Shown piece by piece: positions 1 to 64,000 of a stretch of DNA of 64,000 nucleotides. Made by a program: the position numbers and the translations under genes. Origin of the DNA: Balanoglossus misakiensis (Eukaryota; Animalia; Hemichordata); assembly GCA_040954595.2 (NCBI GenBank), contig CM082586.2:5504509-5568508 (forward strand). The letters run 5' to 3'. Numbering within the stretch: position 1 is the stretch's first letter; the number at the start of each line of letters is the position of its first letter. A model generated the notes under the pieces. The model saw only the letters and a list, made by a program, of their open reading frames with translations, made no database searches and had not been told where the DNA came from.

Positions 1-3000
1 GAACATGTGAAGAATTATCTGAAAGACAGCCACAAAGTAACCCATGTAAGTCTGTTCACATGACAGTGGATTTTTTATCATTACTAGACCAGTATTGACA
101 AAAGAATGCATCATATACAATGTACTGTCAGAACGCTGTATTATTATTATGTTTCTTTGAATAAAAATGCTATCAATAACATCAGTCAAATACTGCTTGC
201 TTCTCTCAGTTCCTACGCAGATATTGTACGTCTTTCAAGGACTTTTACTTGTGTTGTGTTAAAATTGTATAACTGAATTTATTATCAATTTTTTGCTATT
301 TTGACAGGACAAGGAGCACAGAGAAAGAAGTCACAGCACTCCTGAGACACCATTGGAGAGTAGTGTGATGCAAAACATAGCTACGACTGATGAAATCATC
401 ACAACAACAGATGACTTGAGAGTCGGTACATTCCAATACATCAGTGACAAAGGTAAAGACAACCCCCCCCCCCCCCTCTCTGCTGTGGAACATCACCAAA
501 ATTGTCGTTTTGTTCCAGGTTTCACCTATTCCCCCGATTCTAAATTTTTGTCCTTCCTACAGATGGTATGGCCGTCCACCCCAAACCCAATGAGATTGTG
601 TTCTGTAGCAACACCATAGACAGCTATGGCACAATGACGTGGTGCTACGATGAACCCAGAGTCTTGACCTTCGTGGCGGTCAACCCTGTGCCGTTTACCA
701 CGTCTGTTGGCACCGATGTCCGGAAATCTGGTGTGGACACAAAGAAGGTAAATACTGTATATACAATGGTGCGAAGTTATGAGAATATGCTGCTTTTTAA
801 TGAAGAATATTGATTGTTATGCACCAAAACTCGTCAATCACAGTTTTACAAGCGTTAGTGTCATGTGTTTATACAAACTTTGATTATTTGTAAAATCATA
901 TGTGAGTTTTGGTCCTAATTTTTACAGATCCCCTGTACATTGGAATACTGGGACAACTTGAAGAAAGCCTTCATGGTGTACAGGGATCTGTACATCTCGG
1001 AAAGTTACTCCTATGAGGTGGATCTGCCAGATGTCAAGGAGGGTGCTATGGCCAATCAGATCGTAGCTGCTCATATCTGGAGGGTTGTGTTGAATGCTGG
1101 GAATCGGTACCAAGAGGATGATGGGTGAGTGACATCACAGGAATGGGGTAGTCTAATGCCTGGAGTGGGTCATGCATAAGGGAATTTACAAAGATATGCC
1201 TACTAATGCTACATAATCGAAATCTATTTCTCTCTTCGTCTCAGCACTGATGAGGACAATGATGACGATGATGCTGAGTCTGCAGAATTGATATCAGGCA
1301 CTGAGCCTCCCATCTCACCCATGGCGTTGGCTGCATGTATGAGAGTCGACTCTTGCTTTGCTGCGAAGTTTGTACCGGCATTGTCGATGTCTGTCAACGT
1401 CAGTCTGGTCCAAGTCAGGCTCAGTAATCATTTACAGTACACAGGGCATGGTGAGTGAACAGTTCTGTGATAAATCTGTCATATAGCTGACTTTTAACTT
1501 GTTTCTGATAGTGTGTCTTCGAAGCGGAATGGATGATACATTATGTATTGAGTTTAAATTCCGTAGGTCATTTGCATTGACTGATTGATTGATTAATTAA
1601 TTGGTTGATTGATAGGAAAACAGTGTAGAAATATGGTCAGCAGGTTAGGATGCTCTTTGCGATTATATGATCTTATCTGCCTGCAATCTCACCCTTATCA
1701 CAATAATGTAGTCATCGTATTTTGTTATGATGGTTTTTTTCCAGCGCAACCAAGGAAGCTCCATCCTTTCAAATTTGATGGCTCAGCTCCTGCCGATCAA
1801 GAGGTCATGACATTGACCTTGGAAGGTACCACCTTCTTCTTGACCTCTTGGAAAGGCACCAATAATAGGACCAATATACAGGTAAGCATTTTAGGGTGTG
1901 TGATAGGATTTGACAGGTTTCACTGCATAAGGTGAGCCAAGACTCATAATATGTATTTAATGCTAAGGGCATTGTCATATACAAAATGGTGAAACCAAGT
2001 GAAATGAAGTTATAATTATATTATTTTCTTTACAGTTATCTAGTTTACTACAGAGTGAGTTACTGGAGTACAGGAATCTAACCATGCAGCCTTTGATTGA
2101 ACCATTTGAATTGGTTGGTTCTGTCAGCGCCAAACCAGGGACGTTGGAAGTCTACTTTCAGTCAGATCCTGTGTTTGTCAGAGTGGGTCAGAGTGCTGTT
2201 CATACGTTGAGTATGACGTCACAGGCTTGGAAACAGGTGCGGTCATTTTGCCTTTGTCTTGGGTGTGTGGGTGGGTGGATGGGCAGGTGTGTGTAATCTG
2301 TGTATAGGTGGAGGGTTATGGTGGGTTTAAATGGTTGGGTATGTAGCTTGGCAGTCAAATACTGCCAGGTACATGTAATAAATGAAAGTATGGCCTTGCA
2401 TTTTCATGATAGATAACATTGATGAAAGCCAGACATTATGTTGTTGTTGTCTGTTTTTTGGATTGAAAAATAAAAGTGAACTCTGTCAATCAGATTATAG
2501 CAATCACAAAAGTAACATGTTTACAATGAGCCCATTGTTAATGGTTCATACATTAATTAATCTTTAAAGTAAAAAATACATATATCTGTTACAGAACAAG
2601 AAGCCAGATGAGGAACAGCAACTCTTCAATTACTACGTGATCTGCAACGACACGCAGGAAACTCTGAGGCTGGGCCAGATAGCCACCGATGAAGCCATAG
2701 TCTTGGAGAGTAGAAAGATGCATGCATACAGCTGGAGAACTCACAAGTCGCAGCAGGTAAATGGTAGACAACCCTTGGGGGAATTGAAGTGGGGAATTTG
2801 ACTGAACTGTATGTTATGAATTTAATGCTGTTCTGTGAGGGCACTGCATGCAGGTGTGTCAACACCAACCTGCAGGGGACTTCATGTTAAATGACCAAGA
2901 TATTAGCTCATGAATGCAAAGTTTCCCGAGGACTCAATCCTTCCCCATGAATGACGCTTGGTTTTTTGTCATCACAGTCATAGTGCTAGACGTCCCACAG

Positions 3001-6000
3001 TTTCCAATGGTAACTGTTGTTAGATTTGTACTTTAGGCATAATGGATGAAACACCTAGATAATTGTGTGTGTTGTATCAGAGAAGTATGTCAACAACCTG
3101 AACAGGCCATAATGCCATTTGCGAGTGTCCACAGCACTGACTTTTTTTTTACTCCACCAACAGTTGCTGCATGTGTGTGTGGAAGGCTGGGGTAACTGGA
3201 AGTGGTCGGATCCTTTCAGCATCGATGATGTTGGAACGAAGGTGCACACCCTTCAGCACAAAGGAAAGACGGCCACGTTACTTGTCGAAGTCAAGGCACT
3301 GTCACCACTGCAGAAACAGGTAACTTGTAGTCGCAGACATCATTGTATTCTTGTTCAGTGAGAGTGAATTTTAAGCTATCCATACTTTGGTTCATCAATG
3401 AGTATGTACTACAGTAGGCTGAAATGTCTATGATCACTTTTATCAGAGTTAAAAGCCAGTGAACCTGGTAGCTAAGAAACACCTGTGTGGAACAAACTAT
3501 ATTTTTATAACTTCTCCTTTGCGTGAGCAGATCACAATCAGCGGTCGACAGTATTTCTCCAGTCGGCTGTCCAAAGACCTAGAAGTGCAGCTGATCAAAG
3601 TGGCCAGTGTCGGCGGCAAGACCATGCAGACTTACCACACAATGCACCTGTCGGCCAAAAGCACCATCCCATCATGCATCTGTCAGGATGAGGACATCAC
3701 GGGCGTCAGAGTGAGGCTGACCGACGTGAGCTGCGATTGGTCGGAGCAGTGCGCCATCAGTGGCGAGATGAGCAAAGCCAACACTGTGATTAAGGTTAGT
3801 TCAACTGATGTTATATACATGTATTTGTATACTCTGAATGTTGTGGTTTCGTGACGATGGTACATATTTGCAGGGTAGCTCAGGAAGATCAGAATGTCAT
3901 AATACAAATTGTCCATTTCAGATTCCCTGCACAGGAAGTAAACACATTTACATATGGTGTTGCATCTACGAAGAGAAGCAGTCATTTACAGAACAGAGAG
4001 TGGTAAGTTGTGTGTTTGTGGATAAGCAGTGAGTTAAGAATTTACTTCCTTTCCTGACATTCACATTTACAGTTACACCAATATCTTGATTTTAGCGAAC
4101 CAGGAAATAGCATTCTTAAATTGCTTTCTGTCCTATCCATCTGTGTAGGTTATCTTCAGTCCACTGTTTGTGGTTCGAAGCCATCTCCCGAGGCCAGTGA
4201 TCATGAACGTAGAAACCACCAAAGCCAAATCAGTGCGGCATTTCAGCGTGATCCAGCGAGGACACAACATGTCGGTCTATGACATTGAACCTGAACTCTG
4301 GCATTACATCACATTCCAAATCAGGTGCGTAAATTAATCTGAGCTCATCTTCATTCCCATTAAAGTGCCACCAACCTGTGGTAACCTTCACCAGTTCTCC
4401 AGTACTGATACACAACCATTTTTATCAGATATGAGACATTAAACACTCACTGATTTGTTTATCATTTGCAGTGCCAAGTCGTCTTTGTCCCACCCTCCAG
4501 TGTCCATTTCAACCCAGCAAATTGGCACGATATCCCAGCAGAGCCAGGATGGCATTAACATCCATTCTCTGTGTTACAACTGGCGTCAACATGTGTCCGA
4601 GTATTGGCCATACAACAGTCTAGACTATGACAGCAGGTAAGAATGTGTACTTCCTAATTTCCGTCCTTCCTTCTTGCCTCTCTCCATCTTTGTCTCCCCT
4701 CTCCCTTCCTCCCCCTCTCCCTCCCATAAATTATCTAAACCTAAAACTCTCTCTCATTCTCTCACAGTATGGTCAAAATTGACAGCAAATTCAGCCACAT
4801 GGTGGCTACACCCACAGCCTCGGCAAGCGAACTACCTGACCAGCTGCCGGACATCGACCTCAAAATTGACCTCTCCCAGTGTTGGAGCGTTGTCAACACA
4901 ATGCTTATAGACATCAAACCCTGGTGTTTAATGATCAACGATACGGGCTTGGAGATAGCAGTCCTGGAAGAGGGCGAAATGCCGTTGGTTGTAAAACCTG
5001 GGGGTGTTGTCACTCCTCAAAACTTCAAGGTATGTGAAATTGTTGTTGTTGTTGTTGTTATTGTTAAATTTCCCTGAAAAGTGGGAACAAATTTGAAGAT
5101 AAGTCAAGGCTGACAAAGTACACAAAGACATGATGTTGTTTTATTATGTCAACACAGGGCAAGATGTGTCTGGGTGTTGGTGAATACAACTCGCAAGGTA
5201 TTGAGCTTCTGAGGGAACCGATAACACCCCAGAGAAGATACAGTCTGTTGAATAAATCTGAGGATGTCCTGCCACTGGAGGGATTTGTACATGCTTGTGT
5301 TGTCTGTGTAGAGCAGTCACAACAGGTAATAAAGTTGATTGACTGACTGATTGATTGATTGATTGACTGACTGATTGATTGATTGACTGACTGACTGACT
5401 GATTGATTGATTGATTGATTGTCTGTATACCGAAAACCACCAAGGTAGTCATACAAATAATTCAGAATATTCTTTCTCTTTATGAACACAGATGTGTCAT
5501 CTCACCGTAGCATCAACAGTGAAACATGGAATCCGAGTGCTCACCATCAAAGATAAGTACCTACTTATGAATAAAAGCAAAGAACACCTGGTCATCAGAA
5601 CAGTGGGGATACCACATGGGACCAAAGCAGTAAGTTTCATCGAAATTAAACTGAGATTTGTGGACACCAAAATTGCAGAACTTGAAGTTTTTTTTTCAGA
5701 ATTATAAGATTCATTATTCTTTTCTTTATTTGCAGCATGGTAAAAGCAGCCTGAATATGCAAATAAACTGTCTTCCAGCTTGTCAATCACCCACACATCC
5801 TACAGTCCAGCCAATAGAATATTGGGACATACCAGCAGCCGACCAATCAAATCAAATCGAACCAGTAGTTCAATACTTATCATTTACATATGCAAAAGAA
5901 GGTGAGACTGTGCCAGCCAATGACAACACCAGGAAATGGACCCAATTCGTAGTAGTTGATCCCAGGGTATCCAGACAGTCAGTCGCCATGCCGACAAGGA

Positions 6001-9000
6001 TGGGCAGCCAGTCAGGAGGAGAGGACCCCCTAGCTTGTGCTGTATCAGTGGTTGAGCACCATGGCGTGGTGTACATCACAGTGGATAAAGATGAGTTTCC
6101 AAGAATCATGATCCATAATAACTGTCCGTTCCCATTGCACTATGGACAAGGGTTGACAGAAGCGGACCCCAGTGGTGAGTAAAACATCAGTGATTTTTTT
6201 TCTCAGGAAAATTGTTCTGCTCACACCGTATTGCTAGTTTTATGGTAGCGCTACTGTTGTGTGGAAAACAACCATAATTTTTTTGTAATATATGCATGTA
6301 TGACTCCACACCAGGTGTTTGGACTGTGGTCGAGGAGATGTCTATCATGTCTACTGTGCCTGTGATCGAAGCAAGCAGTTCTGGCTTTTACGAGTTCCCC
6401 CACCTCCAGGAACACTTTCCCGAACTCAAAAAGCAACCCGACACACCCAGGAAACTTCACCTCAGCGTGGCGAGAAGCGCCCACGCACTGTACGTCGGGA
6501 AAGATGCTGAGGGAGGGGAAACCCGGGACAATTGGACCGACGGAATTGACATCGGGGCGTCGGAGAGTCAGAAGTCGGAAATCATGGTGCTGCCACACTG
6601 TGGTTATGTGCTCGTGAACTGCAAGACCGTGGGCACGTGTACTCACGTGTTCGTAGAACCACTGGCAATGGAAGGGCATGCCAGTCGCTCAAAGACCACG
6701 GCATCTGCAGATTTGCCTGTCAAGGGGAATACAGAGACTCCCTTGAACGTAGAATGCAGTGTGCTCGTGTCGCAGGTCTGCGTCATTCTGACGGATGAGC
6801 TGGAGAATCCGGTCTTCAGCACGGAGGTGTTGCGTCTCACCCTCGACAACCTGCACCTGGCGTACTTCCAGTCTTCCGAGGCCGATCATCCGTCCACCAA
6901 ACAGCGGTGCGTGCAAGTGGCAGCGGGCAGGGTGCAGGTGGACAACCAGCTGTTCCTGAATGCTGGGTATGATTTCCCGGTCTTGCTGATTCCGCAGGAG
7001 CAGGATGTGCACTTCCGAGGGGTTGGGGACTACTTCTTCGAGGCGCTGCCCGTGGAGAAGTTGGCCGAGAAGAGCTTCAAGACGAGCATGCTGGCGGCCA
7101 AGATTGTCTACGAGACCGACAGCTACCGGTCGTCTGCGTCCTGTCTCCAAGAAGTGTCCATCTCTTCCAAGCCCCTCACCGTGTACTTAGAAGACCAGTT
7201 CATCTACCAAATGCTGAAGGTGATCGACAGCTTCAAGACACCACATGACCCCAGGCAGCCAACCAGATCAAGGGCATCAGTGTCACCTGACGGGCATCAG
7301 CCAATGAGATGGGAGGACATACCCCCTGCTGTGAAATCACTCTCGGCAGCGCTCATGTCGCCGGTGGCCATCAATCAGTTTCACGTCCACCCGATCACGG
7401 TCCTGGCCAGCGTCCACGCGTCACTGAAGGTGTACTTGGCTTCCGATCACACGCCTCTGTCGTTCAGTCAGTTTAATCACAGACAAGTGTTCACCACATC
7501 CAGACAGTTGGTGCAGGCAATGACCATGCACTATGCGTCTGGTGCACTCTTCAAAGCAGGTGAGGAGTTGTATGCGTTTACCATCATCTTCAGTTTTAAC
7601 ATCAAACCACACTGGGTACTCACAATCCTGAAAGGTCTTGAATAAGTAATTTAGATTGATAGGCTTGTGACAGTGTTTTTTTATCATTGACTTTTGCCAA
7701 ATACCAAAGGTCTGTATACACATTAGTAGACAGCTCTTTCTATGAATTTTATTTCTGTGTAATAACAGTTTGTAGTATCAGAAGTTTTTGTTTGTAAACT
7801 TGCATCTGATAAGATTATTCTTTCTCTCCAGGATGGGTACTTGGATCGTTGGAAATCCTGGGCAACCCAGCAGGGTTGGTTCGGAGCATTAGCAGTGGTG
7901 TGGCCGACTTATTCCGTCTTCCCTATGAAGGTCTGATCCGAGGGCCAAGCGCGTTCATGACTGGAGTCACCAGTGGGGCATCGTCTCTGGTGAAACATGT
8001 ATCAACAGGTGAGAGGCAGGATAAAAATCTGCTGGTTGATTGGTGTCTACAGTTGGTATTCTTGGTTAATGTATGGTTTCATCTGCCTCAGCAATGTAGC
8101 AGTATGGCCATGTTACAATAATGTATCCAAATTTATTTTCTCTCACAAAAGTCTTACACAAGTAATTTTTGCAAAGGGATTTTTTTATAATTCTCCAATC
8201 CAAATGGTTGGTCAAATGACACTGGTACAAAATAAAAATCATATCAGTTGTGTTCTTGTTAAACACACATGTTTGCTCTGCAAGGGAACAGACCATTGTT
8301 GGTTTTGAATCAAAATTTGAATGGCTTTTCAATTTCCAGGCACCTTGACTTCCATCACCAACTTTGCCAGCAGTGTTTCCAGGAACATGGATCGGCTTTC
8401 CCTGGATCAGGATCATCTCCTGAGGCAGGAAGAACACCGGAGACAGATCCCGGAGAGGATTAGTGAAGGATTAAAACAGGGATTGAGTGGATTTGGGATT
8501 AGCCTACTTGGTAAGATTATACAGATGTTTTGATCATGCATGTGGTCATGGAACTCAGCTTCACATTGTTCATAATACTGTGTCCCAACAATTTCACATT
8601 TTGCAGAAATAAGATCCTGCTAACTTTGTTGTGTCTTGACAGGTGCGGTTGCTGGTGTAGTCGATCAGCCAATCCAGAGTTGGACAAGATCGGCCATGCC
8701 AACCAGTAAAACACAGAAAGCCACAGGGGTCATATCGGGAGTAGGGAAAGGTCTAGTTGGAGTTGTAACCAAGCCTATAGGGGGCGCTGCAGAGTTTGTA
8801 TCACAGACTGGCCAAGGTATGCTGCCATGTTCCATATTGCCTTTCATTTATAAAATTCCAAAATCAATACTACCAGACAACTCACAGTTGACTTCTGAAT
8901 TTACAATTCAAGAAATGTCTTCTATAACTTTGAGTGAAGGATGGTTGATATCAAAGTATCAGATAAAATTACTTGTTAGTTTATCTCATTTCCAGTTTCT

Positions 9001-10267
9001 TTGAACCTTGAACCACATGCAAATCTCCTGACTGACTTGTACAAGTTATTATTCTACAGGTATCTTGCATGGTGCAGGACTAACAGAGATATTCAAGCCA
9101 CGATTTGCTCCATGTACCGAGCAGGTTGCCATGGCAGCAAACGGCCATGTCAAGTACATATGGTAAGCAGTCACACTGATACAATGGATAGCGATATCTA
9201 AAAAAATATTGAATAGGACTTCTCAACAATTTTCCTTGTGAATGAATACACAAACTACATGTATTTCCGTTGTTTCAATCTGTAGGAAGATGTTACAGAC
9301 TCTACCCAATGCTGCCATACTCATGTACTTAGAGAGCACCATCGTGACGTACCACGGCTTGCATCACAGCGGCTGCCTGTTGCTGTCGTCCGAGGTGTTG
9401 TTCGTGGTCAGCACCAGCGAGGACACGCAGCAGCAAGCGTTTCCACTGACGGAGATCAACTGCTACGGGAAAAGCAGCGACAGTGGAGTGTTGTGCGTGA
9501 CGCTGAACCAACATGTGACCCCTGAGGTGAGAAAATTCAGGTCTTCATTTAATAAATGTTTGGTAAGCAGTTCATCTTTGTACCTGCTTTGTCTCACTGT
9601 CTCACTGAATGGTGTGTTTACTGAGCTATGATGGCTCAAATCATTATCAAATAGTGTGTATCTTTTTTGTTGATACAAGTGCATTATTGATTTTAACAGT
9701 TTTCAACTTGAAAGAAATGTTAATAGAATATCCTACAAGATAGCTAAGTACAAATGAAGAGAGACTTGTAAAATGCATACACAGTGAAACTTCTTTATTA
9801 TTAAGGGGATCCTAATATTTTTTCTTGAAAAATTTTTCCCCAATAGAGAGAGGTGTCCTGATTTAAAGAGGTCTGTACTGACAGCTTTCTGTGTACCATC
9901 CATCTGACAGCTTTCACTGTATTTTTTTATCTTCCAGAAGAAAGAAACCTCCAATCGGGTGGCAGATTTTGTAGATGCCACATCTGGCCACGCCCTGATT
10001 GACGAGGACAACGATGTGGCCAAGATAGACGACTCGGAAACAACCTCGGAACCATCCTCCCACAGCAACCAGATTGCCACGACAACGTACAAATATCACA
10101 TCGACCCGCGTTTGCGAGATACGTTCATCGCGCTCTTCAGACAAGCCAAGCGCAGACTGGAAGGCAAGGGTTTCGCCACTGACAGGTCCGAGAAGTTAGC
10201 GTTTAGTAAATTTCAAGTGTGGCATCTGAAGGCGAAACAGGAACTGGAGGAAGAAACTGCAATGTAG
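1..10267 (+). CDS. VPS13B: Vacuolar protein sorting 13B (VPS13B/COH1), 3' portion, multi-exon; 5' part lies outside the window
   Basis: Many GT-AG-bounded exons translate to VPS13 C-terminal motifs: QVDNQL..YDFPVLL (6.9 kb), MHYASGALFKAG/WVLGSLEILGNPAGLVRSISSGVADLFRLPYEGL, GTLTSITNFASSVSRNMDRLSLD..RQEEHRRQIPE, VGKGLVGVVTKPIGGAAEFVSQTGQG. These match the VPS13B C-terminus as I recall it. Last exon stops at TAG 10265-10267. Confidence 0.93.
5336..5420. repeat. (TGAT/TGAC)n tetranucleotide microsatellite in a VPS13B intron
   Basis: Directly visible; explains the spurious NQSINQS ORFs at 5064-5489 and 5144-5452. Confidence 0.95.
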
Positions 10268-11962
10268 TCTTGATAATTTGGTAACCTTAAGGTGGTGCGC
10301 ACCTTGTGGACAGATATTCAGAAAAAAACAGAGAAGAAAGCTTGGTGATCATCGTCCTGGTTCCATAAAAAATCACTAATTTGAATTTTCTACATGAACT
10401 AATATAGAGACTGGCGCCCATTTTGGAATGTTTAATATTTTTGAGTGACACTGTTACAACTGGTTGTTATTGTGATGGTGGTAGGGCAATAAACAATGTA
10501 TACGTTATAGAGATAAAAATATTGGTGCTGTTTGTACAGAAAATCAGATTATCACAAAATAATTTGAAGTTGAATAAAAATTGCCAGAATATGTAGGAAT
10601 CAAAATCATGGTACTAATTAATTATTAATTACATATTTTGACGATATCGTCAGCATGGTGGTAAAAATAGGCTATTTATGAATGAAATCTCATATGCAAT
10701 CATTTCTTTTGTGGTCAATTTGCATGTTACTTTAAATGTACATATGGAATATTTTATTGGTTGTTATATTTTATTTATTATATGAAAGGTGCAGAATTGT
10801 TTATTTGAATATTTTGCTTCCATTGGTGGGCAATAACTGACTTAATTTGCACACAGCAGACTGATAGGTTGCTTTTTTTCTGACTCTGAGAGGGTCAATA
10901 AATCAACTGGAAGGTTGTGGGTGGTGGTATCTTGGTACAATTACATGTATTTGTTAACTATTGTACACTCCTTCCCAGCCATTTGTCATTTTGTATTTTC
11001 TACTTCCCTGTAGCAATGCATAACTCCCCCATTCTGCAGGTTGTAGCTCTGTGTAGAATCTGTTACAAACTGGAACTGTACGTCTGTTATGGGCTAAAAT
11101 AAAGTTGGTTGCATTTGGAATAAAATTGGTTGTCTGTGAAATTTCTTTTGGTGTGTGTGTATGATGGCCAGATTGTACCTGTTTTTTTTTAAACAAACAA
11201 ACAAAAAATAAGGGACCACAGACATGTGCAGTTCATGACCCACTAAAACATGGTTTAATGCATATGCTGGATATATATAATCTACAATGCTTAAACATCT
11301 AAAAAAATTAAAATAATTAACACTTTCAGCTTCCTGAAAGGCATGCAATATTATCTGAATATAGCAGACAGTTGAGTCTATTATCAGGCCTTTTATACGT
11401 CCACACCATTGTTTCCCAAAAAATCTTATGCAACAAAAATAATTTTGATGTGACACTGAATCACACAATGTTAAAAAATAACAAACATTTTTTTCCATTG
11501 TTGAAATGATTGCCTTAATCTCAGATTACTGTTTCCCCTTTTGGCATAGCCCCCTCTTCCCCATAGCCAATGTCTTTTGTCGCCGATATGCACCCCACAT
11601 CAATAATATCCGAGACAGCGTAATTGCACCACGTTGTCGAATTAGTTTGATATGTTGTCTGGGATCTTGCAGTGAAAATGTTTATCTCAGTATGATTGGA
11701 ATGTATGTAGATTACATATAAATATACAAAAATACAAATATGTTGAGTTGGATCATCAATGGTGAATTATTTCAGACTTTATGTGGACACGGTGATCATT
11801 TTTGAGGAAAGAATTGTAATATCACATTATTTCACACATCAAAATAAAATTCTTGGGGAATTTGTTTTCAGATACACAAGAGACACTATGACTTAAAATT
11901 TAACTAATTAAATAATGATGATAATTTTCGAACCGATATTAAAATTTAAGACGTATATGTTT

Positions 11963-14900
11963 TCAGTTGTCAAAATGAACTCGTTTGGTCAGGATGAAAC
12001 AAGCTGGAGGCAGACTCCTGTCCATATCCAACTGCAGGAGACCTGAAAAGTGGAAATAATAGTTAAAGGAAAAACACCACCATTTTGTCACAGTTACAAT
12101 GACGAATTAAAACCTATAATATTCTATGATGGTAAACGTTTATATTTGGTAAGTTTACATCTGGAGTATGCGAGGACTTCATTAGCAACCCTCCCCAGGA
12201 TGGAGTCTCCCTGTACCCCCACCTACCAGCCATTACTCCCTGGAAGCCTGCATTATAGTCACACGCCACTTCATTGTGGTAGTAGTCCTTCCGGTCATCG
12301 GCCCACCAGTCATCTTGATTGGGTCCACCGACCAAAGCTCCGACTAGCTCGTGGTGGTTACATCCCGGATTATTCCAGCTGTTGGCGTTGGTACAAGGAA
12401 TATCCAGGTCTGGACAAGAACTGGAAAAAAAGATAACCAACTGTGCTAAATTTTTACTTCGTCAAATTAGAAGACAAGCTATCAGAAAAACAATATATAG
12501 ATCTTGCATTGAGTCACATAAGTCACTTGCCGTCTATGAAAAAAGCCCTATATTTGTGGGGTGTTACTTTAGCACGTGCTAGTACATTTGGAGATGTGAC
12601 TGTTGACTGATATGGTCGATGAGGGCGCTTGTCTCCAACAGTACGATACCATGCAGAGTGAAGATGTGCGAGATTATGTGAGTATATTGTACCTTGCGCG
12701 GTGGTGCGGTTTGCAAGGCGGATCCACACCGTACCCGATGACAAAGCTATGGTGGACGTTGTCGCCGAGCATGTAGTTGGTTTGGTTGCATGCAAATTCA
12801 CGATAAACGTTAGGTCTGAGTCCGTACTTGGCCCCAATCAAACCAACGAACGAGGCTCCAGCTGAAGTTTGCAAGAAAACACACACACAAATTGAAAGTT
12901 GGCGAAAAAAGGTTTATAATTTTACCGTGAAAAAAAGAGTCGGGAGCGTGTATTTTCTGTTTAAAATTGTGAGGTCATATATAAGGAGTGTGAATCATGC
13001 ATTGTGGAAAAAGTGCGTACCTGCGTAGCGCAAGGAACCCCACTCATGCCTGAAGAACAGACCTCTTGGGGTGTAAAACAACGGGTTGTTGAACGGCATT
13101 ATGGCGTCCATATATTTCATAAACGAGTCGCTGTAGCGCGTGTTTCCAGTGATTTGGTACAGGAGCAGCTAAGTGTTAAATATTAAACACAAATTAATTA
13201 CTAAAATGGGGGAATAATCGTGGTTGTTGGTTGTGTCTGTATACGAGTGACGGCCATCGTTGTCAAATGCATTCTAGTCTGGACAGGCATTCCATTTTCG
13301 ACGACAACAATGCTACAAAGGGGATGTTCTAAACAAACAATACTAAGGAATTATTTACGTTTACCACTGTTGGTGCCCGAAACAGAAGGATAGAGAAGAT
13401 AAACAAAACTTGGTACATCTTCTCACCTTTGACCCCTCCCTGGTGTCTCCCCACCCGAAAGCATAAGAACGGCCATTGAGGGAATACTCCTCATAGAAAG
13501 CCTCTGCTTCAGACAAGTACAGCGGGTCACCTGTAGCAAGGTGCACCCATGTTGCCGCCCATACAAGTTCATCGCCAAGGTTGTTATTGCTATGTAAAAT
13601 ATAAAAAACTATAACACTAGTACAATATGTATTCCACGAGAAATACCCTTTTTCAATTTTTGACCAGTCACCCAAACTAGCCAGTCGAGTCATGTTGATT
13701 TAGAATGTTTTAAAGGAAGACTGTAGGCCTACTGATTTCTACGAACATTGTTCATCAGATTAAAAATATGACCAATAATTTAATTTATTCTGAGGGCATA
13801 CAGACCCACAGCAAGGCACGATTTGCTGGCATTTGCACAAGTCGAGTTGTAGGTTATAATCGGTTGAAAATTTAGTTAAAGATTTGTGGAATGCCGACGA
13901 AGATTTTTCGATTACATATTACGATTACATGTATTTTTTGCTGCCTTTACTCACATGTAGTAATTGGTAGCCGGATATTTTCCTATATTTCTGGTGGCAA
14001 GTCGGTACAAATCCATGGCTTCATCCCGATAGATTCTCGAACGACCGCCCACTGATGAACAAAACCAAACAAAAATTGGGTTCCGTGCATATCAGGACAG
14101 GTGTCATAGTTTCTCCAAAAGAAACATGAAAAATTCTGGATAAAGTTTGAGGAAACATAATATTACAAGACTCTGTGTTAACTTACTTCCAGCGTCTTTA
14201 TAGGCCACGGCGCATGTCGCCAAAGCCGCCGCGGCGGAAGCGATGGCGTCAGAGCCTGTTTCCGTATGCCTGATTCTGTACGGCTCACGGTAATATACTA
14301 TGTCTTCAGGCCGTTGCCAATACGTGTGATCAACATTAGCATCGGCTACCTATGGAATGACATAACGATATCAACACAGTAGTAGCTAGGCCTATATCAT
14401 GTATAGATTTATTGTGTGTGTAAACTTGCATTTCTTTCCAATACGAAATAAAATATCATAAACGATATGTTCTAGTAATCTTAATAATTTATTATCTAGT
14501 GCGTTCCCGGCAAATAGAAGGAAGATACTTGCGCCTCGTCATATTAATACACTGGAAATGTACCTGGTAATAATATTCATTTGTCCTGGTATGGCATTTG
14601 ATGAAGTAGTCACAGGTCCATCGTATGCTCAAAAGCATGTCTTCGTACGCGCCAGCGCTCTTGTATGCATCAGGAAACTCGATGAGGCCCCAGGCGAGCA
14701 CCGCAGTCGACCACGCCATCGGATAGTTGAACTTGACATTGTCACCAGCTACAACAATGGCAAAAACAAACAAACAGAAATGACAAACCTTGACTTACGG
14801 ACCACTTGAATGACATATACATGTACATTGATATCAATTCACAAATTCGTACTACAGAATTTTGTTGAACTTTTACGGACTGAAGACGATGTCAATGAAT

Positions 14901-16914
14901 AGGGTGTTATTTTAGCATCAAAACTACTTTCGCCGTTTCGGGTTATGCCACACTCTACATCATAAGGCCGGCTCGCGGGTAGCTAGTGACGTATTGAACT
15001 TTTTGTTCAAAGCTGGTTTAAAATTTACTTGTCAGACTATAGCTCGCTTAGTTTTGTTGAAAAGGTAATTTTGAAACGTTGAGAGGGAGAGAGAGAGTGC
15101 GCGAATGTGCGTGTTCAGAAGCGACACTTAGTCCTATACGTCCATAGGTAAACAAACGACGCCATCTTGGATATCAATCCGCGAGGAGATGCGGTCTCTC
15201 TCTCTCTCTCTCTCTCTTCTTGCAAATAATAAATGTTTAAGTTTCATCACTTCAGTTGTGGTTTTCAATACTAGTAATTTATAACCCAGGCCTACCGTCA
15301 TACCACCCGCCGCTCAGGTCTTCTTGCATAAATCCCTTGTCGTCCATAGCGGACGTTGCTCTCCAATCAAATGCCTGCTGGGCCGAAGGGATCCTGCCAG
15401 ATTTTTGTGCTTCGTAAAACAGTATTGAGTAGTTGAGCAACACGTCGAACCTGTGATGGAGCCCTTTGTGAATAAACAGACAAGAATCCTGTTCCGTTCA
15501 TGTACGTTTGGTCAGAAGTTACTTGAGGGGAAAAGGCGTTGACTTTTAAACCATGCACTTTGCCAGTAGTATATCGATAAATAATAAGATATCCAGAAAT
15601 ATCGTAGAACTCAAATTGGATTCTATAAAACTACATTGAAATTTCTGCTAAATTGCTTGTTTATAAGTAATTAATATCAGAATTACAGTTTTTTATATAA
15701 TAATAATAATCAAGTAGAACAGTTAGTATGTAAACTACATGTATTTTCAGAATGTTTTGAACTTGTTATCGCAAAGTAGTTCCAATAGAGTTTATAGTAT
15801 ACCACATTTAGCAAGGTAAAATTATAAATCTATTGCTAATTTGCATAATAAGACTGCGCCCAATTTTAAATTGCCAAATGTAAATAATTAAGCGCCTGTT
15901 TGTTGTAAAACTGTCAAGGCGATACACATTGGTGACAGAACCATCGCTATTACATTAGAAACGTTCCAACGTATCTATGAGCTTATGAAATGTAATTCGG
16001 TGTATTTATTTTATTGATGGAATATCAAACAAGGCTATAGTTCTCAACCCGAACAGGTTGTCATTGAATGCGGAATATTAAATTTGACAGCAAATTGCCC
16101 ATGATTACTTAGAGTGAAAATAATAAATGGCATAATTAATCGTGCGTCTTGAAAAAGAAGTTAGGTTTTACAGACAATGTTCATGTAAAATTCTACAGAG
16201 AAAGTTTCAATGCTGGAAGATGAAACCAATTATCCACATGCATTTCAAGGTGTTTTTTTCTATTTACGACATAATTAATCGTGCGTATTGAAAAAAAATG
16301 GAGTTATCAGACAATTTTCATAAAAAAATACTACAGAAATGAGTTTCAATCCTGGCAGATAAAAGCAAATTTTCCACTAGCATTTGGAGGTGTTTTCTTT
16401 TATTATATCGTGGCATCGTTCTTTTTAATTGTTGAATTGTTATTTGCAAAATTTCACAAAAATGACATTAATAAAAAATAGTGTATTCATGAAAAAGAGT
16501 GTATTAAGAAACTCGAAGAAAATCTTCGTTGGCATTATTGACTGAAATAAGACTTGCGAGGAAACAGACTACATTTTACGGCAAAGTAATTTTATGAGTT
16601 TTCAAAATTAGTGAGAATTTTCAGCAATCTCAACATAACTCACTTGCTGGTTTCACTTTTATGAAGTAATCGTCGAAATCGTCGTAATTTCGCTTCGTGA
16701 TGCTGTGGCCCTGGTCTCCCTCTCCGCTGTCGCCGTCGCCGCTTTCATCGTCGCCCTCTTCACAGTCGTTGTCGGGTTCATGCCACGCCACCGGCTCCTT
16801 GGACTCGTACGTGTAGCAGTCCGTGCGGCCGGTGCTCTCCTCAACGGAATTCATGCACCGCGAATCCGCCAGTGTCGCCAGCAGGGCAAGGAGCGCGAGC
16901 CCGCGCCAAAACAT
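11963..16914 (-). CDS. Secreted glycoside hydrolase family 9 endo-beta-1,4-glucanase (animal cellulase), 10 exons
   Basis: Approximate exons: 16914-16644, 15463-15296, 14749-14563, 14350-14187, 14053-13955, 13591-13427, 13169-13021, 12862-12692, 12421-12227, 12042-11963. Signal peptide MFWRGLALLALLATLADS; GH9 motifs LFYEAQKSG, DLSGGWYDAGDNVKF (catalytic Asp pair), DELVWAATW, WGSLRYA, SFVIGYG..PPCKPHHR, GALVGGP, DYYHNEVACDYNAGF (catalytic Glu). Confidence 0.92.
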
Positions 16915-17019
16915 ACCCGTTCGTCACGTTGGAAATACTAAGAGTTTATAACTGCTAAGAAATGTGCCCGGTACGTGTCTGTCTCGCGAAATTACGGCGA
17001 AAGAAGATTCGTTCCCCCC

Positions 17020-17048
17020 TTTTATACGTTCATAGTCACAGCAACCAA
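17020..17048 (-). promoter_or_regulatory. TATA box (TATAAAA on minus strand) and CCAAT motif upstream of the GH9 gene
   Basis: ttttata at 17020-17026, about 105 bp upstream of the ATG at 16914; ccaat at about 17045. Confidence 0.5.
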
Positions 17049-19380
17049 TAAATGCAATAACTGGCTCTCTTTCTTTTAATTAATAAGAAGCTTGGCCCAC
17101 CACTGGCTCTATGATGGCCACCCCCGGGGAGCGACGTGGGTGTAACGTTACACATTAAAGAAAATAAATAATAGGATAGCCAATATGAACATGCCACACA
17201 AAACACATTTCAAGTACAATCACCAACATCGACAGAAACATGAGCGCCTCATGCGCGCTCCCATAATTTTTTTGCCCAGCGGGTTCTCCCCACCGTAGCG
17301 GGCGGTATTTGACGTTTACCCGAAGGCCAACCAATAGTTTTCTACTAATAGGGTCCTTGCAGCACAAACTGCATTCACTGAAGCTGACGATGAATGTTGT
17401 GGAAAACGCACAATGTTGGCAAGGGCGTTAGGTGTATTCAATATACTTGTATAGGCTATTTTCTCCATTATTCGCAAATTTGACAAACACGGACCTTGAA
17501 TATCTTATGTGCAAACCAATTTCCATTTTCAATATTTTCATCAGTAGACTTAATGAGCTCAGTGGTGATACTAAATTCGTTTTAACTTCAAACTTGTTTT
17601 TGCCACGAAGTTTCAGGAATAAATGCTTTTAATCCCCACCCTTTAACGCAAATAGGTTCAGGTAGTACATGTACCATCTGGCCTGTACTCACTGTAGTGG
17701 GATCGTTAGCGTTGATTGATAATATAGAAGTTTCCTGCGGAGGGCGTTTTAAACCTCAAATAGAGTATGCAAAGAACAGGGGGAAATTCAAGAGCTAGCG
17801 CTATTTTAATAGGTGAAATCCACAGGGTGTTTTAATTTTTTGTTCTCAAGTTTTAAACCTCTATTAACTATGTTTAAACGAAATATTACATGATCCTTGT
17901 GTAAACCGTGGAAGTACCATGTACACACAAAGTTCTCAACGATAGGTTCCCTCGTGTCCAGGGACTTCGGAAACTAAGCGTGTGTGCTTTAAGCGGTTTT
18001 GTGTTCAATGACAAAGATTAGTCACGTATCCATCACTGTAGTACCGTTCAGACAGTATTTAATGTTCTGCACGAGTGTCCCTTTTGGCGTCACGTTGGTA
18101 TGTGACCTGATTAGGTTTTTGAAGTTGAAATAAGCCATCTGTCTCATTATTCAAAATTCTTCGACTGTCAAACCGCCTGGCCTCAATTCCTGTCATTTAT
18201 TGTGCAGTTTCACATTCTCGTGCCAATCGCTCAGTGCATTAACGGGACTAGTTTAATGCCCAGGTCGTTTCTGCACGGGCAGACCATATACTCTCCCTTC
18301 GCGCATTTTCTGTATCCTGTGAAGTGTTTTTTAGAAACAAAAGTCCAGCAATGCTTCTATTTAATTATGTCGATCCAGTTTACGCAATCATCCAGACTGG
18401 TTGCTGAAATATGTCATTTCGTCGCTCGCTTGGCCATGCCACTGCAAACATCTGATCCACCTGTTGTCATATTATGCAAATTTCTTGACGTCTTAACTCG
18501 TCGGGGGAAATCATGTCACCGAATAAGAGACACATTCACCAAGCACCACTATGACGAACACTATTAACGCATCCCAATGCGACGCATGGGAAGTTATTAA
18601 CGCTGCTGTCAAAACAAAATATCTAAAAGTAATGAAAAATCGACAAAAATGTGGCAATCTTAATTAATCTCAACCTTCATGTAACCAGTGTGAACTTGAA
18701 CCCAAGAATATGCAGCGCCGATCGTTCATGACAATTGTGTTTTCAGGCCCTGGGATGGAAATATTAGAAATGAGTATTTGTTTTTCGCGATTAAAAATTT
18801 AACTTCGGGACAGCTCCTTACTCATTTTTCTGCTGAAATTGGATACGTGCCAAAATATGATTTACGTTTATCACTGAGCGTGAATTTTTAAAACGTCCTT
18901 GGAGTTGTGTGATTGGTCCCCGCTGCTCGCCGTGAGAGCCAATCATGCCAATTGACGTTTCCAACGGTTCCCTACACACAAGCGCAGCGTCTGTAGCGCA
19001 GCATGGCGTGGCGTTCTGGGAGAATCAATATTCTTGTGATTGTCCAAATCATTCAACAGAATCGCATTCCACTGAAGTTCGTCAAATCCAAGGACCGAAA
19101 AATCAACGCCAACAACAAATTGTTGAACGATTGACATTTTAAACAATTACTACATGGGGTGCATTTTAATATAACCAATTCCATAGTCAATATTATATGA
19201 ACAAAGAAATCAATAGCACCTAAATTTTACACAGGACGATGGAAATCTAGCGAACGTGTGAAAACTACAATTTATCGTTTGCGAATGCCAGAGGTTCAGA
19301 CAACCTCTCTGTTTGATACACAGAACAAAAATACCAGCAAAACGTTACAGCTAATATCCATTTAATCTTTCTGAGCAGGC

Positions 19381-19482
19381 CCAAATATTGTGATGGATTT
19401 GTTCGTTTTCATTTTCAGCTGACAGGTACCGCCAAATATTGTGATGGATTTGTTCGTTTTCATTTTCAGCTGACAGGTACCG
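19381..19482. repeat. Perfect 51-bp tandem duplication
   Basis: ccaaatattgtgatggatttgttcgttttcattttcagctgacaggtaccg occurs at 19381 and again at 19432. Confidence 0.9.
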
Positions 19483-19774
19483 TGATCAATTTATTCCATA
19501 AAGATTGGTTTACATAGGATAATTTCTCATATAATCTGGTCATATTTCACCATATTAAAGCATCCGAGCCAGTGACTGAATTTTACACGTGATTTACAAA
19601 CTCAAATTGTGACATGTCATTGTACTAACCTGGCTAAGATATGTGTGCACGTGTGTGTGTGTATGTGTGTGTATGTGTGTCTGTTTGTTTGTTTGTTTGT
19701 TTGTTTGTTAGACTTTAATAGACACGGTATTGAAACCTTTAATAAAACGGAATGCAGCAAAAAAAAAGATATAT

Positions 19775-19846
19775 TTCCCTAGCCGGGAATTGAACCCGGG
19801 CCTTGTGGGTGAAAGCCACATATCCTAGCCACTAGACCACTAGGGA
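19775..19846 (-). tRNA. tRNA-Glu (anticodon TTC)
   Basis: 72 nt TCCCTAGTGGTCTAGTGGCTAGGATATGTGG-CTTTCAC-CCACAAGGCCCGGGTTCAATTCCCGGCTAGGGAA; acceptor stem pairs, A and B boxes present, poly-T terminator at 19759-19767. Confidence 0.93.
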
Positions 19847-20476
19847 TGACTGAATATTACAAATGCCATATTTTGTTTCGAAATAACGGCAAAGGCTTCC
19901 AAGAGGCATGTGGTGAACACAGTTGTGTCCACAAAGGCATACCCTCGATAATTAATCGTGTGATCCTGGTTAAAACTACACGAATGCATTACCACTGCGA
20001 CACAGGTATTGACCATATTCTCAGAAATTAGTGAATTTCATGACGGTCACGGCGGCCAATTTGCCTATATATTGATTTATAATGGAGTCCAAGTATAGGG
20101 TGTAAAACTCCGTAATAATAAAACACATGAAAGATCTATCATTATGATTTTTCATTCATACATATACCTGTGGGCTACGTACTGCCCTGGTTTACAAAGG
20201 TAACTAGAACCCAATTACTACCGGCTCAAAGTGACACTTATAATGATGCATATCTGTCATCATGGAAATGATCGATTTCAATTAATTAATACCCGAGATC
20301 ACATTCTCCTTGGTAATAAATCCATTAATTAATTTGCTTGATTGAAATAAGGTAAATATATCACTCATAATGAACAGTTAACTGCCTGCTTCAAGTTTCA
20401 GGATTTTTGAAATAGGAAACTCGCTTTGACTTCTGTAGAATGACGGATCATTCAAATTGACTGGTTTGATGCGTAT

Positions 20477-20505
20477 ACATATCCTAGCCACTAGACCACT
20501 AGGGA
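20477..20505 (-). pseudogene. 5' fragment (about 29 nt) of the same tRNA-Glu
   Basis: TCCCTAGTGGTCTAGTGGCTAGGATATGT is identical to the neighbouring tRNAs, then diverges inside the anticodon stem. Confidence 0.8.
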
Positions 20506-20822
20506 AATCTGACTGCCGTTTACTTGGTAATATTAAAAAAACAAGGTTGATGATGACGCCATTGATGGTAGGGTCCATCGAGTCGTAGATTATAATTTTC
20601 AGGTGTAAGATTTAATATAATTGTATATTTTAAAAATATGTCTCGATATATTAACGGTGACGAATGCACATTGTGTTGATAAGATTTTCCGGAATTGCAA
20701 AAGAATGAAATCGTTAATTGTTAAATTTTAATATAAAAATTCTTCTGTTTCCTTTGAAGATAATAATCTTTGTACTCTAATATTAGTGCATATTAAAAGA
20801 AATGCAAAATAAAATAGTAGCG

Positions 20823-20894
20823 TTCCCTAGCCGGGAATCGAACCCGGGCCTTGTGGGTGAAAGCCACATATCCTAGCCACTAGACCACTAGGGA
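20823..20894 (-). tRNA. tRNA-Glu (anticodon TTC), second copy
   Basis: Identical to 19775-19846 except for a canonical GTTCGA T-loop. Confidence 0.95.
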
Positions 20895-21956
20895 TGACTG
20901 ATTAACACAAGCGGACGTCACCTTGAAATTAAGAAGATTGGCTAAATTTCGATTACTGCGCGTGCGTTTTTATACATGCGGTCACTAGTGAACTTTACAC
21001 GAAAGAAAATGTACTGCATGGCGAGAACTCTATTTCAAGTAATGCAATAATTATGCAAGATAGATTGTTTTTTCCCAAATTATGGATGGAGTCCCAACGA
21101 AGTCACAGTGATTTGTGAGTGTGCGTATGGCGTTTGAAGTTGAAAGCAGGGATGTACCACGGGCAGAGTGTAACCGAACTCGACTCTCCTCAACCCCGTG
21201 CTGTTAATTGATAATGGAAAACGATGAATGTCACTCTTGGAAGAGAATGATGAACGAACACTGGCAGTCATGTTTGATCGAGCTGGAAGTGTCTGCCGCG
21301 ACCGGAAATGTCTCGGCTTTGACAGGAAATGAACAAAAATGACAAGCTTTGGCCATGCAAGGGTGCATGAACAGATCAAATGATTCGATTTCGCTGACTG
21401 GAGCATGCAGTCAACTGATATCAATTTCGATACTCGTAGTCTATTACCACATGTATCTATCACTTTTAATCCGCGCGGCATGGTTGATTATTATGAAAAG
21501 AGAAGTGTTGGACGTGGCAGCATAGCAGCGAACTTTTTTGATTTGATTTGATTGATAGTGACAGAATATATTTCCGACATATGGCGACGCGCTGTGTTAG
21601 TGTACAATGCGTGTATAAAGTACACAAGTACAGATATAGTTTTCTTGGGTATAGCATTTTCGGCTGATTCTCCCCGGGATTCAGCTCCACCATTCAGCCC
21701 ACGAGGACCGTAGTCGAGCCAGCCGTATAACTTCCAACAGCCTATGGCAGAGGTCAAGCTGGTGGATAAGGTCTGGAGAGTATTCCGTCAACCACTATGC
21801 ATGCACTGGGTAAGGTGCTTATAAATGTGTCACAAAATCAGGAGAGTATCTTACATTTATGTGACCTTCAATGAACTAGCGTGAAAGTATTTTACAGATT
21901 CGAATAATTTAAAAGCAAGATTAAAAGCATCCATCCCCCAGTATTTTCTCGGTACT

Positions 21957-24829
<2,873 letters not shown>

Positions 24830-25709
24830 GGTGATTTTTCTTTGGAGAGAAAATATTTCGTTATTGAGGATTTTCGCAAGGGTGCTCTACAAATAAAAGG
24901 ACATCGGACGTTCTTCACAGCGTTTCTGGAGAGCCATTCGGGTTCGTGATCAGAAAAATTGACGGTATATGTCACTAAACAGACAAACGTTTTCGGTCAA
25001 TCGTGATCTTAACCGTCAACCAACTATACTGGTATGGGGAGTAGAACATACCACTCAATAAGGGAAAAAGTCTTTACCGTATGCGTGGTCCTTACCTGTA
25101 AAGCTGTCGACACTTCGAAGTCGTTGAAACAAGTGGTCGAGCTACAGCAGACCCGACTTCTACTTATACGACAACTTATCGTAATCCCTTCCGCAGATTG
25201 GAAACCTCTCGTGAAAAGAAGGCGTGACGAAACGCCCAGCTGTGGCGCTCTCATCAAGTTACGTAATAAGTCATACATGCAAATCGCCTTTGTTGATAAA
25301 TTGTTCCATCAATATCTGAAGAACTGCTGATATTATTGATATGAAATTTGGTACAAAGTTGCTTATGCGAGTAGTGTCGGAGCAGCGTCCTCCAGCAACG
25401 GACATTATTTTGGTTGTTTCTTTATGTTGTTCATCGATCAACTCACTAAAAGAAACACAACCTTATATTCTTTGTGGCACGTGTCGAACCTACTTCCACA
25501 TACACAAAGGAAAATGACAAGACGTGGTACACCAGTTTCATTAAAATATGTAATTCCAACTTTTATTTTACTTTGCACTTAAATAAGGCGAAATGCAGAA
25601 ATTTACATTCGCATTCACTTGAAAACACTTATTTGGCGCGGTTGACTTTCGCGGATTTTCGCTTGACCAAGTCTAGACAATCAGTCAACCACGTTCTCCA
25701 AACTTTTTC

Positions 25710-28481
<2,772 letters not shown>

Positions 28482-29641
28482 TGTTCTGAGGACAAATAGA
28501 AATAACGTATTAGCCCATGATTAGCCATACGATGTTAAGAAATGTTTTGTCCGTTGAAGTATTCCGTCAGGTGAAAATGTAGACCTGAATCACGAATGCA
28601 TTTTTGATGAATCGTAGTCTAAATCTAAAACCAACTCTCTAAGTACAAGAGCATATCCGCATCAAATAATTTGACGTTACCTTAGTCTTTTGCTGCAAAG
28701 TAGTTAACACTTCGAAGTCGATGGAAGCAGTGATCGAGCTAACCGAGGCGACGCTTACTTATGCGACACTTATCGTAATCCTTTCCGCATATCGGAAACC
28801 TGGCTCGCGTGACTAAAGCGTTATGTCTGCGTCCGGGGCTGTCGTAATCCCTGGCCAGCTGTGGCGCTCTCATCAATTTGTATAACAGTCATTCCAAGTT
28901 CATATGCTCTTGCACAATCGTGAATGACAATTTCTTATTAAATTATCGTAGTGTTTTACCTACAAAACAAAAGTTTCATCGAATGCATGTTGGTGTGTCT
29001 GCCTATACATGTACATGTATATGGGTCGTTGCGCTTTGCAGAACATAAAGGTACATGTACTAGTATACATATTTTGGTTAGGAAGTGTCATTGGAAATAA
29101 CAAGGACTGATTAAGACGGTCATCGATAAGTTACACACGATGGATAATCCGTCGCCCACGGAATTTAAAATTTAGAGAAGGAAACTTCTTTGCCATTTGG
29201 ATCGAACCACAATATACTAGGGTATGCCGTCACTGGCGTATGCAAGAGAAAAGGGAAAATACTGGCCGCCGCGTGTTCTAACACGTGAGCTAATGTACAG
29301 GTCACTGTTTACACAGAGGTCACGTCAGTGGCCATTTTTTCCCCATTTTGCGAAAACGGTGCAAGAGTTCTGGTTGCATTTAGTCACTATTAAGCCTTTG
29401 CGACGACCATTAAATCCGTGTGTGCGAATTTAAGCTACCTTCCAATCGATTTCTCGTAATTACATCCAAGTATAACACCTTCAACAATGAATAACAGAAA
29501 AACAAAAGCACGTATGGAGAAAATCGCAGACGTGTGGGCGTTTTGGGGGGTTCATTGTGTTGGCAAGGTGCAAATGAACGTGAAATGACCAGGTGCCAAA
29601 AAGTACTGCCAATAGTATCGATCTGCTTTAATACAAAGCCG

Positions 29642-30728
29642 AATAATTACGGACTTCATTCTATTGGCTGGTAAGCTATATTTGCATTTGAGCTCCGCCC
29701 ACTGATTGACGTAACACATCAAACGCTTCTCTCTATGCTAATTACCTACCGCTACTCGATTGAAAATAGTGTGAAGCTCGTTCAACGCATTTCTATTTGC
29801 ATTTAGGCTTCGCCCACTGATTGACTTCACATATCAAAAACTTCGCTATGCTAATTACCTACCGCTACGCTATATTTGCATTTTGATGAAATACTCCGGA
29901 AAAATCATTCAGCTTTTTAAGCAGACTCCACCGCTCAAGTAATCCACTTGTAGCCAGTGTTTTATCACTATCAGTGTTCTCAAAGAGTGTACTTTGGGAG
30001 ATTTGGAGTAGACGATTGTTTTAATGTTTTTATGGTGTTTAGTTTTGCTATGGATTATTTTATAATCTGAAATAAAGATGTAATAATAATAATAAAAAGT
30101 AGATGGAAAATAATTACGGACTTCATTCTATTGGCTGGTACGCTATATTTGCATTTGAGCTCCGCCCACTGATTGACTTCGCATATCTAAAGCTTCGCTA
30201 TGCTAATTACCTACCGCTACTGGATGGAAAAATAATTACGGACTTCATTCTTTTGGCTGGTACGCTATATTTGCATTTGAGCTCCGCCCACTGATTGACT
30301 TTGCATATCTAAAGCCTCGCTATGCTAATTACCTACCGCTACTGGATGGAAAAATAATTACGGACTTCATTCTTTTGGCTGGTACGCTATATTTGCATTT
30401 GAGCTCCGCCCACTGATTGACTTCACATATCAAATGCTTCGCTATGCTAATTACCTACCGCTACTCGATTGAAAATAATTATGGACCTCATTCTACTACT
30501 GTAGATGGTACGCTATATTTGCATTTGAGCTCCGCCCACTGATTGACTTCACATATCAAAAGCTTCGCTATGCTAATTACCTACCGCTACTCGATTGAAA
30601 ATAATTATGGACCTCATTCTACTACTGTAGATGGTACGCTATATTTGCATTTGAGCTCCGCCCACTGATTGACTTCACGTATCAAAAGCTTCGCTATGCT
30701 AATTACCTACCGCTACTGGATGGAAAAT
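29642..30728. repeat. Tandem array of a ~121-126-bp unit (5 full copies at 30109-30728, plus 2 degenerate copies at 29642-29880)
   Basis: Unit starts aataatta(c/t)ggac at 29642, 30109, 30231, 30353, 30474 and 30600; each unit carries atttgcat, ctccgccc, tgattgac and atgctaat. Confidence 0.93.
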
Positions 30729-31419
30729 AGCGTTTTCAGTACAGATGTGGTGTGCCTTTGACATGAAACGCGTGTAAAGGCCCGACACGCAATGACTGTC
30801 TGAGTCAGCATCTCCGCGTCCGGACATGGAAACCTCGACAAACATGTCAAGACAACGCTATTTACACCGCTACATTTTTAGTTCAATTGCGGGCCACCTT
30901 TGACAAGGATAATTAATGTAAAATAATGTAACGTATTTGTCCAATTCAATTATACAAATTGTAGAAACTGAAATTCTCGTATATCACCTGACAAGGTGCA
31001 ACGTAGGCAACATGTAAGTGTCTATTGCTATGGCCATATCATAGACGGGTGAGATAATGAACTCCCATGAAATGACTGATTATAGTGCCGTCGATCATTC
31101 TGATGTAGTAGTTGCTTTATATTATGACATATACCGTCTATTTTCAATATAATAATGAACTGGGCAACACCATGTTCGTTCTACGTAATACGTGTCGTAC
31201 CCACTTTTACACGCATTATGGAAATTGAAAACACATGAGACATAGGTTTCATTCAAATTTGCAATTTCAACCTTTATTTAGCTTTGCATTTAAAGTAATA
31301 CGAAGTGTTGAAATTTACATCACATTCACTGAAAACACTTATTGTGCACGGTTGACTTTCGTTGATTTTCGCTTGAACAAGTTTGCACAATCAATCAACC
31401 ACGTTCTCCAAACTTTTCC

Positions 31420-34174
<2,755 letters not shown>

Positions 34175-35099
34175 GGTGGTTTTCTGAAAGGCAAACGAAT
34201 TTGTAACTAAATGGGTTCGGGTAGTATTTTTCAGCTTTCTGCCACAAAAAAACTCGACTGAAGTATCAGGAAGCGGCGAGATTCAAGAATTACAACGGCA
34301 GCCTTACCTTTTGTGTTTGGTCTGTTACCTCTTCGGTTCAGAAACTCAAAAGCGAATGGCCGAGTCTGCCGAACTGACCCCTACTTGTACGAAAATTTAT
34401 CTTAATCCTTTCCGCCGATCGGATCTCCACTCAGCCCACACGTGACACGAAGATGCCACCTGTTTCTTTCACATCCGTTCAAGTCAGGGTCCTTATCTCA
34501 AGCTTTTCACGTAACAAGCGACTCTAATTAAAAAAAATCGAGGTGCTGTACGTTGCAGCTTTCGGGGTATTGGACATTTACAAAGTTACCCGTTTGAATG
34601 TGCACTATAGACATTCCCGTCTCATATTGTCGCCTATTCTTACATATAAGGTCAGACTTCAAGTGGAGTCTACCGTAAGGCAAGATGTGGCGATGGCCTT
34701 GTTCGACATCAAACAGAAGTGGTTATAAGATGGTCGCAAATTTCATAAGGGGAATCTTTGTCTTTACTTGTTTCATGGCCTGAGTTTGACTTTGGCTGCA
34801 ATATGTTGATGACAAACCTGCTGTGAGTCAAATCCATTTCCATTTCACTTGTTGTGCCAACAGGCCCATTGTCACCCTGATTGAATGCTTTTGCAGCATC
34901 AGAAGGGACGGATTCATCATGATTCGGCCATGAAACGAAGTCATCAGACATCGAAATATAAAATGCCAGCCCACTTGCGACTGCATTTCTTGCTCTTCTC
35001 TAGACTCGACCTTCTCACAGCAGCTTGACCCGGCCCCCATTTGCAATCATTTTAGTGAGTGTGCGGCCTCGACGTTCAGCGAGCAGACCGAACACCACG

Positions 35100-36338
35100 C
35101 TGGCTACATGTGCCTGTCTTGCTTAGCCCAACCGTTGAGGACGCATCAGTGTACGGTATTTCAAGAGCCACGTACCGGAACGTGAGCTGAGAGTGAAGAC
35201 GGTTTCAGCAGTCGATCGCCACCTAGAGACAGAATGTATATGCTGCTATGATTTATGTTTCACGGCTGTTATAAGATGTAAAGTTAAAAATTGAACATAC
35301 ACAGTCATTGGTAACATGGAAACAATTTACAATCTGAAGTTTTAGTAGTCTGATAAAATTCCGCCCGTTTGTGACCTGTAGTTGTATGTATGCCAAGTGG
35401 CAAATCACAGTTGATACGGTATCGCGTGATCAGACAGCAATCGATATTTTACTGAACGAATTAACTGACAAGACCCGAATAAAACGAAACAAGATTCTAA
35501 ACCGACTTGAGTATTCAAGAGAAGTGTCAAGTGTTACAAAATTACATATCAAATATGTTTTATCGGATGCATATTCCTCACACAAGCCAAGAGATGTCAT
35601 TTCGCAGCACATCGTGCACACTTGTTTAATGTTTGTACCCGTTGTCAAGGGAACATCGACCAGGGACTGCTGTCAGCCATGAAACAAAAGCCACGCGGCA
35701 CAATTAATCAAACTGTTTATCACGCATCTGACAATGAGAAGCTTGAGGAGATGATCGACTTTAATCTATAGTTGGTTAATGTCCTACCTTTGAAACCAGC
35801 TCATCATGTCCTGATGGTCTGTAGATGATACGCAAAATCTGTACCGCACACATAGACAAACTGACTCCCTTCACCACTTCCATGCATGTTTAGTGTAAAT
35901 CAAATAAACGGCAAATCGTCAGTTAAAGGGGTCGTATACATAGGACACAGATTTATCAGCAGGTTTGTCATTGTAAATCTTGATATAGCGACACCAATGG
36001 TCGCATTAGCACGGGTAGAACCGGATGTTTGAATTGTGTCTGTCTGTTTGCAGTGTTTCATTCCATCTGATGACTATAAAGGAAAAATCAAAACAGGCAA
36101 AAAGCAAGGTTTATCGTTTAATAGGTTTTTCGAATTAGCTTTAACACTTGAAGATAAGTAGAGATTACATCTTAAAGAAGCCACGAGCCACCCAAGCGTT
36201 CGTAAAGAAGTAATGAATTAAAACCATTTGAGAAAATGAAAGTAAACTTGTTAAACCCAAACGCATCAACTAAGTACATCTGGTGTACACTATTGATAAA
36301 CAAATGAAAGCCTGCATAATAGATGAGCAGATGTGGAC
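35100..36338 (-). pseudogene. Decayed exons resembling a STING (TMEM173) ligand-binding domain (tentative)
   Basis: Three splice-bounded segments (about 36338-36278, 36070-35788, 35223-35100) give colinear peptides GPHLLIYYAGFHLFI / IRWNETL..VLPVLMRPL..ADKSVSYV / VCGTDFAYHLQTI..AGFK / GDRLL..LEIPYTDASSTVGLS, interrupted by stops and frameshifts. Confidence 0.35.
35349..35557. repeat. ~200-bp dispersed repeat, inverted copy of 53455-53667
   Basis: e.g. gacccgaataaaacgaaacaagattctaaaccgacttgagtattcaaga here, and its reverse complement at about 53498-53541. Confidence 0.85.
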
Positions 36339-36851
36339 CTGCACACAGCCAAATAAAAGGAGCCAACCAATCAGGGACTTGCATTTACAATATCATTTGG
36401 GTAAGAGAATATTTCTTTAAACAAAATTCAGCTGAGAGGGACCCCAAATTTGTAGCTTGGAAGAGTCTATCAGATTAAAACAATTGCCCAAAATAGAATA
36501 TGTAACAACTATTTTCATCATTGCAGTCGAAGTCGAAAAAAATCTGTCTGACTGGAAACTGAAAATCAGATTCGCAGAAAGATTATATATGTATATAATA
36601 GTAAGTTCTAGGAGGATTTTGGCAGTATTTCAGTTTCACTGCCCTAGAATTCAGTTTATTTGGTGCCTATTCATGTCCGTCTTACAATCAGTGGAACACC
36701 TCTGTAGATTGTTTTCGTTTTGGTGTGTTCGTGGTGCGTACCAATGCCTGGTTTATTGGATCACGCAACACCAACTGGGGGCCCTCCGGTATTTTGTTTC
36801 CACAGTTCTCTTGTATCACCCCTGGCATGTCTGGCCTCAATCGCTGACAGG

Positions 36852-39800
36852 TCAAATGGTCTGACCTGTGACCTCGCCAGGTGTTTGTTCGTCATCATTT
36901 GCCGAAGGCTCAATTTCGCGAACAGTGGGCTTTTCTTGGTGACGTTGATCACTTCTTGGCAACATCGATGGTTCTGTCAACTCTCCGCGCATGTCTTTCT
37001 CCTTGCGGTTTTGTTGGAGGCAACTCTCCTCAGACACCTCGCTCTGCTTGGCTAGTTCCGCTGTGTTCTCCGATATTCTCTCAAAATTCTGTGTTGACGT
37101 CTGTGTTGACCCCTCCTGCAGTGCAGCATTGAGGTCAACGGATCTCAGTTGCCACGATAGTTCAGTCTGAGTTTCCTGCTCCCTTTTGATACCTTCAAAT
37201 TTTCGTGGAATTCCATCCAAACATTCCAACCGGTTTACAATTTCGTTCATCCGTTCGTTGGTCTTGATCATCTGTTTTTCGAAGCCGTCCATTCTCAACA
37301 GTATGTCGCACTGATTCTTCTTGATTTCTTCAAGTTGACATTGAATATCAGGGGTGGGTGGCTGTTGGAATCTTTGCGTAATCCCAGATGCGCCAAATAG
37401 GCTTTCTGAAATAGCATCCGGTAGGTTGCGGAAGTATTCATGGTATTGGTAATTATCCACCGTATCAACTGATGGGGTTGAATAGTGTTGGGGTGAAACA
37501 CTGGTGTCCTCCGGTATAATTTTCTCAGGGGAAAGTGTTCCTTTGTCAGTGCAGAGCGAGGCATAGTTGGTAAGCTCTTGTGGATGCGATACAATTTCTT
37601 GCTGACCCTGTTGCTGCTGCTCTTGATGCTGCTGTTGTTGATGCTTCTGTGGTTGTTGTTGCTGTTGTTGATGCTTCTGTTGTTGTTGTTGCTGTTGTTG
37701 TTGATAATGCTTCTGTTGTTGTTGTTGCTGTTGTTGATGCTTCTGTGGTTGTTGTTGCTGTTGTTGATGCTTCTGTGGTTGTTGTTGCTGTTGTTGATGC
37801 TTCTGTTGTTGTTGTTGCTGTTGTTGTTGATAATGCTTCTGTTGTTGTTGTTGCTGTTGTTGATGCTTCTGTGGTTGTTGTTGCTGTTGTTGATGCTTCT
37901 GTTGTTGTTGTTGCTGTTGTTGATGCTTCTGTTGTTGTTGTTGTTGCTGTTGTTGATGATGTTTCTGTTGTTGTTGTTGTTGTTGTTGTTGTTGATGCTT
38001 ATTTTGTTGTTGTTGCTGTTGTTGATGCTTCTGTTGTTGTTGTTGTTGCTGTTGTTGTTCATGCCTCTGTTGTTGTTGTTGTTGCTGTTGTTGATTCTTT
38101 TGTGGTTGTTGTTGCTGTTGATAACCTAATGCTTGTGGCATTATATCGGAATATTGTGTTAAAGTTTTCACCAACAATGTGTAGGAAATGTGTGGGCAAT
38201 GAAAAAATCTACTATCTACTAGAAATTAAAGTTGCCTCTGTTCCATTCTGGTTCGAAAAAGTTTCCTTAACCCAGTTGCCATGCCAATTACAAAAACACC
38301 CCCAAATCTTTTATTAACTTTGATATGGTTTTATAGCAGTAGATAGTTCTGTGTTTTATTAATTTAACAAAGACTATAATACCGTGTTCAAATGATGAGT
38401 ATTAACAGTTTATTGCTTCAGTAAATGAATCATGCTAAACCCAACTTTATTAAAGGCGTTTAATGATAACCCGACGTGGACGCGATGTTTTCTACATACG
38501 AATTCAAAATATCATGTCTACCATGTGTTTTAATGTATGAGTATTTGTTATTGTCTAAATCTGTTTAATCTGTATGGTAACTGCGTTTGTTCAGTCCGTT
38601 GTTAATAAAGAGAATAGTAGAACTTTTGCTGCATATCGAAATGATGACCATTTTAAAGATGGAGAGAATGCAAAACTATAGTTTGGACAAGAAAACTTAC
38701 GATAGTCTTTTATGCGATCATTCAGGGTCTCCTGTTTGTCTGAAATTGCAAAAAGAAATTATCAGCCACATATCACCATGGCTTGGGAGAATGACCTGTG
38801 TTTTTTGAAAATGAAAAATGGCAAAAATAATAGGTGGACAAATAAAATATCAGAGTAACAAGAAAAAATAGTACACTTACGTATATCAGAAATGTTTGCC
38901 GCATAAGCAGAGTACAGCCTAAGAAACCACTTTGTCCCATTTCTAGCACATAAATCTTCCAGCTTTTCGCCAGTGAATTCACTGTGATCATCCTTCATAA
39001 GTTTTAACAGGTATCCCTGCAGTATTTCATACAACGATTTATCCGTGCATGTTTCGTCGATCATGGGCAACACACATACACTCCCTACTGTAGAAAGAAA
39101 GCAAATGTCGACATTATCATGTGGAAGTTAAGTTGGGTTGGGTTGCTCTTACCTATAGGCTAGCTTAAAATGCACATTCCGTTTCTCAGTGTCATCGTAT
39201 AGACATTTTTGTCGCGATGTACTTCTACTGCATTATTTGCAATGATGCACTATTGAGCAATTACACTTTGCGCCTAATTTGACTTGCTGGGAACTTCGTC
39301 ACGTGGGATCCAGACAGGACGACCCTCCTTCTTTTTCAGACTTTCTTCCGAACAGTCACACTTCCTGTCTCGAGTAAGGAGTATCAATCGAACCTGTACG
39401 AAAAACTATGATAATGTAATAGAGTATAAAGGCTACAACAAAAAGAGAAATACATCAAACTCACATTGTTTGTTTATATCTGCAATAGTATTCATACATT
39501 CCTTACAGTGGCAGAACCAAATCAGCCGGTCGCATTTCGATTTCGACATGAAGGAAAACCAAGATCCCTGATTGGATGAAGGAATCTGACTTACTAGCTG
39601 ATACAATTCATCATAGTTTGTACCTATCTTGCAGACCTCAGTCTTTGACGAAGTCTTTCTGTCGTAGAATGTCGTTAAGATGTTCTTGACTTTTTGGTCC
39701 TTTGTGTTAGGAAAAAGCATCGTATGACGCCCTTCGATGAGGTGGGATTTTGTATCGAATTCCTCTGTCTGGAACAGTAGAGTGTGAGATTCCAGATGTT

Positions 39801-40887
39801 CCTTATACTGTTTACGCTGACTGTCATTCCCAATTACCAATAGGTTGCATTCGCACACCATTCTGGGGAAGATGACCATTTCTTCGAAATATCTCCTTAT
39901 GGCAGTTTTTTGCGTTGCGTTAAATTCCTGCCAGAGAGAAAAACATCTTCCCTTCGCTGCAAGGCAACCTGCGAATCTATCCCTGTACGACCAAATTTTC
40001 AGAAAATGGTCAGAAACAATTTTGCCGTCTGCTAATTCTTCCGATTTTTCGTCGCCATAAAAGACGACCAGAAAGGAACCTGAAAATTAGAGGCGATGTG
40101 TTGCAGGTTAATGGTTTAGAATAATTCGTAACGTATTTATTTAAAAACAGTGCAAATTTGTTCTTTTGAGCTGAGAATACTATTCTGCGAATTTTAAATG
40201 ATCTCAGAGTCTAAAATCAATGGATTCGTAGTATGAACTTGAAAAACGAAGATACCTGCTCTCTATGCTCACACCCGTACATAATAAACAACAATTTGTA
40301 TGGAAATACATGTACAATCATTGAGCCAATCAGGTGCAATTGTGTGGGGTCTCATAATATTATCTCCATGATTGAAAACTTGATACATACTGTATTTGCA
40401 TTTGGGGTGGCCGTTTTCACAACCCAGGTGCAGATATTGCAAGCTGGCTGTAATCAGCCATTCACAGGCTCTTGTTTATACCACATGTAAAGGGCGCCAC
40501 ATACACAGTTACTATACCTATGATTGGGGTGTATTTCAATTGGAACTCTTATCACTGACTTCGCGTTATAAATCTGCGCACGGTTGAATCATATAACGTA
40601 CCCCGGGGCTTTGACACGGTCGTGGACAGCTCTTTGAGATCATCCCAGTGATCAACTGATGGGTCGCTGTCGGTTGGAGTCAGGAGGGCCCTCGTTTGCC
40701 TTGTATCTAAAACCACAACAGGAGTCACGGCGCTAAACTGCTCGTTCCTCTGCGGAGACGAATCCCTGGTGTACGTGTCGATAATGCATGTCATGTCACC
40801 TAGGATTTCTTTCAGTTGGTCTTTCACCATATCGTGGGCCTGTTGAAATGACTCAAATTTCGTGCAAACGAGGACTCGCTGCTCCAT
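36852..40887 (-). CDS. Uncharacterised multidomain protein: TIR-like alpha/beta domain, degenerate GTPase-like domain, helical region, polyQ tract and coiled coil
   Basis: Exons 40887-40602, 40079-39465, 39087-38881, 38739-38701 and 38218-36852 have canonical GT-AG sites, all phase 1, and join into one open frame. The first two exons are clearly paralogous to the 54097 gene (RQTR.L.TP...VDHWD.L; W.EFN..QK). Joining of exons 2-5 is inferred. Confidence 0.6.
37605..38122 (-). repeat. Coding CAA/CAG-rich repeat encoding ~170 aa of (Q)n-K-H units
   Basis: Repeated tgttgttgatgcttc units on the plus strand; in-frame polyQ on the minus strand within ORF 36852-38177. Confidence 0.93.
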
Positions 40888-41296
40888 TGTCTGGTGTCCG
40901 AGATTCCTGTGAACAAACAGAACATTTTTTCTTGTGTCAACTTGAGCGTCATAAATTTAGTCAAGTTTAGACAACTATTTGTACATCCTTACCTCTCACC
41001 GAAGGAAAATACTTCAATTCGCAGTTGTTCGCATATACGTCACCCACAAGCAATGCTATTGAATACACAGGCCTCAAACTACATGTACGAAAGCGCTGAC
41101 ATGGTTGGCAATCTCCTCCCAGTTCAAAGGTTAAATTGCAAATGAAAAACAACTACAAAGGTTAAAATGCAAATGACAAACAACTACAACTGAACCGTTC
41201 AGCTTAACAAGTTTTGTATCAGTATACCTGGCAGTGTCGAGAAGCCCCGTGCTGTACCTACGTCCATTATTATTTGATAGAAACTATATTCCAGCT

Positions 41297-44200
41297 ATGA
41301 CAAGCAACCTGATTTCGGTCCACGTGAAGAACTGTCGCGGGGGTAACGCGCTAGTCATAGAGTGCAAGGAATCGGAAAAAGTCAGCGATCTAGCGGCCAA
41401 ACTACATAAGAACGCCACACTGTTTGACATAAGTCCTGACGACATTAATCTGAACATACTGGACATCTACCAACCGCTCTCCAGTGGCAAGAAAAAATTG
41501 GAGTTCTTTGACCGCATCGCAAAACTGCGCGAAAATGACTATTTGGTGGAATTCGATCACCATCCCATTGAAAGTAAGTCGCTCATGCAAGACACATATG
41601 ACAAAGCGGTATGTCGCTATTGATAAGCACAATTTTTGTATAAAAAGCCAAACTTGATAATTGTCCCGAATCCCGGCCATTTCGCTGTATTTAACCGTCC
41701 GTAATTAAACCGCCCAAACCGTGAAGTTAAGTATTACATATCAAAGACAAAAAGGAAAAACACGTAGAGTTTTTTGCGGTTCTATATAAACAGTTAGACT
41801 TAAGAAATTGCGTTTGATGTGATCAACGCAAACTCACATTATGACACGGTTTCCACGTTTAGAACAAGAAATCAGAGTCAAGTACATTAAATCGATCAAT
41901 CCTATCAAGATCCGATGTGGCATGGACGACGCCATTTGTGATTTGTCGAACATCATTTCCACAAAATTGGGCGAATTCCCACTTGCGAGTGAAGAACGTG
42001 AACAAATTCAGGCGGAAGGAAGCGAAATACAGTTATTCCACCAGACGTCAGATGGGTCCCTGGAACCATTAGATCCCTTGCAAGAAGTCTCCAAGTTGCC
42101 TAGAAAGTATGTGGTATTTGATGTCTTGACACACGAGATGAAAACCCGTCGTGGAAAAAGTAAGTCTGGTGTTATCATCAATACGTTCTACATAAAGGTA
42201 TGGCTTTGTCGCATTTTAGCAATGAATATCCATAACCCAAAAATAAACGAGTGAGTCCTCGAGCTCGTCTCACAGGTGTGACCTTTTCGTATGTACAGTG
42301 TTGAACGGGTTGAAACTGTTGCCATTGGAGATTACCTTGCATTTTCCTTTCACCAAAATGCAAGGAAGACTTATACAGGTGTTATGCATTTTGATATGCA
42401 ATTCCTTTCTAATAAATTTTGTTTACTTTTTAATTTAAGGTAGTTTGCGTCTTGGGGACAGATTTTCACAAACATAATAGTCCTCCAAAATAAACCTTTC
42501 AATTCTTTGCAATATTAAAATGTGTGGGGCTTCTTTTTGTAAATACAGAAAACAGGATGTTCAGCGTTTCGTTTTATTCAAATCGTTTTATTTTTTTTCC
42601 CGTAGAGTTAACATAGAGATTGGTGGCCATTTTGAAGTTTAAGACAATGTTGATTTCTCATTAAAACATGACGGTGGCCCAAAAATTTTATTCTCAATTT
42701 CAAGAGAGGATAATCTCAGGTGTCCTTGAGCAAAATATGAGAGGTGCGTGCTACCTTGACTGGCCTCATTCTACGCCTGTCGGAGCAGGACCATAGACTG
42801 ATAGTATGCACACCCCCAATTAGTTCATACTTAAAACATTTATTTGCAGAAATCAAGTTATATGTCAAGCATTCAACCTCCAGACACACTGGGGTTATAG
42901 ACTGCTGGGAAAAGGACACAGTCGCGGATGTAATTAAACACATTAAGAATGGCGTCGATCGTTTCGGGTTGCTTGACACCAGAGATATGGATGACCCCCA
43001 AAAAATTGTTGTTTTGGTTAAACCTGGCCAAAAAGCAGGCGATGTCCCTGTAACACTCGAGCCGTACGATACGGTTGGTGATCTCCGAGACCAGATAGTG
43101 GAATTTCGCATGGAAAAGAAACTTTTAGTCGAAAAGGTGATAATCGGTAAGAACAGCACAATTTTATTTCTGTATTAGATTATTGCTGAAAATTTGTTCG
43201 CAGACTCGGTTACATTACAAGGGTTTTACTAAATCTGGGTCAGAGACTGTGATATTGAAATGCGTCCGTGTATTATTTAAGGAGGTACGTTACCATTCAA
43301 ATTTATGTGCGGATATTCATCAAACTAATTTGTCAAAGTACACGGTCAATCTGATCAAAACATTCTTACAGCATTAACATTGATATCTGTGTCATGTATG
43401 GTGGCAGAAAATGTTCATGACGAGCCTTCCATCAAATAAAAAATTGTTCCTAAAATCAAAATTTTTCACCATAATATTTCGGCATCCAGTATTTTTTTTA
43501 CAGGGTATGATGTTTATACTTTAAAACAGTAAGACACGTAGCATGTACATTTTTGTATCAGGCATGGTGCCTGATCAGCCTCATGGCGTTTCGCCTGCAC
43601 AGTCTTTATCTGCACCACATTCAAGTTCATGAAGTTGCTGAAGTTGCCCGTCTGGAAATATGAATGCCAACGTAACTGCGTCTGACGTCATTTGATATCG
43701 AAGAAAAGAACGTCCTGCGGACGTGACGCTAATGGCACAAGACCTGTAATTCACTTCGTAGTCCGTAAAAAAGTAGTGCAATGCCTAATATTTTGAGACC
43801 TGAATTGATGCTCGACAGGATTTACCATGGATATGTAGCATTTTTGAAGAGAGCATTTCGAAATGCATTCAAAATTCCCACTGGTGTGAGAGAATGTGGT
43901 GTAACGTTGTTGTACACAGCGGAATTATGCAAGGTGCATTGACTGCACACTTTGGCATGAATTTTATCAAAATTACCACTGGGGCGCTATTTTGATCTCT
44001 CCCGAAAAAAAATCCATGGATTTGCTAGTCTGGTCCCCTGCCCCAATCCCACCGCTGCGTGGGATTGGGGCAGGGGACCAGACTATTGACTTGCCTGCAC
44101 GAAAATTTAGCCTGTGCACAAATATACCTTGTTCTGACTGCAGTTAATGGGATTCGGCTCGCTGAACGTTACAAAATAGCTCAACGCTACCATTGTCATC

Positions 44201-46192
44201 TATGGAAAATGAATTACATGTTTTGCGCCTAGTCCGTTCCTCATCGAGAGGTAGCAACTGTCATGCATTGAGTCTTAGGATATACCAATGATAGAAGGTC
44301 ACCCAAAGGCGTCCATCCGCAAGACTCATATATGTGCTTCATAGCGCCCGAAGACGGCAGCTGATTGGCGTCGGTCAAACTATTCCGATGAAAATGCCTC
44401 ACAATTTAGTACGTAAAATGGATTTTTAGACCTTTTCACCAAACTATACTTTCAATGTGTGCGATTTCGTGTGTGATTATTTTCAGATGAAATCGAAGCA
44501 TTATGTGTTGGCCAAACGATTGCTTTCTTTGGTGCAGCTGGACATGGGAAGTCTTCAACAATCAACACCATCGGAGAGGTGAGATGTGTTTTCTACACTG
44601 TGTCTGAAATAGACCACTTTCCGAACTCAACGCGACTATGCGAGATCTCGCGAGCGTGGCAACGCAGTTTATATGAGAGGACATTCTCACGTGAAACATG
44701 ACAAACACCACATAAACCGCACAGAAGTTAGTTTAACTCATGCATCTGTTCAAGTTTCACACACAAAGTCTTATTTGTTTCTATTGATGTGCAGCGATAA
44801 TTAACCACGTACCGCGAAATCTCCCAATGAAAGGGAAATCATCTAGTTGCAATGATGTGGTTGACAAAAGCTTGGACACATTAGAATTGTCCGTTTCCCA
44901 TATATACTCCTCAAACACGGTCATGGTTTATGTACACTTTATTTCATTTTTGAGGCCCGGAGAAACCCCAGTGTTATACATGTATTAATTAAGTATTTAG
45001 CCAGACTTTTAGCTAGGTAGCCTACAATGCTTCTCGCCCCAGCTTTAAACATTAGTTTGTTTACCATTTTTGCTGTCTGCGTGTTTCTCAATCGTTTTTA
45101 CTGTGTGGCATAACACATAAAACACGCCCTTCTGCAGGTAATTTTATTTTATTACGAAACTTCAGGACGACTATGTTATACACGACATAGTAAATGTATT
45201 TGCTAAATTAGTAAGAGAAAAGGTCATGTAAAAAGCTTCTAGTATTAGAATTAAATTGTAAATTTTGCAGAATGACTGTGAAGTCGTTCTTGTAGGCCTA
45301 GTGTGCCATTAGAGCCTAGTTCACCGTAAGCTTAGTGCCTGATTTGACACTATCTCGCAGGTTGTGCCCGGTGTAGATTTTCCTCTTGCTGATGTGTGGA
45401 AAGGAACGGCTGCTGGTACAATTGTTATCTCACCGTATGAAATTAAAGTCGGAAGTCACAAGTTCACCTTCCTGGATGTTCCCGGCAACGGATTTCCCGG
45501 GTACGAGTCGCAAAGCGAAGAAAAGGAGACTTGCAATGTCCTTCGATGGATTCTACGGGGGGAATTTCCAAAGGACGCTAAGCCTAATTTCTGGGCGACC
45601 AATAACATGTTCAAATTCAAATCCTGGCTGACCTACATTAGGAAACCTAGCACTGGGAAAGTGCAGATGGCGGTAATAGTACAAAACGCAACTTGTACCC
45701 CGGACAAACTGGGTACTTTAGTGGTTTCCGGGGCAAGACAGGAGAAAGGCAAGTAGAATATCTTATAATAATCGAATGAAAATACACCACATGTATGTGT
45801 GTAGACACACATACACATACAGACACACACAACCCCCCCCACACACACGGCATTACACATTTCGATGCCATTCAGTACATGCAGTAGAACTACCTTCGAT
45901 TTTAGACTTAAGAATTAATTCAGTATTGTCTGTGGAATTTTTTTTTGCAGGAAATGGAATCCCAGTGGCAGCGGTAATGACACATGTTGACAAATTGAAA
46001 GACGACGGCGAACTGCAAAAGAAGATTACTGAACTATCAGAGATTACTGGCATCGACGAAAAATACATATTTCCCATTTCAAACAAGTCGGATAAAGGTG
46101 ACTACCTGAAGGGATCAGAAAGAGGGAACTACGTCCTTTCTATGCTGAAACAAATGTTAGCCAGGTCTAAAAGATACAAGTCCGAATCTTAA
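41297..46192 (+). CDS. IFI44-like P-loop GTPase with three N-terminal ubiquitin-like domains (gene 1)
   Basis: Exons 41297-41573, 41863-42159, 42850-43146 (each a ~95-aa beta-grasp-like unit, phase-1 introns), 44487-44578 (Walker A GAAGHGKS), 45361-45748 (FLDVPG, WILRGEFP, YIRKPS; GC donor) and 45951-46192 (VMTHVD, IFPISN, YVLSMLKQML). Confidence 0.8.
42436..42760. mobile_element. Degenerate non-autonomous DNA transposon (TTAA-flanked, Kolobok-like MITE) in intron 2
   Basis: Left end ttaaggtagtttgcgtc, right end gaggtgcgtgctaccttga (imperfect inverted). A related left end, ttaaggtggtgcgcaccttgtggacagat, occurs at about 10288. Confidence 0.5.
44026..44085. repeat. Perfect 60-bp palindrome (27-bp arms, 6-nt loop), MITE-like
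   Basis: tagtctggtcccctgccccaatcccac-cgctgc-gtgggattggggcaggggaccagacta. Confidence 0.9.
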
Positions 46193-46469
46193 GCAGCTCA
46201 TTTGCCAGAGACAGAGAAAAGCAAACATTTTGAAAACTAAAACGCAAATAGGATTAAACAAACAGACAACAAAGAAACAAATAATAACGCGTTTGAAGTT
46301 AAAACCATTGCTAAGCATGTACCCAAAACATTAATTTATTCAGTAATGTGACAACTGTATAACGCCTGGTCGTACATTGTAATTTGATCGTTGCATTTCT
46401 ATCAGACACTTTTGTGTCATGAATTGAAAGATAATTGCTAAATGCCATAATGCTTTATCGAGTCACGGT

Positions 46470-46830
46470 ATAGCTAGTTTTTAAACGAATGATCATTTTG
46501 TACCAAGAAATGTATTGGTTCTATTATATAATGCTTTTATATTACCTTATAACGTATGGTCTAGAAGTTTGGGGTACTGTATATCCATCTTCCTTGAATA
46601 CTACATTGTGTATTTATATTCCCCCAAAATGTATGTACGGGCAATAACCTTTTCTGGATTTCAAGTGCCCTCTCCATCATTATTCCAGAAGTTGGGAATT
46701 CTAGATGTTTACAAACTTCACAAGTTTCTCGGGGGAATATTCATGTTTGATTTAAAGGAGCAGAAGTTTCCTTTTCCTATACGAAATTACTACGAAAGAG
46801 TACATCATTGTTATGACACTAGAATAGCTA
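46470..46830 (+). mobile_element. Decayed LINE (L2/CR1-like) ORF2 C-terminal fragment
   Basis: LYNAFILPY, LFQKLGILDVYKL..FMF and HCYDTR are typical post-RT LINE motifs, with frameshifts. Confidence 0.65.
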
Positions 46831-47130
46831 TTCTTTGCAAATTTTGTAACGGTCCCTTTCTGTCAGTTTGTTATTCTATCGAAATGACAATTATTTGATT
46901 TGCAACAAACATGGAAGAGGTAAAGGACCATTAACTATTTGCCCATGTTTGCTGTATATTTTATTTGTGTCTCATCGACAATGTACAAATCACATGATAT
47001 TAAACATGTAGTAAGTACAGAAAAATTGAGCACGGTGTGTTGGCTACCGAATTAAGACATCCAAATATAGATTAAAGTAGATTATCAATTCTCAAGCCTT
47101 TGTCAGGTACGAGATAAACAGTTTGATTAA

Positions 47131-47483
47131 TTGCATTGTGTGTCTTTCGATTTGGTCGAGTTCCTAATGGATATTTCCATGGCACCGAATACAAACATGG
47201 TGCACTCCATACAGTTTTCTGTGTTTGTTTTCCGTTTTTTTTCTAGTTATTCATACACATATATATTTCTGAATGTAGATTTGCGTTTAAGCAGTTTACT
47301 TTGATTTTCTCAACTGGTTTTAATTGACTACTAGTATTTCTTGTCTCGTGGCTTCTAAATCTGCAACCAAATAAAACGCTGTGACGTTGCTTTCTCTTTT
47401 GCCTGTTTTTTTTCGTAGAAGGAAGGCTTCGCGGAATCCTGTCAATGCCTTAGTCATCATGGAATGCTACACCGATATCGTAA
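47131..47483. repeat. ~350-bp near-identical direct repeat (copy 1), downstream of UBL-GTPase gene 1
   Basis: ttgcattgtgtgtctttcgatttggtcgag...gctacaccgatatcgtaatg recurs at about 52031-52410. Confidence 0.9.
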
Positions 47484-48539
47484 TGCAAACAGGCTGGCAC
47501 AAACAAATCCTGATTTAAGCTGTTCTAATGAGACCGTTTGTGTCAATGATTTTTTTTTCTTTCAAATTTGGCTGCCCTGGTTATGTCTCTTTAAATTATT
47601 GGGTTGTCAGCCACAGCGTAGAACCGAATATACATGTATCTTTCCTCTATCGTGTATTCGTGTTTCCAATACAAAGAAATCTCTTTGATTTACATCAAAC
47701 CTTCAAGGGAGTGGTAATGGACTATTGGTAGTTTGTCTTTCTTTGCGCCTCATCTACAGTTACTGTACGCAATGTGAACAGAACAATCAGGCATGGTGTG
47801 TTGGCTGCAAAAGTAATACATTAACCATAGCCAGGGTCCCTGCGTTAACCAACTACATTTAAGTAGACCAACTACTCAAGTATGTGTCAGATACGAGATA
47901 AACAGTTTGATTAATTTGTTTTGTGTCTTTTGATAATGGCCGACCTGAATCCTTTGGAGCGATGGCTCCAAATATAAGAGACAATGTTATTCACGCAGAG
48001 CTCTATATTTAAATGCACTTTAACATTTTGCATTTTAACGAATTCGAGCTGTGAAGTAGTACATTACAATAAAATACATTCGACTTTGATTTCTTTTTTT
48101 TCAATTATACAGGAACAAATATAAATAATAAGAAAAATATCATCAACCAGAATTATGTTGGAACAGTCAGAAGAAAGCACCAAAACTCGATGTCTGACTG
48201 TAAATCCGTCCCCAAACTGGAATAAAATGTACAACACAGTTTGCTTTCGCTTTGTTCACTTCGCAGAATTGTTATGTTGGATTTGTGCCATAGCCCTAAT
48301 TACAGTATAGTTTATAACGCAAGCGCACGCATTCCAAAAATTCCCTGATAAAGCGGCGATGGTCGGCTGATAGACAAAGTCTACCCACCACTTTGAATAC
48401 TCAAACTGTAATTTCTACTAACAGGGGCCATAGTACGAACGACCATTCGAACTAAAACAGCATTACTCTGTTTGATCTACTTGATCAGTACACTCGCCGG
48501 GGTCTGTTTGGTGCGCATACGTTTATTGTACCCGAAAAG

Positions 48540-51157
48540 ATGTCTGACAACACTGTAACCGTTATGGTGAAGTATGCCCCTGAAGATGGAAACGCTTTAC
48601 CCATCGAATGTGACGCAGGCGGGACAATTTTCAACCTTGCCAAGGAGATAAAAAGCCAAGCTCACCTGTTCGATCTTCAGGAAAGCGATATCAAATTGCA
48701 GTCTGTCGGGATGTTCACACGTAATGAATCCGGTATGATGGTTCTTTTGAAGATGAATGACAAGATAAAAGACCTGGAACAAAACGGGTGGCAAGTTGAA
48801 TTCAACAACCATTCCAGAGAATGTGAGTACCTTTAATATCAAACAGAGTACACGCGTGCATGTTAGCCTGTGCCATACACATATATTAACCGGGGCCTAT
48901 ATATTAAAATAAATACCACTTAAACAATATTTCTAAGTGTTCAAAAAGACAATGAAAAGGTAGATCGACACTTTTTCAAGAAAACTTTTTTCTACGACTG
49001 TCGTTTTATGATGCAAAACAACGTTAACACTTAGACAAAAATAATATATGAGATAAACTTTGACAAAAAAGAACATATCCTAGGAGCGAGATAATATCGC
49101 AATACAGTACCAGCCTTGTCAATGCTGTATAGAGCATTAAGGTTGTTCTCCTTATACCGGGGTGAGACATTGATTTTTTAAACACGAATTTTTTGCAGGT
49201 GTTAAGATAAATGTGAAACTCAAAGGATCAAGTACTAGAAAACAATTTAGCTTTTCTGAGAAGCAGACGGTTGCAGACCTTATCGAATGTATTATAAAAG
49301 ACATCGGCAACTTCAACCTTGCATCACCTATGAAGGAAGCATTAGAAGCAGGTGATGAAGAAATAGTTGTCTCGCCGATTCCTCCAAATCCTTGGGATTA
49401 TGTGGACACCCTAAGGCCAAGTCAAGTACTTAACACATTGGGCGAAGAAAACTTGCAATTTTTTGTAACACCGAAACGGAAACCACCTTCACTTGGTAAG
49501 CTCCACCCATTTGTCAACTTTACAATTACAGTATATGTTTTGTATATAGCAATCATAGAAAAGATTTTACTTTCGGACTCCATTTAAATGATTTAACTAG
49601 TGTGTAACCGCTGATTGTGGCATGTAAATTAATGTGAACACGTTAAATAATAAATGGGTGCCTCACCCGTTATTCAACTGCCAATTGCAAGAGTACACAA
49701 CTATCGTGGTATGTGCATATGGATATTAAAAAGAGTCAAAATAGTGTCATTTGTTGACTAAGGAGAAGATTGATGTATTTTATTGATTAAAAATATGATA
49801 AAAGTGGCAGCTATTTGCGCTTTAAATGCATCCTTTTTTCTATACCATAACTTGCAGAACAACGTACACGTCACATCACTATCTGCAATATATATCCTTT
49901 ATGATTTCTACATGTGTGCTTGTTCATTTGTTTGTTTTCCCTAGACGACCTATCTAAACTGTGTGTTGGTCAAAATATTGCCTTTATTGGCGCATCTGGC
50001 CACGGGAAGTCAACAACCATAAATACAATCGTAAAGGTAAATGAAAGTTTAATTTTCATGGGATTGGACTATGTAGATAAGCATTTTGCAGAGAGTTACT
50101 TTTATTGGATATTCTGAAGTTAAAATCTGCATTGTTGCACTCAGCAATTATATGAAACATGGTAAGAGATCGGATCCACTATTTTCATGATGTGACTTGA
50201 GTACGTAACCCGTTTATTACCATGTGTTACCAACCGGACGCGGAGACTTACATTTCTAAACCTCAGCGTTTATACCTTAGGCTAGCACTAGCTGCCCTGA
50301 TACCACACCCATTATGACGACCCAAATTCGAGATTTTAGTACTAGAGCGGCATGATAACAGTACGTCCACTTTTCTTCGTTTTCCAGGCTTTGGGCGGAA
50401 AAACGACTATTGCGGAGACGACCGCTGGCGCTGCAACAGGCACACATATTGTGACCCCTCACGATGTAACGATAAAAGGAAAACCCTTTCGAATCATTGA
50501 TGTTCCCGGTATCACCGTGAAGCTAAGCCCCGACAGCAGCAAGGTGGTAGAAAAACAAATCCGTTATATTCTAGATGGCAATTTCCCAGAAGAATTCAAA
50601 ACAGACTACTGGGAGACCTCTTATAAATTTGTAAGATGGTGGAAATACATGAAGAGCACTAGTATCGGCAAAGTTGACGCTGTCATCATCATACACAAAG
50701 GCACAGCTACAGCAATAGATCAAGTTGCAAGTATTGCTACAAATGTGGCCCTGACTATAGGTAATGTTTGTTCTTGTTTAAGTTAATGTATGTATAGTGA
50801 AGGAAACAAAATGTTATTCTTTCTCAAATTGGACTGTTATATACATAAATGTTGTTACTTTTTATATACATTTTCTATAATTTTTGTATTTATACAGGTA
50901 GAGGTATTCCCATTTTTGGCATTCTTACACACATGGACCTATTGGATGATGACGCCAAGAAAAGGGAAAGTAAGGAAACGTTGTCGGTAGGGGCCAATAT
51001 CGATGTGTGCAACATCTTTCCTCTGTCCAATCTGCAGCAAGAAGCTGGATCGAGAAGTCATGGTGGAAAAGACAGGGATGAATACGTGCTGACCATATTT
51101 GAGACTATTCTACATAAATCCAAGAATGCCAAAACAAAGGGCCAGGTCGGGATATAG
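48540..51157 (+). CDS. IFI44-like P-loop GTPase with two N-terminal ubiquitin-like domains (gene 2)
   Basis: Exons 48540-48822, 49199-49495, 49945-50036 (GASGHGKS), 50388-50760 (IIDVPG, YILDGNFP) and 50898-51157 (ILTHMD, IFPLSN, DEYVLTIFETIL); intron positions and phases in the GTPase part match gene 1. Confidence 0.82.
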
Positions 51158-51904
51158 AGACAATACATTAGGATTGTTTTTGTATGCGATTTATAACTGA
51201 CCCCATGACAATTATTGCATGTGTGTTACTGTATTCTAAGCGATCCGTGCAATAATATTCCGGTATGCAAGCTCATATGCAAATGAGCATAAAAATAATA
51301 AGATCCCAAATCGTATCTTGCAAAGTTTATCCCTCTTGCTGTTTTATAATCATTTGTAATTTTATATATACCTCAGGCTCCGGAGAATTAACAGAAATCT
51401 TATTTTAGTTGCAAAAAGCTGATTGCTGTTTTAGTTGTGCAGTTGACAAACTGGTATTTTTACAGTTCATATGCAAATTAGTAAAAACAAAATGGGACCA
51501 CGTTCTGTATGTCAACATTGAACGCCATCAGTAGTCTAACTGGGGAATTTTCAACATTATATTATCCTTCCCAACTGTCGTCAGAATAAGACACAACATT
51601 TAGTTGTCAGTATGTTTAGCCTTTAGGAATCTCGAAATTTACGAAGATCTCTCGCTACCGCCAATGTTCTCGCTATTGCTGATGCGACTCGTGACCTGAG
51701 CGATCAACTGAACCAACATGACCCGACTTTGCATAACAAAGGATTTGTAACTTTGCCTTATCATCACTTTGCCTAATCATTAACCGTCTCTGGGTGGCTT
51801 CGTCTTTACTGTACTGTACTGAAAATTAAAACGCCACGATATCGAAGCGCGAATTGTCGTCAAATCCGAGGAAACATATGCAATAAAAAGATAATGTTAT
51901 TACG

Positions 51905-52017
51905 TCTGCGCGCGATCTGTGCCGTACGGATGTTATTTTCACTCGTGAAAGTACTGCCGTAGAGTACATCCGATCACTTGTGAAAATAACTTCTATACGG
52001 CACAGATCGCGCGCAGA
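51905..52017. mobile_element. ~113-bp hairpin/MITE with long terminal inverted repeats
   Basis: tctgcgcgcgatctgtgccgta ... tacggcacagatcgcgcgcaga is a perfect 22-bp inverted repeat, extended imperfectly by gttattttcac/gtgaaaataac. Confidence 0.75.
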
Positions 52018-52030
52018 AGTTATATGTCAA

Positions 52031-52480
52031 TTGCATTGTGTGTCTTTCGATTTGGTCGAGTTCCTAATGGATATTTCCATGGCACCGAATACAAACATGG
52101 TGCACTCCATTTAGTTTTCTGGGTTTGTTTTCCGTTTTTTTCTAGTTATTCATACAAATATATATTTCTGAATGTACGTTTGCGTTTAAGCAGTTTACTT
52201 TGATTTTCTCAAATGGTTTTAATTGACTTCTAGTATTTCTTGTCTCATGGCTTCTGTACCCTATCTTTAACTGTTAAAGCTAAATCTGCAACCCAATAAA
52301 ACGCTGTGACGTTGCTTCCTCTTTTGCCTGTTTTTTTTCGTAGATGGAAGGCTTCGCGGAATCCTGTCAATGCCTTAGTCATCATGGAATGCTACACCGA
52401 TATCGTAATGTGTCAGATACGAGATAAACGGTTTGATTAATTTGTTTTGTGTCTTTTGTTTCGTGACCGACCTGAATCCT
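52031..52480. repeat. Direct repeat copy 2, downstream of UBL-GTPase gene 2
   Basis: Matches 47131-47483, then 47884-47950. Confidence 0.88.
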
Positions 52481-53454
52481 TGGTCGATGCTTCCATGGTA
52501 ATCGACAGAAACATCAAATAACAGTAAAGCTCGATGTCAAAGATCGCCGGGGAGTTTGTGGTCGAGCCAACGACCTGTGCCAGCGGACGATGATCAGAAT
52601 TTCAATTTGTTTGTCTTGTGTTTCAGTGTTCTGTAGTATAGTCAACTCGTGTATAGATTTTTGTGAGTAACTTTAAAGACTCGGCCTGTCAAGGTCTAAT
52701 TTTTTCAGAGTAATACATCGACAAATGTCGAATCGAAGTTTAAAGCGCCAGTAAGCTTGTGGCCGCTGCTGCCGGGGGCATTAACAGTCGTTCGCGGTGG
52801 ATGCTAAAACAGCTGGGAGAACAACAGTACACAGAAACATTAAGGTGGTAGATTTCGCTCTCTAACAAAGATAAGTTAAAATCAAGTGTTACTTCCGCCA
52901 CCAATGTCCCAATTTATGCCAGAAAATGTCGGTTACGGATGGATAATATTTAACATAGTTACAAAACTATTTCCAGAATAAGTTCCCTACACTGCATCCA
53001 TTAATGGCTTCCTATCGTGTTATTCAACCAAGCCAGAAACAGAGGAAATGTTGTTTCCCATCGTGTCACGTTCATGTACAAGTTATTGTTCAATAAATTA
53101 AAATGTGTCCGCTCTAAGTTTAACGGCTTTCTGACACTCCAAACAAACTAAAAGCTTGCCGTTCTCCTTAATCAAAGCTCCCTTGTGTGATCAAAAGGGT
53201 AGTTAAGTGAACACCATTTCCCCGGTAGTTCTATTATCTAATAAACGAGGAACCTGGATATTTGGTCATTCCAAGCGAATATCCCCAAATTAGTTTCAGA
53301 AATGCCGGGATATTACCGCAGATCAGTGAGTAGTGACATCAGAACACTTGGAGATCATGAACTTCATGATTGAACAGTTTTAACTTTACATGGAAATTAA
53401 ATTGAGCTTGAAAAACCTCTTGGTTTATTGTGTGAGTAATATGCAGATAACCAC

Positions 53455-53667
53455 ATGCATTTTAGATGTTTTTTATGACACTTGATACTTGTCTTGAATA
53501 CTCAAGTCGGTTTAGAATCTTGTTTCGTTTTATTCGGGTCTTCTCAGTTAATTCGTTCAGCATAATATCGATTGCTGTCTGATCGCGCGTTACAGTATCA
53601 ACTGTGATTTGCCACTTAACATACAATCAACTACAGGCCACAAATTAACAGGCGGAATTTTATCAGA
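53455..53667. repeat. Inverted copy of the 35349-35557 repeat
   Basis: Reverse-complement match by eye over about 200 bp. Confidence 0.85.
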
Positions 53668-54096
53668 TATACTTTGTACTCTTGTCAACTATACTAGTAT
53701 TTATCACGTGTTGCGATTTTATCTGTAATACAGAGGGCGCCGGACACCTAGACAACGAATGCCATCACAGTGATGCGACAGCGACAGAACGTAGCCTTCA
53801 CAATACACTTAGTATATCATCAAACCGTCAAACCCATTTTGCCCTACCAGAGGCATTACATGCATTAAACAAATTGGTATTTTTCGTGATTTTGACGATC
53901 ATATCATTCGTCTGGATTGAATTGAAGTACATGTATATGGGTAGTTTCGTTTTGTCACAAGTACATTATTCGCATCATGCAGTAACGTCATGTTGAGGCG
54001 AAAGGTCACAAGGGTGCGCGCAGTATCAAACGTATTGGCCGAACGTCTGTCAGGTTGTTGCTCTGTCTATAGGCACGCATATGTTCCACTTCCAAC

Positions 54097-56232
54097 ATGT
54101 TTGCAAAACCAAAACATTACGTATCAGTCGAAACTAAGCTCGGTAGCTTTCGCACAGCAGGGGGGAAAGTCAGAGGCCTCCTCGAGTCAATATTGACAAA
54201 TGATTTCCTGGTGGAGGAAAATGGCGCAAAGCGGAATGACCTCAGTAACTTTGCCAGTAAATCAGCGGTTATAGTGATCGACGCCAGGCAGACACGTAGT
54301 CTCTTCACCCCGTCGCGAAGAGACGCGAACGTCGATCACTGGGACGAACTTGACCAACTGACCTACTCGTTCACTTTCCCAAAAGGTAAGGCTATTCTGT
54401 CATTGTCTGTACACTTGGAAAAAACGCGCAAGTATGAAAAGATCGACCGTGAAACTAAAAGGAATAAACAGAAACAGCATTGGGACGTTGGTGTCTAAAA
54501 TTTACAGCAGGACGATGGTCCTATATAGCTTGTAACTAATTTGCTCTTGAATTGAATGGCCGGGGTCGACGCCAGAAGTTAAACTATTCGGAACTTACTA
54601 ATCGAAACTAAACTCTATTTTAAAGAAAAACATTGTTTCTCTAAACACAGGTTCCGTGCTTCTTGTTATCTACGCGGATGAGAAATCCAAACGTTTAGAA
54701 GACCTGTTTTCAGAGAAATGGAAGAAGGTTTGGCATTCTAATGACGGCATCGCCTACAGTCTAGCAGAAAGAAGACGTTGCATTACAATGTGGGAAGAAT
54801 TCAACAGCAAACAGAAGGAACGCTTGAAAGAATTTTTCCAAACGGAAGTTCCTCTGTTTACCTTTTACGAGACCCAGCTTAACCAATGTTTTGATCAGAA
54901 GAGTCGCTTGCATCGCTTTGTTCGGTGGTTTGTTCGTTCGATTCGCAGAGTTTCTGATTTTCAAACTGTCCTCGTCATTGGAGCTGGTGAGAAAATTCCA
55001 GAAAACCTCTGTCAATATTTTCAGCTGAATCCATTCTTCAGTAGTTCCAGTGAAAACGACGAAACATACCAAGCATACGAGACCAGATTCCACCAGCCCT
55101 CTAAGCCAAAAATCGTTAAGGTGTATCAGGTCGTGCTCCCTGTTGAAGCCAGCCAACATTACAGGGAAGCTCCAAACGTGATGATTGAGAAACTCCGACC
55201 GTCAATCAACGACCTCACCATACTCAGATTCAGAAATGGCTTGCCAAATATCCCAAGAGTAAGGCAGGTTGTCCAACGCATCTTCAGCTGGGTATGGAGT
55301 CCACTGCGCGGTGCCTTGGCACTGAATATACCGGGCGGTTTCTTCATTCGACCTTTGACTTACGATGCATTACTACATGTCGCTGACAGCGAGGAATGTT
55401 TCGTTGACGCTGTTGATGGGATCGACGAGGTTACCCAAAGCTTCAGTAAGTTACAAATATGTTTACTGCTGGGAAATTTTCATGAGAATGCCAACAACAT
55501 GACAATTTACTTTGTAACTTGGGATAAAACGTGACAGTTTTAGCGTGCTGGCAGGGTATGCTTATGCTATTCTGTAAACGTGGAACTGCGACGTAGTGTT
55601 GGATGGCTCTTTTGCAATTCGCGTTCATTTATTCATTTCTTTGACCTGGTAAATTAAAATTATAACGCCCATCCGACATTTTTGCAAACATATAACCTCC
55701 AACTCGTTAATCCAGCAAAATGTGAGCAGGGAATATACCGAGTTACATGATATAAGGCAAAAAACTGCTATGTGCTGTTCCGATTACATGGATTTCAAAA
55801 ATAAGGTAGATAGGTAGGGAAATTTTTTATTTTGCAATTTTTTTATATCATTGGCCGCCGTAGTGTAGAAGAATGACGTCACAGTTCTTGTGTGATTCTC
55901 GCAATTTTCACAAGTTTTTGTACATTTCACATTGTTTGTTTTCAATTTCCGGTGTAGGAAGCTCGAAAAAGTATAGGATCGGCGGGCTAAAATTAGGGTA
56001 GTTCGGGTAATCGGAACAGCACATATTTTTTTATTTGGTCTAAACCATATTCGTCTGTTATCTACTGCTATTAAAATCATATTCTTGTTCATATTTTATA
56101 GAAGACGCTGGTGTCATTTCCATTGGCAACGCCATTCCTGTGGTTCCAGATGGCAGCACTTCTACAAAGAGAGTTGCTCAGAAAGTGGATGAGTTCTTTT
56201 CTGGTCCTAACCAGTCACAGTCGGTAGTATAG
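54097..56232 (+). CDS. Uncharacterised protein: TIR-like domain plus degenerate GTPase-like domain (paralog of the 40887 gene)
   Basis: Exons 54097-54385, 54651-55445 (strong gtaagt donor; read-through would stop at 55534) and probable 56102-56232. Same phase-1 intron positions as the paralog; AVIVID..HWDELDQL..VLLVIY pattern. Confidence 0.65.
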
Positions 56233-56586
56233 AAACCTCGCCAGATTTCGAAGATGGCGCGGTTGGGCCTGGTCTACTTCAAGAGACCACATACGGATCA
56301 CATTTTCTTGATATCATCGATGCTTATGCATGGCAGTTGGCTCTGAATTTAACTGAATTTATAAACTTATTTGTCATGGTGCTCATAATTACAAGGAGTG
56401 TAGACTACTTCTGTCATAAGTAATTGCCAAAGTAGTACAGGTAGTCACCCGCTTCTTAAACATATATATCAACATTTGATCCGGTCCAATCATTCAATTT
56501 GAGTCTGGCAATACCAGCTTGTGAAGTAAAACTAGTTTTAAAAATCTCCAAAATACGACATTTGTGAAAATAATAAATGAAAAGTC

Positions 56587-56624
<38 letters not shown>

Positions 56625-56833
56625 ATTTGATCCAAGGCCATCAATTACCAAGTGTCGCAATGACATACGGGTAATATTCGGTCATCCTGCATGTCAGCTG
56701 TTCATTACAATAATAAACTATAGGCCTTATTTTGGCCACGCATGTGGGTAATTAAATTTCCAAGGTGTGTACTTGCCCGCATCGTTCTTACGCTCACAAT
56801 GTTAAAACAGTAGTGGAATGTCAAAATTGATAT

Positions 56834-57357
56834 GTGGGCAAGTTCACAGCTAAACAAGTCAAATATAAATGTTTCTATGTGTCAGCTAACATGCTTAACA
56901 GAAATTTTTTCAGATGTACTTTTGATATTAAGAGTATTCTTTTCAAAACATATTGTTACCATATGTATGGAAGCCCAATGCGGATAAAATTCTCTGTCAG
57001 TACAATGAGGAAATTGAAAGTTGCATATAACAACGCTGCTCGTATCCTCTTGGGATATGATAGACGTAGTAGAAGTGCGAGCTCTATGTTTGTGACAAAT
57101 AGAATAGATACGTTCGATGCCCTGCTTAGAAGGCAATTTGTTAGTCTAAAGCAACGACTTTTGAACTGCCAAAATGTAATTGTGCGGCAAGTGCATGACA
57201 CACTGTATTTTAATTCTGAAAGTTTGAGCTCATGGAGTAAGCTTCTTTTTGCAATCTAGATATGTATGTAATTTTTTTCCCTTTCACCTAATTAGTCTTT
57301 CTGTAATATGGATCTTGAGTCCGAAATAAAGTTTATAATAATAATATGTAATAATAA
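56834..57357 (+). mobile_element. 5'-truncated LINE (RTE-X-like) 3' end
   Basis: LFKTYC..MYG..KLKVAYNNAARILLG..SASSMFV..FDALLR C-terminal ORF2 motif, followed by a 3' UTR ending in aataaagttt(ataat)n. Confidence 0.75.
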
Positions 57358-58110
57358 TTTTGACACCGTACTGGTCAGTGTCCAACCTCTAGCCCTGTTC
57401 GTTAGCTTGGAATTAGATATGTGCATAATTAATGAGGTAACATGTAAGACTCCATTACAGATATGGGAAAGTAGGTCAAAGGTCACCAAAGGTCACCCAA
57501 CAAGAGGAGGTGGCATATGCATGTGTAATTAGGTTGTTAAAACTAGGTCAAAGGTCATGTGAAAATTGTCAAAAAAATTGTGAGAACTTCCGGTCATATG
57601 ATGACTCATATCTATAAAAAGAATTCTGTGATGTCAATATTTAGGCTAGAAATCGGAATTTTCAATTTTCGTCGGGTTTCAGAAAATCCAATATGGCCGC
57701 CATAATGATCAACCAATCACAATGCGCTTCGCACACTTGATAGACATGGGTTAGGTGACCACATACCCTAAATACTGAGACTCGGTAGTCGCCGGTTCTG
57801 GAGAAAGAGATTTTTTAAGTTATCATGAGTTTTTTTGAAAGTTCAATATGGCGGCCAAAGTCACATGACCACTCGGACTTTTATTGCCAAACTTTGAAGG
57901 GAAGAGAACATGTATACTATACACAAAATTTGAACTTGATTACCCCTGTAGTTTTTGAAAAGAAGTCGTTTAAAGGTTTTCAGAAAATCGAATATTCACG
58001 AGCCACTGCACGTCTACTCATTGGCCCCTATCACCCAACCAAGTTTCAGCCCCGTAGGTGCTGTGGTTTTCCAGATCTACATGGCCAAAAATCTGGGAAG
58101 TAGAAGACGA

Positions 58111-58410
58111 CATCGCCCATGCATAAAATCCTATTTAAGAACGTTGGTGATCGTCGCCCATGTATAAAATCCTATTTAAGAACGTTGGTGATCGTCGCCC
58201 ATGTATAAAATCCTATTTAAGAACCTTGGTGATCGTCGCCCATGTATAAAATCCTATTCAAGAACCTTGGTGATCGTCGCCCATGTATAAAATCCTATTT
58301 AAGAACTTTGCCCATGTATAAAATCCTATTTAAGAACCTTGATAACATTGCCCATGTATACAATCCTATTTAAGAACCTTGATGACATCGCCCATGTATT
58401 AAATCCTATT
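58111..58410. repeat. 41-bp minisatellite, about 7 copies, at the end of a repeat-like segment (57370-58110)
   Basis: Unit tcgcccatgtataaaatcctatttaagaac(g/c)ttggtgatcg, with a shortened copy and degenerate last copies. Confidence 0.9.
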
Positions 58411-59058
58411 TACCATAAACACACCATTTGGACCTGTGACGGGTTAAGGTCGGTAACTTTATTGTCTGCTGGTACACATTTTATTAATAGATTTAGTGTG
58501 TTATTGCTTTAGAATATCACATTAGCCACCCACTAATGTTATTAATATATTGATGGTGTTATTGTATTTACAACATACAATTGCGACCATAGTTCTTCAA
58601 TAGATACTCCGCGGACAATAATCCACCGTACCAAACAATTGCCCCCATCATATCCCTCACTCAAGCCCTAAATCGTTGACTGGGAAATGTTCGGGTTAGT
58701 AATGTCCAGGGGTAACTGTTATATTGTCTCTAACACATGTTACAACGATTGTTTCAAATAAAGAGTGTATTGCATTCGGAACCAGTTGTCGTTCACTCAT
58801 CGGTTGTTGAAGATTCTTGGTGGAATGATCGAGATGGATGTGGAGCAGATAGAATCGGGGCGTATTTGTCTATATCACGTGCAAATATAATTATTATTAT
58901 GTATTCATCGGTTATTCATTGCACCGAAAATGTACAACCACAAGGAAAATGTGAGAATAAATTTAATCTGTAATTTCGCTTGCTTAGGGAGTCTTCATTC
59001 AATTACCGAGTGTTAAAATAGAACGTACGTGCCATATGCGTATATTTTGGTTCCAACC

Positions 59059-62000
59059 ATGGAGTGGAGTAACGCATCGCTGGCTCATTCTTGGGGTGCA
59101 GATAGAGATGTGGGAAAGACAGAAGATAAAGAAAACAGATACAAGAGTTTATTACGAAATGTTATGAGCAATTCGTCAGTCCACGGTCTGCCAAATATCC
59201 ATCGAGCTAAAAGTGTACCAAAGCGAATGTTTTGGACAGTATCCTTTCTCGCTGCTGTGGGCGTGTTTCTTGGACTCAGTTCAGATTTGGTTATGAAGTA
59301 TTACGACTTCGACGTCAATATAGGCGTGGAAATTATCTCTGAGCGGGAGCTGCAGTTCCCTGCTGTGACTATATGCAATATAAATCCCCTGCGAAAGTCA
59401 TTCCTGAGCGAAAGACAATCATTACAGCTACAGTCTATGTTACGGAGACCGGAGAAACCGAAAAACGACCAAGAAATGATGAATGTTAGCAACTCGAGTG
59501 AACAGGTAAAAATAATCAATCAACAAAACCGGAATTGTTTTGTAATGTTAAGATATGCAGCAATATCGTGTAATAAACTCGGTCATTTGTGTTCTGGTAA
59601 AAATATATGAATTGTGAATTATTTAAAACCAAAGTGCAGATCGATGTTTGCAGGTTACTTTCGAGATCTTATTATGACAAAGAAATTCTAATCTTGTTTA
59701 TTGCATTGTTGTACTGTAATCTAAATGACGTTTTCCTCTAACTCATGACGTTAGCAAACTGTGCAAGGTGCGTCATTGGCATTTAGTCATCATGCAAAAT
59801 TGTTACAGTTTTAGTTTATGTTATGACGTCATTTGTTTACCTGCAACACTGTGTATTGACGTGTTAAAATATTGCAAGTCACAGGTCAGATTGTAAACTT
59901 ACTGGTTTCGGCGGTTCGATGGTAGATGAATGTGAGGTCTTCTGTTAATTTGCATAATTGCTTTAGCATTGAACATATGTTCATCTTACGATCATAGTCT
60001 TTATACATCCCATATTTTTTGAAGATTAATAACGTCATATATTTAGAAATCGTTCCTTGTTTCATTCACTTCTTCCTATGTCTGTTTGGTATCATGTTTG
60101 TCAATTGTATATTACACCTGTGAGTCACTCCAACTTTAGGATAATGCTACAACTGTTTTATATTGATGTAAGTAGCGCCAGAATGAGGAGACAGTTAGTG
60201 AGTACAACTACTGGGACACCTTCAGGGAGGAAGCCTATACATCGCCACATCAGTCGTGGATAATCAGTCAACTCGTTCAAGAATTCCAAGCTGATATGAC
60301 GCCTGAACAAAGGAAAGCAATTGGTCACCAATTACAAGATTTACTCTTCAGCTGTCGATGGAACGACGTAGAATGTGCACCTGAGTAAGAAGTCATTGCT
60401 TTGACCATTTCACCCCCACTTCCCTCTATAGAGGTTTAACTTTACCACAGAAAACAATGGATTTGGACCAAACCATGGTGGTGAAAGGGTTGAAGTACGA
60501 TTCAAAGTGCCTTTTTACCCATCTCATGTTTTGAATGCGTAAAAGGGTCGGCGAATAAGGAAATTTCCCATGAGGTATGCACTTTGTATGTTAAGCTTTG
60601 CAAGACGTGGGTTATATGCCTAAATGATAGGCGTTAACGTTATATTTTTGTTTGCAGTAATTTCACAAGCTTTCTTAATCCGACATATGGCAACTGTTAT
60701 ACTTTCACCGGTGCAAACGGTACTTCAACTAAAACAACGTTTCCTGGATCTGTTTATGGTAAGTCAGTGTACCATAACTTTTTATTGCTTATACAAGACA
60801 GATTAGGAAAATATGAAGGTCTTTCCCTTGCTGGCTTTGATCGGACTTGCTTTTTGTACACTCATGGAAAGTTGAGATCTAGCTAATCACTGCCCGGCCA
60901 AAAAACCGCCATTCGAAGACTTAGACATATATTTAAACCACATATGGGCATGTGTTAATCATTGATAATTGTATACCCTTTATAGGGCTGTCTTTGGGGT
61001 TGTTTGTGGAACAATCGGAATACTTGGACAACTTCACTGACTCCGCTGGAGTTAGAGTGACCATCCATCCACGAGACGAATTCAATTTCCCGGAAGACTC
61101 GGGCTTTGATATCGAACCAGGAAAAATGACGTCTGTCAGCATAATGATGGTACTAGTTTAGCCAATATAGACAAATATGTGACCACTATCACAAGTTTGA
61201 TTTCCATGACAAATAAAACTTTATCATGAAAACTAGTAATATATGTCTAAACGCATATACTTTTGATACATTTGTGACAGATGTGATATACATCTAATAC
61301 TTTCCGTCTATTACAGGAAAAACATACTCGACTACCTGGCGTGTACAGTAGGTGCGTCTTTTACGATGATCCCAATCATACATCTGCATTTGGAGCATTA
61401 TACTCAATAGATGTAAGAAACATTTTTGTCAATAAACCTCAAAGGGTGGGTGTAGTCCCGTTTGCGGCCGCGGGCCGAATGGTTGTCCTGGGACACATTT
61501 GCTACAATGTCAAAATTAGGCGCAAAGTGTAACTGCTACATACAATGTAGTGTACCATGATCACAGCCGACAATTCGGTTGTTACTTTGTATGACACAGA
61601 CAGTACTGTAACAAATCATGGCAAACAATGTGTCGTTACTTTTTATCACGCTTCCAATTTACTTTCATATAAATGTATTGGTTGACGGGGTCTCCCTGAC
61701 CAATGGGAACAATCCGTTTATAACATTAAATTGCGCATGTGCAGTTCAGACGACCCTCTCCCTTTAAAGCCGCTTCTATAATGCTATATCGCAATACGTG
61801 CCATTGTCTGTTGTACAACATATACTTATAGCCACTTCAATACCGTCTGTTTTTCTATTCATAGTATCGGCCTCAATTTCCTGTTAATAACTTAAAGAAA
61901 AATAGACTATTGAATTTAATTTAATTTACTCCGAATCAAAATGTTGAAGTTCAATAATTTTGTAATTAATACACACAGTGATTATCATTGTAACCATTGT

Positions 62001-64000
62001 TGATAATTCTTCAATACAATACTAAGTGCTTATTATTCGCCACACAGACTTGTATGAAAAGTTGCTTGTTAGAATTCATTGCCGAGAGATGTAATTGCAC
62101 AGATGGCAGATACCCTAAACCATTCGGGTACGAAGATGTTCGCCACTGCAAGTACGAAAATGTTAGAGACCGTATGTATCTCATTATACCAGTTGTTTTT
62201 CTGCATGGCATGCAAACAATCTAATCATCATCGGGAGAATAAAGTCGCTGGTATCCCATAGTCTTGATCACGTGCTACTGTTGGTATGCCATGGTAGGTT
62301 TGCAGGTTACATGTCGTGCACAAAACGTTGCATTTCAATTCAAGTTAAATGCCACGAGTATTCAGCGTGCGCTCAGTTTTTCCAAGTGAAAAGGAAATGT
62401 TTCTGATAATTACTGATTCAATATTTACACAGGTGATTGTAGAAACGGTGCCGATAGATTGTATCACAGCAACAACGTGACATGTAACTGCCCTGTAAGA
62501 TGTTCGTAAGTATATAGAGTAATTTCTCTAACAAGTTAACAATAGAAAGATTGGATTGACCAACTATTATATGACAATCCAGTTTTGCGTTGGTCATAAT
62601 TGTTTTTTAATTGTATAGTTTACAATGTCAGACTATGTTGCATTACATACATTTTAGGTAACAGACCCAGCTTTCACAAACACATTAATCATGGTACATA
62701 CAACGTTTTAAATGCTTTTACTTTTACATTTAAAGCTATGGTATCGTTGACCATTATATCATTATTAAAAGATTACCTTTATGCTATAAATATTTGTTCA
62801 TAAGTTGATTCCGTCCATATCTGACAGACGACGGCAATATTCATGATGTCCCCTACATGTAAACATTTCCGATTATGTCACTCCATGTAAATTATGTAAT
62901 CTTGTTTTCTTATTTTCAGAACAGTAAAGTATAAGAAGGAAACTTTCTCGTCGGGTTGGCCTGCATTAAATTCGGAGGTGAGAGTCAGTAGCGTACTTTC
63001 CGCTCATTGCGTGATCTCGCGAGACTTGGTTAATTACCTAAGCAACGGGTTGCTACCTAAGACAAGCAAGTCAATCGTTGTATGGAATTAGAATAGGTGA
63101 AGAGTTTTTGTGTCGTTTAGCATGATGGGACGAGTTGTTTGTCCTGTGTCACATGAGAATGACCTGACATTGCCTAGCCACGCGAGATCACGCAGTTTCT
63201 CGTGGTGTTCGGAAAATGGTCTATTTTGATACTAATTTCCATAAGGTTGAATTGTTTCTTCGTTGTCTGGTTGTTGTCATGAACTCGGCTCCAATGATCG
63301 TTATAAATATTCTCTCTTCCTCTGCTACTTTAATTTTCTAGGCCTTTGTCCGAGAGAATGCAAAAAACAGAAATTCTAAACTAAAAAGTTTAATAGAGGA
63401 GGATGAAAGAACTGGACAAGACCTGTTTGGGTAACAATATTTATTTATACTAACATAACTCTGTATTATGACCATGTATTTCATATATTTAGACATGGCA
63501 CACGCCAAAGAAGTAAACATCATCTCCAAAGTGAAGATGAAAGTAACTGTAACGTTAATAAGGACATGTTGCTGTGTGGTACCCATATTCTTGTAATTCA
63601 GCCATTGTCTTCTCCAACAGGCGAAATGTATTAAAACTGCAAGTGTATTACAAGGATCTGAACTACCAATACATCAGTGAATCCCAAGCATACACGGTAA
63701 TTATGATCCAGTTCTATCTGAGTACCAACAGCAGTTGTATTAGTTGTTTTGGTAATGATAAATACGAAAGTAATTCCATAATTTACACCAAAAATGATCT
63801 GAGTGTTAACTTCGTTGTGGTCATCTGCGATCAATGCATTCATATAAACTGTCCACAAATCGTTTTTTCAGAGAGTAGACTTACTCAGCGACATTGGTGG
63901 GAATCTAGGACTTTGGATAGGGCTGTCTGTCCTAACCTTGTTGGAGTTTGTCGAGCTGGTTTTCGACTTGATTGCAACCCTAGGGTTCCATTTAACAAAC
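59059..64000 (+). CDS. DEG/ENaC (ASIC/degenerin-like) amiloride-sensitive sodium channel, 3' end outside the window
   Basis: Pre-TM1 HG motif SSVHGLPNI, TM1, FPAVTICNINP, GHQLQD..SCRWN, YGNCYTF, GVRVTIH..FPEDSG, Cys-rich thumb exons, LQVYYKDLNY, and TM2 LLSDIGGNLGLWIGLSVLTLLEFVE. Confidence 0.92.
62995..63226. mobile_element. Degenerate MITE-like element with an AATAGACC-type end in an ENaC intron
   Basis: Right end gcgagatcacgcag...ttcggaaaatggtctattt; inverted tgcgtgatctcgcg at about 63009; related end aaatagaccactttccgaac at about 44607. Confidence 0.45.

Follow-up and report, generated by a model that had tools for sequence, protein, structure and literature searches.

Gene content of the cluster

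The 64,000-nucleotide stretch of Balanoglossus misakiensis DNA analysed here (the window) carries a cluster of four multi-exon genes, with gene A on the minus strand followed by genes B, C and D on the plus strand (Table 1). The genes were modelled ab initio as spliced frames and checked by homology, giving predicted proteins of 806 aa (A, 5 exons), 530 aa (B, 6 exons), 434 aa (C, 5 exons) and 404 aa (D, 3 exons). All four models use AG acceptors and GT donors, apart from a single GC donor in gene B, and internal stops are absent. The gene order and orientation of the original prediction were borne out by these intact spliced frames, and so was the division into two paralogous families, the GTPase domains of B and C being 34% identical (E 4e-47) and proteins A and D 38% identical over 162 aa (E 1e-30). 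The genes on the two sides of the cluster, assigned by Pfam to the subtilases and to DEG/ENaC, are unrelated to it, as had also been proposed. The cluster is real and apparently undescribed: among the papers listed by full-text searches, no title or opening of an abstract described the A/D family or a hemichordate ubiquitin-repeat GTPase cluster (the family could be listed in hemichordate genome orthogroup tables). Hemichordates lie next to the root of the chordates, and little work has been done on their repertoire of intracellular immunity.

Table 1. Features of the four-gene cluster, in window coordinates
Feature	Position	Strand	Basis
Gene A coding exon 1, first half of conserved domain 1	40602..40887	-	family profile match E 1e-32
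Gene A exon 2, remainder of domain 1 and most of domain 2	39465..40079	-	aligns to Glandiceps XP_077989751.1 (P0010)
Gene A exon 3, domain 2 end	38881..39087	-	domain-2 profile E 2e-6
Gene A exon 4, 39 nt, phase 1-1, predicted only	38701..38739	-	splice signals and frame
Gene A last exon, polyQ tract then likely coiled coil	36852..38125	-	open frame
Gln-rich tandem repeat, period 15/30/96/126 nt	37612..38120	-	repeat analysis
Head-to-head spacer, A/B start codons 410 bp apart	40888..41296	.	divergent start codons
Gene B exon 1, probable ubiquitin-like repeat 1	41297..41573	+	B1-C1 similarity E 4e-14
Gene B exon 2, probable ubiquitin-like repeat 2, 297 nt, phase 1-1	41863..42159	+	spliced model, repeat comparison
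Gene B exon 3, probable ubiquitin-like repeat 3, 297 nt, phase 1-1	42850..43146	+	OTU1_UBXL E 2.8e-4, 21.8 bits vs cut-off 22.7
Gene B exon 4, GTPase G1 (GxxxxGKS)	44487..44578	+	motif
Gene B exon 5, G3 (DxxG then Asn), GC splice donor	45361..45748	+	motif
Gene B exon 6, G4 (THxD), stop	45951..46192	+	motif
Gene C exon 1, probable ubiquitin-like repeat 1	48540..48822	+	Crinkler N-terminal E 0.021
Gene C exon 2, probable ubiquitin-like repeat 2, 297 nt, phase 1-1	49199..49495	+	OTU1_UBXL, PI3K_rbd E 0.019; FERM_f0 E 0.063
Gene C exon 3, GTPase G1	49945..50036	+	motif
Gene C exon 4, G3 (DxxG then Ile)	50388..50760	+	motif
Gene C exon 5, G4 (THxD), stop	50898..51157	+	motif
Gene D coding exon 1, domain 1	54097..54385	+	61% identical to Ptychodera XP_070533631.1
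Gene D exon 2, rest of domain 1 and domain 2	54651..55445	+	homologue match E 1.7e-44
Gene D exon 3 with stop	56102..56232	+	P0001 alignment reaches residue 393/404

Exons 1-3 of gene A align with Glandiceps talaboti XP_077989751.1 at 36% identity over 373 aa (E 2e-67), and gene D aligns with Ptychodera flava XP_070533631.1 at 43% identity over 403 aa (E 3e-103). The last two exons of A, polyQ included, were modelled from frame, splice signals and composition, homologue support being absent, and the last exon has two alternative acceptors (38125 and 38218) that both preserve the frame. The polyQ expected in the A-type gene was located there, residues 381-560 being 73% Gln, and a coiled-coil-like tail likewise closes P0010, the orthologue of A (KASH_CCD E 7.5e-4, a sub-cut-off match).

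The A/D family and its predicted folds

A profile of the A/D family searched against 1.84 billion representatives gave 38 matches at E<=0.001, of which 37 were kept after P0038 had been removed as a repeat artefact. The 21 relatives that were looked up are all annotated as 'uncharacterized' and comprise 8 proteins from P. flava, 12 from G. talaboti and 1 from Saccoglossus kowalevskii. All eight P. flava relatives lie on one 40.3-Mb contig, and 11 of the 12 from G. talaboti lie on one 24.6-Mb contig, two being isoforms of one locus. Pfam, NCBIfam and PADLOC gave no match to the shared A/D domains in any member; PADLOC and NCBIfam produced only scattered matches, each confined to single members. 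There was no match of the family profile in 201 sampled bacterial genomes, in a search run without a positive control. Similarly, metagenome contigs held no relatives of the family member P0001, its residues 1-170 gave no usable match in the protein atlas, and PDB sequence searches returned nothing specific. Conservation is high in domain 1 (~165 aa), where Asp, Arg, Gln, His, Trp and Glu residues are close to invariant, as is a D-x-R-Q-x-R loop, and where several acids do not vary at all. A P-loop motif was found within the first 400 residues of none of the 39 A/D family sequences. The tails vary, and a strongly hydrophobic C-terminal segment occurs in 13 of the 37 relatives and is absent from B, C and D.

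In a quick tree, from which four short or partial rows, duplicates and P0038 were left out, A grouped with a Glandiceps protein (support 97) and D with a Ptychodera protein (support 99). Given that A and D each pair with an orthologue from another acorn-worm genus, the subfamilies are old. Old retained subfamilies, rather than recent turnover, would suit a hemichordate-specific system outside immunity, serving membrane trafficking, secretion, tissue-specific scaffolding or self/non-self recognition, in which the immune look arises from lineage-specific expansion; moreover, no member has an immune domain above the curated cut-off. We nevertheless consider such a system unlikely. Conflict genes typically show expansion, clustering, variable tails, exon-shuffled modules and fast divergence, and these traits were observed here, with divergence faster behind domain 1 (D and its orthologue are 57% identical in domain 1 and 37% in domain 2). 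In addition, IFI44 homologues are induced in a cnidarian antiviral response, as described in the available text of PMC13319465.

Structure models predict a P-loop-like alpha/beta fold for A/D domain 1, and A/D proteins are predicted to be built from inactive GTPase-like domains stacked one behind another. A single TIR domain, ranked after many GTPases, and no STING domain stood among the top 50 fold matches listed; oyster TIR-STING (PDB 6wt7) was a weak Foldseek match. Domain 2 has a strand-helix order compatible with a G domain, lies outside the fold matches and reached E 0.39-0.7 against G-domain profiles. The degenerate GTPase claimed for A and D would correspond to a predicted GTPase-like fold without a P-loop; a GTPase identity of the second domain was not shown by sequence.

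A TIR-like domain had also been proposed for these proteins. If so, domain 1 would be a divergent TIR-type, or related nucleotide-cleaving, effector that is restrained by the GTPase-like domain behind it and freed by the ubiquitin-like GTPase, with NAD+ cleavage or signalling as the outcome. In its predicted fold, domain 1 does share the three-layer alpha/beta topology of TIR NADases and oyster TIR-STING, and it carries a conserved Glu in a compatible helix. This candidate TIR-helix-C-type residue is present in 34 of 38 sequences, including D, is replaced by Asp in A, and falls on the TIR Glu in a forced alignment that is not significant (probability 0.7%, E 0.038) and to which domain 2 yields a comparable one (108 columns). 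Local profile tests of domain 1 against TIR_2 (E 0.03), Cap12 TIR (E 0.14) and nucleoside deoxyribosyltransferase all failed (E 0.03-0.14), whereas the control pair, TIR_2 against Cap12, reached 95.6% (E 1e-8). Pfam TIR gave no match at E<=1 for P0009, was absent from the 25 families listed for 41 rows, and had no match at E<=0.01 among the 37 relatives. The F-x-S-Y/H motif, which we take to be a TIR motif, was found in 1 of 39 family sequences. One compatibly placed Glu would fit the TIR claim, but no TIR profile matches and G domains outscore TIR among the fold matches, and we regard a TIR-type effector as rather improbable. The STING-like remnant that had been reported was not recovered: STING_LBD and prok_STING, both in Pfam, matched none of 300 window segments (21 + 143 + 136), and a bacterial STING profile, run over 312 six-frame pieces in which X replaced the stops, gave a best E of 1.8; an animal-type remnant in an advanced state of decay could be missed by these searches.

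Probable ubiquitin-like repeats and GTPase domains of B and C

The N-terminal parts of B and C consist of related ~95-aa repeats, three in B and two in C, each encoded by one phase-1 exon. Beta-grasp Pfam families were matched by three of the five repeats, every match lying below the cut-off, and a comparison of the repeats with ubiquitin gave E 0.56 and ranked third, after unrelated chains. The repeat counts of the original prediction were therefore recovered, but the ubiquitin-like identity is weak, with sub-threshold matches only, and we describe the repeats as probably ubiquitin-like. Compared with ISG15, the OASL tail and Crinkler header domains, they likewise match beta-grasp families (four, weakly), but these matches are sub-cut-off, the repeats are placed before the GTPase and none of the five ends in a C-terminal di-glycine, which makes their conjugation unlikely.

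Behind the repeats, the G1, G3 and G4 motifs are intact and in order (306/360/461 in B, 209/262/359 in C), and the B/C G domain matched a profile of 25 bacterial MMR_HSR1 domains with a probability of 98.8% (E 8e-17). By motifs and profile homology, B and C are TRAFAC P-loop GTPases. The catalytic Gln after G3 is absent from both, being replaced by Asn in B and by Ile in C. As had been claimed, intact GTPases thus stand beside proteins with predicted GTPase-like folds, B and C keeping the three motifs and A and D being without a P-loop, and the cluster is a variation on the theme of active and dead immune-type GTPases.

The GTPases had been assigned to IFI44. According to the available text of the sources, IFI44 has a G1 of the GxxxxGKS type, a hydrophobic residue rather than Gln after DxxG, and a G4 (10.1101/2020.02.24.963900), and it contains a TLDc domain (PMC5614904, PMC11682996). 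Genes B and C share with IFI44/IFI44L the G1, the missing Gln and the G4, and C also the hydrophobic residue after G3, motifs that are common to other GTPases as well. In contrast, B has Asn at this position, and both proteins carry ubiquitin-like repeats instead of TLDc, no TLD Pfam match being found on any B/C exon. With compatible motifs and no TLDc domain, 'IFI44-like' is a fair lead rather than an established label for B and C.

GIMAP/AIG1 GTPases are likewise clustered, and GIMAP8 has three G domains. On single B/C exons, the best AIG1 Pfam match reached E 0.005 and 16.6 bits against a cut-off of 27, on a 30-aa exon. Exon by exon, B and C thus fall below the AIG1 cut-off, and they differ from GIMAPs in their ubiquitin-like repeats, A and D differ in being without a P-loop, and the A/D family is so far found only in hemichordates. 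In the available text of the reports, GIMAP7 drives GTP hydrolysis by GIMAP2 (PMC8201404), and an arginine finger is described for GIMAPs (PMC8066113).

Word-based searches, which are weak evidence, found no protein relatives of the GTPase exons (C exon 4; B/C exon alignment), and viral and metagenome contigs contained no relatives of these exons. Three prokaryotic GTPase matches were classed as chance, among them a 14-residue match (L001); the two that were opened sit off-frame in other genes, presumably phosphorylase-like and MraY-like ones.

A fused third domain and a possible GTPase switch

A third domain was recognised in four relatives of A and D that had been picked out by eye, two of them from Glandiceps (P0009, P0027) and two from Ptychodera (P0012, P0014). 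At full length, this domain aligned with the B/C GTPase at a global probability of 90% (E 2e-7), exceeding 100 of 100 shuffles, while it gave no alignment with generic GTPases. It is predicted to adopt a G-domain fold without G1 and G3. Given that the third domain is homologous to the B/C GTPase, two further acorn worms have the two families fused or, at the minimum, side by side. The association of the families that had been claimed is upheld by this dead B/C-type domain, and the fusion strengthens the idea that both families belong together. The third domain starts at about the position of a phase-1 intron of A, and the B/C G domain also begins at a phase-1 intron; judged from these boundaries the modules of the two families are splice-compatible, the phase match alone being weak because phase 1 prevails in the cluster (13 of 15 introns).

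It could be argued that the families became neighbours through local duplication or insertion, without joint action, and that the proteins with three domains reflect merged annotations or fusions that are dead ends. The fused domain is indeed degenerate, the RefSeq models are predictions, and active B/C orthologues were not found elsewhere by word-based searches, again weak evidence. However, the fusion junction is similarly tight in all four proteins from two genera, merged models would still mean adjacency, and A and B face apart across a short spacer. We therefore find mere neighbourhood very unlikely.

By analogy with GIMAPs, we tentatively favour a reading, plausible though far from assured, in which the B/C GTPases pair with the predicted A/D pseudo-GTPases to act as a switch under GTP control, probably in innate defence. 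B and C would bind GTP, and hydrolysis would need dimerisation or a partner, the Gln after G3 being missing. The D-x-R-Q-x-R loop of A/D domain 1 may form the contact surface on the partner GTPase and possibly supply an arginine finger in trans; we assume that this loop is positioned like the GIMAP arginine finger. The variable tails, such as the polyQ and coiled coil of A and the hydrophobic, membrane-type segments of relatives, might give the complex its position or make it polymerise, while bait or adaptor roles might fall to the exon-shuffled repeats of ubiquitin-like type. The immune role itself is suggested by the behaviour of the families. In marine invertebrates, hemichordates among them, lineage-specific expansions of comparably shuffled immune proteins have been described, with TRADD-N fused to AIG/GBP GTPases, STING or polyubiquitin (PMC8195603). 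The present cluster resembles them as a hemichordate expansion with shuffled GTPase and ubiquitin parts, but it has no TRADD-N or Death-like Pfam match, and the A/D domain is not among the core domains described in the available text of that report (PMC8195603).

A bolder and decidedly doubtful proposal is that domain 1 is a new catalytic immune effector that cleaves nucleotides and has a fold midway from TIR to G domain. Acorn worms would have expanded it into a family in which dead GTPase domains, stacked behind it, form the gate and neighbouring ubiquitin-bait GTPases the trigger, making up an animal defence island that swaps its sensor, switch and effector parts as phase-1 exons. The locus reveals an expanded family without a Pfam, NCBIfam or PADLOC name, whose polar site is strongly conserved and which is physically linked to a GTPase with ubiquitin-type repeats. 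If the pairing is true, it offers a simple two-protein test of how dead partners switch Gln-less GTPases of the IFI44/GIMAP type; an enzymatic domain 1 would add a new immune effector to those of animals; and if neither is true, A/D remains a new lineage-specific family.

The spacer between A and B is likely a shared promoter. NF-kB-like motifs occurred in the window at chance level. IRF-element-like motifs were excluded as evidence since the pattern was picked after one site had been seen; the window contains 10 of them against 4.45 expected (3 of 100 shuffles reach 10), of which none lies in the A-B spacer and seven lie within the cluster, two of them just upstream of C and D.

Introns of the four genes

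Across genes A-D (36852-56232), phase 1 was found in 13 of the 15 introns. In genes B and C, which encode GTPases with probable ubiquitin-like repeats, one such intron lies directly ahead of the strand carrying the GTPase motif G4 (THxD); in genes A and D, members of an acorn-worm family lacking a P-loop, a phase-1 intron directly precedes the fourth strand of the conserved N-terminal domain 1, which is equivalent to the G4 strand. This match, noticed post hoc, hints at a common origin. The gene B intron at 45748 (+) is of the GC-AG type, and its gene C counterpart at the same position is GT-AG.

Ends of genes A and D and possibly fused relatives

Splice-like signals suggest additional exons upstream of genes D and A (Table). 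These candidate exons are probably untranslated, because the homologues begin at the chosen ATG. At the other end of gene D, an overlapping open frame in a different frame contains a hydrophobic stretch. Given that many A/D-family relatives end in a membrane-type tail, this frame may encode an alternative or frameshifted tail of gene D. In two relatives from the profile search, P0017 and P0036, the annotation places Kazal repeats or a domain of the LDL-receptor A type behind a hydrophobic segment; these proteins are either fusions resembling receptors or the product of gene models that were merged.

Surroundings of the cluster

Features in and around the cluster (window positions)
Feature	Position	Strand	Remark
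Large gene, 3′ part	about 2000-10300	+
Glycoside hydrolase family 9 (cellulase-type) gene	about 12000-17000	-	multi-exon; one exon E 1e-19
Subtilase genes	about 21000-34200	-	tandem, apparently three copies
Presumed site of the claimed STING remnant	34712-35245	-
Inverted segments	35349-35585 and 53428-53667		87% identical
Shorter common repeats	35622-36263, 47061-47485, 47845-47954, 52029-52521
Splice-like signals, gene A	about 40995 and 40907	-
Retrotransposon-like fragments	46485-46898 and 56831-57259	+
Splice-like signals, gene D	53734-53876 and 54073-54096	+	in frame
Overlapping open frame, gene D	56211-56423	+	70 codons

The large gene resembles VPS13B; two of its exons, scanned against Pfam, gave no match at E 0.01. 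The original prediction included a STING remnant, and its most likely site was guessed from the start coordinate given for the whole cluster. This stretch contained short frames interrupted by stops and matched no family.

The inverted segments and the shorter repeats are likely mobile-element fragments, which could have aided local duplication. Two further fragments, without a Pfam match, resemble 3′ ends of non-LTR retrotransposons.

Follow-up and report, generated by a model that had tools for sequence, protein, structure and literature searches.

Two intact tandem paralogues occupy positions 41297-51157 (+ strand) of the window, the whole stretch of 64,000 nucleotides analysed. Gene A (530 aa, 6 exons) and gene B (434 aa, 5 exons) belong to a family whose members, in this analysis, all come from acorn worms. 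Modelling predicts that their N-terminal units have the beta-grasp fold, and the G domain that follows is likely to be IFI44-related, though not a canonical IFI44 domain. The account favoured here, in which an IFI44-related G domain is carried behind ubiquitin-fold, non-conjugated docking modules and acts as a GTP switch, probably in an immune or stress role, is given an even chance of being right as a whole. The exons are as follows.

Gene A exon 1, 41297..41573, + strand: ATG and beta-grasp unit of class I (model pLDDT 83.5; VIA Z 9.5-11)
Gene A exon 2, 41863..42159, + strand: beta-grasp unit of class II, 297 nt, phase 1-1, with an RRG linker at its end (orthologue model)
Gene A exon 3, 42850..43146, + strand: beta-grasp unit of class III, 297 nt, phase 1-1 (orthologue model; OTU1_UBXL E 0.00028, under cut-off)
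Gene A exon 4, 44487..44578, + strand: G1/P-loop (GxxGHGKS; motif)
Gene A exon 5, 45361..45748, + strand: G2 Thr, G3 (DVPG), post-G3 insert and GC donor (motifs)
Gene A exon 6, 45951..46192, + strand: G4 (THxD), G5-like SN, C-terminal helix and stop (motifs, orthologue model)
Gene B exon 1, 48540..48822, + strand: ATG and beta-grasp unit of class I, grouping with unit 1 of relatives P0002, P0016 and P0017 (99/98)
Gene B exon 2, 49199..49495, + strand: beta-grasp unit of class III, 297 nt, phase 1-1, grouping with unit 3 of the same relatives (95/99)
Gene B exon 3, 49945..50036, + strand: G1/P-loop
Gene B exon 4, 50388..50760, + strand: G2, G3 and post-G3 insert
Gene B exon 5, 50898..51157, + strand: G4, G5-like SN, C-terminal helix and stop

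Both genes have open frames on the + strand after splicing. Their introns are GT-AG throughout except for one GC-AG intron (donor at 45749, gene A exon 5), with phases 1,1,1,0,1 in gene A and 1,1,0,1 in gene B. All five N-terminal units proposed in an earlier sequence-only reading are present in the spliced genes. That reading also placed each unit on one exon between phase-1 introns, the first unit being bounded on its 3' side only. The three internal unit exons are indeed symmetric 1-1 and 297 nt each, and the statement on the first unit has to be qualified by a CAG 2 bases upstream of the gene A ATG, which is compatible with a putative phase-1 acceptor 5' of unit 1 as well. Splicing of gene A is independently backed by the Ptychodera flava RefSeq protein XP_070533643 (P0012, 530 aa), which is colinear with it from end to end at 64% identity over 530 aa. 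Open frames, intact motifs and colinear orthologues rule out an artefact or pseudogene. IRF elements are not enriched in the upstream DNA: the 1.0 kb preceding gene A contains 0 sites and the 2.3 kb preceding gene B contains 1, against a background of 0.34/kb.

The named close relatives are all 'uncharacterized' acorn-worm proteins from three genera, with 1 to 4 units each, and 11 of the 12 family records of P. flava lie on one contig. Gene A exon 5, used as query in a word-index search, gave 222 candidates but no relative, and G-domain alignment confirmed none among metagenome contigs (55 pattern matches) or viral contigs (49 pattern matches). With gene B exon 4 as query, all Atlas matches were below 0.9, one IFI44-like cluster reaching 0.80. 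The BFVD search returned ubiquitin-array and GTPase matches separately, none clearly spanning both parts. One candidate relative (P0011) was dropped as a tandem-repeat artefact.

The beta-grasp fold proposed for the units is supported by a direct model for gene A unit 1, by the orthologue model and profile homology for gene A units 2 and 3, and by profile homology for the units of gene B. The unit 1 model (pLDDT 83.5) has the order strand-strand-helix-strand-strand-strand, and the 50 VIA matches listed for it are all, by title, ubiquitin-superfamily folds or fusions (Z 9.5-11.0), at 4-18% identity. The full-length orthologue model (pLDDT 81, pTM 0.50) consists of three beta-grasp units and a G domain; in the Foldseek search of the PDB it first matches linear polyubiquitin and the UBL arrays of USP7, followed by GIMAP2 and Toc34. 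The N-terminal 290 aa are thus modelled as three beta-grasp units, and Pfam scans of the window exons and of relatives gave no TLD match, in agreement with the earlier proposal that the TLDc domain is replaced. Conjugation, which had been considered unlikely, finds no support either, as GG occurs in 0 of 43 unit ends. The units are about 92-98 aa long, with an extra helix. They match no ubiquitin family profile or PDB chain by sequence, and a comparison of unit profiles with PDB sequences gave no significant ubiquitin-like chain. Tandem beta-grasp units are shared with OASL, the USP7 UBL array, FAT10 and ISG15, from which the acorn-worm units differ in being N-terminal, longer, devoid of diGly and joined to a GTPase, with sequence kinship undetectable. 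The closest analogy for such units on an immune enzyme is OASL with its tandem Ubl domains.

The difference in unit number (3 versus 2) had been attributed to exon shuffling. Symmetric phase-1 exons are consistent with shuffling at the origin of the family, and this part of the proposal stands. In the profile comparison, however, the second unit of gene B is the counterpart of the third unit of gene A (class III) and not of the second. The three-unit layout is already present in three acorn-worm genera, and the sequences suggest that the middle (class II) unit was most likely lost from gene B, so that the difference is better read as exon loss within an old family than as fresh shuffling. No class II exon or remnant was found upstream of gene B exon 2.

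In the fold comparison of the units, Ubl, RA/RBD, FERM and ABD folds tie in VIA (Z within 1.5), which fits more than one class of partner. For the RA/RBD, UBX, Crinkler-header and FERM F0 subtypes, Pfam matches occur in 1-2 of the 11 units each and all stay below cut-off. The units might be modules of the RA/RBD type whose ligand is a GTP-loaded G domain, that of small GTPases in trans or their own in cis, giving a self-regulated or signalling GTPase. This is rather unlikely, although it survives better than the other alternatives. SHANK3 SPN (Z 10.7), PLC-epsilon RA (10.3) and RALGDS RA (10.2) tie with Ubl folds for unit 1, PI3K_rbd and RBD are weakly matched in 1 of 11 units each, and GIMAP6, a related GTPase, is reported to bind GABARAPL2, an ATG8 protein, with a KD of 40 nM. 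Against it, every Pfam match is below cut-off, the pTM of 0.50 gives no confident docking of units on the G domain, and the unit adjoining the G domain is no more conserved than the others.

The array could also be an integrated decoy that mimics polyubiquitin or ISG15-type chains, so that pathogen proteases, deubiquitinases or ligases which bind or cut it trip the GTPase; a decoy or sensor role had been raised as speculation in the sequence-only reading. The head-to-tail array resembles linear ubiquitin chains in fold, an RG linker closes 5 of the 11 middle units, there is tandem expansion as well as gain and loss of units, and in 23 of 23 comparisons between orthologues or paralogues the conservation of the units does not exceed that of the G domain. 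Non-enzymatic domains are, however, ordinarily less conserved; the linker Gly comes after a predicted helix (184-189, orthologue model) and may be a helix cap; and the missing GG, the lack of sequence matches to ubiquitin and the 4-18% identity all speak against mimicry. The decoy is accordingly considered improbable, and the same holds for its fuller form, an acorn-worm intracellular immune receptor that couples an IFI44-type GTP switch to ubiquitin-mimic bait varied by gain, loss or skipping of whole exons. If true, such a receptor would be an animal integrated-decoy system built on a GTPase.

Equally improbable is a reading in which the units, in the manner of FAT10, Rad23 or UBX proteins, form an inherent degron or direct the protein to the proteasome or p97, so that the GTPase would be kept short-lived or would deliver cargo for destruction. 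FAT10, Rad23/hHR23, Dsk2, Herp, BAG6 and one UBX domain are among the VIA matches, and OTU1_UBXL is the top Pfam match (E 0.00028, 2 of 11 units). The VIA matches are ties, OTU1_UBXL is under cut-off, and the units have no sequence similarity to FAT10-, Rad23- or UBX-type proteins.

The G domain was aligned in 16 family rows. The G1 Lys and GHGK are invariant (16/16), as are the D and G of G3 and the Thr and Asp of G4, while the G2 Thr is found in 15/16. G1 GxxxxGKS and G4 T-x-x-D are both present, a combination that is not IFI44-specific. All motifs quoted in the sequence-only reading were recovered, but D.PG does not hold as an IFI44-like feature: the family has D[VIF]PG, and the one IFI44L sequence compared reads DSMGL. 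According to Busse et al., IFI44 carries Leu directly after DxxG; the acorn-worm G3 lacks Leu at this position in 14/16 rows, Ile or Leu occurring in 2/16 and Gln in none.

An IFI44-type domain is favoured by spacing and by predicted structure. G3 and G4 are separated by 95-101 residues in 15/16 rows (the 16th being a regex mis-hit), by 97 in IFI44L and by 62 in the AIG1 protein, the long segment with its insert being defined as an IFI44 feature from one IFI44L sequence. For the half after G3, the score is 21.0 bits with IFI44L and 10.3 with AIG1. In the Atlas search with orthologue residues 290-530, which compares predicted models on both sides, the 10 rows include four named IFI44/IFI44L and two further clusters, from molluscs, that contain TLD (TM by query 0.76-0.81), and no AIG1, GIMAP or Era names. 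Whole-domain sequence scores, by contrast, tie (IFI44L 38.6 bits, AIG1 protein 39.6, unnamed GTPase 42.9), and hhalign is likewise without separation (97.5% versus 97.1%). When the middle G-domain exons were run as a profile against 1.84 billion representatives, IFI44 was not among the matches at E<=0.001; the G-domain tree places the sole IFI44L sequence on a branch of 5.2 and leaves the forks open; and VIA with the full orthologue model gives generic, non-discriminating G domains (Z 12.5-15.3). PDB ranks cannot reveal kinship to IFI44, since no IFI44 entry surfaced in any PDB search.

That the domain instead branched off independently from AIG1/GIMAP- or EngB/Era-like GTPases, with a generic likeness to IFI44, is the least probable of the alternatives: the tied scores, the D[VIF]PG motif, the first PDB rows for GIMAP2 and Toc34 and the NCBIfam YsxC/EngB matches in 11/11 members (best E 1.4e-8) favour it, but the YsxC match of the first member has 34 bits where the cut-off is 124 and spans G1-G3 only, the AIG1 Pfam model stays below its cut-off with a best E of 0.006 (5/11 members at E<=0.1) against 65 bits and 6.8e-18 for a true member, Pfam scans detect no Era KH domain, AIG1 lacks the post-G3 insert of about 35 residues, and IFI44 clusters top the Atlas ranking.

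The family resembles IFI44/IFI44L in predicted G-domain fold (TM about 0.8), with G1, G4, the G3-G4 spacing and the C-terminal helix aligned over 211 columns, in the layout of head and G domain and in the lineage-specific expansion reported for IFI44/IFI44L. It differs in that IFI44/IFI44L of vertebrates and molluscs combine TLDc with the G domain, whereas the acorn-worm proteins have 1 to 4 beta-grasp units without TLDc, and identity to the one IFI44L sequence compared is about 25%. A head other than TLDc is also found in fish Ig-IFI44L proteins, such as anchovy XP_063062068, where an I-set Ig domain precedes an IFI44-type G domain and the protein ends in a hydrophobic tail absent from the acorn-worm family. 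Ig heads before the IFI44-type domain are seen in P0023 and in an Atlas cluster of 72 members. The head is therefore exchangeable, and the ubiquitin-fold head is a further head swap in an already modular family. AIG1/GIMAP, Toc34 and septin-type GTPases are the nearest solved G-domain folds (Foldseek) and share the absence of Gln after G3, but they lack the post-G3 insert, and no ubiquitin-fold head was seen among them.

Under the favoured account, the G domain would bind GTP and Mg. Because there is neither a Gln after G3 nor an invariant Arg, hydrolysis is proposed to occur upon pairing with a second G domain, by analogy with the GIMAP, Toc34 and septin-type GTPases, from which the model of dimerisation-activated hydrolysis originates. 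The units would stand in for TLDc as a partner- or site-selecting head, the most plausible partners being readers of ubiquitin-like surfaces, and the head may be tuned by in-frame gain, loss or skipping of entire 1-1 exons. Kinship with IFI44 and tandem expansion suggest that the job is cytosolic innate defence. Human IFI44 restricts RSV even without its G1 region, so the activity does not have to depend on a GTP switch. In amphioxus, one IFI44 is down-regulated by poly(I:C).

An expanded acorn-worm gene family previously without annotation now receives a name, and a divergent ubiquitin-like domain that escapes every Pfam model is described. IFI44 and IFI44L are familiar genes of the interferon response, but how they work biochemically is poorly understood. 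With one type of G domain now seen behind three kinds of head (TLDc, Ig and tandem ubiquitin-like), the family is probably modular: the head would select the target and the G domain would be the common unit, and this may provide a frame for IFI44 itself.

The interval 41297-51157 holds two genes, both on the + strand: gene A (41297-46192) and gene B (48540-51157). Joined at consensus splice sites, gene A yields an open frame of 530 aa in six exons and gene B one of 434 aa in five, with intron phases of 1,1,1,0,1 and 1,1,0,1, respectively. The single GC-AG intron is the last of gene A (GC donor at 45749-45750). All three internal exons encoding N-terminal units in the two genes are exactly 297 nt long, and intron positions within the C-terminal GTPase (G) domain match between the genes; at the protein level, their identity is 29% across 441 columns. 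The gene model is supported by XP_070533643 of Ptychodera flava, which aligns colinearly to gene A with 64% identity. A CAG at 41292-41294, two bases 5' of the gene A ATG, would be compatible with use as a phase-1 acceptor. Scanned with profiles in all six frames, the whole window showed the five units (three in gene A, two in gene B) and the six exons of the G domains (three in each gene), with no further copy of either. Other features of the window are as follows.

Neighbouring features in the window
22.7-34.3 kb: subtilase exons, several copies, one with a Pfam S8 match
36852-38225, - strand: open frame of 457 aa that includes a long repeat rich in Gln, His and Lys; Pfam gave no match
39436-40888, - strand: first flanking gene, in head-to-head orientation to gene A, their start codons about 410 bp apart
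47129-47485 and 52029-52410: two copies, 90% identical, of a dispersed repeat (about 380 bp), one on either side of gene B
about 54097-55534, + strand: second flanking gene, paralogue of the first, beyond gene B
59017-59610: ENaC/degenerin exon (Pfam ASC)

In two exon pieces the flanking paralogues are 37% and 40% identical, and they have an intron position in common. They gave no Pfam family over cut-off and no PDB match; their alternating strand/helix pattern is TIR-like by eye only. The minus-strand neighbour may continue into the 457-aa frame as a downstream exon. Shorter copies of the dispersed repeat lie near 35.6-36.3 kb. To judge by resemblance, a VPS13B-like C-terminus may lie near 1-10 kb, and the region near 12-15 kb may hold a GH9 cellulase-like gene.

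The sequence-only reading took the N-terminal units for beta-grasp domains, and the predicted models agree. Unit 1 of gene A (pLDDT 83.5) has the element order of this fold, and its best 50 rows against 48,161 solved chains are, by title, ubiquitin-superfamily folds or fusions, including FERM, OASL Ubl, ubiquitin, FAT10, ISG15, RA domains, PI3K ABD and Rad23; these are effectively tied (Z 9.5-11.0, rmsd 1.8-3.3, identity 4-18%). The full-length model of the P. flava orthologue (pLDDT 81, pTM 0.50) comprises three predicted beta-grasp units and the G domain, with linear polyubiquitin and the USP7 UBL array as its first Foldseek rows. No Pfam family exceeded its own cut-off on the units of the window, and matches among 11 units were sparse and weak.

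A profile built from the middle G-domain exon of each gene, searched against 1.84 billion representatives, gave 11 matches at E<=0.001, none of them IFI44. One was discarded as a repeat artefact; the others, all annotated 'uncharacterized', come from P. flava (6), Glandiceps talaboti (3) and Saccoglossus kowalevskii (1). Word-index searches added six acorn-worm records. They also gave three much weaker matches: an AIG1 protein and a GTPase, both unnamed, and an anchovy IFI44-like protein (E 0.037, 81% cover). Since such searches reach only candidates with short words in common, further relatives may exist beyond acorn worms. Eleven of the 12 P. flava records and all four from Glandiceps lie on a single contig in each species, consistent with tandem clusters. 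The Saccoglossus protein P0014 (XP_006825315, 268 aa) has units and no G domain, is near-identical to the N-terminus of the related protein P0013, and is possibly a stand-alone unit protein or a broken gene model. The unnamed GTPase fragment P0022, top-scoring of the three outliers and with no Pfam match, has G1, the preceding helix and the post-G3 segment in common with the acorn-worm family, and may be a non-hemichordate relative.

The products of genes A and B and 14 relatives, with near-duplicates, an isoform, fragments and the repeat artefact omitted, contain 43 units: 10 proteins have three units, 4 have two, and the remaining two proteins have four and one, respectively. First units form a single clade (support 99/99); middle and last units fall into several supported groups, with joins among groups not resolved. 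The units of gene B group with units 1 (99/98) and 3 (95/99) of three-unit P. flava proteins, and no middle-unit remnant was found in its 376-bp first intron; its middle-unit exon was therefore most likely lost. The difference in copy number, three against two, was thus read correctly, but exon loss in gene B is favoured over the exon shuffling proposed as its cause. Among gene models as deposited, two proteins show the gene B-like pattern beside three-unit sisters, and P0004 and P0015 are isoforms one unit apart. None of the 43 units ends in GG, which suggests, as had been expected, that they are not conjugated; RG occurs at the end of 5 of the 11 middle units, following a predicted helix. 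Unit identity is at or below G-domain identity in all 23 comparisons; this lower conservation is ordinary and is not evidence of an arms race.

G-domain motifs are well kept: G1 GHGK, G3 Asp/Gly, G4 Thr/Asp and a G5-like Asn in 16/16 proteins, and G2 Thr in 15/16. No invariant Arg and no Gln after G3 was found among the 16. The domain had been assigned to the IFI44 type, and kinship is very probable. Among Atlas predicted-structure neighbours of orthologue residues 290-530, TLD-bearing mollusc clusters lead the best ten rows, which include four clusters named IFI44/IFI44L (TM by query 0.76-0.81); by features, an IFI44-like cluster ranked third (0.95). In row 9, a 72-member chordate cluster, an I-set Ig domain precedes the IFI44-like G domain, as in the anchovy protein P0023 (XP_063062068), which also carries a hydrophobic C-terminal tail. 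The G3-G4 segment spans 95-101 residues in 15/16 proteins, as in IFI44L (97), and is longer than in AIG1 (62); for the post-G3 half, the score is 21.0 bits against IFI44L and 10.3 against AIG1. Whole-domain scores, however, tie between IFI44L, AIG1 and the unnamed GTPase (38.6, 39.6 and 42.9 bits; hhalign 97.5, 97.1 and 97.2%), and the Leu that follows G3 in IFI44, according to the consulted part of bioRxiv 2020.02.24.963900, is mostly missing (Ile/Leu in only 2/16). A tree with one IFI44L row did not resolve the G-domain placement. The first PDB rows for the G domain of the orthologue model are GIMAP2 and Toc34, but no PDB search returned an IFI44 entry. Unlike IFI44, the family carries one to four units as its head; because TLDc is absent, it lies outside canonical IFI44. 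In the sections consulted of PMC5614904, the IFI44 TLDc is itself termed putative (15% identity to other TLDc).

In GIMAP, Toc34 and septin GTPases, G-domain pairing regulates hydrolysis (PMC9111091 and PMC5084822, in part), and by analogy the acorn-worm G domain would be a dimerising GTP switch. The units, not conjugable as they stand, would likely be docking modules in place of TLDc, as a head that may be exchangeable, since IFI44-type domains also stand behind Ig domains in fish. That the array mimics ubiquitin on a GTPase, as an integrated decoy baiting pathogen deubiquitinases or proteases, appears improbable.

An immune role would be argued from kinship and expansion only. The portions consulted of the following sources report that human IFI44 restricts RSV with G1 not needed (bioRxiv 2020.02.24.963900), that oyster IFI44L (TLDc + MMR_HSR1) is abundant in blood cells (PMC11682996), that IFI44 is expanded in anchovy (PMC13403563) and that one amphioxus IFI44 fell upon poly(I:C) (PMC5752451). 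One supplement of PMC10210618, on Saccoglossus and poly(I:C), matched neither IFI44 nor the two Saccoglossus loci (LOC100376846, LOC102804920); the gene tables of that study may bear on the immune claim. Marine invertebrates are reported to have TRADD-N fused to AIG/GBP GTPases and to polyubiquitin (PMC8195603, whose examined text makes no mention of IFI44). Titles and abstract openings on IFI44, hemichordates and ubiquitin-like terms, a scope that leaves aside subscription journals and InterPro architectures, yielded no fusion of ubiquitin-like units to an IFI44-type G domain. The acorn-worm family, with one to four divergent ubiquitin-like units and an IFI44-related G domain, is real and intact and has apparently not been described; it is a variant within a modular family rather than a new class of system.
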